Source of the DNA: an uncultured Acidobacteriota bacterium
GTDB taxonomy: Bacteria > Acidobacteriota > Thermoanaerobaculia > Gp7-AA8
Reading direction: 5' to 3'
Assembly (NCBI GenBank): GCA_963741955.1
Contig: CAVUKB010000005.1
Span: 1,088,001-1,152,000 of the forward strand
DNA length: 64,000 nt
This document shows, in pieces, positions 1 to 64,000 of the stretch. Position numbers and translations under genes: made by a program. Below the pieces are notes generated by a model. It was given only the letters and a program-made list of their open reading frames with translations, was not told the origin of the DNA and searched no databases. The stretch's first letter is position 1; the number at the start of each line of letters is the position of its first letter.

Positions 1-17
1 ATCACAGGCTTGGGATA

Positions 18-520
18 GCCCGAAGGGCGGCACCTTTGTTTAGCCCCCGCCGTCAGGCGGGGGTTCGGAAGTCCCCGGAATTCAGGTGTGAGCCCCCGAA
101 AGGGGGCGGTACCTCAGCAGAGTGCAGAATCGAGAGGTCCAGGTCCTCCGCATCACAGGCTTGCGACAGCCCGAAGGGCGGCACCTTGTTAACCCGCATT
201 TCTCACACCGTCTCGTCGCGAGGAGGCGGAGAGTGGCTTGGATGCAAGGCGCGCCCGGCTTCGGCAACGAAGGCATAGTGGTGACTATGTCGAGGAGCCG
301 AAGCCGGGCGCAACGCAGCAGACAGGCCGCTATCCATCTCCGCAGCAGAGATGGTGTGAGAAATGCGGGTTTAGCCCCCGCCGTCAGCCCGAAGGGCGCC
401 ACCTTGTTTAGCCCCCGCCGTCAGCCCGAAGGGCGGCACCTTGTTTAGCCCCCGCCGTCAGGCGGGGGTTCGGAAGTCCCCGGAATTCAGGTGTGAGCCC
501 CCGAAAGGGGGCGGTACCTC
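18..520. repeat. Cluster of REP-like palindromic repeats (GCCCGAAGGGCGGCACC...AGCCCCCGCCGTCAGGCGGGGG...GCCCCCGAAAGGGGGC)
   Basis: A ~97 bp block at 18-116 recurs at ~425-520, with partial copies at 170-190 and 372-424. It contains several GC hairpins. Confidence 0.8.
191..371. mobile_element. MITE-like element with 19-bp perfect terminal inverted repeats, inserted inside a REP unit
   Basis: AACCCGCATTTCTCACACC (191-209) pairs with GGTGTGAGAAATGCGGGTT (353-371). The element splits the REP sequence caccttgtt|tagcccccgcc. A diverged relative lies at ~54880-55086. Confidence 0.65.
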
Positions 521-663
521 TGAATTTCGTGAATATCGAGCAGCGGCCATGGAGGGATGCAGGCCTCGGTTCACCCTGACTGCGGAGCAGTCCCTTTGAA
601 ACAACGAACGCACGCTATGACTGCGCGCTCCTAGATCTTCCCCGTTCTCTCGTGATCAAGAAC

Positions 664-690
664 AAAGGCCCCGGAGTCCGGGGCCTTTTT
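664..690. terminator. Intrinsic terminator-like hairpin, possibly bidirectional
   Basis: AAAGGCCCCGGA-G-TCCGGGGCCTTTTT, just downstream of the minus-strand oxidoreductase gene. Confidence 0.65.
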
Positions 691-750
691 GTCTCGTCTT
701 CTGAATTCTGAATTCTGCATTCTGCATTCTGAATTCGTCTTCTCCCCCGC

Positions 751-2880
751 TCATCCGCCGGCGACGCGTCTCGCCTGAAGCTCCTTCAGCGCAGCGAGAA
801 CCCGCTCCGGCGTCATCGGAAGCCGGTAGAGGCGCGCACCGGTCGCATCGAACACGCCGTTCGCGATCACCGCGCCCATCGGGACGATTGCCGGCTCGCC
901 ACCACCCTGCGGAGCGACGTCGTCGTTCTTCACCAGAACCGTCTCGATCTTCGGCAGAGTGGAGAAGCGCGGAAGCTCGTACGTCCCGAAGTTCTGGTCG
1001 AGGATCTCCCCTCCATGGAATCGCAGTTCCTCCGTGAGGGGGTAGCCGAGGCCCATGGTCATGCAGCCTTCCATCTGCATCTTCGCGCCGACCGGGTTGA
1101 CGACGATGCCCATGTCCTGTGCCGCGAGGATCCGCTTCACCCGAATGGTTCCCTTCGACGGATCGACGTCGACGTCGGCCATCAGAGCGACATAGCTTCC
1201 GGCGTCGATGCCGCACGCGAGTCCCCGCCCCTTTCCGGTCGGCCCCGCTCCCGGCTTCCAGCCGAACGCGTCCGCCGCGGTCTGCAGAACCTTGCGCATC
1301 CGCGGGTCGGTGGTATTGCGCAGACGGAACTCAAGCGGATCGATTCCCGCTGCAGCCGCCATCATGTCGATCTGCGACTCGGCGGCGAAGACGTTCGCAT
1401 TCGCGCCGGGAGCGCGCCACGCCCCGACCGCGAACGGATGGAGGCTCTCGTTCCCCATCCAGCCGCCGTATGCGCGGATGCTGGCATTGGGAACGTCGTA
1501 GAAGAGATCCGTCCCGCGGCTTCCGGCCGCATAGACACCGTAGTCCCACAGAGTGATCTTCCCGGCGGGATCGACGGCGGAGACGATCCTGATCACCGAG
1601 GCCGGATCAAAGGTGTCGTAAAAGAACTCCTCTTCGCGGGACCAGCGGACCTGGACCGGCTTCCCGCTGATCTTCGCCAGCTTCGCCGCTTCGATCGCCT
1701 GCCCGCTCGCGCTCTTCCCGCCGAATCCGCCACCGACGTAGGGCGTGATCACGCGAACCTTCTCCTTCGCCAGACCGAGCTCCTTCGCGATCCGGTCCCG
1801 CGTCGGGAACGGCGTCTGGGTTCCCGCCCAGACGGTCATCTTTCCGTCCTTCATCTCCGCGATCGCGGTGTGCGGTTCCATCGGCGCGTGTGCGTGGTAC
1901 GCGGTACGGAATGTCGACTCGAAGAGCTTTCCTCCCGCGGTGCGCGCCGCGACCGGGTCGCCTCGCTTCTCCTTCACTTCCGGCGCGGGAGCAGCTTTCA
2001 CCAGATGTTCGAAGATCGTCTCGCCGTCGAGATCCGATTTCGGGACGTCCCATTTCGCATCGATCTTCCCGAGCGCCGCATCCGCAGCTTCCGGGTCGGC
2101 GGCGAGGACCGCGATCAGTCCGTCCTGGTTCACCAGGGTGACACCGGCGATCTTTCCCGCGGCGGTCGTGTCGGCGCTCTTCAGAGTCGCGCCGTGCGCG
2201 GGCGGACGGAGGATTCGCGCGTAGAGCATTCCCGGGACGCGGATGTCGCCGGCGTACTTCGCGGCGCCGGTGACTTTCTCGCGGGCATCGAGACGCGTCG
2301 GCGACTGTCCCATGATCTGGAATTCCGAGACCTTCCGCAGCACCGCTTTCTCGTCGACCAGGCGCGCGATCTTCTTTCCCTTCGCCAGCTCGCCGTAAGT
2401 GACCTTCCTGGACGGACTCCCCACCACCGAGACGACACCGTCCTTCGCAGTCACGTTCGCCTTCGGGACTCCGAGCTTCTTCGCTCCGAGCTCGAGCATC
2501 GCTTCACGCCCCTCCGCCGCGCCGGCGCGGAGCGCGGGACCGAACATGCGAGTGGTGAGCGAGCCGAACGTCCCCATGTCCCAGGGGCACGTATCCGTAT
2601 CTCCCATCACCATGTCGATCGAGGCGAGCGCCACTCCGAGCTCCTCGGCGGCCATCTGCGCCTGCGAGGTCATCACCCCCTGTCCCATCTCGATCTTCCC
2701 GGTGAAGATCGTCACCCGTCCGTCCTCACCGATCCTCAGATACGCGTTGAGGTCTTCCGGGTAGATGCGGCGGCGGTCCTGTGAGAAGAGATCCGTGGGA
2801 CCGAGCGCGATACAGACGACCACGCCTCCGCCGACGAGCCTGAAGAACGTGCGACGGTCCATTCCACCAGCGTCGCTCAT
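751..2880 (-). CDS. Xanthine dehydrogenase family molybdopterin-binding subunit (isoquinoline 1-oxidoreductase beta-like), Tat-exported
   Basis: Start taken at MSDAGG. Tat motif DRRTFF; family motifs GKIEMGQG, GGGFGGK, GAWRAPG and GGGEP. Confidence 0.9.
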   Translation of the reverse strand: MSDAGGMDRRTFFRLVGGGVVVCIALGPTDLFSQDRRRIYPEDLNAYLRIGEDGRVTIFTGKIEMGQGVMTSQAQMAAEELGVALASIDMVMGDTDTCPWDMGTFGSLTTRMFGPALRAGAAEGREAMLELGAKKLGVPKANVTAKDGVVSVVGSPSRKVTYGELAKGKKIARLVDEKAVLRKVSEFQIMGQSPTRLDAREKVTGAAKYAGDIRVPGMLYARILRPPAHGATLKSADTTAAGKIAGVTLVNQDGLIAVLAADPEAADAALGKIDAKWDVPKSDLDGETIFEHLVKAAPAPEVKEKRGDPVAARTAGGKLFESTFRTAYHAHAPMEPHTAIAEMKDGKMTVWAGTQTPFPTRDRIAKELGLAKEKVRVITPYVGGGFGGKSASGQAIEAAKLAKISGKPVQVRWSREEEFFYDTFDPASVIRIVSAVDPAGKITLWDYGVYAAGSRGTDLFYDVPNASIRAYGGWMGNESLHPFAVGAWRAPGANANVFAAESQIDMMAAAAGIDPLEFRLRNTTDPRMRKVLQTAADAFGWKPGAGPTGKGRGLACGIDAGSYVALMADVDVDPSKGTIRVKRILAAQDMGIVVNPVGAKMQMEGCMTMGLGYPLTEELRFHGGEILDQNFGTYELPRFSTLPKIETVLVKNDDVAPQGGGEPAIVPMGAVIANGVFDATGARLYRLPMTPERVLAALKELQARRVAGG

Positions 2881-3353
2881 GACCGTTCTCCTTTCGTTCC
2901 CGCGACCGCTTCGATCGCGGCGATGATCCGCTGGTGCGCACCGCACCGGCAGAGGTTGTCGTTCATCCCGTCGACGATCTCTGCGCGCGAGGGATGCGGC
3001 TTCTCACGCAGCAGGGCGTACGCATTCATGATCATCCCCGACGTGCAGTAACCGCACTGGAATCCGCCGTGCTCGACGAACGCCTCCTGGATCGGATGGA
3101 GCCGTTCGCCTTTCGCGAGCCCCTCGATGGTCGTGACTTCCTTCCCCGCGACCTCGGCGAGCGAGGTCTGGCAGGAACGGACCGCCTCGCCATCGACGAC
3201 CACGGTGCAGGATCCGCAGATCCCTTCTCCACAGCCGTACTTCGTGCCGGTCAGGTCGAGGTCGGTACGAAGAACCCACAGCAGGCGGCGCTCGTCGTCG
3301 GTGTTCAGTGTGACGGGACGGCCGTTGAGACGAAACCGGATGCTCTTTTTCAT
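2877..3353 (-). CDS. (2Fe-2S)-binding small subunit (IorA/CoxS-like)
   Basis: MKKSIRF start. Motifs GTKYGCGEGICGSCTV, QCGYCTSG and NLCRCG. Overlaps the beta-subunit start by 4 bp. Confidence 0.92.
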   Translation of the reverse strand: MKKSIRFRLNGRPVTLNTDDERRLLWVLRTDLDLTGTKYGCGEGICGSCTVVVDGEAVRSCQTSLAEVAGKEVTTIEGLAKGERLHPIQEAFVEHGGFQCGYCTSGMIMNAYALLREKPHPSRAEIVDGMNDNLCRCGAHQRIIAAIEAVAGTKGERS

Positions 3354-3426
3354 GCAAGCTCCCTTCGTCGAACGCGGGAGAACGTTCCCCGCCATCCTAA
3401 CGCAATGCGGAGGAATGGGGGGAGCG

Positions 3427-3522
3427 CGGCGCGATGTGGGTCGCGCGCCGTGGGTCGCGCAATGTGGGTCGCGCGCCGTGGGTCGCGCGTCTCGCGCGAT
3501 GTGGGTCGCGCGTCTCGCGCGA
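3427..3522. repeat. Short low-complexity intergenic repeats (GTGGGTCGCGCG units)
   Basis: Repeated gcgatgtgggtcgcgcg / ccgtgggtcgcgc units between divergent genes. Confidence 0.6.
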
Positions 3523-3634
3523 TGGCGAGCGGCGTCCCGCCGCGAGCGACGCCTGAACGACGTCCGCGGCCCTCGCCACGATCGCGTTCTCGCCCCCCCC
3601 GAAACCCACCAGGCACGAAACTCGTATTCAAGGC

Positions 3635-4537
3635 GTGACCCCTCTCCAACGGCTCCGCTCCGCGACCAGGCTCGGGATCCTTTTCTCCGGTGGATCCTCC
3701 CGCTGCATCTTTCAGGTCGGAGTGATGGAGGCGCTTCATGAGCTCGGCATCCAGCCGAGCGTCTGTCTCGGCGTGTCCGGAGGGGCGTGGAACGCGGCGG
3801 CAGTCGCGGTCGGGAACGTGCAGCGTCTCCGGGCCTACTGGCGCTTCTTCTGGCGGATGCCGTACCTCGATCTGCGGAACCTCCTGCGCGAGCACTCACC
3901 GTTCATCTGGTCCCGGCTTCATGAGCGTGCGTTCGAGCGCTATGTCGGGAACGAGCGGATCCGCGCCACGACCACTCTCCCACTTTACGTCGCACTCACC
4001 CGCCTCCGCGATCGAACCTCGATGATCTTCGACGTCCGTGAGTCGGCCGATCCGTTGCGGCTGCTGATCGCGAGCAACTACCTTCCCCCGTTCTTCACAC
4101 ACGCGCCGCGTCTGGAGGGGGAACGCTATGGCGACGGCGGCTTCTCCGACAATCTTCCTTACGAAAGCCTCTTCGACCTCGGCTGCGACGCGGTGATCGT
4201 TCTCGCGTCGAAGGGGGAGAGCGAGGGTGGGCTGTTTCGCAATCGCGAAGATTACGATCACGTCATCTCTAATCCGTTCCGTGATCGGGTCGTGGTGATC
4301 CGGCCGCGTCACCGGCTCCCGCTCGGCTTCGTCGAGCGCCGCTGGGAAAGGCTCGCTCCGATCGCGAATCTCGGATCGCGGCGAACGCGCGAAATCCTGC
4401 TCGGCGAAGAAGATACGGACTACGTCGTGCCACCGGGCAGACCGAGCCCGTCGGTCGTCTTTCTCCGTATCCGCGACTGGACGCGAACGCGATTCGACAC
4501 CCGCCGCGCGACGAACGACACGCCTCCGCGATCGTGA
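3635..4537 (+). CDS. Patatin-like phospholipase
   Basis: SGGSSR glycine loop, GVSGG nucleophile motif, DGG motif. Confidence 0.88.
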   Translation: MTPLQRLRSATRLGILFSGGSSRCIFQVGVMEALHELGIQPSVCLGVSGGAWNAAAVAVGNVQRLRAYWRFFWRMPYLDLRNLLREHSPFIWSRLHERAFERYVGNERIRATTTLPLYVALTRLRDRTSMIFDVRESADPLRLLIASNYLPPFFTHAPRLEGERYGDGGFSDNLPYESLFDLGCDAVIVLASKGESEGGLFRNREDYDHVISNPFRDRVVVIRPRHRLPLGFVERRWERLAPIANLGSRRTREILLGEEDTDYVVPPGRPSPSVVFLRIRDWTRTRFDTRRATNDTPPRS

Positions 4538-4615
4538 GCCGCATCACGAACGTTCTGCCCGCTTCGACGTGCATCTCCGCTCCTATCGGTGCAGAATAGA
4601 AATCGGAGGTGAGCC

Positions 4616-4855
4616 ATGGCCCGGGGATGGGAAAGCAAGTCGGTCGAGGCGCAGATCGAAGAAGGATCCGTCGCAGAAATGACGACGGCCGAAACCGAGG
4701 CAGTCGAAGCGGAGCGCAAGCGGAAGCGCGACAGCATCGAGATGTCGCGACGGCGTGTGAAGCACGACCTGGAGGCGACGCAGTCGGACGTCCACCGCAC
4801 CGCGCTCCAGAACGCGCTCGCATTTCTCGATGCCGAGTTGAAGAAGCTGAACTGA
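4616..4855 (+). CDS. Small coiled-coil hypothetical protein
   Basis: GGAGG RBS; sequence MARGWESKSVEAQIE... has protein-like composition. Confidence 0.75.
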   Translation: MARGWESKSVEAQIEEGSVAEMTTAETEAVEAERKRKRDSIEMSRRRVKHDLEATQSDVHRTALQNALAFLDAELKKLN

Positions 4856-4867
4856 GCGTCCAGCCGC

Positions 4868-5311
4868 TCAGAGTCTCAGCAGTGGCCGGCCGTACGGCAG
4901 GAAAGGCCACGGAATCGTCGCAATCATGATCAGCAGCGCGATCGCGAACATGATCGCCGGTTTTCTGCTCCCACCGCGCTTCATCATCACGTTCCCGATG
5001 TGTACGAGGATGATCGCGACGACCATCCCGAAGTCGTGCTCGATGGCCCAGAAGCGCGTGGTCGGGTCCTGCATCCCCGCCGCGGGATTCGCGAAGAACG
5101 CGGAGATCCACGGCGTCACGACGTAGAGGACCACGCCGAGGAGCAGCTGGATGTCGACGCTCATCATGAAGAAAAGCGACGCGCGACGGGCGAGGGAGCG
5201 AGGCTCCGAGTGGCGCGAGACTCCGAATGCGCTGACCACTGCGAGCAGCCCGAGCGCGAGGACGATCCACCGATTCCAGGAATGGAGATCGAGCAGGATT
5301 TGATACAACAT
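4868..5311 (-). CDS. Four-TM membrane protein (cytochrome b-like hypothetical)
   Basis: MLYQILLDLHSWNRW...DIQLLLG...EH...H...IPWPF; GGAGG RBS upstream. Confidence 0.75.
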   Translation of the reverse strand: MLYQILLDLHSWNRWIVLALGLLAVVSAFGVSRHSEPRSLARRASLFFMMSVDIQLLLGVVLYVVTPWISAFFANPAAGMQDPTTRFWAIEHDFGMVVAIILVHIGNVMMKRGGSRKPAIMFAIALLIMIATIPWPFLPYGRPLLRL

Positions 5312-5420
5312 CGATGCGCCTCCGTTACCGGACGCCTTCGGCATCCGATCCGGGACGCATCATACCGGTTCTTGCCGCGCTCTGCCGATCAGGAGTCTGC
5401 GCGGTAGAAACTTTCTGTTG

Positions 5421-5579
5421 CTAACAGGGATCGTCACGCTCGCCGAACGAGTTCGGGTCCTCGCGGAACGAGTGCCGCTTCCTCGAAGTCGCGCTCCGCG
5501 GTTTGCGACGGTCTCCGCCGCTTCGTCGCTCTTCGATCCGGTTGCCTTCCTCTTTCTCTGCATTCTTCTCGCGTTTCAT
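5421..5579 (-). CDS. 52-aa charged small protein (not in the ORF track)
   Basis: GGAGGA RBS then MKREKNAEKEEGNRIEERRSGGDRRKPRSATSRKRHSFREDPNSFGERDDPC*, translated by hand. Confidence 0.45.
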   Translation of the reverse strand: MKREKNAEKEEGNRIEERRSGGDRRKPRSATSRKRHSFREDPNSFGERDDPC

Positions 5580-5841
5580 CGTTCCTCCAGCTGAGACTCC
5601 TTATCGCAAGAGCCGTACCGGAAGGGCGACGGCGGCGAGAATGCGGAGATGCCGCGGCCCGGAGCGGAAGGAGGTCGAGCGGCTCCGTGGGCGATCTCAC
5701 CTGGGCGATTTGCCATAGCCCGTCCGGGCGTCTTCCATGAGAACGATCACGGTGCCGGAACGAGCAGCGGCTTCGTGAGCGATCTCATTTGCGCGATTTG
5801 AAGACACCGGCACTCGGTTTCGCACAGCTCTCCTTGCTCGA

Positions 5842-6649
5842 CGCCCTTCGCCGAGCCGACAACGCGATGACCGCGCCCCTCCGCGGGACGCACCCTCTCC
5901 CCGTCCGGGATCATGTCTTCAGCCGAGGACCGACATTCGGGGAGAGGGAAGGGTGAGGGGCAACCCCGAAAGTCGAAGCCGAAGATCGTGCAACCCAGCC
6001 CGCCCTTCGCCGAGCCGACAACGCGATGACCGCGCCCCTCGGCGGGACGCACCCTCTCCCCGTCCGGGGTCACGTCTTCAGCCGAGGACCGACATTCGGG
6101 GAGAGGGAAGGGTGAGGGGCAACCCCCAAAGTCGAAGCCGAAGATCGTGCAATCCAGCCCGCCCTTCGCCGAGCCGACAACGCGATGACCGCGCCCCTCG
6201 GCGGGACGCACCCTCTCCCCGTCCGGGGTCATGTCTTCAGCCGAGGACCGACATTCGGGGAGAGGGAAGGGTGAGGGGCAACCCCGAAAGTCGAAGCCGA
6301 AGATCGTGCAACCCAGCCCGCCCTTCGCCGAGCCGACAACGCGATGACCGCGCCCCTCGGCGGGACGCACCCTCTCCCCGTCCGGGGTCATGTCTTCAGC
6401 CGAGGACCAACATTCGGGGAGAGGGAAGGGTGAGGGGCAACCCTGAAAGTCGAAGCCGAAGATCGTGCAACCCAGCCCGCCCTTCGCCGAGCCGACAACG
6501 CGATGACCGCGCCCCTCGGCGGGACGCACCCTCTCCCCGTCCGGGGTCATGTCTTCAGCCGAGGACCAACATTCGGGGAGAGGGAAGGGTGAGGGGCAAC
6601 ACTGAAAGTCGAAGCCGAAGATCGTGCAAGCCAGCCCGCCCTTCGCCGA
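5842..6649. repeat. Tandem array A: 5 x 159 bp units with a BoxC-like core
   Basis: Units start at 5842, 6001, 6160, 6319 and 6478, with a partial unit at 6637. Core is CCCTCTCCCCG...CGGGGAGAGGGAAGGGTGAGGGG. Confidence 0.95.
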
Positions 6650-6673
6650 CGCGCTGGCGTATGATTTTCGACC

Positions 6674-7003
6674 ATGGACAAACCTCTGGAATCGGATTGG
6701 AAAGTATTCCATAAGCGCGTCCCGGAATGGCGCGAGCGTTACCTCGACACGGCGGACGCGGAGATTGCATCGATCCTCTCGAGTCGAAAGGGCTCGCCGA
6801 CCGATCGGTTCTGGGAGGCGAAAGAGAAGGCCGACGGGATCGCGAATACTCTCCACATCCTCCTCGACGACCACTCGCGCTCGAAGATGGACTGGGCTCT
6901 CGTGCTGATGTATGCACACGGATTCATCGGAGACGACGACCTCGGCGAATTCAGCCAGCCGCTCGCCGGACGGATCCGGAGCGCTTCGCACCTGAAGCGA
7001 TGA
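6674..7003 (+). CDS. Hypothetical protein (109 aa)
   Basis: MDKPLESDWKVFHKRVPEWRERYL...; protein-like composition, no repeat content. Confidence 0.75.
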   Translation: MDKPLESDWKVFHKRVPEWRERYLDTADAEIASILSSRKGSPTDRFWEAKEKADGIANTLHILLDDHSRSKMDWALVLMYAHGFIGDDDLGEFSQPLAGRIRSASHLKR

Positions 7004-7091
7004 ACCCGAAAGGGGCGCGCGAACGCGCCAGTCGTCCCGCTCATCTCCCGCGACGGGAGCGACTGGAGCGACTGCGGAGTCGAACGGAAAT

Positions 7092-7120
7092 ATACGTATG
7101 CCTGGTACGATTATACGTAT
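7092..7120 (+). promoter_or_regulatory. Putative TA operon promoter/operator
   Basis: Two ATACGTAT palindromes (7092-7099, 7113-7120) flank a TACGAT -10-like hexamer just before the antitoxin GTG. Confidence 0.55.
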
Positions 7121-7121
7121 C

Positions 7122-7352
7122 GTGAAAACGAAGCTGACGATCACGGTCGATGAAAAGTTGCTTCCCCGGGCGAAGCGTGCTGCGCGGCGACGAGGGGTTT
7201 CGCTTTCGAGCGTGATCGAGGAGAGCCTGAAACGGCTCGCGACACCGGACGGCGATTTCGTCGCAAAGTGGAGGGGCGGCTTTCGGGCTCGGACCGGGCG
7301 CAATCCTCGCCTGGAGTACCTGAAGAGGAAGTACCTTGCGGATTCTGATTGA
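7122..7352 (+). CDS. Ribbon-helix-helix antitoxin (DUF6364-like)
   Basis: MKTKLTITVDEKLLPRAK...GVSLSSVIE; overlaps the downstream PIN gene. Confidence 0.85.
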   Translation: MKTKLTITVDEKLLPRAKRAARRRGVSLSSVIEESLKRLATPDGDFVAKWRGGFRARTGRNPRLEYLKRKYLADSD

Positions 7353-7749
7353 TACGGACGTCCTGCTCGATCTCGCCCTCGACCGTGCTCCGCATGCGGA
7401 AGCCGCATCCCGAGTTCTCGAAAGGGTGGAGAACGGGGCGGTATCGGCGGTCGTCGCGTGGCACACCATCTCGAATCTGTACTATCTGCTCGCTTCGTTT
7501 GCTGACCGAAAGAAAGCTCTGAACTTCATCCGGGACCTGATCGGCATCGTCGAGGTGGCCCCGACCGGCACTGCAGCGCTCCGCACGGCTTTGAATCTCG
7601 GAATGAACGACTTCGAAGATGCCATGCAGGTCGCCGCCGCCCTTGCGGCAGGAGTCGACGTGATCGTCACCCGAAACGTGGGCGATTTCCGCAAAGCGCC
7701 GTTGCGCGCGATCCGACCTGCGGATCTCGTCTTCCCCGAACGCGAGTGA
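7336..7749 (+). CDS. PIN-domain (VapC-like) toxin
   Basis: ILIDTDVLLD...DFEDAMQ...IVTRNVGDF, the PIN acidic motifs. Confidence 0.9.
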   Translation: MRILIDTDVLLDLALDRAPHAEAASRVLERVENGAVSAVVAWHTISNLYYLLASFADRKKALNFIRDLIGIVEVAPTGTAALRTALNLGMNDFEDAMQVAAALAAGVDVIVTRNVGDFRKAPLRAIRPADLVFPERE

Positions 7750-7789
7750 TCGAAGAAGCGAATGAACCGCTTCCCGTGGCTTCAAGAAC

Positions 7790-8615
7790 GCCACCACCCA
7801 TCCCCACTCGCGCCGCATCCCTCTCCCCGTCCGGGGTCATGTCTTCAGCCGAGGGCCGACACTCGGGGAGAGGGAAGGGTGAGGGGCAACCCCGAAAGTC
7901 GAAGCCGAAGCCGAAGCCACTCGCGTCGTCCCCACGAATGGCGAGAGCGAATTCACAATCCGACGAATTCAGAATGCAGAATTCAGAATTCAGAATTCAG
8001 AATTCACGCGCCACACTCCGAACCATCCGCAGTCCGGAACTTTGAGCCCCGTCCCCACGAGCACCACCCACTCCCACTCGCGCGGGCCTCCCCTCTCCCC
8101 GTCCGGGGTCATGTCTTCAGCCGAGGACCGACATTCGGGGAGAGGGAAGGGTGAGGGGCAACCCCGAAAGTCAGATCCGACGCCGAAGCCACTCGCGTCG
8201 TCCCCACGAATGGCGAGAGCGAATTCAAATTCCGACGAATGCAGAATGCAGAATTCAGATTTCAGAATTCACGCGCCACACTCCGAACCATCCCCAGTCC
8301 GGAACTTCAAGCCCCGTCCCCACGAAGCACCACCCTCTCCCTCTCGCGCGGGCCTCCCCCTCTCCCCGTCCGGGTCATGTCTTCAGCCGAGGAACGACAT
8401 TCGGGGAGAGGGAAGGGTGAGGGGCAACCCCGAAAGTCGAAGCCGAAGCCACTCGCGTCATCCCCACGAATGGCGAGAGCGAATTCAAATTCCGACGAAT
8501 GCAGAATGCAGAGTTCAGAATTCAGAATTCAGATTTCACGCGCCACACTCCGAACCATCCGCAGTCCGGACCTTTGAGCCCCGTCCCCACGAAGCACCAC
8601 CCACTCCCACTCGCG
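7790..8615. repeat. Tandem array B: ~3 x ~270 bp units with the same BoxC-like core plus (AGAATTC)n heptamers
   Basis: Core at ~7819, ~8091 and ~8358, each followed by CCCCACGAATGGCGAGAGCGAATTC and GAATTCA/GAATGCA runs. Confidence 0.9.
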
Positions 8616-8840
8616 GCTTCCCTCGCGACGCCGAACATAGCGGATCCGATCGGGATTCACGGCGTACTCACGATGAACCCACACCAGGCCGGCCGCCACG
8701 AAGACAGGCAGAGCGACGTCGAACCGTCTCCGATCGATCTTCGGCCTGCTGCGCCTCAGCCGCACGAGCGTGTCCCCTTCCCGGGCTTCGGATGCTTTTG
8801 CGACGGGAACCGCGCAGTTTCGACCAGAACGGGACACGCC
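8600..8840 (-). pseudogene. Internally deleted copy of the LytTR-domain gene
   Basis: EAREGDTLVRLRRSRPKIDRRRFDVALPVF...RVHREYAVNPDRIRYVRRREGSREWE is near-identical to 9673-10166, but the N-terminal part is missing and the end is fused to array B. Confidence 0.75.
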
Positions 8841-8966
8841 CCTTCCCCGCCCGCGCGCTCCACACCCACTCCCACTCGCACCGATATAGAATGCGCGCGG
8901 GCTCGATCCCGATCTTCAGCCGCGACGAGCGAGGGTCACACCCGCCACGGTCGCACGGAAGGACTC

Positions 8967-9215
8967 ATGAAACAGGGCATGCTGGAAATTCTCGGAAAGA
9001 CGATCACCGGCGTGGTGGTGAAGGAGCGCGAGGAGACACACGCCGCGCAGAACCAGGTCTTCATCCTCTTCTCGGACGGAACGTATTACGAGCTGTACGG
9101 GGCCCGCATCGAAGGCATCGGGCACTTGAGGGAAGGCGGCAAAGAGGACGTGCGCGAGTACATGTCGAGTGGAAAGATCGTACTCGAAGGACACATTGAA
9201 CGACTCAGTCGCTGA
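8967..9215 (+). CDS. Hypothetical protein (82 aa)
   Basis: GAAGGA RBS; MKQGMLEILGKTITGVVVKE...QVFILFSDGTYYELYG. Confidence 0.7.
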   Translation: MKQGMLEILGKTITGVVVKEREETHAAQNQVFILFSDGTYYELYGARIEGIGHLREGGKEDVREYMSSGKIVLEGHIERLSR

Positions 9216-9672
9216 AGAGGCCGCGGGGGCCACGGCAGGTGTACCTCGAGATGACGGGTGGACAGCGAATCGCTTCTTCGACATGCTTTCCCCCGCACCC
9301 CTCGTCAGCCGGATACCAGGTGCGGCTGCCAACGGAGCGAGGCGTGAGTGCGGGCACCTCCGACACTCACGCCGCGGTTCCTCTGATCCCCCATGCCTCC
9401 GCTCGACGATCGTCGGCCCGAGCTCCTGCCCATGCAGGTCCGACTCTTGACCTCCAAGTGCCCCTCCGCCCACGCTCAAAACTCACTCCCGATCGCGCCG
9501 TCCCCAGTGCCGCAGGGACGACAGACAACAGCCACGGGTGAAGGCGCTCCGCGCCGGAACCCGGGGGTGCGCGGACGAACGACATTTCATCTTGCTCTTC
9601 AAGACGATCCAGACGATCGCCGCACCCTTCGTTCCACGCATCCTTCTGGAGCTCGGCACGGCCCCTCGCCGC

Positions 9673-10166
9673 TCACCCGCCTTCGAACAGCCGGATGATC
9701 TTCGGGTAGTCCTGACGGCTCACCGGGATCACCGCGTTGACCGGCGGGTCGAGGACCATCTCCCACTCGCGGCTTCCCTCGCGACGCCGAACGTAGCGGA
9801 TTCGATCGGGATTCACGGCGTATTCACGATGTACCCGCAGCAGTCCGGCCGCCACGAAGACTGGAAGAGCCACGTCGAACCGCCTCCGATCGATCTTCGG
9901 CCTGCTGCGCCTCAGCCGCACTTGCGACGCCGAACGTAGCGGATTCGATCGGGATTCATGGCGTATTCACGATGTACCCGCAGCAGTCCGGCCGCCACGA
10001 AGACTGGAAGAGCCACGTCGAACCGCCTCCGATCGATCTTCGGCCTGCTGCGCCTCAGCCGCACGAGCGTGTCCCCTTCCCGGGCTTCGATGTAGAAGAC
10101 GTCTCCGACGTCGATCGCCTCACGCGGGCCATCCTCGACGTGAAGTAAAACGCGTTTCGTCTGCAT
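9673..10166 (-). pseudogene. Stand-alone LytTR DNA-binding protein frameshifted by an internal 143-bp tandem duplication
   Basis: LytTR motifs DVFYIEA, RVHREYAVN and IPVSR. Segment 9781-9921 is repeated at 9924-10064; removing one copy restores a 116-aa ORF. Confidence 0.8.
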
Positions 10167-10689
10167 GATCGAACCATTCCGGACCGGAGCGGATGTTTTT
10201 GCGACGGGGATGGCGCAGTTTCGACCCGAGCGGGATATCCCGAGCATCGACCATCCCGACCCGCGGACCATCTCCCGCCTGCAGCCTGGAATTCGGTTCG
10301 CCGGAACTCCCCTCACCTCGACCCGCTGCGTCCCTCCGCTCTTCCATCCGTCGTGCCGGATCTTTTCATTTTCAGGTCTGGCCCTGGACCTTCCACGGCC
10401 GATCTACCGGGCAGGCACGAAGACACCGAGCGACTGGCGCGGGATCGAACGGCGAGAGCGGAACGGCGTGTTGGTGTTCAGTAAGGTCGGGAGAGGCGAA
10501 TGAGCGAGTTACAGAAGACGCCTGCACTCGCGCCTCGTTCCGTCGAGCGCCGCGTCCTGGCATCCAGATGACGAGGGGTGCATTCAGAGTATCGGTCCGA
10601 TGCGGCTGGAAAGTCCAGGGCTGGATCATTCGCCCAGACGGCCCTCAGGATGCGGAGAGCGCCGGATGACGTTGCATCAGCGTTGCCGC

Positions 10690-13600
10690 GCTTCAATGGG
10701 GCCGCTCCCTTTCGGAAGCGGAAGGGCATCTGGAATCAGGAGCAGGGTCTACTCCAGCGAATGCTTCAATGGGGCCGCTCCCTTTCGGAAGCGGAAGGGG
10801 CGCGGGCGTCGGCGCCACGTTCGGCGCGCACTGTCGAGCTTCAATGGGGCCGCTCCCTTTCGGAAGCGGAAGGTTCAAAAAGGTAGCGTTAACCTCGATG
10901 GCAAGCTTCAATGGGGCCGCTCCCTTTCGGAAGCGGAAGGCAGCCGCGCGCTGAATCGGCGGCAACTCCCTCTCGGCTTCAATGGGGCCGCTCCCTTTCG
11001 GAAGCGGAAGGTTCAAGTCCTGGCGCGCCGCATCAGCGCCGGTGATCTCGCTTCGATGGGGCCGCTCCCTTTCGGAAGCGGAAGGCCGAGCAATTAACCA
11101 ACACAGTCGCACCGTGGTGATCCTGGCTTCAATGGGGCCGCTCCCTTTCGGAAGCGGAAGGTTTGCAACTCGGCGTCGATCGCCTCGCCGTAAATGGCTT
11201 CAATGGGGCCGCTCCCTTTCGGAAGCGGAAGGTTCAACTCTCGCTCGGAGGCGGGAAGGAAAAGCTGCGCTTCAATGGGGCCGCTCCCTTTCGGAAGCGG
11301 AAGGTTCTTCCAACTCGGCGTCGTTCGCCTCGCCGGCCAAGGCTTCAATGGGGCCGCTCCCTTTCGGAAGCGGAAGGGCTCTTCCATATTTGCTGCAGCT
11401 GTTGCATGAGACCCTGCTTCAATGGGGCCGCTCCCTTTCGGAAGCGGAAGGTCTCGGAGCGGAACAACAGGATCATCGCGATCGGCAACCCGCTTCAATG
11501 GGGCCGCTCCCTTTCGGAAGCGGAAGGGTCGACGAGGTCCTCGAGGTCGTCGCGCCACACGAAGCTTCAATGGGGCCGCTCCCTTTCGGAAGCGGAAGGG
11601 CACGGCGAGGCGTTTTGCCTGATGACCTACCAGTGCGAGCTTCAATGGGGCCGCTCCCTTTCGGAAGCGGAAGGTTCGCCGCGGTGGCGCGGTTCTACGG
11701 GTTCTCACACAACGCTTCAATGGGGCCGCTCCCTTTCGGAAGCGGAAGGGCGGGGAGGCAAAATGCCAGCGCTTCAGCTTCGGGTGGCTTCAATGGGGCC
11801 GCTCCCTTTCGGAAGCGGAAGGGCGTCGATTCGTTCTCGACGAACGTTGGCGGTGCTGAATGGCTTCAATGGGGCCGCTCCCTTTCGGAAGCGGAAGGAG
11901 CGCCAGATCAACGATCTCGAAGCAATCATGGGGATCGCTTCAATGGGGCCGCTCCCTTTCGGAAGCGGAAGGAGGGGACAGTCGAGAAACTCAAGAACGC
12001 AGGGGTACTGCTTCAATGGGGCCGCTCCCTTTCGGAAGCGGAAGGTTCCTGACGGCTGACTTCCTTCGACAGAAGGTCTTCGCTTCAATGGGGCCGCTCC
12101 CTTTCGGAAGCGGAAGGCTCCGATGAACTGCTCATGGATGCAATGGAGAGCGGTAACGCTTCAATGGGGCCGCTCCCTTTCGGAAGCGGAAGGGGGGCAC
12201 TCATGGGCAAACTCCCACTCCGCGCCGATGCTTCAATGGGGCCGCTCCCTTTCGGAAGCGGAAGGGTTGATTCTTGCCGACGAAGCCGAACCGGAACTCC
12301 GGCTTCAATGGGGCCGCTCCCTTTCGGAAGCGGAAGGTGTCCAAGTGATGGGCCTCGACCTCATGCCGTGTCGCGGCTTCAATGGGGCCGCTCCCTTTCG
12401 GAAGCGGAAGGCGCTCGATCAGCTTCGCTTGAGCGCGCCAGGGCGTGGCGCTTCAATGGGGCCGCTCCCTTTCGGAAGCGGAAGGGGCGCCAGGCGCGGG
12501 AAGTCCCGCATTCCCCCCCGCGCGCAGCTTCAATGGGGCCGCTCCCTTTCGGAAGCGGAAGGTGGCCCTGCAGATCTCCCGGCTCATCCCGACGCTGCAA
12601 GCTTCAATGGGGCCGCTCCCTTTCGGAAGCGGAAGGTCGAGTCCGGGATCGAGGCGCAGAAGACCGGATTCGATGCTTCAATGGGGCCGCTCCCTTTCGG
12701 AAGCGGAAGGGTCGAGGAACTCCCGATCGAGGATGCGAGCCGAGATCGCGCTTCAATGGGGCCGCTCCCTTTCGGAAGCGGAAGGAAGGTCGAGAGGATG
12801 CGCTCGCCGTTCGGCGGTTCGATCGCGCTTCAATGGGGCCGCTCCCTTTCGGAAGCGGAAGGATCGGCGAGATCGAGTTCCGGAACATGGCACCGGGGCT
12901 GCTTCAATGGGGCCGCTCCCTTTCGGAAGCGGAAGGTTCCGCCGATGTAGAACAGTCGGTCGCCGTCCGATCGGCTTCAATGGGGCCGCTCCCTTTCGGA
13001 AGCGGAAGGGGACCAGCCATCGAGCTACCGTCGCATCTATCCGAACGCTTCAATGGGGCCGCTCCCTTTCGGAAGCGGAAGGAGCCCTTCAGGACGGAGG
13101 CCGCTCTCGCCGCTCACGCAGCTTCAATGGGGCCGCTCCCTTTCGGAAGCGGAAGGGCGTCGGGACGCCATCGAGATCTGCGCCATGTCGCTCGTGCTTC
13201 AATGGGGCCGCTCCCTTTCGGAAGCGGAAGGTCACGTTCGCGGATAGTCTGTGGGCGGAGTGTCTGATTGCTTCAATGGGGCCGCTCCCTTTCGGAAGCG
13301 GAAGGAGGCATCGAGATCAGGACTGGGATGCGGTAGCAGCAACACGCTTCAATGGGGCCGCTCCCTTTCGGAAGCGGAAGGCTGCGACCGGTCTGCGAGG
13401 GTGGCTGGACCGGCTGGGCTTCAATGGGGCCGCTCCCTTTCGGAAGCGGAAGGCTGGCACGGTTCCGGCCCCATCGCATCGCGGGCACGTCTCCGCTTCA
13501 ATGGGGCCGCTCCCTTTCGGAAGCGGAAGGCGAAGCTCTGTCTCGCCACCCTGATCGCGTACAGCACTCGCTTCAATGGGGCCGCTCCCTTTCGGAAGCG

Positions 13601-16600
13601 GAAGGCGGCGACACCGGCACGATGACGTCTCCGATGCTGGCAGAGCTTCAATGGGGCCGCTCCCTTTCGGAAGCGGAAGGGTTGCGCTACAGGTCAGCAA
13701 CCAGGTCGACGTCACGCTTCAATGGGGCCGCTCCCTTTCGGAAGCGGAAGGGCGTTTATACGGGCTCGATCGGACGCCCATACACGCGCTTCAATGGGGC
13801 CGCTCCCTTTCGGAAGCGGAAGGTTCGGTATGGCCTCTCCTCTCAGCGATGCTCACGCAGCAGCTTCAATGGGGCCGCTCCCTTTCGGAAGCGGAAGGGC
13901 GTCACGTTGCGTCACTGGCGGAGAAGGTTGTCGGGCTTCAATGGGGCCGCTCCCTTTCGGAAGCGGAAGGCCTCTGCGCCGTGATTCTCGTCTTCGACCC
14001 TGAAGCTTCAATGGGGCCGCTCCCTTTCGGAAGCGGAAGGCCGCTCCGACGCAACGGAGCGCTTCCCATGCCTGTTCAGGGCTTCAATGGGGCCGCTCCC
14101 TTTCGGAAGCGGAAGGTAGACGTCGCAAGCTGGCACCTCAGAGAATGGCTGCCCGCTTCAATGGGGCCGCTCCCTTTCGGAAGCGGAAGGTTACGATCCG
14201 CGGGGCACGTCCCAAACCATGGTGCAACCGCTTCAATGGGGCCGCTCCCTTTCGGAAGCGGAAGGATGTATCGCGCTGTGCCGTGCGTCGCATCGTGGGA
14301 GCTTCAATGGGGCCGCTCCCTTTCGGAAGCGGAAGGAACGAGCAGAACCTCATGGAGTCGACCCGGTACGGGCAGCTTCAATGGGGCCGCTCCCTTTCGG
14401 AAGCGGAAGGATACGTGCTACTGACCTTACTCTTTTGGCTTGAATCGACGCTTCAATGGGGCCGCTCCCTTTCGGAAGCGGAAGGAATGGACGACCCGCG
14501 AACAGCCGGGAAGGGCAACTACGAGCTTCAATGGGGCCGCTCCCTTTCGGAAGCGGAAGGGCCGAGATCGGACGAGCTCGAAGCATTGACGTCGATCGGC
14601 TTCAATGGGGCCGCTCCCTTTCGGAAGCGGAAGGCGGCGACGCAGCTCGCGCATCGACGCTCCTGACGCTCATGCTTCAATGGGGCCGCTCCCTTTCGGA
14701 AGCGGAAGGACGACGTTGTACCAGACATGATGACGAACGTCGACATGGGGCTTCAATGGGGCCGCTCCCTTTCGGAAGCGGAAGGATGCCCGATCGGGCG
14801 GAAGGGAGCGACGGGAACATGCGGCTTCAATGGGGCCGCTCCCTTTCGGAAGCGGAAGGATGCTCCGCGCACTGCGTGCAGCGCCTCGCCAGAGCGGCGC
14901 TTCAATGGGGCCGCTCCCTTTCGGAAGCGGAAGGCCCCGCTGCGCCGGCGTCGATCGGGGCTTCAGCGTCGGAGCTTCAATGGGGCCGCTCCCTTTCGGA
15001 AGCGGAAGGCTCGGGTCAGACTGCTCGAAGGTCAGGAAAAGTGCGATGCTTCAATGGGGCCGCTCCCTTTCGGAAGCGGAAGGTCGCTGACGAACTATCG
15101 GTCAGCAAACAGCTGCTGTGCTTCAATGGGGCCGCTCCCTTTCGGAAGCGGAAGGCTCCGCGCGTACGGTAAGCGCTGCGACCGAAAGACTGCGCGCTTC
15201 AATGGGGCCGCTCCCTTTCGGAAGCGGAAGGGCCAGCATCGATCTGCGATCGTGCAGCCGACGTCGAGCTTCAATGGGGCCGCTCCCTTTCGGAAGCGGA
15301 AGGTCGCTGCGATCGCGAGTCTGTCCGCGGGCGCTAGTGCTTCAATGGGGCCGCTCCCTTTCGGAAGCGGAAGGTGGCATCGACGACAGCGCAGACGCGG
15401 AGCAGCATGCACGCTTCAATGGGGCCGCTCCCTTTCGGAAGCGGAAGGTCGCCGATGCTGATCGACAATCTCTGCTTACCGTCGACGCTTCAATGGGGCC
15501 GCTCCCTTTCGGAAGCGGAAGGCGGCCGGACAGTCCTATGTCTGGACGCACCTGTGCCGTAGCTTCAATGGGGCCGCTCCCTTTCGGAAGCGGAAGGCAG
15601 CGCGAATTTCATCATGCTCGCTCGGGCAAGAGGTGTGGGCTTCAATGGGGCCGCTCCCTTTCGGAAGCGGAAGGCTTTAACTATCTGCCACGAAGAATCG
15701 GCAGAATTTCCGCTTCAATGGGGCCGCTCCCTTTCGGAAGCGGAAGGTGCGGGAAGCAACTCGGGAGCAACTCGGGAATGCGGGCTTCAATGGGGCCGCT
15801 CCCTTTCGGAAGCGGAAGGGCTTCGTGAGTCGCATCCCCTCGGGGAAGATCTTCGCGCTTCAATGGGGCCGCTCCCTTTCGGAAGCGGAAGGGGTTGCTC
15901 CCGAATGAGACGGAGTACAGGTGCGGCGGCTTCAATGGGGCCGCTCCCTTTCGGAAGCGGAAGGCAAGAGTCTGGAAGTGTTCGACGAGTCTCGGCCAGC
16001 CCCTCGCTTCAATGGGGCCGCTCCCTTTCGGAAGCGGAAGGTCCGACGGCGAAATCGCATCGCAGTATACCGGAATGACGCTTCAATGGGGCCGCTCCCT
16101 TTCGGAAGCGGAAGGATGCCACGAATCTCGCGACGGACCTTGTGACGGATGCCGCGCTTCAATGGGGCCGCTCCCTTTCGGAAGCGGAAGGATGTGCTGG
16201 GAGCCGGTGACGCTTGCTCACACCCCGCAGCTTCAATGGGGCCGCTCCCTTTCGGAAGCGGAAGGCCGGTTGAAGGACAGGATGGAAGACATCTCGGGCG
16301 TGGCTTCAATGGGGCCGCTCCCTTTCGGAAGCGGAAGGCGACCGGCTCTACCTTCTTCAATACTCCTCGTGCCATGCTTCAATGGGGCCGCTCCCTTTCG
16401 GAAGCGGAAGGTTCGGCTTCGATTTGACCGATCGTCATGAATGCCTGGCGCTTCAATGGGGCCGCTCCCTTTCGGAAGCGGAAGGCTCGCTTCGTGGGAT
16501 GCGATCGCCGCGAAGCGGAAGCTTCAATGGGGCCGCTCCCTTTCGGAAGCGGAAGGCGAGTCACCATTCCGGCCTTGCACTTTCCCCAGCTATCGCTTCA

Positions 16601-16704
16601 ATGGGGCCGCTCCCTTTCGGAAGCGGAAGGACAGCAGCCCTTAAACTACTGTCGAATTTAGCCACCTCGCTTCAATGGGGCCGCTCCCTTTCGGAAGCGG
16701 AAGG
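10690..16704 (-). CRISPR. CRISPR array, 82 repeats / 81 spacers (hand count), 36-bp type I-G-like repeat CCTTCCGCTTCCGAAAGGGAGCGGCCCCATTGAAGC
   Basis: The plus strand reads GCTTCAATGGGGCCGCTCCCTTTCGGAAGCGGAAGG about every 74 bp, with spacers of ~31-41 nt. One variant repeat at 11050. Orientation is inferred from the ATTGAAGC 3' end and the leader next to cas2. Confidence 0.98.
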
Positions 16705-16921
16705 GGTCCGTGTGCAACTCTCGTTTTTCCAATTCGATGGGAGGTCGTTTGCGAGCGGTGGCCGGCCATGCGACCGGATTTCAATGGGCAACTCTCTTCG
16801 ATTGTCAAAGAGCCCCGCCATTCCGCCGCGAGCGGTGCCCGCCATCATCTCCGGCACCGGACCGCTCGCACACGCGAAGCCGGGGGACGCGCACGGCCAG
16901 TCCATCATTCGCTCCATTCTC
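16705..16921 (-). promoter_or_regulatory. CRISPR leader
   Basis: Non-coding stretch between cas2 and the first repeat, relatively AT-richer. GCGAGCGGTG occurs twice (16751, 16828). Confidence 0.75.
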
Positions 16922-17215
16922 TCAGAAGATCTTCGGGCCGGGAAGCTCGAAGTTGCGAGGCCTGCCGAGGACCTCGATGCCGCCCACCACCGCGGGACTG
17001 CTCTTCCCCAGATCGATGATCAGCACCTGGTCCTCGTGATGATGAATCAGATCGTCGATCCGGCTGCGCAGCACCGCATGCTGCTCCGCCGTCAGATCGC
17101 AGCGGAACACGCTCAGCTGCACGTGCTCGCCGAACCCCTGCATCTCGCGGAAGATGCGCCGCCATCGCTTCGGCGAGGAAATGTCGTACGTCACCAGATA
17201 ACAGCGCAGCTGCAT
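16922..17215 (-). CDS. cas2: CRISPR-associated Cas2
   Basis: YLVTYDISSPKRWRR...GEHVQLSVF. Confidence 0.95.
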   Translation of the reverse strand: MQLRCYLVTYDISSPKRWRRIFREMQGFGEHVQLSVFRCDLTAEQHAVLRSRIDDLIHHHEDQVLIIDLGKSSPAVVGGIEVLGRPRNFELPGPKIF

Positions 17216-17222
17216 CGGCGCC

Positions 17223-18893
17223 TCACCGGATCCGGTAGGGAACGTACCGCTCGATCTCCCCCATCAGCCACCGCGCCACCAGCCTAGCCTCGATCATGAA
17301 GAGCCGCCGGTACGCACAGCGGTAGCCGAAGAGCGGATGCGTCACCTCGATCGCCATTCTCCGCTCGTACGCCTCCAGCATCCGTCTGCGTGCGGCGGTC
17401 TTCAGCAGCATTCCCCCTTCGACTTCGTAGAAGTCCGAAGGCGCGATCTCTCCGTTGTTGATCACCCCGATCACGGTGCTGTCGGCGACCACGGGCCGGA
17501 ACGGCTCCATCAGGTCGAGCGCGAGCGCCGGCTTCCCGTACTTCGGCGTGTGATAGAAGCCCATCATGGGATCGAATCCGATCGTCTCGAGCGTGGTGAC
17601 CCAATCCTTCGTCAGGAGTGAATACGCGAACGAGAGGAGGGCGTTCACCCGATCCTTCGGCGGACGGCGGTTGCGGCCGTCGAGCTCGAACCCTCCGAGG
17701 CCGTCCCGCGCTTTCAACATCGACGCGAATCCCGCGTAATAGATCCGAGCCGCGGAGCCTTCGATACCGAGGAGCTCTTCGAGATCGTTCGAACGGGCGG
17801 CGGCCGCAGCGAATCCCTTGAGAATCTCGAGATCCCTCTCGTCGACGCTTCCATTACGCCGCAGCATCACGCGGGAGTTGTCGATCTTCGCCGCCACGAT
17901 CTCGCGCGCGACATCCACGCGACGCCCGGCATCCCGCGCCGCCGCGAACTGCTCGATCCGGAGCTCCACGTTCTTGTGCGTCGCACCACGAGTGATTCCG
18001 TGCAGCCATCCCGTCCCGCTCATGTGCGCGATCAGGATTCCGCGCCGGAGGCACTCGCGAAACACCGAGGGGGACGCCTGCGCTGCGCCGACGAGCACGA
18101 GCTGCGAGACGCGCACCAGAGGAACGCTCCCCTCCTCCTTTCCCTCGCGCATCACACGGAGGCGCGATCCGCAGAGACGCACCACGCTCCCCGGCTCCTG
18201 CACGATCAGCGGTTCCGTCCCGTCGTTAACCACCGCGATCGGCCTCACTTTCTCCGCGCCCCTCCGAAGGAAGTTCACCTCCTCGGGGAGACAGATCGAC
18301 ACGAGCGAGCAGCGCGGGCATTTCGGGTTGTCTTCGAGCGGCGGCGGAATCCGGTCGTTCGCGAGCGTGGCGCGCATCGCTCGGAGGAGGTCCATCGTCC
18401 GCGCGACGAGATCGGCCGTGAAGCGGACGCGCACCCGATCGCGCGACGCGTTGAAGTAGAGAAGGCCTTCGTTGCATTCGTACCCTTCCTCGCGGAGAAG
18501 GAGTCCCTGCGCGCAGAGCTGAACCCGCTCCGGCTCCCACGCTCCTGCAGCGACCGGCGGGCGCTTGCCGCGCTTGTAGTCGACGGGACGGACGCGTTTC
18601 CCGTCGCGCTCGATGAGATCGATGACGGCGGTGAGCCCGAGGGTCTCGCTGGTGAGGTGAACTGATCGCGTGTGAAGCGTGACGCGCGAACCCTCCGGCC
18701 GGTCGACGTTGCGGTGGACGTGTTTTCCCTCGATCGTCTCGACGTTGTCCTTCCACTCCCCCTGGGTCCATTCGAGATACGCGAGGCGCGGACAGTATGT
18801 GAATTCGTTGAGCATCCGCGCAGGAATGTGCGCGGGGACGCTCGTCAGTGGCTGCGGCTTCGGTTCAGGCGGCTCGAGGATCGTTTCGCTCAT
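17223..18893 (-). CDS. cas1: Cas4-Cas1 fusion (type I-G)
   Basis: Cas4 motifs YCPR, DYKRG, QLCAQ and CPRCSLVSIC. Cas1 motifs GIEGSAARIYY, RNRRPPKDRVNALLS, GFYH and LALDLMEPFRP. Confidence 0.95.
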   Translation of the reverse strand: MSETILEPPEPKPQPLTSVPAHIPARMLNEFTYCPRLAYLEWTQGEWKDNVETIEGKHVHRNVDRPEGSRVTLHTRSVHLTSETLGLTAVIDLIERDGKRVRPVDYKRGKRPPVAAGAWEPERVQLCAQGLLLREEGYECNEGLLYFNASRDRVRVRFTADLVARTMDLLRAMRATLANDRIPPPLEDNPKCPRCSLVSICLPEEVNFLRRGAEKVRPIAVVNDGTEPLIVQEPGSVVRLCGSRLRVMREGKEEGSVPLVRVSQLVLVGAAQASPSVFRECLRRGILIAHMSGTGWLHGITRGATHKNVELRIEQFAAARDAGRRVDVAREIVAAKIDNSRVMLRRNGSVDERDLEILKGFAAAAARSNDLEELLGIEGSAARIYYAGFASMLKARDGLGGFELDGRNRRPPKDRVNALLSFAYSLLTKDWVTTLETIGFDPMMGFYHTPKYGKPALALDLMEPFRPVVADSTVIGVINNGEIAPSDFYEVEGGMLLKTAARRRMLEAYERRMAIEVTHPLFGYRCAYRRLFMIEARLVARWLMGEIERYVPYRIR

Positions 18894-18920
18894 GATCCCG
18901 CAGCGTAGCGCCGCGGGATG

Positions 18921-19724
18921 TCAGTTTCTGTCAGGGAGTGTGCGGGAATCGTCGGACCTGTCGGACTTGTCGGACCTGTCCGACCTGTCCGACTTGTCCG
19001 ACTTGTCCGACCTGTCCGACGATTCGTACGCGCGAGTCCCGGAGCACTGTGGATACGCACGACACCCCCGGAAGCGGCTGCCGGCACGCGGACCGTTCCG
19101 GACGGTGCGCAGAACCATCGGCTCGCCGCAGCGGGGACACGCCAGCACTTCCGCTTCCTGCGAGGCCGCGCGGGCTTCGGTGCGCTTCCGGTAGAGCCGC
19201 TCGGTGAAACCGCCGTTTCGTAGAAAGTCCTGCTCGAGTCGCGCGATCTGCCGGCCAAGAAGATAGATCGCCTGATTGACCAGGCAGAGCATGATGTTGG
19301 CGAAGATCGCCGGTAGAGCTCCTTCGAGCTCGGCGAACTGGAACTCTCCCGATTGCAGGCGCCGGCGGGCATCACGTGCCTCGGGTGAGTCCTTCTCCCA
19401 GGCCCGAAGCCGGCGGTGTCTCAGAAAATCCTCGTAATCGAGGAGCAGCTCGCCGAGGCTGGCTCGCGCGACGTTGGTGAGCTTGAGCTCCGTCTTCTTC
19501 GACGTCGCCGACGCGAGACTCCCCTCGGCGATGTTCTGCCGTCCGCTGCGCGCCGCCTGGACCATCTGGTCGTGTGTGCGCGAGCGCTTGTCGATGAAGC
19601 GGTCGCAGAAGACGACTGTGGCGTCGTAGATCTTCTCGGCTGCCTGAAAGCTCCGGAGACGGCGGTAGCCGCCATGCGGCGGGATCAGGCCCGGAGGCTC
19701 TTCGCCTTTGTGCGCGTTCGCCAT
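18921..19724 (-). CDS. Four-helix bundle protein (IVS/Avd-like) with suffix domain and C-terminal topoisomerase-type Zn ribbon
   Basis: HGGYRRLRSFQ, DQMVQAARSGRQNIAEG, ARASLGELLLDYEDFL, GGFTERLY, CPRCG...GCRAYPQC. Confidence 0.85.
   Translation of the reverse strand: MANAHKGEEPPGLIPPHGGYRRLRSFQAAEKIYDATVVFCDRFIDKRSRTHDQMVQAARSGRQNIAEGSLASATSKKTELKLTNVARASLGELLLDYEDFLRHRRLRAWEKDSPEARDARRRLQSGEFQFAELEGALPAIFANIMLCLVNQAIYLLGRQIARLEQDFLRNGGFTERLYRKRTEARAASQEAEVLACPRCGEPMVLRTVRNGPRAGSRFRGCRAYPQCSGTRAYESSDRSDKSDKSDRSDRSDKSDRSDDSRTLPDRN
18951..19020. repeat. 9-bp unit repeats (GTCGGACCT / GTCCGACTT), with a partner set at 19797-19830
   Basis: Directly visible. 18951-18966 is the exact reverse complement of 19815-19830. 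Confidence 0.85.
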
Positions 19725-19837
19725 ACGGTCCGGAGCATACCTCGGCGATCCGGGGGCTCTACGGTGGGTGGAATTCGGCCGTGGCACCGTCAATCTGTCG
19801 GACAGGGTCGACAGGTCCGACAGGTCCGACGCGCGGT

Positions 19838-20251
19838 TCACGCCGTCGCGCGCTTCTTCATCGCCTCGTCGAGAAACGCGGCGAACGACTCGCTGGAGAG
19901 ATCGAAATCTTCTTTCATTCTCAAGCGGATCTTGTCGGTCCTCTCGTTGCGGCGTGAAACATTCACGGAGCTCGGAAGCCCTAATTTTTCCGACAGTGAT
20001 TCGTCGGAATCGTATCTCGCGGCCCCGAGTCGTTCGGCGAGAGCTGCGCCTTCGAAGGCCTCCATTTTCCCCGCTTGATCTCGATGATCACGGCGTTCCC
20101 CTGCGGGTCGAGTGCGAGAAGATCAACGGTCTCGGACGTCGGGAATGATCACCTGTCGTCCGATCACCAGGAGCGGTTCACGGAGAATAGAAGGATCTGC
20201 GGCGATCCGCTCCTCGAGCCTCTCTTCGAGGAACTTCTTGGAGAGGCACAC
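19838..20251 (-). pseudogene. Degraded NucS/EndoMS-like (PD-(D/E)xK) endonuclease gene
   Basis: Hand translation gives LEERLEERIAADPSILREPLLVIGRQVIIPDVRDR, a frameshift, then VDLLALDPQGNAVIIEIKRG, followed by a short C-terminal remnant ORF at 19838-20065. Confidence 0.65.
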
Positions 20252-20486
20252 GGCTCTCCTTCGAAGTCGATCAGAATTGCAGCGGCGACAAGCTCTCTAG
20301 CCCCAATGGCCCGAACTAACTTAAGGGGCACTGTGGGTGTTCACAGAGCCGATGCGCGGAGTTACTGCGCATCTGCCGCAGGTGTCGCCTCGTTGCGTTC
20401 TGAAGGCGATCTGCGCGGCCACGGCCGGAGCCGTGGCGCCCCTCGGAGAGGGGATCCTTCGCTGCCCAGCAAGCTCGCGCAGACTC

Positions 20487-22010
20487 CTAGCTCGTTACGG
20501 GGCGAAAAAGACCCAATCCGAACGTGCTCGAGTGGCCCAGGCGGATCGGTCCGATTACCTGAGAGGGGAATATCAGCCGAACGAACTGCCCACGCCGGTC
20601 ACCGATGAACCCCTTCCTTCCTCCTTCCCGACGGGGAACGTGAACCGCTACCCACAGAGGATCGTCAACCCTCTCGACCACCACGTCGTCCGCGGCTGCG
20701 ACACCGCGCAGGCGCAGCTCGCGTCGAACTTGAGCCGCGATCGACTCGCTCTCGCGCTCTTTACCGCCGCGAAGATGGTGGCGGGGTGGGACATAGGGAG
20801 TGACGGACTCCCAGATCCGAGAGCCGATGCCATCGAACCCTGGCGGCGGCGGGACGGCGCGATCGAGGGGAATCAGCCTGACCTTCCACGCATCATTATC
20901 CGGGCCTGCGACGGCCCAGGAGAGATCGCGTGCCGCTGCGCAAAGCATCGCTTCTTGCTCCGGTTCATCGAATGCCCGGCGATCACGCCACGCGAGCAAC
21001 CGCGTCGGCTGCCCGTCCTCCAACCATACGAAATACTCGACATGGCGGTGCCCCTCGAGCGGGGCGCCGTCGGCGTCCTTGCCAGTCATCTCCGCGATAC
21101 CTTCTCGGATGCTGCGATCGGCACGACTCCAGGCCGGGTTCGGGACTCCGGTCTTCAGCCTGAGAAGCTCTCGAACCACAGCGCCTCGGAACCGCGAGGT
21201 GAGCCGCACGATCGCGCGCGGATCCGGCGCGACGTTCCACCCAATTGCGAACTGGATCAGGTGACAATCGGGCCGATGCACTGGTACGCGTCTGCGTTCG
21301 TGCGAGGCAGAGCGCGGTGGTCGAACCGCGTAGAGCCATTGCGCGCCGGGAGGGACGGCTCGCTTCACGGCTTCAGGATTGTCGGTCGTCCGCTCGATGT
21401 CGTCGCGCGTGGCTTCCTCGAGCGGCGACAGCACGGGGACGGCACCTGCCGTGCGCTTGTCGACTAGCGTGCAGTTAGGTGTTGGGGTGTCGTCTGGCGA
21501 ACCGACGACGCAAATGCGCGTGAGTGTCTCGGCGCGCCCGAACCAGGTCATGCGCTCGAGGCACTGTGCGAGCAGTGCGCGGAGCTCCTCGGTCCAGTCA
21601 TCACCTTCGAGGAACCACCACACGGGCGACTCGGGAGGGACGCACCAGTAGTTGTCCTGCACGAGGCTCGTGCCGTAGGTGCGCGCTCCCGCCTTCTTCT
21701 TCTCCGCCGGTCGCCAACCGAACTCGGTCGGATGGTACTGCCTCAGCGGGCTTCCCTTGCGCGCATCCGGTGGGAGATGGAACGCATACGTGCTCCTGCA
21801 CAGCGCGGCCTGCAGTTGTTCGAGGTTCGCGAGGTCCGGCTGTTCCTCCATCTCACGCGCCCACTGGTACCAGCGCGCGGTGACTGCGCGAACCAGGCGC
21901 CATGGGCTCGGCGGCCACTCGCCGTGCGGGTCATCAAACGGATTCACGCGCCACGGCGTGGCGTGGTAACGCCCCAGCGGGAACTCTTGTCGGAGGACGA
22001 TTTGCATCAC
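20487..22010 (-). CDS. csb2: Type I-G Csb2 (Cas5/Cas6 fusion)
   Basis: GRYHATPW...EWPPSPWRLVRA, WFGRAET, WESVTPY, and C-terminal G-loop GPIRLGHSSTFGLGLF. Confidence 0.92.
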   Translation of the reverse strand: MMQIVLRQEFPLGRYHATPWRVNPFDDPHGEWPPSPWRLVRAVTARWYQWAREMEEQPDLANLEQLQAALCRSTYAFHLPPDARKGSPLRQYHPTEFGWRPAEKKKAGARTYGTSLVQDNYWCVPPESPVWWFLEGDDWTEELRALLAQCLERMTWFGRAETLTRICVVGSPDDTPTPNCTLVDKRTAGAVPVLSPLEEATRDDIERTTDNPEAVKRAVPPGAQWLYAVRPPRSASHERRRVPVHRPDCHLIQFAIGWNVAPDPRAIVRLTSRFRGAVVRELLRLKTGVPNPAWSRADRSIREGIAEMTGKDADGAPLEGHRHVEYFVWLEDGQPTRLLAWRDRRAFDEPEQEAMLCAAARDLSWAVAGPDNDAWKVRLIPLDRAVPPPPGFDGIGSRIWESVTPYVPPRHHLRGGKERESESIAAQVRRELRLRGVAAADDVVVERVDDPLWVAVHVPRREGGRKGFIGDRRGQFVRLIFPSQVIGPIRLGHSSTFGLGLFRPVTS

Positions 22011-23110
22011 GCGCTCTCTTCCGGGCCCTCGTCATCTTCAGGGCTGCTGGTGCTGTCGGCCTGACCTTCACGATACAGCTCTTCACGCGGCCAGAACACG
22101 TCGGTAATGGACTCCTTGCTGAAGCCGGCGTTGGCGATTGCTGTCCGGATGTCGACTTCGATCCCGACTTCCTTGCCACCGCTCTGAATCGTCGTGCAGA
22201 GGAGGTAGCAGCCGGACCTGTAGCGGAACGGCGACTCGAGGAGCCTTCGGATCTTCCACAGCGCGATAGCGACGAGCAACTCCTGTTGCTTGTCCGAGAG
22301 ACCCAACGTGGAGCCGCCCGTCTTTCGCCCAAAGGACCGGATCAGACTGACGTCCAGGACGAAAGTGGCCCGAATCGATTCAGCGGTGGCGTCATCGACC
22401 GCGAAGATCGGCTGGCCGGATGTCGTCTTTCCGAGCCGGTCGAACTTCACGCCGGAGCGATCGACGCGCCCCGCGCCGAACGCCTCGAGGTGCGCCGTCA
22501 GCGCGCGCGGGATCTTGATCTGCCACTGTGGGAACAACACCCCATGAACGAGCGAGTTAGGGTCGGCTTCAAAGATCGTCTTGAAAACATCCCACCACTT
22601 TGCAGGCGGCGGATGGGCCTTCGAGCTTCCGGGCAGGACGATGCCGAACCTGGTGACGAGGTCGTCCTCGAACGTGTCGTCACCCTTCGCTCCGCCGTTC
22701 CTCAAAGGCACGCCGTCGAGGAAGTACGAGGACGCGATGCGGTGGCCTTCGGTGAGGCTCGTAACGACGACCTCGCGCTCGTTCGTGGGTTCCTTACCTT
22801 CCGTCGTGTTCGTGACGCACCGGAGGTACGGCAGACCATCGAGATCCTCGACGAGGTCGAGGTCGTGCGCGCTACGCTGGCAGACCGACTCGAGATGGTT
22901 CGCCATGCTCGCGGCGCTGTCGACGATGCAGACGTTCTCGGTGCCGCCGTCCTTGCGCGGAGCCTTGTAAATCACATGACCGATCTCCGGGAACCCCGCA
23001 GGCTGGAATCGGTCACCAACGATCGGCTCGAGCGTCGCCGTCAGGACGAGCGGCGACGCCCCCTTCAATACCTCGGCCGGGGTAAGTTTCTTCTTCTCTG
23101 CTTCAGACAT
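22007..23110 (-). CDS. csb1: Type I-G Csb1 (Cas7u backbone)
   Basis: DRFQPAGFP, VDSAASMANHLE, EGHRIAS, DPNSLVHGV, SGVKFD. Start taken at MSEAEKK. Confidence 0.88.
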   Translation of the reverse strand: MSEAEKKKLTPAEVLKGASPLVLTATLEPIVGDRFQPAGFPEIGHVIYKAPRKDGGTENVCIVDSAASMANHLESVCQRSAHDLDLVEDLDGLPYLRCVTNTTEGKEPTNEREVVVTSLTEGHRIASSYFLDGVPLRNGGAKGDDTFEDDLVTRFGIVLPGSSKAHPPPAKWWDVFKTIFEADPNSLVHGVLFPQWQIKIPRALTAHLEAFGAGRVDRSGVKFDRLGKTTSGQPIFAVDDATAESIRATFVLDVSLIRSFGRKTGGSTLGLSDKQQELLVAIALWKIRRLLESPFRYRSGCYLLCTTIQSGGKEVGIEVDIRTAIANAGFSKESITDVFWPREELYREGQADSTSSPEDDEGPEESA

Positions 23111-25340
23111 TTGCTTCGCCTCCTTGTCGCCGGCGTCGAGGACGAAGCCAGCGCTCGAACAGGACCGTCCGATCGCGGTCCGGAATGCTGAACAACAGGG
23201 CCGCGGCGAGGCGGTCCGGATCATGTGCGTTCCAGGGGACATCGAATGACGCGACGCGCGCGCCGGCCATCGCGTAGCGGCTGCTCGCGAGCCGTGTCGC
23301 CGCGTCGAGGTTGCCGGATCGGATCAGCGTGACGAGCGAGCGCGCCGCTTCCGTGGTGCGTGCGCCGGTCGCCTCCGTAAGAAGATCGCTCGGCGAGAGG
23401 TCGCGGACGACCAGGGGACGCTGGTCGACGAGGGGCTGCATCAGCCCGAGGAGGACCAGTTCACCTTCCGCTCGCGGAGCCTGGACCTTCCCATGGATTA
23501 AACCGCGGGCCTCCTGCGGGATCCTTCTCCAGTCGAAGAGCGCGAGCCGCGAGAGCCATGCTGAAAACAGCGACTCGTCGACGTCGGCGGCGAGCCACTG
23601 ATGCACGTGCGCCGTCGTAGCGGGTAGAGGTGAGCGGCCGGAAGGGAGTTTCGTTTGCGTGGCGTCCAGCCTGGCTTCTTCGAGAAGTCTTCGCGAGAGC
23701 ACTGAACCCATGACACGAGCAAGCTTACCCGGCCCCCATACCCATCGCGCCGGAGCGATCTTCGCGTGTTCGAACCATCCTGGCTTGGTGGTCCAGTCGT
23801 ACTCGTACTTCCCGTTCCTCTCCCTGGCCCACTCCACACCAAAGCGAAACGCCGCAAATGGAAGCGCAGCAGGAAAGGCCGACACGAGTGACAACGCGAG
23901 CCGCGCCTCGGCTCCGGCTTGCTCGTCCGCAAACAGCGATGGCAGCCATTCGAGTGGCAGCGGCTCCCATCGAACCTTGCCCTCGCGGAAGCTGCGATTG
24001 CGGTCGATGCGATTCAGTGCAGCGGTGATCGCGTCGAGCATCTCGATGGCCGCCTCGGAGCGGCCGGGATCTGCCGCGACGTCGAGGAGGGCCGCTTCGA
24101 TGGGACCACGGAGTCCCACGAAGCGCTTGCCATCGCGGGGAAAGCCGCGCTGTTCGATTAGTGCGGTGACGCGTTCGAGCGTGAGAGAGGTGGAGACACT
24201 ACTCCCACCGGCACCAGCATCGAGAGCGAAGCGAGCTTCCAGGCGCGGTTCGAACGTGTTGACGCTGGTAGTCCTGCCGAGCGTGAAGCGGCGAAACTCG
24301 CTGACGCCCGCATCTACGCCACGCTTTCGAATCGCCGTCGCGAATTCGGCGGGCGTGAGTGATCCACGTCCATGCAGTTCGGCTCGGCCGCGCAAAAACA
24401 GCGCGCTCGCTTCAGCGAGCGTCATCGGTCGGGACCACAACGGGGTCCAGATCTCGCCACGGAGACGATCGGCCTCCTTTTCAGCGCTCGCAGCGATGGG
24501 CTGGGTCACGAAGGGGAACGCACCGACGGCACGCGTGCGAGCACCGAGGCGTCGCGATGCACCGCCTGCGAGAAACGCCAATCCCTCGCAGGCGAGCACC
24601 ATCGCCCAGGGAGAGATCAGCCCCTCGCGCGCAGGGGACTGGCCGCTGTTGTAGAGCTTCGTCGCTTCGCTGAACCAGGAACCGGCGACGAGCCCGTCGA
24701 CGAGCCAAGAGACCGTACGGCTTACGAGCAGAGCCTCGAGCTCACTACGATTTCTCTGCAATCTGGCTGGGGCTTCCCGTTCGTACGTGCCGAGGGCTTT
24801 CTTCTCACGTTTCTCGCGTGCGGCTTTCTGCTTGTCGGTTTCGTCCTTCTTTGGCTCCCTGGCCCCGGGAGCCGCTGGAGAGAGCGCTTCGATCGCCTTT
24901 GCCCACCCATTCGAGAATGCGCGCTTCCCCGCGTTTCCTCCGCTGCCGAAAAGGGGATTGAAGCTCACGCGCGCATGTGGCACCGCGTGCGCGGCGAAAA
25001 CCTCGAGTTCCCGCTCCTCAGCAGAGGCTTGCCAGAGAGCGAGCGGCAGTCCTGACTTCGCCTTCGTTCCCCGCTTCTGCTTCTCATTCCAGCGTCGATC
25101 GTACGTGGTCCATGCGCGTTCGCTGGCAACACGCACGAGCTCGTCGAGCAGTGCATCCAGCGTCGGCGGCCCACCGACTACGTGCAGCACGTCGTCGCGC
25201 CACGCAATGCGCGTGCTCGGCCACTTCCGGCTGAGCACACGAAGGAGGCCGAGGGACGCGAGGTAGTTGCCGAGGCTGTCGGGCGAGAGGCCGGGCAGCG
25301 GGAGAGCTGTAAGGCGAGGTTCTCGTCGGAGCGCGGTCAT
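23103..25340 (-). CDS. csx17: Type I-G large subunit Csx17 (Cas8g)
   Basis: LGNYLASLGLLRVL, NPLFGSGGN, PWAMVLACEG, FPF, RGEIWTPLW, RGVDAGVSEFRRF. Confidence 0.88.
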   Translation of the reverse strand: MTALRREPRLTALPLPGLSPDSLGNYLASLGLLRVLSRKWPSTRIAWRDDVLHVVGGPPTLDALLDELVRVASERAWTTYDRRWNEKQKRGTKAKSGLPLALWQASAEERELEVFAAHAVPHARVSFNPLFGSGGNAGKRAFSNGWAKAIEALSPAAPGAREPKKDETDKQKAAREKREKKALGTYEREAPARLQRNRSELEALLVSRTVSWLVDGLVAGSWFSEATKLYNSGQSPAREGLISPWAMVLACEGLAFLAGGASRRLGARTRAVGAFPFVTQPIAASAEKEADRLRGEIWTPLWSRPMTLAEASALFLRGRAELHGRGSLTPAEFATAIRKRGVDAGVSEFRRFTLGRTTSVNTFEPRLEARFALDAGAGGSSVSTSLTLERVTALIEQRGFPRDGKRFVGLRGPIEAALLDVAADPGRSEAAIEMLDAITAALNRIDRNRSFREGKVRWEPLPLEWLPSLFADEQAGAEARLALSLVSAFPAALPFAAFRFGVEWARERNGKYEYDWTTKPGWFEHAKIAPARWVWGPGKLARVMGSVLSRRLLEEARLDATQTKLPSGRSPLPATTAHVHQWLAADVDESLFSAWLSRLALFDWRRIPQEARGLIHGKVQAPRAEGELVLLGLMQPLVDQRPLVVRDLSPSDLLTEATGARTTEAARSLVTLIRSGNLDAATRLASSRYAMAGARVASFDVPWNAHDPDRLAAALLFSIPDRDRTVLFERWLRPRRRRQGGEANV

Positions 25341-26224
25341 GGCGCGAGCCTCCAGAAGCCGTCAGGCTCAATCGACCACCGGAGCGGGCTGTTCGAGGAC
25401 GAGCCGGGCTGCCAGAAGCACGAGGCTTGGTCAAGTCTGCGAATCGAGCCCCGATCCCAGCCAGCGAGTAACTCCAAGGCACCGCTCAGCGACGCTCCAG
25501 GATAGGCGTGGGCCCACGCCGTGGACGCTTCCAGTTGAGGCAGATCGGCATCGAGCGTTACCGCCCCACCGAACGCTCCCCCTTCCTTCACGAGGTCGAA
25601 TGCGATGCGGCGTAGACGGCCCAAGCCATAGCGGGTGTCACCGCCAACGAACAGTGTGTCGCTCCCGTCGAAGCGACGCCGGTCCGCCGGGTACCTATCC
25701 TCGGCGTTCACCCTCCGCATGAACACGTAGCCGAGCATCGCTACGGGCCCCGCGTCACGGCCTCGCACGTCTCGCCACCGCGCTTCGATGCACTCGGTCT
25801 CTCGGAGCGAGCCATCGTCAGCTGCGTCGGTGCTTGCGTCAATTGACGTACCTGCTCTGGTCGAGAGGAGGCGGCGACGGAAGTTTCGATCGCCCACTGG
25901 CTGCCGGGCCTGATCCTCGCGTGCCCACGCGAGCCCCTCCCCGGTGAGGAACATCGGCAGCCACACTTGCCAGCCCGCTTGCAGCTTCTCCGCCGGGAAC
26001 AAGTAGGTGAAGCGATAGTCCGTCTGCAAGTTCTCGCCGACGGTCTGGTACTGCGGCTCCTTCCCGTTCCGTGCTTCCCGTCGCGACAGCTCGGCCGTCA
26101 ACGCGCCCCACAGCGCGCGGGCGGGCACGTAGAGCCGCGTGCGATTGAGCGAGCCCGCAGGCGGCATACCGACATGCAAGGGGCCGTCGAGCTGCCAGAT
26201 CCAGCGAAAGAGTGACCAGCTCAC
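25337..26224 (-). CDS. cmr3: Cas5-group RAMP, Cmr3-like (type III-C)
   Basis: PLHVG...RTRLYVPARALWGALT, GSLRETE, VGGDTRYGLG; last gene of the cmr module. Confidence 0.75.
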   Translation of the reverse strand: MSWSLFRWIWQLDGPLHVGMPPAGSLNRTRLYVPARALWGALTAELSRREARNGKEPQYQTVGENLQTDYRFTYLFPAEKLQAGWQVWLPMFLTGEGLAWAREDQARQPVGDRNFRRRLLSTRAGTSIDASTDAADDGSLRETECIEARWRDVRGRDAGPVAMLGYVFMRRVNAEDRYPADRRRFDGSDTLFVGGDTRYGLGRLRRIAFDLVKEGGAFGGAVTLDADLPQLEASTAWAHAYPGASLSGALELLAGWDRGSIRRLDQASCFWQPGSSSNSPLRWSIEPDGFWRLAP

Positions 26225-26610
26225 GTCGTCCTCGCTCCACCACCCTGCGCAGCCTTGGCGTGATAGCGAGCGTAGACCAGCGCGCGGTGCAGGAGGTCCC
26301 GCGCGAAGAGCAGCTTGTCGAGGTCACCTGCGAGCTGCTGGAGCGCCGCGAACAGGTCGTTGTTCGTGGTCGCACCGAGCAGTGCGTTCCGCTGGTTCGG
26401 CTGCTGGCGAAGGAAAGTCGCGAGCTCTTTGCTCGTCGTTTGGCCCCACTGCTTCTCACGCGCATGGAGGTAAAGGAACAGCGCGTAGACGCCCTGCTCT
26501 TCGAGTACGCCGAGGGACTTGGTGATGCTGTTCTCGGTGTCCTTGTTGCCCGACGATGCTAGGTTGGCACCAAGCTTCGCGCAAGCGGCGTCGAGGTTCT
26601 GCACGGTCAC
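26221..26610 (-). CDS. cmr5: Type III small subunit, Cmr5/Cas11-like
   Basis: 129 aa, all-helical; KSLGVLEEQGVYALFLYL...LVYARYHAKA; position after cmr4. Confidence 0.8.
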   Translation of the reverse strand: MTVQNLDAACAKLGANLASSGNKDTENSITKSLGVLEEQGVYALFLYLHAREKQWGQTTSKELATFLRQQPNQRNALLGATTNNDLFAALQQLAGDLDKLLFARDLLHRALVYARYHAKAAQGGGARTT

Positions 26611-27563
26611 TGCGCACCTCCAACCGCGAGGACTTCGAGGCGGCCCATGCCGCGCGTGCCCATGCCGCCGATGCCAAGCGCTGCGAGCAGCGGGTACGCC
26701 TTGGCGACGACATCATGGACCTGCTGCGCGTTCGTCACCGTCGGTGCGTTGCGGCCCTCCTTGAAGTGGCGTGGATCGCGGCAGGTTACGTCCCACGTGA
26801 GTACCGCCCCGCGCGGAATCGCCTCGTACGTGAAGAGAGCGCGGTCCTCCGCAGCGCCCGTCGCCGGGTTGATGGCCACCGAGGTGCGTACCTCAAGGTT
26901 GCTGTTGACGACGTGGCCAAAGAGCTTGTCGGAGACGAGCACGAGCCGCTCGACGACACGCAGGTCCTTGTACAGGTCCTCGCGCACGCCGAAGGCCTTG
27001 ACCGCGTCCTTCACGGCTTGCAGCCCCGACCACGACTCCGCTTCGAGCTGCAGCCACCCGAGGTTGATGGGCCCCTTCTTGCCGCCACGCTGGGCCTTGT
27101 TCTGGCTCACGTCGTCGACGGTCGCGCTCGCACCCACGAAGCGCAGCGCGCTCGGCGAGGTCACCCACAGCGGGCCCTCGCGCGACGCGACTGGAAAGAG
27201 CACCACCTGCGCATCGCTGAACGCGGCGAGACCCGCGAACTTCTTGTGGCCGAAGACAGCGTTGATCGGCCCCGCACCGTCGTTGTTCGCCGAGCCCTGG
27301 CCCGCGTCGTCGGGGTAGTACTGTCGCGTATCGTTCGGCGTACGAGCGTCCTCGAGCGCCATCGCCACGTAAGCGCGGTGGACACCCGCGAGGCTCGAAC
27401 CAGGAATCTTCGGGATGCGCGTGACGGGATCGCGCACGATGGTGTTGTCGACGCGCCCGAGCCGCGCGCCTCCCGTCCCGATGTGAATCGGGTCGATCGC
27501 GATCCCAACGGTGCGAAATACTTGAAAACTGCACTGCTTCGTCTGCTGTTGGCTATTGCTCAT
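26607..27563 (-). CDS. cmr4: Cmr4 (Cas7-group target RNase)
   Basis: DPIHIGTGG...RVDNTIVRDP...PKIPGSS, FSDAQVVLFPVAS, RTSVAINP...ALFTYEAIP, IGGMGTRGMG. Confidence 0.9.
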   Translation of the reverse strand: MSNSQQQTKQCSFQVFRTVGIAIDPIHIGTGGARLGRVDNTIVRDPVTRIPKIPGSSLAGVHRAYVAMALEDARTPNDTRQYYPDDAGQGSANNDGAGPINAVFGHKKFAGLAAFSDAQVVLFPVASREGPLWVTSPSALRFVGASATVDDVSQNKAQRGGKKGPINLGWLQLEAESWSGLQAVKDAVKAFGVREDLYKDLRVVERLVLVSDKLFGHVVNSNLEVRTSVAINPATGAAEDRALFTYEAIPRGAVLTWDVTCRDPRHFKEGRNAPTVTNAQQVHDVVAKAYPLLAALGIGGMGTRGMGRLEVLAVGGAQ

Positions 27564-30517
27564 GGGGTCACTCCGATCGTCTGCTTGAGTACGTGCAGGT
27601 GCCAGCTCAAGACACGCTCGAGCAGGCCATCACGGGCTGCTTGTTCAAGGTCCTGTAGCTCCCGACCTCTGGCGTTCCACTCGTTGGCGAGCACTGCGTG
27701 CACCCAGTCGTTCCACGCTGCCTCGTCCAACGCGCCGTCGGAATCGGTCCAGCGCTCGCGCGCTTCGCGCAGTGACTGCTCGACCGCGCGGGCTGCCGTG
27801 GGGCTCGGCACGATCCTGCGAACCTGCTCCCAGATCGTACGGCGTCGGTCCCATTCGGACAGCGGATGCACCTGCACCGGCTCGAAGCGGCGAGCGGTCG
27901 AGTCGAGGAACAGCGACGCGAAGCGCGAAGGCTCGACGCAGACCTCGTCACCGAGCTTGAGGTCCGCGGCACGTCGATACACGACGGTAGTGCCATCGGG
28001 CCGAGGCGCGGTGAAGTCGCGTGGCTCGCGCTCCGCGCCGCCGACGGCGAGGTTCGGGTAGTAGACATCGTCCCGACCGTCCGCGAGTTGCGCAGGCACT
28101 TCAACGTCTTCGTGTCTCTGGCCGGGGCGTTCGAACGATAGCGTGGTGGTTCCTGATTGCGTCACGGCGTGCGCGACGCGCCATTGCTCGACACCGCGTG
28201 CTCCCATGTCGTCCTCCACGTTGCGCGTGGCCTCGATGACCGCCTGAAACGGCGTCTTGCGTGGGAAGCCGACCACGCCGATGCTCAGCGGAAGGCGGTC
28301 CCACACGCGCGCCATCTCCTTGCGCCACTTCGTGATGACGTGCCCCACGCACACCGCCTCGGCTCCGAGAGGAACGAGCACCCGGAAGCGCTCGGGGTTC
28401 TCTTCGAGCACGATGAGCGGACGATACGAGGCCAACACGCGCTCAGCGGTGGTGACACTCTCGATGGCGAAGCGCCGCCGCTGCCCATCGTCGCCTCGCG
28501 CCTCGAACTGCATCCCCGTAAGAATCGTCGCGTCTCCGTCCGGACCAAGCACGCGCGCGAGGTTGCAAACCGTCACGAAGTCGCTCGAGCGGCGCAGGAT
28601 CTCGAACGGCGCGTTCGGGGCAGTCGGCAAGGGTCCGGCGTAGACCTCGCCGACCCGCAGACCATTCGTGTCGCCCGAGAGCGTAAGGCTCAGCCGCTGG
28701 GTGCGAGTGCCGCCGTCGCCCGAGACGAGCTGGCGGAACTCATCGAGCGCTTCGGCAAAGAACGCACGCGTCGTGCGCCAGAAGCGATGCACGCGCCCCG
28801 GCGAGGCGTTCTTGCGAAAAAGCTGGTGCGTCAGCCAGGCGGCACGGGTCGTGTCGTCGAGCGAGGACCACGCGGGAGCGCCTGCGCGATCTTCGACGAC
28901 CTTCTGAAAGAAGTCCTCCAGCGCGGTCTCGTGGGCGAAGCCGTCGTTCAGAGTCTCCAGGACTGCATCCGACAGCCTGCCTTTATTCAACATCGGCGAT
29001 TTGACGAAGCCTTCGACGTGGGTGCGGAGCGAGTCGCGCGGCGCGTTCGCGTCGATGGCCGTAAGCGAAGTGTTGTTCGCCCGCCACTCGACCACGCTCT
29101 GCGCCCGCAGCGAGTCGACGTGCGTGCCATCGAGCCAGCCTTCAAGGCCTAAGCTAAACGTCAGCAGGGCGACGCGGTCGTTCGCGTCGGCGACCTCGCT
29201 GATCCAGATGGTGTCGCCGCCGTTCTTCTCCCACGCCGCGCGCCGTCCCGTGCGCCGCTCATAGCAGCTCTTCGAGACGTCCTGCTTCCGGTCGCTCTCG
29301 TTGTTCGACTGCGCGCCCGCGCGAACCAAGGACACCGGGCAGACGTGCTTGCCCGTACCGCCGTCGCTCGCGATCGACCACGCCCGGTGAACCGGTACTT
29401 CGAGCACGCGGCGCGCCTCGGCCAGCTCGCGCGACATCGCGACAAAAGAGCGCGTCGATGACGAGAGCCGTACCAGCGGCGGCGTCTCGAAGGCGTGCGA
29501 TCGCGCGAGTTCGTCGACGCGCATCTCGATGCCGGTGCGCAACGTCTCGGCCAGCGTGTCGTCCACACTGTGTTTGCCATCGAGGCGATGACCGGGAAAC
29601 GTAAACGAGATCGCACGCTCGTCGCGATAGACGCAGGCACCGAGGGCGAGGTCGACCTCGATGAACGCGCAGACCTCATGGAAGAACGCAGCGATCGCGT
29701 CGCGCGTGCCTGTCCAGTCTCCGATGCGCACGGCGCGGGACTCGTAGTGCTCCGCGCCGAGGCCCACCGTGAGCACGCGCCAGCGCGTGTTGGCCTTGCT
29801 ACCGTTGCCCGTTTCAAACGAGGTGCCCAAGAGCACAGCGCCCGCCGCTGCAGCCTTGAATAGGGCGGATGCAATGAAGGACTGGTCCCACAGCGTGACG
29901 TCGTTATTGGGGACGCGCGTCTCGGCGAGCGTGCTCGCAAACGCCTCGCGCAGCCAGCCCGACGGGCCGATTGCAGCGTCACGCCACGTGCACCATTCGG
30001 CGAGGTGCGTCGGGTCCTTCACCCGCGCAGCGAGACCGTCGATGAGCGCACCGATCTGCGTCTCCGTGTTCGACCAAGCATTCTTGGCAAGGATCGCAGG
30101 CGGGGTGGAGCCCAGAAGGTTCCGGACCGGGCGACCGAACGCGGTCGCGAGCCACGTCTGCCCCGTCGGCTGCTTCTGGTAGTCGGCGGGCGTGTTCTTC
30201 TCGATGCCCGAGGCCATCGTATGCGCAGCCTGCAGGAGGCCGAGCACGCCATCACTACGCTGTCGGTGCTTTTCGAAGAGGTCGTTGGGCGAGATGGTCT
30301 GCGTTCCGAACGACGGCAGCGTCCCGAACTTGCTGTACAGGTTCGACGCCCACGTCAGCTCGTTCCACGTCGTGCCACCCGAGGTCGCGTTGGACGCCTG
30401 CTGCCGAACGAAGTCGGGGTGCGCCTTGCCCGCCATGTGCAGCCAGCCGATGGCCTCGCACGCGAGGAGCGCAGCGCGCTGGTCACGCAGGGGCTGGAGC
30501 GGATCGTTCGCGCTCAT
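27560..30517 (-). CDS. cas10: Cas10 of subtype III-C (Csx11 family)
   Basis: 985 aa; EAIGWLHMAGK, ETRVPNNDVTLWD, TIWISEVAD, KNASPGRVHRFW. Position between cmr6 and cmr4. Confidence 0.85.
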   Translation of the reverse strand: MSANDPLQPLRDQRAALLACEAIGWLHMAGKAHPDFVRQQASNATSGGTTWNELTWASNLYSKFGTLPSFGTQTISPNDLFEKHRQRSDGVLGLLQAAHTMASGIEKNTPADYQKQPTGQTWLATAFGRPVRNLLGSTPPAILAKNAWSNTETQIGALIDGLAARVKDPTHLAEWCTWRDAAIGPSGWLREAFASTLAETRVPNNDVTLWDQSFIASALFKAAAAGAVLLGTSFETGNGSKANTRWRVLTVGLGAEHYESRAVRIGDWTGTRDAIAAFFHEVCAFIEVDLALGACVYRDERAISFTFPGHRLDGKHSVDDTLAETLRTGIEMRVDELARSHAFETPPLVRLSSSTRSFVAMSRELAEARRVLEVPVHRAWSIASDGGTGKHVCPVSLVRAGAQSNNESDRKQDVSKSCYERRTGRRAAWEKNGGDTIWISEVADANDRVALLTFSLGLEGWLDGTHVDSLRAQSVVEWRANNTSLTAIDANAPRDSLRTHVEGFVKSPMLNKGRLSDAVLETLNDGFAHETALEDFFQKVVEDRAGAPAWSSLDDTTRAAWLTHQLFRKNASPGRVHRFWRTTRAFFAEALDEFRQLVSGDGGTRTQRLSLTLSGDTNGLRVGEVYAGPLPTAPNAPFEILRRSSDFVTVCNLARVLGPDGDATILTGMQFEARGDDGQRRRFAIESVTTAERVLASYRPLIVLEENPERFRVLVPLGAEAVCVGHVITKWRKEMARVWDRLPLSIGVVGFPRKTPFQAVIEATRNVEDDMGARGVEQWRVAHAVTQSGTTTLSFERPGQRHEDVEVPAQLADGRDDVYYPNLAVGGAEREPRDFTAPRPDGTTVVYRRAADLKLGDEVCVEPSRFASLFLDSTARRFEPVQVHPLSEWDRRRTIWEQVRRIVPSPTAARAVEQSLREARERWTDSDGALDEAAWNDWVHAVLANEWNARGRELQDLEQAARDGLLERVLSWHLHVLKQTIGVTP

Positions 30518-31314
30518 GCAGCGCCTCCCAGTAGCTTCGTCACTTCGTCGCGAACGTTGGGGAGCTTCCCCTCACGTGAACCATCGCGCCATCGCAGGTG
30601 CGCCTTCGTGACAATGGCGACTCCCCAGCCCGAGGTGCGCTTGGCCGAGAATCCATACTCGGTGATGAGAGCCTCGACGGCATCGAGCAAGAGCAGCACG
30701 GCCTTCTGTCGGTTCACGTTCGCCGTCGTCGCGCCGGGAGCCGGTGCATAGAGAACGCGCAGCGTGCCGGTCGCACCCGGCGGTACGACCTCGTAGAGGA
30801 TCGGCTTGGTGCCCGACTTCTTTGTGCGGTCGTGCGGGTTGATGACCTCGAAGCCGATCTGTTCGAACCACGTGGGGCGAAACCCGAGCGCGCCGCGTTG
30901 AAAGTGCTTGTCCTCATCGCGCTCGTTGCCGAAGAGGTGGACGACCTCGGGCGAGTCCTCCCACTTGCTCAGCGCGTTGTTGCTCCCTTCGAGGTGCGCG
31001 AGCAGCCCGGTCCGCATCCGTGCGGCCCAGCGCAGGAGCCCCTTCCAACTCGAAGCGGGCATGAACGGCGCGCCAAAGACGTGGTCGCGGTGAACGGGGT
31101 TGTCGAGGACGTGGAACGGCAGATCATCCTTCGAGAACCACGGAGCTTGGAACTGGAAGGTGACGGCGAGCGCGAACCACTCGCGCAGCAGCGTCGGCGA
31201 AGACGGCTCGTAGGCGGCGTGCCCCTTCGGAGGGTTCGACTGGTAGTCGCGACGCGCGGCGTCCTTGTCGTCCTTCAGCTTCGCGAGAAGTGGATCGATG
31301 TGCTCGAAAATCAT
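30514..31314 (-). CDS. cmr6: Cmr6-like RAMP (Cas7 group)
   Basis: PFMPASSWKGLLR, HLFGNE, EVINPHDR...PILYEVVP, YGFSAKRTSGWG. Confidence 0.82.
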   Translation of the reverse strand: MIFEHIDPLLAKLKDDKDAARRDYQSNPPKGHAAYEPSSPTLLREWFALAVTFQFQAPWFSKDDLPFHVLDNPVHRDHVFGAPFMPASSWKGLLRWAARMRTGLLAHLEGSNNALSKWEDSPEVVHLFGNERDEDKHFQRGALGFRPTWFEQIGFEVINPHDRTKKSGTKPILYEVVPPGATGTLRVLYAPAPGATTANVNRQKAVLLLLDAVEALITEYGFSAKRTSGWGVAIVTKAHLRWRDGSREGKLPNVRDEVTKLLGGAA

Positions 31315-32240
31315 CGCACGCTCTCCGTCGGCGGGCAGAGCCGGGCGAGCAGGGCGTCGCCCGAGACGAACCAGTCGTTGGACGCTGCGGGTTCGCTCCA
31401 GATGGGCCGCAACGCGTCGCGCACGGCATCAAGCTCGTTGGTCTTCTCCACGAACCCGAAGGTGCGCTCGGGCGACTTGAAGCTGAAGACCTTCTTGCTG
31501 ACTCCTCGGCTGCCTGCACGCCAGGAGTCGCCTTGGGCCGATGAGGACTTCGCCTCGGGGCGCCCGAGGACCTTATTGAAAGAGGACGCTACATCGCCGG
31601 TGCGCCTCAGGTGCTTCCCCTCGACGAACCACATGTGGCTGCACGACGCCCAGGCCGCGCCGTTGACGGTGGGCTTCTTCGTCGACGCGTTCACGTAGCT
31701 CGCGAGTTGCTCGCGTGGATGCGTCGCCGACGCCGTGCCGACCCACCCCACGAGCCCGAAGTCGGCGTGCTGCACCTTGTTGTTCTGCTCCGACGGCTTG
31801 AGCACCGTTTTGCCGCCGAGCGCGCCGAACTCGCAGATGAGCCGCAGTGTCAGCTCGAGGAGGGCCCACTCCTCGGCCTTCACCGCGCGAAGTGGCGTGA
31901 AGCGCAGATGGAACGTCGTGCCCTTCGTCAGCTTCGACGCAATGACGGCGCCCTGCGCGTTGCGCACGTCGAAGCGCACCTTACGCGCCCAGCCCGTGCA
32001 GCCAAACAGCTCGCAGACCAGGCAGTGCTCCGTGCCAAGGCACGCCTTCTGGTTCGCCGACGGATCGCACGGCTCTCCACCAAGCCCGCGCACCAACACC
32101 TCGAACCACCAGCGGATCGAGCCCAGAAGGCCAGTCGTGATGAGGCGGTTGGCGTTCCTCGACTTCGCTGTACTCGCGTCGCCGGTCCAGACGTCGGTCA
32201 GCGCCTGCAGTTCGTACGTCCGTGCGCCCGAATTCGTCAT
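31311..32240 (-). CDS. cmr1: Cmr1-like RAMP (Cas7 group)
   Basis: LTDVWTG, TGLLGSIRWWFEVLVRG, CLVCELFGCTGWARK, GALGGKT. Confidence 0.85.
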   Translation of the reverse strand: MTNSGARTYELQALTDVWTGDASTAKSRNANRLITTGLLGSIRWWFEVLVRGLGGEPCDPSANQKACLGTEHCLVCELFGCTGWARKVRFDVRNAQGAVIASKLTKGTTFHLRFTPLRAVKAEEWALLELTLRLICEFGALGGKTVLKPSEQNNKVQHADFGLVGWVGTASATHPREQLASYVNASTKKPTVNGAAWASCSHMWFVEGKHLRRTGDVASSFNKVLGRPEAKSSSAQGDSWRAGSRGVSKKVFSFKSPERTFGFVEKTNELDAVRDALRPIWSEPAASNDWFVSGDALLARLCPPTESVR

Positions 32241-35044
32241 TTCGGTCTCCCAATCGCTTCAGCCACCTCGCTGGGCCTGGTGCACGCGCTCGGGTTCTCG
32301 CTCGCGCGCCAGTCGGCGATGCGGACGAGCGCTTCCAGGTATGCCAACGTAAACGGACCGAGATGGCGCGGCTCCGTCTCGGGCACGACGCCGGCGTCGC
32401 TCTTCTCCTCCGGCCGCCAGGGTCCGAGAAGATCGGCAACGAGGCCCGTCCAGCCATGTCCGGTCAGCACGAACTCGCTCCCCTCCCAGCGTCCCTCCGC
32501 CCCGTCCTTTGTGATCGAGAAATCGAGCGGCCACCGGTCGTCGCCGATCGCGAGTGTGTCCGGCTCGCTGCGCACTCCGAAGACGTCGTCGCCCTCGCCA
32601 GTCGTCGAACGAAGCACGGTACGCGCCTTGCCGTGATGCGTCGCAGCCAGATAGACCGCGAGTGCCGGGTAGGTGGCACCGCCATCGCGGTACTTCCGCC
32701 ACATCGCGAGCGCAGAGGCGACCTCGTGGCGAAGGCCCGGACGAAACTGGACGTGCCCGGCCCAGTGAACCGCGGAGATGGCACGCAGTGAGCTCAGGCC
32801 GGCCTCGTCGAGCTTGTCGTCGATCGCCCAACGAAGGCGTATGACCGCTCGACGACCGCGTCGGCGCGCTTCATCAGGGAGGGAAAGCGCTGTCGGTCGG
32901 AGCCGGGCGACCGTCTCCCGTACAGCGGTTGCATCGCCCACGACGTCGACCGCCAACACGCGCGGGCTCTTGGCAAGCAACGCGTCGGGTATGCCGGAGC
33001 GATCGGGCAACGCGGTCTGCCACTGCGGATGCGCCTTGCCGAGATCGTGCAGGCCCGAAGCTTCGACGACGGCGGAACGCGTGTCCGCAGTCAGTGAGAG
33101 CGCATCACACAGCCTCTCTGCCTCACGGCGTGCGTCCTCGAGGTGGTCGGCGAGACGCGACCAGTAGCCGACCTCGGTCCATGCATCGTCTCTCAGAGTC
33201 GCGCCGCGCCCGGCGCGCGGCACTTCGGCGAGGATGTTCCGCTTGTCTCCCGTCCAGCCTTCGCTGGCGTCATAGCCTCCGACATCGCGCTTGAGCATGA
33301 CGAGCATCCCGGGGCGGATGTCCCAGTGGTTCACGCGCTCCCAGCGGTCCGCCTCGTCGTCCCACAGCCACGCTTTGCCCCTGCTGCTCTCCAGCATCTT
33401 CCGGACGCGGACGAAGGAGACGGGACAGCCCTCCTTCGCGGGTTCCAGCAAGGGACCGTCGAGGTCTTCGCCGCGCGGAGGGTTGTCGCCCGACCAGTCG
33501 CGCCAGAACACCGTCACGTCGAGATCGGGATCGGTGCCGCGCACGAACGCGCTGACGTCGGTGAACCCGCCGTGGACATCGCGCTCTGTCGAGAAGAGTC
33601 CATGCACATCGAGGGCGCGCGGCAGCGGGCTGGGCCTCGGCTGAAGTGCTTCGCCCAGCTCCTCTGAACATTGCGTGCTCAGATCGGTGATCGCCTGCGC
33701 GAACGCCTCTCTCTGCGAGAGGGGCGCGAACTCATCGACGAGTTTCCTGGCGCGCTCGATGTCGGAGGCCTCGTAAGGCCCAATGCGCTCGACCTTCCTG
33801 GCTGCGCTCTCCCTGGGTGTCTCCCAGATCCAGGCACGAGCGTCCTGGTCGTCTCCCTTTCGATTCAGGCGACCGAGACGTTGAAGCATAGAAGCCCAGG
33901 GCGCGAGCTCCGTCCAGAGGCGATGCGCCGAGATGTCCACCCCCGCCTCAATGACTTGCGTGCTCACGCAGATCAGGCCGGGGTCGTCCCGCGGTAGCTC
34001 GCCTGCTTTGCGGCTGGCGTCGAACTCGAGAAGGCGTTTCTCGTGTCGGGCGCGATCTTCGCGCCGGAACCGCGAGGTCAGCAGAACCTTGTGACCCACC
34101 AGCGACATCGCGCGGAATACCTCGCGCGCCATATCCACAGTGTTGCAGATGACGAGCGAGAGCGTGCCCGCCGCGTGCTTTTCCACCACGGCCTTCGCGA
34201 TGGCTTCGGGCGTGATTGCCCCGGACTTCACCGCGCCTCGCTTCTTCGCGCTAGTGATTTTCGCGTCCGCCGCAGTCGGCCGCCACCACTCGACGAGGCG
34301 CTTGGCGTCTCGCCACCACTGGAGGTTCTGATCGTTCTCGAGTGTGGTCGTCAGCTTCCCCTCGAATGCGACCTGCTCCGGCGACACTTCGCCAATCCCC
34401 TCGCGCGTTCGGTCGGTGGTGCTCAGAAACTTCGTGCCGACGGTGGCACTCATCCACGTCGTCAGGGACGGCTTGAGCGTGGGAAACCGCTTCCTGCGCA
34501 TCCAATCGAGCTGCGAAGTCGTCCAGAGGCCCGGCCCCATGAGCTGAACCTCGTCGATGAGCCAGCGGCAATCGTTGTTGAGCAGGCCGAAGTGCATCGG
34601 CCACTCGAAGCGACTCATCGCGTAGCCGCGATTGAGCGCGCGCGACAGAAGCTGGTCCTGCGTGCCAATGAGCACCCAAGGTTTCTCGGGCAGCCGGACC
34701 CACTCCTCTTCGATCGACCCACCCATGAGCTGAAAGACTGCGATGTCGATGTCGGGCTGCAAAGCTTTGAAGTACGCCCGGAGCCGGTCTGCGGTTTGCG
34801 TTACGAGGCTTCGCATCGGTAAGCAGTACACGACGTGCAGCGGCTCTGGCTGATTCATGATAAACCGACGCCAGGCCCACGCGAGAACCACCTCTGTTTT
34901 CCCGAGGCCCGTAGGGACGGGGAGAATGTCCGGCAGACCACCGGCGGCAACTTCGAGCTGCCAGAGGTAGGGCTGGAGACCGCCCGTCGCCATCGCGAAG
35001 AAGTCGGCGAACGTTTCAGAGGAGCCAGTTGCCAGCGTGTTCAT
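32237..35044 (-). CDS. cas3: Cas3 helicase-nuclease with C-terminal HD domain (type I-G arrangement)
   Basis: PYLWQ, PTGLGKT, DEVQ, MSAT, STQVIEAGVD and QRLGRLNR. C-terminal HD region DH...LHDLGK...RHE...HHG. AAGGAG RBS before ATG 35044. Confidence 0.95.
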   Translation of the reverse strand: MNTLATGSSETFADFFAMATGGLQPYLWQLEVAAGGLPDILPVPTGLGKTEVVLAWAWRRFIMNQPEPLHVVYCLPMRSLVTQTADRLRAYFKALQPDIDIAVFQLMGGSIEEEWVRLPEKPWVLIGTQDQLLSRALNRGYAMSRFEWPMHFGLLNNDCRWLIDEVQLMGPGLWTTSQLDWMRRKRFPTLKPSLTTWMSATVGTKFLSTTDRTREGIGEVSPEQVAFEGKLTTTLENDQNLQWWRDAKRLVEWWRPTAADAKITSAKKRGAVKSGAITPEAIAKAVVEKHAAGTLSLVICNTVDMAREVFRAMSLVGHKVLLTSRFRREDRARHEKRLLEFDASRKAGELPRDDPGLICVSTQVIEAGVDISAHRLWTELAPWASMLQRLGRLNRKGDDQDARAWIWETPRESAARKVERIGPYEASDIERARKLVDEFAPLSQREAFAQAITDLSTQCSEELGEALQPRPSPLPRALDVHGLFSTERDVHGGFTDVSAFVRGTDPDLDVTVFWRDWSGDNPPRGEDLDGPLLEPAKEGCPVSFVRVRKMLESSRGKAWLWDDEADRWERVNHWDIRPGMLVMLKRDVGGYDASEGWTGDKRNILAEVPRAGRGATLRDDAWTEVGYWSRLADHLEDARREAERLCDALSLTADTRSAVVEASGLHDLGKAHPQWQTALPDRSGIPDALLAKSPRVLAVDVVGDATAVRETVARLRPTALSLPDEARRRGRRAVIRLRWAIDDKLDEAGLSSLRAISAVHWAGHVQFRPGLRHEVASALAMWRKYRDGGATYPALAVYLAATHHGKARTVLRSTTGEGDDVFGVRSEPDTLAIGDDRWPLDFSITKDGAEGRWEGSEFVLTGHGWTGLVADLLGPWRPEEKSDAGVVPETEPRHLGPFTLAYLEALVRIADWRASENPSACTRPSEVAEAIGRPK

Positions 35045-35330
35045 TCTCTCCTTCACACGTAACGGGGCGGAACGATCGTATCAGTATTCCATTCCGCGTC
35101 ACCGCGTTGCAACGCGGCGCCGCGAAATCTCATATCGTTTGGGCTTTTCGAGTTCCTACCGCAGCGGCCTCGATTCTGGCAGACGCACGTTTGACGAGCA
35201 GGACGAGCAGCCCGTACAGCGAGCTGTCGCGAAGAATTGCGTCGTAAACGCGGTGCGGAGCCCCAAGCAACGGGATCTCCATGATTAAGTTCGGCCACGA
35301 GCGTTCTCGCGAGTTCCTCCACATGCCTCG

Positions 35331-35362
35331 AACGTACTCCCCTCTCCTGTCAGTTTCTGTCA
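35331..35362 (-). promoter_or_regulatory. Putative WYL-dependent promoter, copy nearest cas3
   Basis: Minus strand TGACAG-AAAC-TGACAG-N10-TACGTT, inside a ~110-bp block matching 39121-39230. Confidence 0.5.
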
Positions 35363-35537
35363 TTCGCGATTCTTCTTTCCCGAGCCTCGAGCCTCGACTC
35401 TCCTTCGACGGGAGCGGGGAGCGGCGCGAGTGGGTATGAGCGATCTTCCGTCGGTTCGATTCACCAAACTTTTGGGGCATCGGTTCGAGCAACGAGTCAC
35501 GCCGGACGGACGGGCTGCGTTTCGAAGTGCGCTCCAG

Positions 35538-35903
35538 GGTCCTTGAAAGTTCGGCCACATCTGAAAGTTCGGCCACGAGCGTTCTCGCGAGTCTTCCCAC
35601 ATGGCGCGAACGTACTCCCCTCCCCTGTCAGTTTCCGTCATCCGCGATCCTTCTTTCTCGAGCCTCGAGCCCCGAGCCCCGAACCCCGTCTCCCGCTCGT
35701 CGACTCTCGCGCTTCCTTCGCGGCGGGACGGGAGCGGGCCGGGGTCGCGTCGGATGCGCGCGCGGGTTTGCGCGAGTGACGCTCGTGCGCGGCGGCCGCG
35801 CCGTTCGCGATCTCCGCAACGCGATCGACGAGCTCCGGAGGCGCGATCGCCTGCGCGGCGCCGCCGAACGTCACCACCCATCGCGCGATCTCCTCGAGGT
35901 GCG
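35538..35903 (-). pseudogene. Diverged duplicate of the WYL gene 3' end plus downstream promoter region
   Basis: AHLEEIARWVVTFGG.AQAIAPPELVDRVAEIANG matches 39113-39460; second promoter motif at 35609-35640. Confidence 0.8.
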
Positions 35904-36035
35904 CCCTCCGGGCTTACCCGGGGCTACCTTCCGGCACGCCTCCGGCGTGCCTCGGCGGTCTTTCTCCCGTTTCAGGCTCACGGATTGTGATTTTGTACGA
36001 GGGATCTCCTGCGCTTCCTCGAGCGTGAGATGGAA

Positions 36036-36092
36036 GGCGAGGTCCTCCGAGAGCCGCTCGGCATTCCGCACTCGTAGGCGAGCCCCGATCAT
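36036..36092 (-). pseudogene. Possible hsdS deletion scar
   Basis: MIGA-RLRVRNAERLSED resembles the extreme C-terminus of HsdS proteins (GELRVxDAER), at the position where hsdS is expected. Confidence 0.3.
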
Positions 36093-36138
36093 GCTTCTTC
36101 CCTATGTTTTCTATTCTCTCGACCGGTGGCGACGAAGC

Positions 36139-37245
36139 TCATCGCTTCTTCCTCCTGCTCACTTTCTTCTTCCTCGCGGCTGAACCCTTCACCGGCTCGA
36201 CGTTCTTTGACCCGTCGTCCAGCCGCTTCACCTCCTCCAGCGCGTGGTCGAAGTCGCTCGTCGGCCGGTCGGCCTCCAGCCTGCGTCGCTCCGCCTCGTG
36301 TCTTTCGAACTCTGCATGAGCATGCTGCCCGGCAAGCTCGTGCGACACGGCCCCGGCATGCTTCAGGACATTCCGCTCGTTGAACTGAAGAAAGGCGTCC
36401 AGTCGCGTAACCCATTCGGCCATGTGCATCGGCTTTTTCCGTCGCGCCTGGTCTTCGGCAAAGTCGAGGTACATCGTCACGATGCGATTGAGCTCGCGGA
36501 GCTCCTCCTCGTTCAGGTAGTTCTTCGCAACTGTGACGTCGGCTTTTCGGATCGGGCCGTACGGCGCGTTTTTCCAGGTGGCCAGCCCCATGTGGGGGCG
36601 GGAGGCATCTGCACGCTGCACGATCACTTCCGCAGCGGTCCGCCCGTGAATCGCCCAGTGCAGCTTGTTCTGTACCGTTGCAAAGAAGGTCTGGCTGAGG
36701 GGGTGGGCAGGATCGTAGTCGATGCTGGTCGCGTAGATGTCCGTGATCTTCTGGTAGAACATCCGTTCCGAGGCGCGGATGTCACGAATGCGCTCGAGCA
36801 GCTCATCGAAGTAGTCGGCGCCCAGCGTGCGGCCTTCCTTGAGGCGTTCGTCGTCGAGGGTAAAGCCCTTGACCAGCAATTCACTCAGCCGCGCCGTGGC
36901 CCACTGCCGGAACGCCGTGCCGCGCGCCGAGCGGACCCGGTAGCCCACCGCCAGAATGGCGTCGAGATTGTAGTGCTCGATGCTCCTGGTGACATCGCGG
37001 GTGCCCTCGCGCTGAACTATTCGGAAACTCCGAATAGTTGCCTCCGGGTCGAGCTCGCCATCCGCATAAATTCCGCCCAGATGCTCGTTCACCGTCGGGA
37101 CCGACACCTGGTACAGCTCCGCAATCAGCCGCTGCGACAACCACACCGTCCGCCCGTCGAGGCGCACCTGGAGGCGCGCTGCGCCGTCCTCGTAGATGAG
37201 GATCTGGCCGGACTCGGGAGGACGCGCGTCACCTGTCATCGCCAC
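36139..37245 (-). CDS. rhuM: RhuM family DNA-binding protein
   Basis: TVWLSQ..IAELYQV, YNLDAILAVGYRVRS, KGFTLDDERLK, IRDIRASE, TVQNKLHWAI, AKNYL. Confidence 0.9.
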   Translation of the reverse strand: MAMTGDARPPESGQILIYEDGAARLQVRLDGRTVWLSQRLIAELYQVSVPTVNEHLGGIYADGELDPEATIRSFRIVQREGTRDVTRSIEHYNLDAILAVGYRVRSARGTAFRQWATARLSELLVKGFTLDDERLKEGRTLGADYFDELLERIRDIRASERMFYQKITDIYATSIDYDPAHPLSQTFFATVQNKLHWAIHGRTAAEVIVQRADASRPHMGLATWKNAPYGPIRKADVTVAKNYLNEEELRELNRIVTMYLDFAEDQARRKKPMHMAEWVTRLDAFLQFNERNVLKHAGAVSHELAGQHAHAEFERHEAERRRLEADRPTSDFDHALEEVKRLDDGSKNVEPVKGSAARKKKVSRRKKR

Positions 37246-37378
37246 GCTCCCTGCGTTTCGAATCCTCTCACTCGGGAGAGGTCGTCACAGATCGTGACCA
37301 CCTTCCGGGGGGCGGCGATCTCATCCCGTGGGGATGTTGGTCGTAACTCGTTCAGTCCTCCGCTGAAGGTCCTCTGCA

Positions 37379-38941
37379 TCAGAATCCGAGCTCCTTCAGG
37401 CTCTTCGCGATCGCTTCGTCGAGCTTTACCGCCTCGGCCTGCTGCTCGCGCAGCGTCGCGGTGAGGCGTTGCATCTTCTCCTCGAATGGCTCGTCGTCTT
37501 CCTGGGCGGTCTCGGCGCCGACGTAGCGACCCGGCGTGAGGACGTGGCCATGCTTGCGGATATCGTCGAGCGTTGCTTCCTTACAGAAGCCGGGGATGTC
37601 CTCGTAGTCTCCGGCATCGGAATCGCCCCGCCAGGCATGGTAGGTGCCGGCGATCTTTTCGACGTCCTCATCCGTCAACTCACGATGGGTACGGTCGATC
37701 AGGGTTCCCATCTTTCGGGCATCGATGAAGAGGGTATGGCTACGGCGGTCGCGGAATCGGTGGTTCTTCTTGTCCCGTGTCAGGAACCAGAGGCAGACGG
37801 GGATCTGCGTGGAGTAGAAGAGCTGCCCCGGCAGGGCGACCATGCAGTCGACGAGATCGGCCTCGATGATGTTCTTCCGGATCTCACCTTCCCCCGACTG
37901 GTTCGACGACATCGAGCCGTTCGCGAGGACGAACCCCGCGATACCCGTCGGGGCGAGATGGTGAATGAAGTGCTGCACCCAGGCGTAGTTGGCGTTGCCC
38001 GCGGGGGGGGTGCCGTAGGCCCAGCGCTTGTCGTCCTTCAGCAGCTCGCCGCGCCAGTCGCTGTCGTTGAACGGCGGATTCGCGAGGACGTAGTCGGCCT
38101 TGAGGTCGGGGTGCTGGTCGTTGTGGAAGGTGTCGCCGTGGGCGATCTGTGCGTCGATACCGCGGATTGCGAGATTCATTTTCGCGAGACGCCAGGTCGT
38201 GTAGTTCGACTCCTGACCGTAGATCGAGATGTCGCCGAGCCGCCCGGAGTGCGCCTCGATGAACTTCTCGCTCTGCACGAACATCCCGCCGGAGCCGCAG
38301 CATGGATCGTAGACGCGCCCCTTGTACGGTGCGAGCATCTCGACCAGCACGCGGACGACATGACTCGGCGTGTAGAACTGGCCCCCCTTCTTCCCCTCCG
38401 CGCTCGCGAACTGCGCGAGGAAGTACTCGTACACGCGACCGAGCGTGTCCTTCGCGCGAGAGGCTGCGTCGCCGAGGGCGATGTTGCTCACGAGATTGAT
38501 GAGCTGCCCGAGGCGATCCTTGTCGAGACCGGGCCGGGCATACTGCTTCGGCAGCACGCCCTTGAGTGACCGGTTGTCCCGCTCGATCGCCTCCATCGCG
38601 TCGTCGACGATCTTCCCGATGGTCGGCTGCGGCGCGCTCGCCTTCAGGTGCGACCAGCGCGCCTCCTTCGGCACCCAGAAGATATTCACCGCGCGGTACT
38701 CGTCCGGATCCTCCGGATCGGCCCCTTCGGAGACCTGCACCTCGAGCTCCTCGCGTTTCGCCTGGAACGCGTCGGAGATGTACTTGAGGAAGATCAGCCC
38801 GAGGACGACGTGCTTGTACTCCGCCGCGTCCATGTTGTTCCGCAGCGCGTCGGCCATCTGCCAGAGCTTCGCCTCGTAACCGATGGTCGCGGCAGAGCTT
38901 TCCCCTCTCCCGTTCGGCTTACCGGACTTCCGTGCTGCCAC
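37379..38941 (-). CDS. hsdM: Type I restriction-modification methyltransferase subunit M
   Basis: [38 protein letters not shown]; GGAGG RBS before GTG 38941. Confidence 0.95.
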
Positions 38942-39164
38942 TGATCCTCCCGTTCGCCACAGGACTGAGATCGAAATTCGGAACCCAGCTTCGCATTCTA
39001 GCGGATTCATCTTAGGAGTGACCGGGAGGGGGAAAGTCCTACCCCCCGCGCGAAGATTTCGAGTTTCGAGTCACGCCGGCCGGACGGGCCGCATTGCGAA
39101 GAGCGTCCATGAGTCCTTGAAAGTTCGGCCACGAGCGTTCTCGCGAGTTCCTCCACATGCCTCG

Positions 39165-39196
39165 AACGTACTCCCCTCTCCTGTCAGTTTCTGTCA
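39165..39196 (-). promoter_or_regulatory. Putative WYL-dependent promoter upstream of hsdM
   Basis: TGACAG-AAAC-TGACAG-N10-TACGTT, overlapping the WYL stop codon. Confidence 0.5.
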
Positions 39197-40264
39197 TTCG
39201 CGATTCTTCTTTCCCGAGCCTCGAGCCTCGAGCCCCGAGCCTCGTCTCCCGCTCGTCGACCCCCGCGCATCTTTCGCGGCGGGGCGGGAGCGGGCGGGGG
39301 TCGCGTCGGATGCGCGGGCTGGTTTGCGCGAGCGGCGCTCGTGCGCGGCGGCCGCGCCGTTCGCGATCTCCGCAACGCGATCGACGAGCTCCGGTGGCGC
39401 GATCGCCTGCGCGTCGCCGCCGAACGTCACCACCCATCGCGCGATCTCCTCGAGGTGCGCGAGCGTCACCCGGTATTCGAGCCCGCCGTCGGGAAGACGC
39501 TCGATCCGCTCTCCTTCGTGATGACGCGCGTTGCCGACGAGCGGCGCGAGCTTCGCGTCGAAACGGATCACCATCTCTCGCGGCTCCTCACTGCGATAGA
39601 GGCTCCACGCATGGCCGAGGAATTCCTCCAGGTCGAATCCCTCCGGCGCGGCGAACGTCTCCTCGCGCATCCGCACCGCGGCGACCCGGTCGAGCCGGAA
39701 TGTCCGCGCCTCCTTCGCTTCGTGACACCACCCGAGGAGGTACCACGCCTCCGCACGGTGAAAGAGACTCCACGGATCGACGCGGCGCCAGCGGCGCTTT
39801 CCCGACCGGAGCGAGACGTAGTCGATGTCGGCCGAGCGGTGCCGGATCATCGCAGTCTCGAGCCCGGAGAAGGCAGACCCGGCGAGCGCGCCGGAGCGGT
39901 CGAGCCCCGCGAGGGTCGCGACGCCCGCATCGTCATCGGGATGGAGCGCGTCGAGCTTCGCGCCGAGGATCTCGAGACGGCGCGCGAGCGTGGAGCTGCG
40001 GCGCAGCGCGCGACTGTCGAGCGCGAGACGGAGGAGCGACCACTCGAGCGGCGAGAGCGAGAGGGGCCTCAGCGTCGCACCTTCGATCAGCCGGTAGCCG
40101 CCGTCTTCATGCACGATGGGAACGCGCAGCTCCTCCAGAACCGCGAGGTCGCGGAACATGGTCCGCTCCGAGACGCCGAAGCGCGCGGCGAGATCGGCGA
40201 CCGTGTAGCGACGATGCCCGCCGAGGAGCTGCACCAGATCGAAAAGACGCGAGGCGCGGGACAT
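39194..40264 (-). CDS. HTH-WYL-WCX transcriptional regulator (YafY/PafBC-like)
   Basis: LAARFGVSERTMFRDL helix-turn-helix; RRVDPWSL...WYLLGWC...RTFRLDRV; AAGGAG RBS. Confidence 0.93.
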   Translation of the reverse strand: MSRASRLFDLVQLLGGHRRYTVADLAARFGVSERTMFRDLAVLEELRVPIVHEDGGYRLIEGATLRPLSLSPLEWSLLRLALDSRALRRSSTLARRLEILGAKLDALHPDDDAGVATLAGLDRSGALAGSAFSGLETAMIRHRSADIDYVSLRSGKRRWRRVDPWSLFHRAEAWYLLGWCHEAKEARTFRLDRVAAVRMREETFAAPEGFDLEEFLGHAWSLYRSEEPREMVIRFDAKLAPLVGNARHHEGERIERLPDGGLEYRVTLAHLEEIARWVVTFGGDAQAIAPPELVDRVAEIANGAAAAHERRSRKPARASDATPARSRPAAKDARGSTSGRRGSGLEARGSGKKNRE

Positions 40265-40373
40265 GGGTCTCCTTTCCCGGGAGGGTTGCGCCGGATGCAA
40301 TCTATCCCACAGGAGGAGTGTCGGGGAAGGCGATTTCCCTACCCCCCCGGCGTGGTTTTTCACCTCGCCTCGC

Positions 40374-42963
40374 CGCCTTTCGGGTTTTCGCGGAGAAGAC
40401 GCGGATCGAGTTGCGCCTCGACAACTCGCCTCTCGCAACTCGCAGAGAGGTCGTTGGCTGCGGCCTCGAATCCAACTTTCAGGGTTGCCCCTCACCCTTC
40501 CCTCTCCCCGAACGGCGGTCGCCGGCTGAAGGTCGTGAGTGCGGACGGGGAGAGGGTGGAGCCCGCCGAGTGGGAACGGGTTGCGCTTCGTGGGGGTGGG
40601 CGGGGGTTGCGCCCTTCGGGGTTTTCGGAGAGAAGACGCGGATCGAGTTGCGCCTCGCCAACTCGCCTCCCGCAACTCGCAGAGAGGTCGTTGGCTGCGG
40701 CCTCGAATCCAACTTTCAGGGTTGCCCCTCACCCTTCCCTCTCCCCGAAGGATGGTCGCCGGCTGAAGATCGTGAGCGCGGACGGGGAGAGGGTGGAGCC
40801 TGCCGAGTGGGAGCGGGTTGCGCTTCGTGGGGGTGGGCGGGGGTGGCGCCTTTCGGGTTTTCGCGGAGAAGAGCGGATAGAGTTGCGCCTCGACAACTCG
40901 CCTCTCGCAACTCGCAGAGAGGTCGTTGGCTGCGGCCTCGAATCCAACTTTCAGGGTTGCCCCTCACCCTTCCCTCTCCCCGAACGGCGGTCGCCGGCTG
41001 AAGGTCGTGAGTGCGGACGGGGAGAGGGTGGAGCCCGCCGAGTGGGAACGGGTTGCGCTTCGTGGGGGTGGGCGGAGGTGGCGCCCTTCGGGGTTTCGCG
41101 GAGAAGGCGCGGATCGAGTTGCGCCTCGACAACTCGCCTCCCGCAACTCGCAGAGAGGTCGTTGGCTGCGGCCTCGAATCCAACTTTCAGGGTTGCCCCT
41201 CACCCTTCCCTCTCCCCGAAGGGCGGTCGCCGGCTGAAGGTCGTGAGTGCGGACGGGGAGAGGGTGGAGCCCGCCGAGTGGGAACGAGTTGCGCTTCGTG
41301 GGGGTGGGCGGAGGTGGCGCCTTTCGGGTTTTCGCGGAGAAGAGCGGATAGAGTTGCGCCTCGACAACTCGCCTCTCGCAACTCGCAGTGAGGTCGTTGG
41401 CTGCGGCCTCGAATCCAACTTTCAGGGTTGCCCCTCACCCTTCCCTCTCCCCGAACGGCGGTCGCCGGCTGAAGGTCGTGAGTGCGGACGGGGAGAGGGT
41501 GGAGCCCGCCGAGTGGGTACGGGGTGCGCTTCGTAGGGGTGGGCGGGGGTGGCGCCTTTCGGGTTTTCGCGGAGAAGAGCGGATAGAGTTGCGCCTCGAC
41601 AACTCGCCTCTCGCAACTCGCAGAGAGGTCGTTGGCTGCGGCCTCGAATTCAACTTTCAGGGTTGCCCCTCACCCTTCCCTCTCCCCGAAGGGTGGTCGC
41701 CGGCTGAAGGTCGTGAGTGCGGACGGGGAGAGGGTGGAGCCCGCCGAGTGGGAACGAGTTGCGCTTCGTGGGGGTGGGCGGAGGTGGCGCCTTTCGGGTT
41801 TTCGCGGAGAAGAGCGGATAGAGTTGCGCCTCCACAACTCGCCTCCCGCAACTCGCAGAGAGGTCGTTGGCTGCGGCCTCGAATCCAACTTTCAGGGTTG
41901 CCCCTCACCCTTCCCTCTCCCCGAAGGATGGTCGCCGGCTGAAGATCGTGAGCGCGGACGGGGAGAGGGTGGAGCCCGCCGAGTGGGAACGGGGTGCGCT
42001 TCGTAGGGGTGGGCGGGGGTGGCGCCTTTCGGGTTTTCGCGGAGAAGACGCGGCGGCGCGGATAGAGTTGCGCCTCGACAACTCGCCTCTCGCAACTCGC
42101 AGAGAGGTCGTTGGCTGCGGCCTCGAATCCAACTTTCAGGGTTGCCCCTCACCCTTCCCTCTCCCCGAAGGATGGTCGCCGGCTGAAGATCGTGAGCGCG
42201 GACGGGGAGAGGGTGGAGCCCGCCGAGTGGGAACGGGGTGCGCTTCGTGGGGGTGGGCGGGGGTGGCGCCTTTCGGGTTTTCGCGGAGAAGAGCGGATAG
42301 AGTTGCGCCTCGACAACTCGCCTCCCGCAACTCGCAGAGAGGTCGTTGGCTGCGGCCTCGAATCCAACTTTCAGGGTTGCCCCTCACCCTTCCCTCTCCC
42401 CGAAGGATGGTCGCCGGCTGAAGATCGTGAGCGCGGACGGGGAGAGGGTGGAGCCCGCCGAGTGGGTACGGGGTGCGCTTCGTGGGGGTGGGCGGGGGTG
42501 GCGCCTTTCGGGTTTTCGCGGAGAAGAGCGGATAGAGTTGCGCCTCCACAACTCGCCTCCCGCAACTCGCAGAGAGGTCGTTGGCTGCGGCCTCGAATCC
42601 AACTTTCAGGGTTGCCCCTCACCCTTCCCTCTCCCCGAAGGATGGTCGCCGGCTGAAGATCGTGAGCGCGGACGGGGAGAGGGTGGAGCCCGCCGAGTGG
42701 GAACGGGGTGCGCTTCGTGGGGGTGGGCGGGGGTGGCGCCTTTCGGGTTTTCGCGGAGAAGAGCGGATAGAGTTGCGCCTCGACAACTCGCCTCTCGCAA
42801 CTCGCAGAGAGGTCGTTGGCTGCGGCCTCGAATCCAACTTTCAGGGTTGCCCCTCACCCTTCCCTCTCCCCGAACGGCGGTCGCCGGCTGAAGTTCATGA
42901 GTGCGGACGGGGAGAGGGTGGAGCCTGCCGAGTGGGAACGGGTTGCGCTTCGTGGGGGTGGGC
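40374..42963. repeat. Tandem array C: 11 x ~235 bp units with the BoxC-like core in opposite orientation to arrays A and B
   Basis: Units start near 40376, 40613, 40849, 41085, 41320, 41555, 41790, 42025, 42269, 42504 and 42739. Core is CCCCTCACCCTTCCCTCTCCCCGAA...CGGGGAGAGGG. Confidence 0.95.
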
Positions 42964-43016
42964 ACCCCTCCGGGGTGCGTCGCTAATGAGGGGTCAGGTC
43001 TTTACCGGCTGCGGAG

Positions 43017-43679
43017 CTACCAGGCGGAATCGCTCTTCAGCGCGAGCCGGAGAGCGACCGTCCAGGGACGCCTGGGCGGGCTCCCGGGCGAGGCCGGCTG
43101 GAGCCTTTCTCCGATCATCGTCGTATCGCACGGCGTCCCGGTGAAGACCTCCGGAGGTATGGTCGCGATCAGCTCACCGGACGAAGGATCGACGCGTGCC
43201 TTCAGCGACACGTAATCGGTGAGTGACTGATCGTCGATGCAGACCGCGGTCTCGGCGACGAGGTCCCGGTGATACCCGGCGGGAACGGCTCTCCCGAAGT
43301 CCTCCGGGACCGCGACTCTCACTTCGATCGGGGCCGGGTCTCCACCGAGAATCACGATGGTGTAGAACGTCGCCGAGGAGGCGCGGGCGTACTGCCCGCC
43401 GAGAAGATCGGGACTGCTGCGGATCTGCCGGAGAAACGAGCGCTTCTCCCGTTCCGAGATGGTCCGTCGCACCAGAATCGTCACTTCCCCTGAAGAGGGA
43501 TGCGGCTCGACGGTGGCAGTGATCGCTCCGGGAATGGTCGCGGTACCCCCTCTCGGAGTGACGGAAGCCTCCGCCGTGACGACGTCGGGTTTCTCCTTCT
43601 TCGCCGCGGAGGCGAGCGAAGGAAACGCGAGAGTCGCGGCGAGCGCGATGCCCGCGAGCGCGAGAAGGTCTCGTCTCAC
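43017..43679 (-). CDS. Secreted hypothetical protein
   Basis: GGAGGAGG RBS, GTG start, signal peptide MRRDLLALAGIALAATLAFPSLASA. Confidence 0.7.
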   Translation of the reverse strand: MRRDLLALAGIALAATLAFPSLASAAKKEKPDVVTAEASVTPRGGTATIPGAITATVEPHPSSGEVTILVRRTISEREKRSFLRQIRSSPDLLGGQYARASSATFYTIVILGGDPAPIEVRVAVPEDFGRAVPAGYHRDLVAETAVCIDDQSLTDYVSLKARVDPSSGELIATIPPEVFTGTPCDTTMIGERLQPASPGSPPRRPWTVALRLALKSDSAW

Positions 43680-43756
43680 GCCTCCTCCTCCCCGCGAAGT
43701 GAATCCGTTCTCCTCGGCGGTCGCGCGAGGCGAGTGCCGGCATCGCGTCCCGCCGC

Positions 43757-46231
43757 TCAAATCGGATCTCCCGGAGGAACCGGAAGCGGCGCGATCTTCT
43801 TTCGCGGCGCGACCGGGCGGCGGAGGAACTCCTCGATGTCGTCGCGGATCGCGGCGCGGTGCGCGCCATCGACCGCGTCCGCCGTCGTGGACGTCTTCTG
43901 CAGGTCTGACCCCAGGCGCCGGAGCGCGTCGGTCGCGATGGCGCGCACGTCGGATGCGGCATCTTCGTTCGCCGCCAGCCCCATCAGGTCGTCCACCGTG
44001 ACCCGCTGCACCGCGCGCGCGATCGCATCGCCGTAGGAGTCGGTGACCTTCTCGCTCCAGGTGCGATCGACCAGCGCCTTCACCACCTCCTCGAATCCCG
44101 GGTTCTGCGCGTCCTGGGCGTGAAATTCGATCAGCCGCGCCGCGCGGTGCGGCTCGAGAACTCCCGATACCGCGAGATCCGCTGCGATCGACGCGGCACC
44201 GATCGGATCGAACACCGGATCGGTGCGCGACGGGAATCGCTCCGTCGGCCCTCCCTCCCAGCCGAACGGCACCGGCGGAATGAGCTTCAGGATGCGCGTC
44301 GGGATCCGCAACGAGTCCACCGATACGGTGTCGAGCACCGCCGCGAGCGCGTCGCGCTGCGTCGCCGCCGGAACGATGTGACGGACGTCGGACGGCACCG
44401 GTCCGTTCGGTGTCCGCACGCTGTAGGTATAGAAGAGACCCCCCAGCGACTTGACCGCCGCCTGCAGCTGATAGCGATGATGGAGATAGAGCGGAAGAAA
44501 CTCCGCCTCGAGCTGCGACATCGGCATTCCCGGCTGGAGATTCCCTTCGCCGAAGTGATTCATCGCGATGCGGCGCACGTCCATCTCGTGACGGAGCATC
44601 GCCACCGGGTCCGCGCCGTTGTCCCACAGACTGGCCAGCGGATGCGCCGCTCCTGCCGGCCGCGCGTCTTCGTCGGTGATGAAGAGCATCCCGTGATGGA
44701 TCGCGTCCTCCACGAGCTTCTCCAGTGCGGCATGCTCGTCCGTCCCGGGAGGAAACTGCGTGTATGCGTACGCGATCGCGAACTCGTCGTACGCGCCGAT
44801 CCCTCTCGCATACGCGTTCGACAGATCGAGTTTCCCGTTGCGGATCTCGACCATCGGGGCCGGGTAGTCCATCACCGATGCCCGGCCGTACGTGCTCGCG
44901 GCGAAGTTGTGGGCGAGACCGATGGTGTGGCCGACCTCGTGTGCGCCGAGCTGGCGCAGCCTCGCCAGGGCCATCGCCTTCGCATCGATCGACGGATCGG
45001 CTGCGGCGAGCGCATCGCCGTCGGACGGAGCCGCCACTCCTTCGAACAGCGGCACCAGCCCCTCACCGATCAGGAAATCCTGCCGTACCCGGAGCGATCC
45101 GAGCGAGACGTTCCCCTTCAGGATCTCCCCCGTGCGCGGGTCGACCACGTTCGCGCCGTAGGACCAGCCGCGCGTGGAGCGATGCACCCAGGTGATGACG
45201 TTGTACCGAAGGTCCATCGGATCCGCTCCCGGCGGAAGCATCTTCACCTGGAACGCATTCCTGAAACCCGCGGCCTCGAACGCCTGGTTCCACCACGAGA
45301 TACCGTCCAGCAGCGCACTCCGTACCGGCTCGGGAGTTCCCGGGTCGAGGTAGTAGACGATCGGTTTCACCGGCTCGGACACGGCCGCGCCCGGGTCCTT
45401 CTTCTCCAGACGGAACCGGGTGATCCACCGTTTCTCGATCGGCGCAGTGAGGGGTGATGCGAAGTCGTAGAAGTCCACGCCGTACACCCCGACCCGAGGG
45501 TCGAATGCGCGCGGGTGGTATCCCGGCGGCGGCAGCTCCACCAGGGAGTAGTGCTCGCGTACCGTGATCGCCTTCGGACTCGGCGTCACCTGCTGCACGA
45601 GTCTTCCCGGATTTCCGCTCGTGACGAAAGTGAGCAGCACCTCGACCTCGGTGTTTTTCGGAAAAGCCTTCGTCTGCGGAAGCCACACCGCACTCCGCGA
45701 ATCGTCGAGCGTGTAACTCCCCTGCTTCGTCTCTTTCAACTGATCGGCCACACCGTGGGCATCGCGGACGAAGAACGGCGTCGCATCCACCAGGACCCGC
45801 TCTCCTTCGCTCGCTACGATCGGAAATCCCCACAGCACCGATTCGGCGAACGAATTCGCGACCGCCTGCTGCTCCGCCACGTCACCGGTGAGAGCGCGAT
45901 AGCGGTAGTTCGGCTCCACCATGAGGAGCTTCGGTCCGATGCGCCGGAACGAGACGACGTGCGTCCCGCCGAGCTGGTTGCGATCGAGACCGATCGGGTT
46001 CGATCCGATGCCGGCCGGCAGTGAGACCTGCATCAGCAGCTCCTGATCGAGATGCGGGACCTCCATCAGCAGCTTCCCCTCGCCCGCATCCCAGTAGAGC
46101 GGCACGTAGCCGTCGATCTTCTGCATTCCTCGGGTTGCTGCGGCGACGTCGGTCCCGGGTGGCTTGCTTTCGGCCGCGACGAGAGGCAATGCGAGGATCA
46201 GAGTCAGAAGGGCGATTCCGGTTCGGCGCAT
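43757..46231 (-). CDS. Secreted zinc-dependent metalloprotease (DUF5117/DUF4953-type metzincin)
   Basis: Signal peptide MRRTGIALL; HEVGHTIGLAHNF Zn motif; SVMDY Met-turn. Confidence 0.9.
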   Translation of the reverse strand: MRRTGIALLTLILALPLVAAESKPPGTDVAAATRGMQKIDGYVPLYWDAGEGKLLMEVPHLDQELLMQVSLPAGIGSNPIGLDRNQLGGTHVVSFRRIGPKLLMVEPNYRYRALTGDVAEQQAVANSFAESVLWGFPIVASEGERVLVDATPFFVRDAHGVADQLKETKQGSYTLDDSRSAVWLPQTKAFPKNTEVEVLLTFVTSGNPGRLVQQVTPSPKAITVREHYSLVELPPPGYHPRAFDPRVGVYGVDFYDFASPLTAPIEKRWITRFRLEKKDPGAAVSEPVKPIVYYLDPGTPEPVRSALLDGISWWNQAFEAAGFRNAFQVKMLPPGADPMDLRYNVITWVHRSTRGWSYGANVVDPRTGEILKGNVSLGSLRVRQDFLIGEGLVPLFEGVAAPSDGDALAAADPSIDAKAMALARLRQLGAHEVGHTIGLAHNFAASTYGRASVMDYPAPMVEIRNGKLDLSNAYARGIGAYDEFAIAYAYTQFPPGTDEHAALEKLVEDAIHHGMLFITDEDARPAGAAHPLASLWDNGADPVAMLRHEMDVRRIAMNHFGEGNLQPGMPMSQLEAEFLPLYLHHRYQLQAAVKSLGGLFYTYSVRTPNGPVPSDVRHIVPAATQRDALAAVLDTVSVDSLRIPTRILKLIPPVPFGWEGGPTERFPSRTDPVFDPIGAASIAADLAVSGVLEPHRAARLIEFHAQDAQNPGFEEVVKALVDRTWSEKVTDSYGDAIARAVQRVTVDDLMGLAANEDAASDVRAIATDALRRLGSDLQKTSTTADAVDGAHRAAIRDDIEEFLRRPVAPRKKIAPLPVPPGDPI

Positions 46232-46295
46232 TCGGTTCCTTTCTGAGCTGCATATCACGCAATTCACGCAATTCGCGCAAATGATGAAACACCCC

Positions 46296-46751
46296 TCACC
46301 CCGACACCTTCTCCCACTTCGCCCAGTACGCCTTCCACGCCCCTCCTTCGGGAGCGAATCGCACTTCGAAGTTCCAGGAGGAAGCACGGGGAAGGAACTG
46401 ATCGAGGCCGCCCAATTTCCGGGGCACGCCGGCGAAGTTCGCGTGAAACTTCGCGGTCGCAGCGACGTCGCTCCGTTGGATCTCGACACCGGTCAGAACG
46501 ATCTCGATCTTCTCGTACCCGGCGAAGAGCCGTCGCAGAGTATTCACCGCCTCGGCGTAGTCGAGTCCCGACGGGTCACGGTATTCGGGCGAGAGATATT
46601 TCGCGAACGCGTCGGCGTCGCGATCCTCTGCCGCACTCTCCATGCCGTCGAGAGCACCGCGCACCGGATCCTTTTCGTGTCTGCATCCGAAGGCGGTCAC
46701 GAGAGAGAGCAACGCCAGCGATATTGCGATTCGGCGAAGCGGGCGGGGCAT
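46296..46751 (-). CDS. Lipoprotein, NTF2/SnoaL-like fold
   Basis: Lipobox-like AFGC; AEDRDADAFAKYLSPEY pattern. Confidence 0.65.
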   Translation of the reverse strand: MPRPLRRIAISLALLSLVTAFGCRHEKDPVRGALDGMESAAEDRDADAFAKYLSPEYRDPSGLDYAEAVNTLRRLFAGYEKIEIVLTGVEIQRSDVAATAKFHANFAGVPRKLGGLDQFLPRASSWNFEVRFAPEGGAWKAYWAKWEKVSG

Positions 46752-46910
46752 GCGCGGATTGTACCCGAAACGACCGCTCGGTTCCGGGCCGGCCCCGATT
46801 CGGCGACTCTCCTGATTCTGCCGGTGAAGGACCGCGGCTTCCGCTGCGTCCGGAAACGATGGAAACCGTGCCGCGCCGGTTTCAGTTCCGACTCGCCGAA
46901 ACCGGCGAGC

Positions 46911-47960
46911 TCACTTGACCAGGCGGATCTGCGGCAGGCGATCGAGTCGAGGAGGGAGACTCTCAGGTTCAGCGGCGACGCCCGGCTCTTCCGGCTCCGC
47001 ATCCGAGACGAGACTTTCCGGATGCTTGCGCGACCACTTGTTCCGGTAGAGGTCGTGATCGCACGCCCGGACGAGCTGCTCGAGTGTTCCGTCCTTCAGA
47101 TACTCCGTACTCGAGATTCCCGAAGTGACGCCGATCCCCAGCATGTCGGTATCGACGGTCCACTGGAGCGAGGCGACCGTCTGTGCGATCCGCTCAGTGA
47201 TCTCGACCACCTGATCGATCGGCGCCCCGGCGATGAGCATGATGAATTCGTCTCCGCCGTACCGTCCGATCAGATCGCCATAGCGGGCCGACTGATGAAA
47301 CGCCGCGCCGACGTCGGCGAGAATCCGATCACCGACGTAGTGCCCGTACTTGTCGTTGATCTCCTTGAAATCGTCGAGGTCGAAGAGCGCGATGGCCATT
47401 GGACGGAGCGGCGAGAGCATGGCCCGCGACGCTTCCTCGAAGAAGTAGCGGCGATTGAAAAGACCGGTCAGATCGTCACGCATCGCGAGCCGGTAGAGTC
47501 GCTGGTTCTTGCGGACGAGCTTCGCCTGGCGGTCGATGACCCGGCGATACGAATTGATCTTGGCCAGAATCTCCTCGCGTGAAGCGGCCTTCGGGAGGAA
47601 ATCGTCGAAGCCGTCATTCAGCGCGTCGATCCTGGTCTTCTCATCCGAGGCGACGGTGAGCATCACGACGAAGAGGTCGAGCAGCTCCGGATCGGCGCGA
47701 ATCGCCTCGACCGTTTTGAATCCGTCGAGCTTCGGCATCCGAAGGTCGAGCAGAACCAGATCACACGGGCCGCCCTCCCGCAGAAACTGCAGAGCCGCCT
47801 GGCCGTCTTCGGCGAAGACCACGTCGAGTCCGAACCGCTGAAGGAGTGCGGCGATCCAGGCACGGTACTGAGAGTCGTCGTCGACGATCAGGACCGTCAA
47901 ACGCTCCGCAGCGACCGATTTCCGGTCGTCTTTCCTGCGGCGCTCGGTTCGTCCGGTCAT
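46911..47960 (-). CDS. Response regulator diguanylate cyclase (REC-GGDEF)
   Basis: VLIVDDD, LLDLRMPKLDG; DDLTGLFNRR, RYGD I-site, RYGGDEF. Confidence 0.93.
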   Translation of the reverse strand: MTGRTERRRKDDRKSVAAERLTVLIVDDDSQYRAWIAALLQRFGLDVVFAEDGQAALQFLREGGPCDLVLLDLRMPKLDGFKTVEAIRADPELLDLFVVMLTVASDEKTRIDALNDGFDDFLPKAASREEILAKINSYRRVIDRQAKLVRKNQRLYRLAMRDDLTGLFNRRYFFEEASRAMLSPLRPMAIALFDLDDFKEINDKYGHYVGDRILADVGAAFHQSARYGDLIGRYGGDEFIMLIAGAPIDQVVEITERIAQTVASLQWTVDTDMLGIGVTSGISSTEYLKDGTLEQLVRACDHDLYRNKWSRKHPESLVSDAEPEEPGVAAEPESLPPRLDRLPQIRLVK

Positions 47961-48052
47961 TTTGAGCCTCCGTCAGCATTCAAATTCCGCACCAGAGCGA
48001 CCAGAGCCGAATCCGCGGCGTCGGTTCCCGAACCGTGTATTCTTCCGCCCGC

Positions 48053-49198
48053 ATGGCTGCTCCCGTCGTCATCACCCGCGACGAGGCTCGAAACGCACTC
48101 GTGCGGCATCTCGCGCTCGACCGGCCCACCGGAACCGGAAGAGCCGGCATCCGAAGGGTCCTCGAGCGGCTCCGCTGCATCCAGCTCGATCCGCTCGACG
48201 CGATCGGCACCAACGCCGATCTGGTGGTGATGGCGCGGGTCACCGGCGCAGAGCGCGGTGACGTGTGGTCCGCGCTCTTCCCCGACGCCGGATTCGAACA
48301 TTTCGCGAAGGAGCGCTGCATTCTCCCGGCATCCTCCTTCCCCTGGTACCGCGAACGCGGACATCGTGCGCAGGCGCCGTGGTGGCGGCATCATGAGCGC
48401 GAGGCTCGGGTGGAGCCACGCGCAGTCGAAGCGGTGCTCGAAGAGATCAGGGAACGGGGGCCGCTCACCCTCCGCGAGATGACCGACCACGGCTCGGTGA
48501 TGCCGCTCGACTGGAGCGGCTGGATGGGAACTTCGAAGGCCACCACGATGGCGCTGGAAATTCTCTGGACGCGCTGCGAGGTCGTCGTCGCGGGACGCGA
48601 CGCCTCCGGCGCGAAGATCTACGACATCCCTTCCCGAACCCTCGGCCCGTTCGCCGCGGCCCCGGCGGAGGGGGACTTCGCACGGTGGGCTCTGCACGAA
48701 CGGGTCACTGCGGCCGGACTTCTCTCTCGTGCCGGGGGCTCCCACTGGTCGATGCTGGGAGAGATTCGCACCTCGGCGCTACCCGACGAGATGATCGAGG
48801 CGGGCGAGCTCGTGGAAGTCTCCATCGAGGGCTCGCCTCGAAAGTATCTGGCGCTCCCTTCGTTCCTCGCCCGGCGGAGGTCTCGATTCGACGATCGGGT
48901 CCGCATCCTCGGCCCTCTCGACCCGCTGCTATGGGACCGCAACCTCGTGCGCCATGCGTTCGAGTTCGAGTACGCCTGGGAGGTCTACAAGCCGGAACAC
49001 CTCAGGAGATGGGGTTGGTACGTCTGCCCGCTTCTCTTCCGCGACCGCCTCGTCGGACGCGTCGACGCCCGCGTCGAGAAGAATGTGCTGCGGGTGAAGA
49101 AGCTCTGGATCGAATCGGAGATCGAACGGCCACTGATCCGTGCCGCGCTCGAAGACCACGCGCGGCGTTGCGGCGCCCGCCGGATTAGAGGCATCTAG
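48053..49198 (+). CDS. AlkZ/YcaQ-family (HTH_42) DNA crosslink glycosylase
   Basis: IQLDPL (QxD), ILGPLDPLLWDR, FEYAWEVYKP..RRWGWYVCPLL, VGRVD. Confidence 0.85.
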   Translation: MAAPVVITRDEARNALVRHLALDRPTGTGRAGIRRVLERLRCIQLDPLDAIGTNADLVVMARVTGAERGDVWSALFPDAGFEHFAKERCILPASSFPWYRERGHRAQAPWWRHHEREARVEPRAVEAVLEEIRERGPLTLREMTDHGSVMPLDWSGWMGTSKATTMALEILWTRCEVVVAGRDASGAKIYDIPSRTLGPFAAAPAEGDFARWALHERVTAAGLLSRAGGSHWSMLGEIRTSALPDEMIEAGELVEVSIEGSPRKYLALPSFLARRRSRFDDRVRILGPLDPLLWDRNLVRHAFEFEYAWEVYKPEHLRRWGWYVCPLLFRDRLVGRVDARVEKNVLRVKKLWIESEIERPLIRAALEDHARRCGARRIRGI

Positions 49199-49265
49199 TA
49201 TCTAGTATCGAGTATCGAGTATCGAGTATCGAGTATCGAGTATCGAGTATCGAGTATCGAGTATC
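49196..49265. repeat. Heptamer microsatellite (AGTATCG)n, ~10 units
   Basis: Directly visible after the stop codon of the AlkZ-like gene. Confidence 0.9.
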
Positions 49266-49454
49266 TGAAAGGCATTGTGGATCGAGGATCTGAGAGGCAT
49301 CGCGGATCGAGGATCGTGGATCGAGGACGAGTGGTCCTCGAAGCCGTCCCGGAACGAGCCCATGGGTAAGAGGGAGCCTGCGGAGAGTCGTTCGCGAGAT
49401 CGAGTTCGGAACCTTGCACGAGTTGTGCTCAGACGAATGGGCGGAGGTACAGGT

Positions 49455-50249
49455 ATGAAAAGTCAACTCCGCTACGGAGCGATGCTCACCATCGTCGCAT
49501 TCATGTTCGCGGGATGTTCGTCACTCGGCGCCAACGGCAGCTCGGTCTCTCTCGATCAGGAATGGCAGCTCGGGGACCAGATGGCGGCGCAGGTCGCCCA
49601 GCAGGTTAAGCTCGTCCACGACCCCGCCGCACTCGCTTACGTGCGCAGCGTGGGTGAGAAGATCCACCAGCAGACGCCACTGGCGAACCGGCCGTTCGAC
49701 TTCGAGATCGTGAACGATCCGTCGGTCAACGCCTTCTCCCTTCCGGGAGGGCACATCTACGTCAACACCGGCCTGATTGCACAGGCCGACCGGGTCGACA
49801 TGCTCGCCGGCGTCATTGCGCACGAGATCAGTCACGTGGTCCACCGCGACGCGATCAAACAGCTCGAACAGCAGCAGGAGATCAACGCCGTCGGCAGCAT
49901 TCTTCTCGGACAGAACCCCGGCGTGCTCGCACAGCTTGCCGCACAGATCGTCGCCGGCGGCGCGATGGCGAAGTTCAGCCGCCAGGACGAGAAGTCGGCC
50001 GACGATCTCGGACTGGAGCTGATGACGCGGGCCGGATACGATCCTCACGGAATGGTCGCCATGTTCCAGAAGCTCCTCGCCCTCGAGCAGAGCGATCCGA
50101 ACGCGGTGGCCCGCTTCTTCGCCGATCATCCGACCGCCCAGAGTCGCATCCGCGACCTGCAGCAGAAGATCGCTCAAATGGGCAATCCCACCGGCATCCG
50201 GAATGACCCGCAGTACCAGGTGATCCGCCAGCGCGTGATGGCCGGCTGA
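49455..50249 (+). CDS. M48 family metallopeptidase lipoprotein
   Basis: FAGC lipobox; NAFSLPGG, AHEISH, FSRQDEKSAD, HP. Confidence 0.9.
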   Translation: MKSQLRYGAMLTIVAFMFAGCSSLGANGSSVSLDQEWQLGDQMAAQVAQQVKLVHDPAALAYVRSVGEKIHQQTPLANRPFDFEIVNDPSVNAFSLPGGHIYVNTGLIAQADRVDMLAGVIAHEISHVVHRDAIKQLEQQQEINAVGSILLGQNPGVLAQLAAQIVAGGAMAKFSRQDEKSADDLGLELMTRAGYDPHGMVAMFQKLLALEQSDPNAVARFFADHPTAQSRIRDLQQKIAQMGNPTGIRNDPQYQVIRQRVMAG

Positions 50250-50534
50250 TCCCATCCGGCGTGAGAGATCCTCGATCCGAATGCCGGAGCTCGATTCCCG
50301 GCCGGGGTCGCATCGGCCCCGGCCTCCTCAATTGAAGACCTGACCCCAATGATCGACGACCGGCCGCCCGGACTCGCCCACCGGCTCCGTTTCGTTTCTG
50401 CAACGGGAAATCGCCACACCCTCTCGCCTGGGAGTCTGCGCGGTAGAAACGATGTGAGAAATGCGGGCTGGCGTTATTTGCATTCATCTTGCACCTTCAC
50501 CCGCGGGAGACCTCTGCACGTGGAACTACCGAAC

Positions 50535-51635
50535 ATGCATCGAATCGCGCTCGGCACACTTCTCGCGACCGCGCTGCTGTCGGGCTGCAGACACAATGCT
50601 GCGGAAGAGACGAAGCCGGAGGCGGTCCTGCTCGGCCCGGAAGATACGGCCGTCGCTTCCGTAGAGAGCTTCTCGACCGGTCCCAAATTGACCGGCACGC
50701 TGACGGCCGCAACTCAGGCCGTCATCCGTGCGCAGATCGGCGGCACAGTCACCGACGTCTCCGCGCAACAGGGAGAGAGCGTGCGCGCGGATCAGCTTCT
50801 CGCGCGCATTCAGAATGCCGCGGCTGCCGAAGGGGCACAGTCGGCCACCGCCGCAGTGACCAACGCCCGCAACAACCTGCAGAACGCACTGAACGAGCTT
50901 GGGCGGCAGCGCGAGCTCTACAAAGCCGGAATCGTCTCCAGGCGTGACCTCGACAACGCCGGGCAGAACGTGAGCGCGGCTCGTTCCATGGTCAAGCAGG
51001 CCGAGAGCCAGGCGGCCTCGGCGCAGCAACAGGTCGGATACACCGCCGTCCGTTCCCCGATCCAGGGAGTGGTGAGTGAAAAGGGCGTCTCTACCGGCGA
51101 CGTGGTTCAGCCGGGCTCCGCTCTCTTCACCGTGATCGACCCATCCAGTCTTCAGCTCGAAGCATCGATCCCCACGTCCCAGCTCTCGCAGATCTCGGTC
51201 GGCCAGCCGGTGGAGTTCACCGTCAACGGCTATCCGAACCGCGCCTTCACCGGAAAGATCGCACGCATCAATCCGGTAGCCGATCCTTCCACCCGTGAGG
51301 TGCGCGTCTACGCGGAAGTTCCGAACCGGGAGCGCGTGCTCGTGAGCGGACTCTATGCGGAAGGACGGGTACGCGCCGATTCGCGCAAAGCTCTCGTGAT
51401 TCCCGATTCCGCCATCGACCGCAGCATGCAACAGCCGGCGGTGATGGCGGTGCAGAACGGCCGGGTCACACGCATCGAGGTGAAGCTCGGCGCGAAAGAC
51501 GAAGCAACCGGTCGAGTCGAGATCCTCAATGGAATTCAGCCCGGACAGGTCGTGCTCACCGGCGCGGCACAGGAGCTCACCCCGGGAACCATCGTCCGGA
51601 TCAAACCTTCGCAAGGCACAGCGAGTCCGGCATGA
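50535..51635 (+). CDS. RND efflux periplasmic adaptor (membrane fusion protein)
   Basis: LSGC lipobox; VRSPIQGVV, GDVVQPG, INPVADPSTR. Confidence 0.9.
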   Translation: MHRIALGTLLATALLSGCRHNAAEETKPEAVLLGPEDTAVASVESFSTGPKLTGTLTAATQAVIRAQIGGTVTDVSAQQGESVRADQLLARIQNAAAAEGAQSATAAVTNARNNLQNALNELGRQRELYKAGIVSRRDLDNAGQNVSAARSMVKQAESQAASAQQQVGYTAVRSPIQGVVSEKGVSTGDVVQPGSALFTVIDPSSLQLEASIPTSQLSQISVGQPVEFTVNGYPNRAFTGKIARINPVADPSTREVRVYAEVPNRERVLVSGLYAEGRVRADSRKALVIPDSAIDRSMQQPAVMAVQNGRVTRIEVKLGAKDEATGRVEILNGIQPGQVVLTGAAQELTPGTIVRIKPSQGTASPA

Positions 51636-54600
51636 TCATCTCGGACTCCGCCATTCGCCGGCCGGTCGTCACGATCGTGGCCATGCTCATCCTCGTGGTC
51701 TTCGGACTCTATGCGCTCTCGAAGCTCGAAGTCGACGAGTATCCCGACATCGCCGCACCGGTGGTCTTCGTCGCCGTTCCTTATCCCGGCGCCTCCCCGG
51801 AGCAGGTCGAGCGCGACGTGACGGATCCTCTCGAGGAGCAGTTCAACGCGATTCCGGGAGTGAAGAAGATCACTTCGACCTCCACCGACGGTTTCGCCCA
51901 GATCATCGTCGAGTTCATCTACAGCAAGAATCCCGATCAGGGAGCTCAGGACATCCGCGACGCGATCTCCTCGCAGCGGAACAATCTCCCGACGGAGATG
52001 AAGGAGCCGATCATTCGGAAGTTCGATCCGAATGACCAGCCGATCGTCTCCCTCGTTCTTTCGTCGCCCACGAAAACCCCCGCGGAGTTGACCATGCTCG
52101 CCGATCCGGGCATCACCCGGCAGCTCCAGGGGATCAATGGCGTCGCCGAGGTGCGAGTCCTCGGCAACGTGGACCGTGAGATCTCGATCGAGATCCGTCC
52201 CGACGACCTCGCGGCAAAAGGAGTGAGCGTTGCGCAGGTCGTGCAGGCGGTAGAGGCGCAGAACCTCTCCGCTCCGGTCGGCCGGGTGATCGGTTCGACC
52301 ACGGAAGAATCGATCCGGCTGAAGGGCCGGCTCGAGAACCCCGAGGATTTCTCGCAGGTGGTGATCGCCACGAGGAACGGACAGGTGGTCCGGCTGGGCG
52401 AGGTCGCAGACGTGATCGACGGTCATGCAGAGCAGCGCTCCGCGGCGTACTTCAACGGGAAGCGCGCGGTCGGGATCGACATCACCCGGACCAAGGGAGT
52501 GAGCACGACTCGGGTGTCGGATGCGGTGAAGGCTGCGGTGGCGAAGATCCAGAAGGGACTCCCGGCGGGAGTGAAGCTCGAGGTGGTTCGCGATGCGGGA
52601 GAGCGCGTGCGCCACTCCGTCTCCAATGTCGAAGAGGCCCTGATCGAAGGCGCGCTCCTGACCGTGCTGGTGGTCTTTCTTTTCCTCAACTCGTGGCGGT
52701 CGACGGTGATCACCGGACTCGCCCTCCCGGTCTCGGTGATCTCGGCGTTCATCGCCGTGCTCGCCTTCGGATTCACTCTGAACACCATGTCGCTGCTCGG
52801 GCTCTCACTGGCGATAGGAATCCTCATCGATGATGCGATCGTGGTGCGGGAGAACATCGTGCGTCACGTGGAGATGGGAGAGGACCACGTCACGGCGTCT
52901 CATCGCGGAACGGACGAGATCGGCCTCGCCGTCGCCGCGACGACTTTCTCCATCGTGGCGGTGTTCGTTCCCGTCGCGTTCATGGGAGGGATGGCCGGAC
53001 AATGGTTCAAACCGTTTGCTCTGACCATCGCCTGTGCAGTACTGGTCTCGCTCTTCGTCTCCTTTTCGCTCGATCCGATGCTCTCGGCGTTCTGGCCCGA
53101 CCCCGAGCTGGAAGAGGGAGCGCATCGCAACCCGATCTCGCGAGCGCTCGACCGCTTCAACCGCTGGTTCGACCGGATGGCCGATCGCTACAAGGGAGTG
53201 ATTGCCTGGGCTCTCGACCACCGGCTATTGATGGCGATCATCGTGACCGGATCGTTCATCGGAGCGATCGTCCTGCAGGCGTGGCTCGGCGGTGCAGGGT
53301 TCGTCCCCAGGAGCGACCGGAGTGAATTGAGTGTGTCGTTCAAGACTCTTCCCGGATCGAATCTCCATTACACGTCGCTCAAGGCGGCGGAGATCGCGGC
53401 GACGATCCGGCGGCATCCGGAGGTGGACTACACGTACACCACGATCGGAGGAAGTGAGACGAGCGGCGCCGGCGTCGACGAAGGGAGCGTCTACGTCCGT
53501 CTGGTGCCGAAGGCCGACCGTGCGATGTCCCAGAGCGAGATCTCGAATCGCATCCGGGAGGAGGTCGACAGAATCGGCGGCGTCGAAACGTCCATCGGCA
53601 ACGGAGGCCCGGGAGGCGGCGGCAAGCAGATTCAGGTCGAGATCCGCGGCAACGACCTCGCCACTCTGCAGCGCGTCGCGCAACGGGTCGAGGGAATCGC
53701 GTCGAGGGTTCCGGGCGCGAAGGACGTAGACCTCTCCACGCGCGGACAGAAACCGGAGATCGTGATCGACGTGAACCGCGGACTCGCCGGATCGCTCGGG
53801 GTCAACGTCGCGGAGATCGCGCAGTCGCTGCGGCCGGCGTTCGCCGGAGTGAAGGCAGGCGACTGGGTCGACCCGAATGGTGAGACCCGTGACGTGACCG
53901 TGCGACTCGTCTCCGGAGCCCGGACCAGTCCCACCGATCTCGCCGAGCTACCTCTGACGGTCCAGCGCGCGCCGGCGGCCCCCGCCACCGCGGGCCCCGG
54001 AAGTGCGGGCATCGGCAGCGCGGCAGCTTTCCCTTCCACCCTCCCGCTCGGGCAGATCGCCGAGATCCACACCGCGCTCGGTCCTTCGCAGATCGATCAC
54101 CTCGATCGTGAGAAGGTGATCACGGTCGGCGCGAACGTCACCGGGCAGTCGCTCTCCGAGGTCTCGCGCGCGATCAACTCACGCGTGTCGAAGCTCACGC
54201 TGCCGGCCGGCGTGTCGGTCGGACAGGGAGGCGAGGTCGAAAGCCAGGGTGAAGTCTTCAGCGGGATCTTCAAGGCTCTCGCGCTCGCGATTCTCCTGAT
54301 GTACTTCATCCTGGTGATCCAGTTCGGTTCGTTCCTCGATCCGGTCGCGATCCTGATCTCCCTCCCTCTCTCGCTGATCGGTGTCGTCCTCGCACTCCTC
54401 GTCACTGCAGATACGCTGAACATCATGAGTCTGATCGGGGTGATGCTGCTGATGGGAATCGTGACCAAGAACGCGATTCTCCTGATCGACTTCGCGAAAT
54501 GGCGCCACCAGAGCGGCATGCCGCTCCGCGAAGCACTGATCGAAGCGGGACGGGTCCGGCTTCGCCCGATTCTGATGACCACACTCGCGCTGATCGCCGG

Positions 54601-54862
54601 CATGATCCCGGTCGCCCTCGGGATCGGCGAAGGCGCGGATTTCCGCGCCCCTCTCGGCCGGGCCGTGATCGGGGGCGTGATCACGTCGACACTCCTGACG
54701 CTCCTGGTCATCCCCACCATCTACGAGGTCCTTTCGGAGTGGAGAGAAAAGTTCACCGCGCGCTTCCACCGCCACCCTGAGCCGGAGCCCGCGCAGGCGG
54801 TTCCCGCAATCCAGTTCACGCACGAGCGGAGGAAGCGTGAGCGCCGTCGCGGACAGCGCTGA
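51632..54862 (+). CDS. RND efflux permease (AcrB/HAE1-type)
   Basis: 1076 aa; IGILIDDAIVVREN, VTKNAILLIDF, RLRPILMT. Confidence 0.95.
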   Translation: MIISDSAIRRPVVTIVAMLILVVFGLYALSKLEVDEYPDIAAPVVFVAVPYPGASPEQVERDVTDPLEEQFNAIPGVKKITSTSTDGFAQIIVEFIYSKNPDQGAQDIRDAISSQRNNLPTEMKEPIIRKFDPNDQPIVSLVLSSPTKTPAELTMLADPGITRQLQGINGVAEVRVLGNVDREISIEIRPDDLAAKGVSVAQVVQAVEAQNLSAPVGRVIGSTTEESIRLKGRLENPEDFSQVVIATRNGQVVRLGEVADVIDGHAEQRSAAYFNGKRAVGIDITRTKGVSTTRVSDAVKAAVAKIQKGLPAGVKLEVVRDAGERVRHSVSNVEEALIEGALLTVLVVFLFLNSWRSTVITGLALPVSVISAFIAVLAFGFTLNTMSLLGLSLAIGILIDDAIVVRENIVRHVEMGEDHVTASHRGTDEIGLAVAATTFSIVAVFVPVAFMGGMAGQWFKPFALTIACAVLVSLFVSFSLDPMLSAFWPDPELEEGAHRNPISRALDRFNRWFDRMADRYKGVIAWALDHRLLMAIIVTGSFIGAIVLQAWLGGAGFVPRSDRSELSVSFKTLPGSNLHYTSLKAAEIAATIRRHPEVDYTYTTIGGSETSGAGVDEGSVYVRLVPKADRAMSQSEISNRIREEVDRIGGVETSIGNGGPGGGGKQIQVEIRGNDLATLQRVAQRVEGIASRVPGAKDVDLSTRGQKPEIVIDVNRGLAGSLGVNVAEIAQSLRPAFAGVKAGDWVDPNGETRDVTVRLVSGARTSPTDLAELPLTVQRAPAAPATAGPGSAGIGSAAAFPSTLPLGQIAEIHTALGPSQIDHLDREKVITVGANVTGQSLSEVSRAINSRVSKLTLPAGVSVGQGGEVESQGEVFSGIFKALALAILLMYFILVIQFGSFLDPVAILISLPLSLIGVVLALLVTADTLNIMSLIGVMLLMGIVTKNAILLIDFAKWRHQSGMPLREALIEAGRVRLRPILMTTLALIAGMIPVALGIGEGADFRAPLGRAVIGGVITSTLLTLLVIPTIYEVLSEWREKFTARFHRHPEPEPAQAVPAIQFTHERRKRERRRGQR

Positions 54863-54879
54863 CAGCGCTGACGTCAATA

Positions 54880-55086
54880 CGGATTCGTCACGCCGCCTCG
54901 TCGCGAGGAGATGGAGAGTCGCCTGAATCAAAGGCCCGCGCAGCTTCGGCGACGAGGCCGCAGTGGTGACCATGTCGAGGAGCGGATGACAGCCTCGATC
55001 GTTCACGGGGCTTCCACTGCGCGAAATCCCGCGAACACTCCGGTCCAGGAAGCTTGCGCGGCAGAGACGGCGTGAGAAATCGGGGG
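54880..55086. mobile_element. Diverged copy of the MITE-like element at 191-371
   Basis: Shares CTCGTCGCGAGGAG, GCTTCGGC, AGTGGTGAC.ATGTCGAGGAGC and GG.GTGAGAAAT. Confidence 0.55.
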
Positions 55087-55145
55087 CAAAGCAGGTTCTT
55101 CCTTGACGCGTGCGCCCACCGCGAAGAGAATCCAATGAAATCTCT

Positions 55146-55427
55146 GTGAATACGGCCACTATCTCTCCACGTCTTTGCATCCATCATCCGGATCGACCGG
55201 CACAGGCCCGGTGTATGCGGTGCGGGAGCTCCATCTGTCAGGAGTGTGCGACGCAATGGGAGGGAATCAACTACTGCGCTTCATGTCTCGGTGAGATTCG
55301 CCATCCGTCCGCAGGGAATTCCTCCGCGCGAGGATGGATCGCGCTGTCACTCACCGGTCTCCTTCTCTTCGCAGCCCTCCTCTGGCTCCGCGTCTGGATG
55401 GGCGTACTCGTGGCGGCACTCCGGTGA
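55146..55427 (+). CDS. Small B-box-like Zn-finger membrane protein
   Basis: CIHHPDRPAQARCMRCGSSICQEC...YCASC plus a C-terminal TM segment; start uncertain. Confidence 0.75.
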   Translation: MNTATISPRLCIHHPDRPAQARCMRCGSSICQECATQWEGINYCASCLGEIRHPSAGNSSARGWIALSLTGLLLFAALLWLRVWMGVLVAALR

Positions 55428-56263
55428 GCGATCGCTCCCACTCCACGTCGTCCGTGCTCAATGATGCAGCGGTTCTGGTCCGGAGGATCGCCGCTCCATG
55501 GGCGGCAGTCGTTACCCTGACCTCTCTTCCTGCCGTAGTGCTCTGGATCCTCTTCTGGAGTGAACTTTTCGAGCTTGGCTCCGACGCTTCGCACTACACC
55601 GGATCTCTCCTGAAGCTCTCAGCGGCACTCGGCGCAGCCGCACTGCTGCAGTCGTGGGGGCGAATGGTGTTCGTCCATGCCTGCAGAGTGAGTCGCGACG
55701 AGGAGCGCATCGCTGGCTACGCCGCCTTTCGCCTTCCCCTTGCGGGGACTTTCGATTACCTCGTCCTCGCGTTGCTCATCGAGCTCGCTCAGTACGCCCT
55801 CCTTCCGGCCGTCGTGACGATCCCCATCCTGGCGATCTTCTCCGGCCTCGCAGCCGGCGCCTCGACGCTGTTCAAAGAGCCCGGACTGATTCGTTCTTTG
55901 CGCCTCCTCGCACGCTTCACGGCGAAGAGCCGGATCATTGCCGCAGCGAGCGCCGTGCTCGCGCTCGGAATCCTTCTCTGCTGGATCAACCTCTTCGTCT
56001 TCTCGAGAGCCGCAATCTCCCTCGCTGCCACGGTCGGACTGATCGATCGCGCCTCCTGGGCGGCGGTATTCAGCCCCTCCAATCCTTTCCTTCTGATGGT
56101 GCTGTTCGGAGCGAGTCTCCTCGCGGTTCAACCGTTCTGGCTGGCCGCGAACGTGGTTCATGTCGACCAGCTTCGCGATGCGGAGAGCGGCGATGATCTT
56201 CGAGTCTGGTTTCGCGAGATCTCCCGCGAGATCGACCAGACCTCCAGGGAGATCGCATCGTGA
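55424..56263 (+). CDS. Multi-pass membrane protein
   Basis: Several hydrophobic segments; GTGA overlaps at both ends. Confidence 0.75.
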   Translation: MSDRSHSTSSVLNDAAVLVRRIAAPWAAVVTLTSLPAVVLWILFWSELFELGSDASHYTGSLLKLSAALGAAALLQSWGRMVFVHACRVSRDEERIAGYAAFRLPLAGTFDYLVLALLIELAQYALLPAVVTIPILAIFSGLAAGASTLFKEPGLIRSLRLLARFTAKSRIIAAASAVLALGILLCWINLFVFSRAAISLAATVGLIDRASWAAVFSPSNPFLLMVLFGASLLAVQPFWLAANVVHVDQLRDAESGDDLRVWFREISREIDQTSREIAS

Positions 56264-57297
56264 AACGGATCGCGATCGTCCTCACGATGGTGTTCGTCAC
56301 CGGGATGGCGGCCACGCTCCAGGCGGCGATGCCGCTCGAACAGTACGTCACGGCTCTTCAGCAGATCCGCTCCGCTCTCCTTGCGGGGAATATCGAAGCG
56401 GCGCAGAAGACCGCGAGATCGATCCGCAACCGCAGAGTTGCTGCAGTCCGCGGCGAGTTCGCCGCCGACGAATCGCTGCTCCAGCCTCTGTTCGCCGAGC
56501 GACCGAAGGTATCGATGATCGTCCGCAGGATCGAGACGACGGTCGATGCTCTCACCGCGGCGGAGCCGCCGGCAACGGTCGTCATCGATCCGCAGCTTCT
56601 CTCGCGGATCCGCGCGGAAGATGCGTCGAGAGATCCACGAGCCGGCGGTCCGGAAATGCCTCGACCGGCGCTCGATCAGAAGTCTTCTCTCGAACACCTC
56701 GGAGAGCGGCTCGCCGCTCTCTGGGACGAGGTCACTGATCTCCTGGAGAGATTCTTCCGCTGGATTGCGCGCCTCTGGCCCCATCGGCAATCCACCGATT
56801 CCACGGCGGATGAAGGGTTTCCCTGGATCGTCGCTGCGGTCGTCGGCCTGATCCTGATCGCGATTCTCACCCTCGCGATCGGAGCGTGGCGGCGCGTCGG
56901 TCGCACCGCAGGAGAGATCATCGATTCCGATCCACTGCCGGCGGGGGCCCATGATGACGATCCGATGTCGAGAGAAGCGAACGAGTGGGAGCGCTATGCC
57001 GACGAGCTGGCGGGAAAACGACGTTTTCGCGAGGCGATTCGCGCCTGGTATCACGCCATTCTCGTCGCGCAGTGCCGCGCAGGGCTCCTCACCTACCGCA
57101 AGGGACGGACGAATTGGGAGTACGTCGCAGCTCTCTCTCACACCGTGCCGTGGCGTACTTCGTTCGCCGAAATGACCCGCGACTTCGAGCACGAGTGGTA
57201 CGGACAAACCGAGAGCGAGGAACACGTGCTCGAAACGTATGGGCGTGAGGCTCGGAGCCTGCTGCGCGCTCTCCGCAGTCGGACGGAGGCGGCATGA
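56260..57297 (+). CDS. DUF4129 domain membrane protein
   Basis: FREAIRAWY...RTNWEYV...FEHEWYG. Confidence 0.8.
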   Translation: MKRIAIVLTMVFVTGMAATLQAAMPLEQYVTALQQIRSALLAGNIEAAQKTARSIRNRRVAAVRGEFAADESLLQPLFAERPKVSMIVRRIETTVDALTAAEPPATVVIDPQLLSRIRAEDASRDPRAGGPEMPRPALDQKSSLEHLGERLAALWDEVTDLLERFFRWIARLWPHRQSTDSTADEGFPWIVAAVVGLILIAILTLAIGAWRRVGRTAGEIIDSDPLPAGAHDDDPMSREANEWERYADELAGKRRFREAIRAWYHAILVAQCRAGLLTYRKGRTNWEYVAALSHTVPWRTSFAEMTRDFEHEWYGQTESEEHVLETYGREARSLLRALRSRTEAA

Positions 57298-58427
57298 TCC
57301 GGCACCGCTGGCTGATCCTCGTGACGACCGGAGCGTTGACGCTTCTCCTGCTGGTCGTCCTGATCTGGACGCGCTCGCCGTTGCGCGAAGGATTCGGACC
57401 CGGCTCCTCGATGAGCCGTTCGCCGGATGGGCTCTCCCAGGCGGCAGCGTATCTCCGGCGGAGCGGATCGCAGGTCGGCATGCTCAGTCAGCCCATCGAT
57501 CCGATCTGGATCGAGCCGGATGCGGTGGTGCTGCGAATTCTTCCCGCGGTGAACCAGCTGCTGCAGCGGGACCCGGCCGGGGGTGACGAGCCGGTGACCG
57601 CGCCCGGTGTCATCCTCACCGCTGCCGAGAACGCATGGGTCGCACGGGGCGGACGACTGATTCTCGGAATCGCGCAGGACTATGGAGCGGTCGCGGTGCG
57701 CGGGCTCTCCTCGCCAGCGCCGGTCATCCGCTCGTTTCCGCTCTGGCCGTCGGTGCACGGCGTCGAACCTGCTCCACAGGGTTACCTGGACGGGTCGGGG
57801 CTCGCGCGTACCCACACGATCCTCCTCTCCGACGGACATCCGGTCCTGGTGCGGGCTCCCCTCGGCCGCGGTGATGTGATCCTCTTCTCACTACCCGAGG
57901 CATTCGAGAATCAGCACCTGGCGAAGGCGGACAATCTGGCTCTTCTGGTCGAGCTCACCGGAGGACGGCCGGTCTATTTCGACGAATTCGCCCACGGCGT
58001 CTCGGCTGGAAACGGCATTGCCGAGCTTCTGACCGTCTGGAATCTCGGGCCGCTCCTCGTCCTCCTCGTCATCGCCGCGATCCTGAGTGCATGGCGGAGG
58101 GGAACGCGTATCGGGCGTCCCGACGACCGGACGCGTGATTCACGCTCCGAAGCCGTCGACATGGTCGACTCCCTCGCGATTCTCTACGATCGCGCACTTC
58201 GCCACGACGAGGCTCTGGTTCTTTACAGGCGGCATCTCGAACACACCATTTCGATCCGAACCGGCGCTCGAGGATCCGAGCTCGCGGATCGGGTGGCCAG
58301 ACTGACCGATGGTGAGCAGGTGACAGCAGGCCGCAGCGGCCCTGATATGAGCAGCTCTCGTTTTCACCAGCTTCTTGCTCTACTGAATAGCGCTTTCCGG
58401 AGGATTGAGGATGCAAAACGTCGCTGA
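57294..58427 (+). CDS. DUF4350 domain protein
   Basis: SPDG...WVARGGRLIL...FENQHL..ADN...VYFDEFAHG. Confidence 0.8.
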   Translation: MIRHRWLILVTTGALTLLLLVVLIWTRSPLREGFGPGSSMSRSPDGLSQAAAYLRRSGSQVGMLSQPIDPIWIEPDAVVLRILPAVNQLLQRDPAGGDEPVTAPGVILTAAENAWVARGGRLILGIAQDYGAVAVRGLSSPAPVIRSFPLWPSVHGVEPAPQGYLDGSGLARTHTILLSDGHPVLVRAPLGRGDVILFSLPEAFENQHLAKADNLALLVELTGGRPVYFDEFAHGVSAGNGIAELLTVWNLGPLLVLLVIAAILSAWRRGTRIGRPDDRTRDSRSEAVDMVDSLAILYDRALRHDEALVLYRRHLEHTISIRTGARGSELADRVARLTDGEQVTAGRSGPDMSSSRFHQLLALLNSAFRRIEDAKRR

Positions 58428-59373
58428 GATCGCGCACCGTTTCCAGGCACTTCGAGAGCAGCTCGACCGGGTGATTCTCGGCCAGGAGAAGGTGAAGGAA
58501 CAGATGATCGTCTGTCTCCTCGCGGGAGGCCATGCCCTCCTGGAAGGTGTTCCCGGAACGGGAAAGACGCTTCTGGCTCTGACGCTCTCCAGACTCGTCT
58601 CCTGCAGATTCCGGAGGATTCAGTTCACTCCCGACCTGATGCCGGCCGATCTTCTGGGAGCGAACATCTTCAACCAGAAGAGCCAGGAGTTCGTCTTCCG
58701 TGCCGGCCCAATCTTCACCGACATCCTGCTGGCGGACGAGATCAACCGGACACCTCCCCGGACGCAGGCGGCGCTGCTCGAGTCGATGCAGGAGAACGCC
58801 GTCACGCTCGACGGAGTGAGGCGCCGCATCTCCCCGGTCTTCACGGTCCTCGCCACTCAGAACCCGGTGGAGTTCGAAGGGACGTACCCTCTTCCCGAGG
58901 CACAGCGGGACCGATTTCTGCTGAAGATCAACATCGACTATCCCGCGAGGGATGACGAGGCGGGGATGCTGTCGGCTTACGCCACGGGGAGGCGACTTCA
59001 CGATGATGTGGTCGGATCGCTCGAACCGGTGATGAGCGGACCCGAACTGCTCCAGGCGCGTCAGTTGGTCGGCCATTCGGTGCGCGCCGAGAACGAAGTG
59101 CAGCGCTACATCCTGCAGATCGTTGGAAGCACTCGGGAGGACGACTCGGTGCAGATCGGAGCCGGACCGCGCGCTTCGCTCGCCCTTCTGGAGAGCTCCC
59201 GCGCCCTCGCGGTTCTGCGCGGTCGCGATTTCGTGATTCCGGACGACGTCAAGGAAATGGCTCCGGCGGTGCTTGCGCATCGGATCACCCTCACTCCCGA
59301 GGCCGAAATGGAAGGCCTGACCCTGGAGGACGTCGTCGGCCGGATCTTCGAAATGGTGGAGGTGCCACGCTGA
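58411..59373 (+). CDS. moxR: MoxR family AAA+ ATPase
   Basis: GHALLEGVPGTGKT, RIQFTPDLMPAD, LLADEINR, ATQNPVEFEGTYPLPEAQ.DRF. Confidence 0.95.
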   Translation: MQNVAEIAHRFQALREQLDRVILGQEKVKEQMIVCLLAGGHALLEGVPGTGKTLLALTLSRLVSCRFRRIQFTPDLMPADLLGANIFNQKSQEFVFRAGPIFTDILLADEINRTPPRTQAALLESMQENAVTLDGVRRRISPVFTVLATQNPVEFEGTYPLPEAQRDRFLLKINIDYPARDDEAGMLSAYATGRRLHDDVVGSLEPVMSGPELLQARQLVGHSVRAENEVQRYILQIVGSTREDDSVQIGAGPRASLALLESSRALAVLRGRDFVIPDDVKEMAPAVLAHRITLTPEAEMEGLTLEDVVGRIFEMVEVPR

Positions 59374-59393
59374 TCCGTCCCGGCGAGCGGCTG

Positions 59394-60677
59394 GTGCCGC
59401 TCCTGCTGATCGTCGCTGCGGCTTCGCTCGGAGTTCCGCTTCTGCCGGAGCTCGTCTGGCCCCTCGCTGCGGTGCTGCTCGGATTGGTCTTCGCCGCCGC
59501 AGGAGAAGCGACCGTGCTCTCGCGCGTCCGACTGGTTGCCGAGAGGCCGAAGTCCGTGGTGCTCCTGCTCGGGCAACCCGAGACGGTGACGCTGGAGGTC
59601 CGCGGCAGCGGAGCTCGATCGCTCCGTCTGGTGGTCCGCCAGCGCTGGCCGAGACTCCTGCTCGAGAGCTCGACCCGACGGCTGGCGATCTGCCGTCCGA
59701 AAGAAGTTCTGAGCGTTCATTTCCAGGTGCAGGGAGTGCAGCGAGGTTCCGCCCGCATCGAGCGACCGGTGATCGCCTCGACGATCTGGAATCTCGTCGA
59801 ACGGATCACCGAAGTCGGCGACGAGACGGAGCTGAGCGTGATCCCGAATCTCCGGGAAGTTGGAAGACTCCATGCGCGCTTCAATCAGCTCGTCCTTCGC
59901 GGTCTCGGTAGCAGGACCTCGGCCCGCCTCGGCAAGGGGCGGGAGTTCGACCGACTGCGCGATTACGTGCAGGATGACGATCACCGCGACATCGCCTGGA
60001 AAGCGTCGGCCCGGCACGGACGGCTCATCGTGCGGGAGTTCCGGCTGGACCGCTCCCAGGAGATTCTTCTCTGCGTCGATCGCGGTCACCGGATGGCGGC
60101 TCGGGTGGGGCATCTCTCGCGACTCGACCACGCCATCCAGGCGGCCCTGCTGATGGCGTACAGCGGAAACCGGATGGAAGACCGGGTCGGCGTCCTCTCG
60201 TTCGCGGAGGTGGTCGAACAGGGAGTGGCGCCCGGACGCGGCGGAGCACACCTCCGCAGGCTGACCGAATTCACCACCCGCATGGATGCCGCCTACCGTC
60301 ACACCGATTACCTCGCGCTCGCCGCACACCTGCGCCGGCGTCTGCGCCACCGGACGCTGATCATGCTGCTGACGTCTCTTCCGGTCGAGCAGCATCAGAA
60401 CGAGCTCGTACAGGCCGCTGCGATCCTCTCCTCACAGCATCTGATGATCACCATGGCCATGTCCGACCCGGCGCTCGAAGCGGTGGCGGCGATCGAGCCG
60501 TGCGACAGGAAGAGCCTCTGCCGGAATCTCGTCGCGCGCGACATTCTTTTCCGGCAACGAATGCTGATTCGTGAGCTTCGCGGCCGTGGAACGATGGTCG
60601 TCGAGACCACTCCCACGGACGTGGGACTCGACGCAGTGAACGCCTACATCGACGTGAAGAGGAGGCAACTCCTGTGA
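59394..60677 (+). CDS. DUF58 (VWA-associated) protein
   Basis: GREFDRLRDY..DDDHRDIAWKASAR; the true start may be slightly upstream (~59370). Confidence 0.88.
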   Translation: MPLLLIVAAASLGVPLLPELVWPLAAVLLGLVFAAAGEATVLSRVRLVAERPKSVVLLLGQPETVTLEVRGSGARSLRLVVRQRWPRLLLESSTRRLAICRPKEVLSVHFQVQGVQRGSARIERPVIASTIWNLVERITEVGDETELSVIPNLREVGRLHARFNQLVLRGLGSRTSARLGKGREFDRLRDYVQDDDHRDIAWKASARHGRLIVREFRLDRSQEILLCVDRGHRMAARVGHLSRLDHAIQAALLMAYSGNRMEDRVGVLSFAEVVEQGVAPGRGGAHLRRLTEFTTRMDAAYRHTDYLALAAHLRRRLRHRTLIMLLTSLPVEQHQNELVQAAAILSSQHLMITMAMSDPALEAVAAIEPCDRKSLCRNLVARDILFRQRMLIRELRGRGTMVVETTPTDVGLDAVNAYIDVKRRQLL

Positions 60678-61699
60678 AAGCCTCTCCGGCAGCGACGATC
60701 GACGTGGAGCGATTCATCCTCTCCCGGCGCGATCGATGGAATCGTCTCGGACGGCTCCTCGACGTCGCAGAGAACGCTCCGGAAAGAGAGCTCGGGGCAG
60801 AGCGCATTCAGGAGCTCGTCGAACTCTATCGCTCCGCATGTTCCGATCTGAACGAGGCTCGGTCCTACACCGCCAATCCCGAGCTTCTCGGCCGGCTGAA
60901 TCAGCTGACCGGGAGGGCTTATCGCTTCGTCTATCGCGGTACGCGCTCGCGTCCTCTGCGCCGCTCCCTGACGCAGCTGATCACCTCGGAGATCCCCGCT
61001 GCGTTCCGGCGCCGGAAGAGCTACGTCCTCTCCGCAGCCGGCGCGCTGCTGGTCGGAATGCTCTTCGGAATCGTTGCGGTGGCGCTCGATCCGGCCAACG
61101 GACAGCGCCTCGTGCCGATGCAGTTCTTCACCGAAAGGCCGAGCCAGAGAGTGCAGAGAATCGAGCAGGGAGACGAACGGATCGATTCAATCGAAAAGGC
61201 GGCGTATTTCGGAGCGTCGCTCTACACCCACAACATCAAGGTCTCGCTCCTCGCGTTCGGCCTCGGTGCTCTTACTTTCTTCGGAGCGTATCTCCTCCTC
61301 TTCTTCAATGGAGTGATTCTCGGAGCGATCGGTACGTTGTACGTTCTCGATGGAGTGCCCCTCTTTTTCTTTGCCTGGGTCGGTCCTCACGGAGGTCTCG
61401 AGATCCCGGCGATCGTCTTCGGAGCGGCCGCCGGCCTTCTGGCAGGAGAGGCATTCCTTTTCCCGGGAGACCTGAGCCGGGCCCGATCCGTTCGCCTCGC
61501 TTTTCCGGACATCTGGAGAATGATCCTTGCCACGGCGATCACGCTGGTGCTGGCCGGAATCGTCGAGGGCTCCTTCTCGCAATTCTCTTCGAAGACCTTT
61601 TCGTACCCCGTAAAGATCGTGGTCGCTCTTCTGCTCTTCACGTCGCTGATCAGCTACCTCTTCCTGAGCCGTCACGACGGCGGCGGAGAGTCGCCATGA
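60674..61699 (+). CDS. Stage II sporulation protein M (DUF95) family membrane protein
   Basis: YR.ACSDL..AR, HNIKVSL, NGVILG, PHGGLEIPAI, LAGIVEG. Confidence 0.88.
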   Translation: MKASPAATIDVERFILSRRDRWNRLGRLLDVAENAPERELGAERIQELVELYRSACSDLNEARSYTANPELLGRLNQLTGRAYRFVYRGTRSRPLRRSLTQLITSEIPAAFRRRKSYVLSAAGALLVGMLFGIVAVALDPANGQRLVPMQFFTERPSQRVQRIEQGDERIDSIEKAAYFGASLYTHNIKVSLLAFGLGALTFFGAYLLLFFNGVILGAIGTLYVLDGVPLFFFAWVGPHGGLEIPAIVFGAAAGLLAGEAFLFPGDLSRARSVRLAFPDIWRMILATAITLVLAGIVEGSFSQFSSKTFSYPVKIVVALLLFTSLISYLFLSRHDGGGESP

Positions 61700-62448
61700 G
61701 ACGGAGGGAGTTCGTGGTGGTCACTCCGGAGCACGTCGAGATCCGGCTCGAGCCGGCGGGGCTCGGCAGCCGTTTCCTCGCGCTTCTGACTGATGCCGCG
61801 ATCATCATGAGCATCGCCGCCACCATCGGAGGGATTACCGCGAAGATCGCCGGCCCGGGAATCGGGATGGCAGTCCTCGCTTCGGTGAGCCTCTTTCTCT
61901 CCATCGCGTATCACATCTGGTTCGAGACACGCCGCGAGGGGCGGAGCCCGGGGAAGAAGATCACCGGACTGAGGGTGGTCGACGCCCGCGGTCTTCCGAT
62001 CGGACTGGAACAGTCGCTGGTCAGGAACATCACCAGGACGGTCGATTTCCTGCCGGCCTTCTATGCGTTGGGAGCGATCGTGGCGTTGTTCGACCCGAAT
62101 GGACGTCGATTCGGCGATCTTCTCGCCGACACGATGGTGATCCGTGAGGACACTCCTCTCGAAGCACCGGCGTCTCTCGCATCGGTACGGAAGTACAACT
62201 CACTCCGGACTCCTCGGGTGATGAGAATGATCCGTCACCGGATCTCACTCGAGGAGAGAGAGCTCCTCCTCTCGCTGGTCCTGCGTGGAGAGCGGCTCGA
62301 GCCGGGGGCGCGTTACGACCTGATGGAAGAGGTCGGGAACTGGTATCGCGACCGCCTCGGGATCGACGATCCGAATCTGAGCGGCGAGAATCTGGTGCGA
62401 GGTCTCACCAGCATCGTCTTCTCTCGCCGGGAAGGATCAGTGGAGTGA
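61696..62448 (+). CDS. RDD family protein
   Basis: TPEHVEI...AGLGSRFLALLTD, SPGKKITGLRVV, RRFGDLLADT. Confidence 0.88.
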   Translation: MRRREFVVVTPEHVEIRLEPAGLGSRFLALLTDAAIIMSIAATIGGITAKIAGPGIGMAVLASVSLFLSIAYHIWFETRREGRSPGKKITGLRVVDARGLPIGLEQSLVRNITRTVDFLPAFYALGAIVALFDPNGRRFGDLLADTMVIREDTPLEAPASLASVRKYNSLRTPRVMRMIRHRISLEERELLLSLVLRGERLEPGARYDLMEEVGNWYRDRLGIDDPNLSGENLVRGLTSIVFSRREGSVE

Positions 62449-62567
62449 TTCCGCGGATCGCATGGACCGGTCGATCTGATACAATTCAGCTCTCCCGCTC
62501 CCGGACAACCCAACCATGAGCCTCAGCGAAGTGCGGCCCCTTCGCACAGTGGCAAAGGAGAGCAATC

Positions 62568-63164
62568 ATGTTGATCTGCCGCAATCATCCCGAGATCACC
62601 GCCGGGGTGGTCCGCTGCTCCCGCTGCATGGTTCCATACTGCAGCAACTGTCTGGTCCGGATTCAGGGAAAGCCTTTTTGCGGGACCTGCAAAATCGAGC
62701 ACGTCACCGATGTTCGCTCCGGAGTGAGTCCCGATGAGCTCGAGCTCGCGGGGATCGGCAGACGCTTCGTCGCCATCTGGCTCGACGGCTTCATTCTCGC
62801 GATCCCTGTGATGGTCGTCGTCTTCGTGGTCATCTTCTCCGCCGCCCTCGCCTCGGGCGGAAAATCCGAGCCCCCGGGCTGGGTCAGCCTGGCCGGCTAT
62901 GGCACCGCAGTCATCTTCATCGTGTATGAGGGACTGATGCTGGGCGCGCGGGGACAGACTCTCGGAAAGATGGCCATGAAGATCAAGGTGGTGTCCGCTG
63001 ACGGGGGTGACATCTCGAAAGGGCAGGCTTGGGGACGTTCGGTGATGCGGGCGATCTTCGTCAGCCTCCTCTCGCTGATCAATTATCTTCCGGCCTTCTT
63101 CACCAAAGAGAAGACCTGCATTCACGACATGGCTGCGAAGACCCGGGTCATACTCTGGAGATGA
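62568..63164 (+). CDS. B-box-like Zn finger fused to an RDD domain
   Basis: CRNHP...CSRC...CSNC...CGTC; AGIGRRFVAIWLD, GQTLGKMAMKIKVV, IHDMAAKTRV. Confidence 0.85.
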   Translation: MLICRNHPEITAGVVRCSRCMVPYCSNCLVRIQGKPFCGTCKIEHVTDVRSGVSPDELELAGIGRRFVAIWLDGFILAIPVMVVVFVVIFSAALASGGKSEPPGWVSLAGYGTAVIFIVYEGLMLGARGQTLGKMAMKIKVVSADGGDISKGQAWGRSVMRAIFVSLLSLINYLPAFFTKEKTCIHDMAAKTRVILWR

Positions 63165-63167
63165 CGG

Positions 63168-63773
63168 ATGGAGGCGACGGCAAAGTCCACCCGTGCTTAT
63201 CAGGGCCCCTCCTGCCCGCGCTGCAGTCAGCCGCTCGATCACGCCACACTGATCAGCGGACCGAATACCTGCCCACGCTGCAGACGATCCTTCCAGGCGG
63301 TCCGATTCGATCCGGCACCTCCCGACGCGCGGATTGCGCGCGTCGGAGAAGGAGGGCCGACCGGCGACACACCATGTGCGAACCATCCCATGAATGCAGC
63401 GGTGATCGAGTGCAGCCGTTGCGGAACCTTCATCTGTGCACTCTGCCGGATCGACACCGACGGGAAAGCCCTCTGTCCGGCGTGCTTCGAACGTCTCTCC
63501 GCGGACGGATCGCTCGAGGGAACGACCATGACGTTCCGGGACTACGGCGCGTTGTCCAGCACCAGCGCCGTCGCCGGCTGCCTGATCTATTTCATCGGCA
63601 TTCTCACCGGCCTTCTCGCCATTTACTACGGCATCCGCGGCTTGCGTCAGAAGAAAGAGCTCGGTGATCGCGACGGAGTGGCGGGAATCTGGGGCGCCAT
63701 CACACTCGGAGTGCTCGAGTCTCTGATCGGCGGATTCATCGTCTTCTATCTCCTGATCGAGGTGGCGAAATGA
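63168..63773 (+). CDS. Double Zn-finger (ribbon plus B-box-like) membrane protein
   Basis: CPRC..CPRC; CANHP...CSRCGTFICALC...CPAC; two C-terminal TM segments. Confidence 0.8.
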   Translation: MEATAKSTRAYQGPSCPRCSQPLDHATLISGPNTCPRCRRSFQAVRFDPAPPDARIARVGEGGPTGDTPCANHPMNAAVIECSRCGTFICALCRIDTDGKALCPACFERLSADGSLEGTTMTFRDYGALSSTSAVAGCLIYFIGILTGLLAIYYGIRGLRQKKELGDRDGVAGIWGAITLGVLESLIGGFIVFYLLIEVAK

Positions 63774-64000
63774 CCCCGACCAGACGACGCCTGCTCGGCA
63801 AGCGAATCGGGTTCGTCACCCGTGAGAGGATCTACCGGGTCGAGGACGCTCTCGAGATCGACGAGTCCGATCACTACATGGTCACCCGGAAACGGGTCTT
63901 CTTCGACGACGTCCTCCTCGTGACTCGACATCAGAAGCTCGGAGCCGCTTTCCTGAGCATCACCGGAAGTCTGGCCCTTCTCTTCGTCTTCGTCTCGATC
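63770..64000 (+). CDS. Hypothetical membrane protein, truncated by the window end
   Basis: ATGA overlap with the previous gene; MTPTRRRLLGKRIGFVTRERIYRVEDALEIDE... stays open to the edge. Confidence 0.65.
   Translation, partial: MTPTRRRLLGKRIGFVTRERIYRVEDALEIDESDHYMVTRKRVFFDDVLLVTRHQKLGAAFLSITGSLALLFVFVSI

Follow-up and report, generated by a model that had tools for sequence, protein, structure and literature searches.

The Cmr modules of Pyrococcus furiosus and Marinomonas mediterranea are type III-B modules with an active Cas10. They lie beside or apart from the type I effector operon, not between cas3 and cas8, and in P. furiosus crRNA is processed by a separate Cas6. Type III-C (Cas10c/Csx11) is said to be the MTH326-like system of the 2015 classification. 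In P. furiosus (Cst and Cmr) and M. mediterranea (I-F and III-B), type I and type III effectors share arrays, and the relevant parts of PMC4666368 and PMC5576922 describe type III in such systems as redundancy against escape from type I. The "hybrid" category of CRISPRCasTyper, which cites Bernheim et al. 2020, covers loci in which two interference modules go with one adaptation module. Rows of the myxobacterial dataset PMC11237760 include Hybrid(I-G,III-B) and Hybrid(I-G,III-D).

We found a type III-C module nested in a type I-G operon in a 64,000-nucleotide stretch of DNA (the window) from an uncultured Acidobacteriota bacterium. Ten minus-strand genes (20487-35056) are in the order cas3g, cmr1, cmr6, cas10c (Csx11), cmr4, cmr5, cmr3, csx17 (cas8g), csb1, csb2 (Table 1). 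Neighboring genes overlap at all nine junctions, by 4 nt (ATGA or GTGA) at eight and by 8 nt at csx17/csb1. Both seams between the systems are among them: the ATG of cmr1, the first gene of the module, overlaps the cas3g stop (ATGA; 32237-32240), and the stop of cmr3, its last gene, overlaps the ATG of csx17 (ATGA; 25337-25340). GGAG-type Shine-Dalgarno-like motifs precede seven starts, from cmr1 through csx17. The ORF list and HMM typing of all ten ORFs bear out the gene chain, its coordinates and the overlap of every junction given in a preliminary description of this DNA, and the typing assigned each ORF, with both the III-C module and the I-G system complete. To that description we add, downstream of the ten genes, a four-helix-bundle gene, cas4g/cas1g, cas2 and an 82-repeat array. 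The four-helix-bundle protein, encoded between csb2 and cas4/cas1, had no PADLOC match. Translation of cas3g may start at GTG (35056) or ATG (35044); its HD domain is C-terminal (residues 632-920, Pfam). These results support the view that the ten genes are one tightly coupled operon containing a complete III-C effector module and a complete I-G system. Judging from the overlaps, the ten genes are probably co-translated. The III-C and I-G genes would also be co-transcribed; no RNA run contained this DNA.

Table 1. Features of the I-G/III-C locus, with positions in the window.
Feature	Position	Strand	Evidence and assignment
cas3g	32237-35056	-	TIGR02621 5e-179; Pfam DEAD, Cas3-like_C_2, Cas3_HD; type I-G helicase-nuclease
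cmr1	31311-32240	-	TIGR01894 1.8e-14; Pfam RAMPs 7e-18; PADLOC Cmr1 1.7e-10; RAMP protein
cmr6	30514-31314	-	PADLOC Cmr6 4.3e-59; Pfam RAMPs 6e-13; RAMP protein
cas10c (Csx11)	27560-30517	-	TIGR02682 1.9e-83 (281 bits, cut-off 249); PADLOC Cas10c 'CAS-III-C' 1.3e-117; III-C large subunit
cmr4	26607-27563	-	TIGR02580 2.7e-33, above cut-off; backbone RAMP, presumed target-RNA nuclease
cmr5	26221-26610	-	PADLOC Cmr5 'CAS-III-C' 8e-36 and 6e-35; family profile matches PDB Cmr5 chain 9arw_F, 3.9e-4; Cas11 small subunit
cmr3	25337-26224	-	PADLOC Cmr3 9.7e-71; Cas5-like subunit, predicted 5' tag binder
csx17 (Cas8g)	23103-25340	-	TIGR04113 3.8e-143; I-G Cascade large subunit
csb1 (Cas7g)	22007-23110	-	TIGR02570 and Pfam PF09617, 1.6e-26; start chosen from junction reading
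csb2	20487-22010	-	TIGR02165 1.9e-27; Cas5-Cas6 fusion
four-helix-bundle (23S rRNA IVP-like) gene with Zn ribbon	18921-19841	-	TIGR04258 1.8e-21; PF01396
cas4g/cas1g fusion	17223-18893	-	NF049935 1.4e-216; adaptation enzyme
candidate cas2, 97 aa	16922-17215	-	ORF; tblastn matches adjoin cas4/cas1 in related loci
CRISPR array	10690-16704	-	82 repeats of 36 nt; 81 unique spacers, 31-41 nt

We compared the module to other type III-C systems. All 66 Csx11 loci keep the order cmr1-cmr6-cas10-cmr4-cmr5-cmr3, taken as the III-C order in the preliminary description, to the extent that their contigs cover it. Like type III-C elsewhere, the module has these six genes in this order, an extremely diverged Cas10 without a cyclase site, and no cas6, cas1 or cas2 of its own. 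In contrast to type III-C elsewhere, it appears from the overlaps to be translationally coupled inside an I-G operon, and this Csx11 family is also missing the HD dyad. None of the 49 Cas10c sequences has GGDD in the cyclase motif columns, and all 49 have HM instead of the HD dyad. The protein of the window reads WLHMxGK at that site, where other Cas10 proteins read HDxGK. The AF2 model of Cas10c (pLDDT 79) matched Cmr2 and Csm1 in Foldseek (E about 1e-6), and that of Cmr3 (pLDDT 83) matched Cas5-type subunits of III-D, Cmr and Csm complexes (E from 2.7e-6). At least 95% of 50 sequences retain D39 of Cmr4, the candidate catalytic Asp. The parts of PMC11229360 that deal with III-C state that cyclase sites are absent, that no ancillary effectors are known and that only about half of the systems have a recognisable HD domain.

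A second instance of the nesting was found. The ten genes occur in the same order in an unrelated, diverged metagenome contig (L115), with 70-91% amino-acid identity to the window. For all ten genes dN/dS was 0.08-0.24 (0.16 for cas3g, 0.08 for cmr4) at a dS of 0.55-1.17; the six III-C genes are all intact, with dN/dS spanning that same range at a dS of 0.55-1.1. That is, the arrangement is not confined to one genome with decaying cmr genes; the order is repeated and the genes are under purifying selection. The cas3g/module overlap is 4 nt in the window and 1 nt in L115, and translational coupling is found at both seams in both hybrids, although the junction sequences differ.

We also compared the cas3g/cas8g seam across 42 related I-G loci, which show the I-G order (cas3-csx17-csb1-csb2) cited in the preliminary description. 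In 29 of these, cas3g and csx17 are directly adjacent. The other 13 have an insert: III-D with a Csm6-like CARF protein (six loci), a KilA-N gene (PDC-S22; five loci) or III-C (two loci, the window and L115), and the adjacency of cas3(I-G) and cmr1 was found only in these last two. On the I-G tree the kinds of insert lie scattered, and the backbone itself is a mosaic. As the two III-C hybrids do not form a sister pair on the backbone tree, stable co-inheritance of both modules is not demonstrated. We propose, as new here, that the seam is a recurrent docking site for defence inserts, and we found no prior description of it in the literature. It resembles the type I R-M operons that carry PDC-S05/RhuM and PDC-S06 (PADLOC candidate families) in having a fixed seam with alternative defence cargo, but here the host operon encodes a CRISPR-Cas effector, and an entire second CRISPR effector can be the cargo.

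The nesting had been called unusual. This holds for the III-C occupant, which is rare, but not for the general arrangement, since hybrid I/III loci are established and the seam carries an insert in 13 of the 42 loci. Similarly, the locus is catalogued only in part: I-G/III-B and I-G/III-D hybrids are known, but we found no I-G/III-C hybrid in the published literature. Like the hybrids in the rows of PMC11237760, the locus combines I-G and type III in one cluster with one array and 36-nt repeats ending in TTGAAGC. It differs in its III-C partner; III-C in the rows of that dataset is only stand-alone, including L001 and L003. These hybrid rows give no gene order, so that the likeness is one of content, and the hybrids in them may or may not be nested between cas3 and cas8. 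The locus is a real but rare variant of the known hybrid CRISPR loci.

The III-C module is also found in other settings. The window and L001 share nucleotide homology (73-81%) from 24 nt inside cmr1 to 14 nt before the cmr3 stop. The module follows I-C csd2 in three loci (L037, L050, L058; in the last two it is followed by cas4-cas1-cas2) and I-G csb2 in two (L030, L056). In L045 it comes after an I-A-like set plus cas1, and in L015 after cas4/cas1g. An IS-riddled relative is on a Thermus thermophilus plasmid. A III-C module that is a guest cassette inside other DNA-targeting defence operons, with neither a cyclase motif nor a canonical HD dyad, is new here.

The locus is the only CRISPR-Cas system of its genome, which is 99.1% complete. 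All 82 repeat copies are in the one array, and the other periodic repeats found genome-wide are of the plain tandem kind. The repeat, read on the minus strand, ends in ...CCCCATTGAAGC, and a leader of ~217 nt is on the cas2 side of the array. Profile searches found one Cas1 (cas4g/cas1g) and one Csb2 (TIGR02165) genome-wide, all three RAMP matches fall in the III-C module, and there was no genome match to two Cas6 families (TIGR01877 and PF01881). Csb2 is thus the only candidate pre-crRNA nuclease, and the crRNAs used by the III-C module therefore probably come from the I-G array and are processed by Csb2; sharing of Csb2 between the complexes, suggested earlier, is the most economical reading. 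Because Csb2 remains on the crRNA in I-G Cascade, a hand-over of crRNA to Cmr3 is an assumption. No protospacers were found for the array spacers. The repeat type fits the 'G-Type' (36 bp, -TTGAAGC tail) in the repeat types of PMC11237760.

Based on these results, we think it likely that this is a composite locus in which two interference machines are fed by a single adaptation module (Cas4g/Cas1g and Cas2), a single array and a single pre-crRNA nuclease (Csb2). The I-G Cascade (Csx17, Csb1, Csb2) with Cas3g would carry out PAM-dependent destruction of DNA, and the Cmr-like complex (Cmr1, Cmr6, Cas10c, Cmr4, Cmr5, Cmr3) would hold the same crRNAs by their 8-nt AUUGAAGC 5' tag and act on transcripts. 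As in P. furiosus and M. mediterranea (PMC4666368, PMC5576922, in the parts on array sharing), the two types of effector would share an array. The III-C module would be a mobile cassette of six genes that lacks its own cas6, adaptation genes and array and has settled between cas3g and cas8g. Since Cas10c has neither the cyclase motif nor the canonical HD dyad, the output of the module is probably confined to target RNA, which it would bind or cleave through Cmr4. In other hosts, arrays next to III-C modules have repeats that end in ATTGAAGC (L015) or ATTGAAAC (L016, L058); these are compatible with crRNA sharing, which we count in favor of a composite locus. Several points count against it, among them the assumed hand-over of crRNA from Csb2, the failure to find a protospacer and the separate positions of the two hybrids on the backbone tree. 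Both Cas10 activities are apparently missing, and RNA cleavage alone may not give immunity. In addition, of four Zn-finger cysteines kept in at least 94% of Cas10c relatives, two or three are lost in the clade of the window, L001 and L002, which could indicate relaxed function.

It is unlikely that the cassette is a passenger, that is, a neutral or selfish insertion in a permissive seam that hitch-hikes on a strongly expressed operon and contributes nothing to immunity. The variety of unrelated inserts, their scatter over a mosaic backbone, the rarity of III-C and the plasmid-borne relative all fit such a history. In contrast, the six genes are intact and constrained between the hybrids, coupling is kept at both seams despite the different junction sequences, and the candidate catalytic Asp of Cmr4 is retained.

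Distinctly unlikely is a fusion of functions with Cas3, in which the complex with its silent Cas10c would be an RNA-guided sensor, recruiting or licensing the helicase-nuclease next to it and so giving transcription-dependent degradation of DNA. Here the partner would be Cas3g; in other loci, HsdR, HmaA or other helicases would take its place. The uniform lack of GGDD and the HD dyad is in line with this, and the gene right next to the module on the same strand often encodes a large helicase, nuclease or ATPase. This is Cas3g both in the window and in L115, HsdR in L001 (ATGA overlap), HmaA in L009 (gap of 21 nt) and L017 (6 nt), and HmaC in L021 and L024; in L030 it is a DruE-like helicase that cas3g follows, and L062 likewise has a DruE-like helicase there. 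However, in 19 of the 34 loci whose upstream flank could be read, no cas or other defence gene was called there, the module does not adjoin cas3 in the I-C hybrids, and clustering in defence islands alone could yield such neighbors.

One Logan contig of X1, the probable source run, covers 24800-29866 and 1,535 nt further into csx17, and a second covers 30036-32800 and 2,516 nt further into cas3g, both with zero differences to the window. Thus, a different assembler also joins the DNA across each seam, although it probably worked from the same reads, and the nesting is no assembly artefact. The 16-contig genome looks like a metagenome assembly and its best-matching run is a soil metagenome, but a chimera of mis-joined III-C and I-G contigs is close to refuted by these contigs, by the same order in the unrelated L115 and by the in-frame 4-nt overlaps at both seams, which a mis-join would not yield.

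According to the relevant part of PMC5576922, type III can serve as a backup when targets escape type I. For the composite locus, the likely benefit of the III-C cassette would be that escape mutants meet a second layer of interference, one that depends on neither PAM nor seed.

We found that a type III-C module (cmr1, cmr6, cas10c, cmr4, cmr5 and cmr3) is nested in a type I-G operon, between cas3g and csx17 (Cas8g). An unbroken chain of open reading frames runs on the minus strand from 35056 down to 20487 in the window, and gene-by-gene typing with NCBIfam, Pfam and PADLOC models matched I-G and III-C models to the respective genes. The ten-gene order, coordinates and overlapping junctions at both seams that the preliminary description had proposed were borne out in every particular. 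All nine junctions overlap (eight by ATGA or GTGA, csx17/csb1 by 8 nt), and GGAG-type motifs precede seven starts, from cmr1 through csx17.

Features of the nested I-G/III-C locus in the window
Feature	Coordinates	Strand	Identification
Cas3g	32237-35056	-	TIGR02621, 5e-179; Pfam Cas3_HD at residues 632-920 of 939, C-terminal
Cmr1	31311-32240	-	TIGR01894, 1.8e-14
Cmr6	30514-31314	-	PADLOC, 4e-59
Cas10c/Csx11	27560-30517	-	TIGR02682, 281.3 bits against a cut-off of 248.95; PADLOC Cas10c 'CAS-III-C', 1.3e-117, residues 7-978
Cmr4	26607-27563	-	TIGR02580, 2.7e-33
Cmr5	26221-26610	-	PADLOC, 8e-36
Cmr3	25337-26224	-	PADLOC, 1e-70
Csx17/Cas8g	23103-25340	-	TIGR04113, 3.8e-143
Csb1 (Cas7g)	22007-23110	-	TIGR02570, PF09617
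Csb2 (Cas5-Cas6 fusion)	20487-22010	-	TIGR02165, 1.9e-27
Four-helix-bundle/Zn-ribbon gene	18921-19841	-	23S rRNA IVP-like, TIGR04258; downstream of the operon, between csb2 and cas4/cas1
Cas4g/Cas1g fusion	17223-18893	-	NF049935, 1.4e-216
Candidate cas2	16922-17215	-	ORF and tblastn only
Leader			About 217 nt, between candidate cas2 and array
CRISPR array	10690-16704	-	82 repeats of 36 nt; 81 unique spacers, 31-41 nt

NCBIfam and Pfam gave no name to the 129-aa and 295-aa proteins (Cmr5 and Cmr3), so we checked both independently. A profile built from 26 orthologues of the 129-aa protein matched a solved Cmr5 (9arw_F, 3.9e-4). Because profile searches with Cas10c and Cmr3 against PDB sequences gave no significant match, we searched with predicted folds. 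The AlphaFold model of the 295-aa protein (pLDDT 83) matched Cas5-type subunits of III-D, Cmr and Csm complexes (E from 2.7e-6), and that of Cas10c (pLDDT 79) matched Cmr2 and Csm1 in Foldseek (E about 1e-6), which identifies a Cas10 fold.

The locus resembles type I-G in its Cas3g with a C-terminal HD domain, in Csx17, Csb1 and the Cas5-Cas6 fusion Csb2, and in having a Cas4-Cas1 fusion, a candidate cas2 and, alongside, an array whose 36-nt repeats end in TTGAAGC. It is unlike type I-G in that cas3g and cas8g are no longer contiguous; six genes (6.9 kb) lie between them. These six genes resemble type III-C in the presence of Csx11/Cas10c, the absence of GGDD, and the order cmr1-cmr6-cas10-cmr4-cmr5-cmr3. 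In contrast, type III-B has a Cmr2-family Cas10 with an active cyclase and the order cmr1-cmr2-cmr3-cmr4-cmr5-cmr6; the order in the window differs, and there was no match to Cmr2 (TIGR02577).

Base composition was even along the window (GC 0.62-0.67), without a step at the seams. GC3 was 0.78-0.87 in the III-C genes and 0.72-0.80 in the I-G genes, a small difference that we leave uninterpreted. A scan of 16300-36200 gave no promoter-like sites, and the 15 terminator-like sites in that interval (13.0 ± 3.7 in shuffles) were uninformative.

The preliminary description had allowed for chimeric seams, and for an arrangement confined to one genome with decaying cmr genes. Neither is the case. In the run that contains 99% of the sampled words, each seam is spanned by a Logan contig that matches the window without difference: the first aligns over 24800-29866 and continues for another 1.5 kb, the second aligns over 30036-32800 and continues for another 2.5 kb. 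This run is probably the source sample; that is, these contigs represent a second assembler applied to the same data rather than second data. In addition, an independent metagenome contig found in our scan for Csx17 (L115) contains cas3g, cmr1, cmr6, cas10c, cmr4, cmr5, cmr3, csx17, csb1, csb2 and cas4/cas1 in the same nesting. The bridging contigs and L115 together rule out an assembly artefact.

Amino-acid identity between L115 and the window is 70-91%, and in each of the ten genes dN/dS is 0.08-0.24 at a dS of 0.55-1.17. The III-C genes are not decaying and are under clear purifying selection. The seams of L115 also overlap, by 1 nt at cas3g/cmr1 and 8 nt at cmr3/csx17, and its junction sequences and the tail of its Cas3g differ from those of the window. 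Trees of the I-G backbone, which is mosaic, placed the window and L115 apart; the III-C tree did not order the window, L115 and two further relatives, L001 and L002 (supports 0.00 and 0.17). Three other sequencing runs contained only small shares of the window: two (X3 and X4) had diverged relatives of the III-C genes, in which the seams were not resolved, and one (X2) had a few short, mostly identical pieces. No RNA run with the window DNA was listed.

The window locus is the only CRISPR-Cas system of this genome (5.44 Mb, 16 contigs, 99.1% complete), and III-C is its only type III module. All 82 copies of the repeat in the genome are in the window array, all three RAMP-family matches are within the III-C module, and there is one Cas1 and one Csb2. 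Two Cas6 families had no match across the genome, and a genome-wide k-mer scan for further arrays gave plain tandem repeats only. Because this is the only CRISPR-Cas system of the genome, and because none of 123 other genomes of the same family had a relative of Csx11 or Csx17, we conclude that the whole locus is a horizontally acquired island.

On the coding strand of the cas genes, the array repeat has the 3' end ATTGAAGC, with the tail TTGAAGC. This tail is that of the I-G 'G-Type' repeat of myxobacteria, as given in a myxobacterial survey (PMC11237760). The array spacers had no match among 50,697 phage records. The genome is also rich in long tandem repeats, which mimic CRISPR spacing without unique spacers. 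A 235-bp unit recurs 11 times at 95% identity, the window has units of 159 and 272 bp, and arrays outside it are built from 69-92-bp units. Those in the window are at 40374-42963, 5842-6649 and 7792-8615, and contigs C1, C4, C5 and C10 of the genome contain such repeats.

Upstream of cas3g and on the same strand are a RhuM/PDC-S05 gene and a type I hsdM, with a WYL-domain gene further out (36139-39010 and 39194-40732). No hsdS or hsdR was found near this hsdM, and the 1.08 kb between rhuM and cas3g had no family match. The WYL-domain protein is of the CRISPR-associated regulator type (PADLOC WYL, 4.6e-48). The protein of the four-helix-bundle/Zn-ribbon gene has a topoisomerase-type Zn ribbon, and its gene contains a 9-bp tandem repeat at 18951-19020 and has a short, weak tblastn match at the equivalent position in a related locus (L143).

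The III-C module is a guest cassette in this operon. Nucleotide homology (73-81%) between the window and L001, its closest genomic relative, extends from 24 nt inside cmr1 to 14 nt before the cmr3 stop, and there was no homology beyond the six III-C genes. The gene preceding the module in L001 is a type I hsdR, and the two overlap by ATGA. In other genomes the module adjoins I-C csd1-csd2 (L037, L050 and L058, followed by cas4-cas1-cas2 in two of the three), I-G csb2 (L030 and L056), an I-A-like cas3-cas8-cas7-cas5-cas1 set (L045), or cas4/cas1g with an I-G-type array after the module (L015). It also adjoins Hma helicase, methylase or ATPase genes (HmaA, HmaB, HmaC; L009, L017, L021/L022, L024 and L066) and DISARM-like methylases (L005 and L062), and a BREX-3 pglZ lies near it in L029 and L031, one small unnamed gene further upstream. 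Upstream flanks were readable in 34 loci: seven had type I cas or adaptation genes, eight had other defence genes, and 19 had none that we could name. The module is on the same strand as its Hma or type I hsdR neighbours, with gaps of -9 to 23 nt. Its position beside DNA-targeting defence genes may reflect more than clustering in defence islands. Arrays beside III-C end in ATTGAAGC or ATTGAAAC (L015, L016 and L058). These ends correspond to the tag to which a Cmr3-type subunit would bind, in keeping with the use of borrowed crRNAs.

Two related loci have further peculiarities. In L030, which has I-G gene sets in tandem, III-C is flanked on one side by the csb2 of one set and on the other by a DruE-like helicase and a further cas3g-cas8g pair. 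Downstream of cas3'' and cas4, plasmid pHB5018b of Thermus thermophilus HB5018 (L154, 6123-28373) carries a module of the Csx11 family (41% identity). The annotation has IS3 and IS701 transposases interspersed with the RAMP genes of this module, and its Cas10 match is split over two CDSs. This copy appears to be decaying, interrupted by IS elements.

The nesting in the window is real and conserved, but rare. Our genome scan, which used one genome per species, gave 66 loci with Csx11 relatives. The module order cmr1-cmr6-cas10-cmr4-cmr5-cmr3 was kept in all 66, as far as the contigs reach, and none had cas3g directly upstream and csx17 downstream of III-C. A metagenome scan had no close relatives of Cmr3, and we found no Csx11 in viral contigs. 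Because of the result with the 66 loci and the lack of close Cmr3 relatives in metagenomes, the exact cas3g-III-C-csx17 arrangement is, to our knowledge, limited to the window and L115.

The arrangement had been called unusual. This holds for the exact nesting, but hybrid type I/III loci as such are not: the CRISPRCasTyper preprint treats loci that pair two interference modules with a single adaptation module as an established category. The rule given there, which we applied by hand, calls a hybrid when an operon has at least six cas genes and two subtypes are recognized by specific models. By this rule the window locus is a hybrid, with 13 genes called as cas (cas2 untyped) and matches to both I-G-specific and III-C-specific models. 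It had also been asked whether this is a catalogued variant. The myxobacterial survey has three loci each of Hybrid(I-G,III-B) and Hybrid(I-G,III-D) and a single Hybrid(I-C,III-B), and types L001 and another relative, L003, as stand-alone III-C (PMC11237760). Related hybrids are thus catalogued, but our full-text literature searches, which covered papers readable without a subscription, gave no description of an I-G/III-C hybrid or of cargo at the cas3g-cas8g seam, the slot between cas3g and csx17.

The cas3g-cas8g seam has repeatedly served as a docking site, with three kinds of defence cargo. We pooled 42 I-G loci: the window, 18 genome loci with the seam visible and 23 metagenome loci (Csx17 identity 61-76%). 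Three metagenome loci with a Csx17 identical to that of a genome locus had been dropped; the 42 may otherwise include similar loci, and several hot-spring contigs among them are near-identical. In 29 of the 42 the seam is empty and cas3g runs straight into csx17, in most cases with a conserved 11-nt overlap. Six contain a five-gene type III-D module, five a KilA-N gene (about 295 aa; PADLOC PDC-S22, 1.8e-121), and two III-C. The III-D module is complete: it encodes a small Cas10 in which GGDD is kept, a fusion of Cas7 and Cas5 (Csx10-like), multi-RAMP proteins, a TIGR03986 RAMP and a Csm6-like CARF protein (PADLOC, 1.3e-223). In 7 of the 11 loci with III-D or KilA-N, the insert begins with a gene that overlaps the cas3g stop by ATGA.

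Inserts at the seam have been repeatedly gained, lost or exchanged. Insert types were scattered over trees of Csx17, Csb1 and Csb2, and two III-D loci (L067 and L083) and one KilA-N locus (L081) each paired with an insert-free locus (93-99% bootstrap in IQ-TREE or 0.97-1.00 in FastTree). Identity profiles likewise indicated a mosaic I-G backbone.

The III-D insert is at 867-10002 in L067 and is also in L068, L074, L080, L083 and L140; the named genome records among these loci are from Gammaproteobacteria, Burkholderiales and Gemmatimonadaceae. The same module is alone in L106, L108, L110 and L112, and follows csb2 of a distant I-G system in L111. In Dokdonella (L105), a distant I-G operon lies directly ahead of an I-G/III-D hybrid, making tandem I-G sets. 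The KilA-N gene is at 9114-9998 in L072 and is also in L071, L078, L081 and L132; it overlaps the cas3g stop by ATGA in L071, L072, L078 and L081.

What might the III-C complex do? Across 49 Csx11 sequences there was no conserved column with a GGDD-like motif, and the only GGD in the window Cas10c (residue 433) is not conserved. From the same alignment we read the stretch FRVLVPL as the palm-2 strand. An N-terminal WLHMxGK is invariant in the Csx11 family; we take it to be the HDxGK motif of other Cas10 proteins with the Asp replaced. Pfam gave no HD domain match in Cas10c. At least 94% of 49 Cas10c relatives keep four Zn-finger cysteines (CPVC...C..C in the family, CPVS...S..C in the window); the clade of the window, L001 and L002 lacks two or three of the four (Cas10c residues 393-418). 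In Cmr4, D39, presumably the RNase catalytic Asp of characterised Cmr4 proteins, lies in 'GRVDNTIVRD' (a GxVDxxxxR context) and is kept in at least 95% of 50 sequences. Since there is no conserved GGDD, no HD domain was found and D39 is kept, crRNA-guided RNA binding and cleavage would be the only activity of the III-C complex that is evident from sequence. The lack of GGDD agrees with a published account which states that III-C lacks cyclase sites and has no known ancillary effectors, and that about half of III-C systems have an HD nuclease domain (PMC11229360). A sequence search gave no solved III-C structure, and our literature searches, aimed at other questions, met no functional study.

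The best-supported reading is that two effectors share a single operon, a single array and a single processing enzyme, Csb2. The operon would be transcribed as one unit, and both complexes would carry crRNAs from the array with the 8-nt 5' tag AUUGAAGC. The I-G Cascade with Cas3g would degrade PAM-flanked DNA, and the III-C complex would use the same guides against transcripts. The cell would benefit in that targeting of transcripts would cover PAM and seed escape mutants. Type III cover for escape from type I has been shown for other type I/III pairs (PMC5576922, PMC4666368).

The helicase and nuclease neighbours of III-C across loci suggest a different division of labor. Csx11-family III-C complexes could be RNA-guided transcript sensors that lack an executioner of their own and hand over to a neighbouring helicase-nuclease, here Cas3g. 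We consider this quite unlikely. If true, III-C would recruit or license Cas3g, so that the DNA-guided Cascade and a type III complex dependent on transcription would both rely on one Cas3. The cas3g-cas8g seam would then be a selected docking site for add-on sensors, with III-D and its Csm6-like CARF protein, and the PDC-S22 gene, as alternative add-ons.

That type I and type III can share has already been established by experiment. Among type III subtypes, III-C is the one least understood, and its Cas10 appears to lack both known outputs. In this locus III-C, the sole type III system of the genome and under purifying selection, would share its array, adaptation module and processing enzyme with I-G, which makes its function directly testable; at a compact 18 kb, the locus can be cloned in one piece and is a selectable test bed for the unexplained III-C subtype. 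The three cargos at the cas3g-cas8g seam illustrate concretely how modules are exchanged within a CRISPR effector operon.
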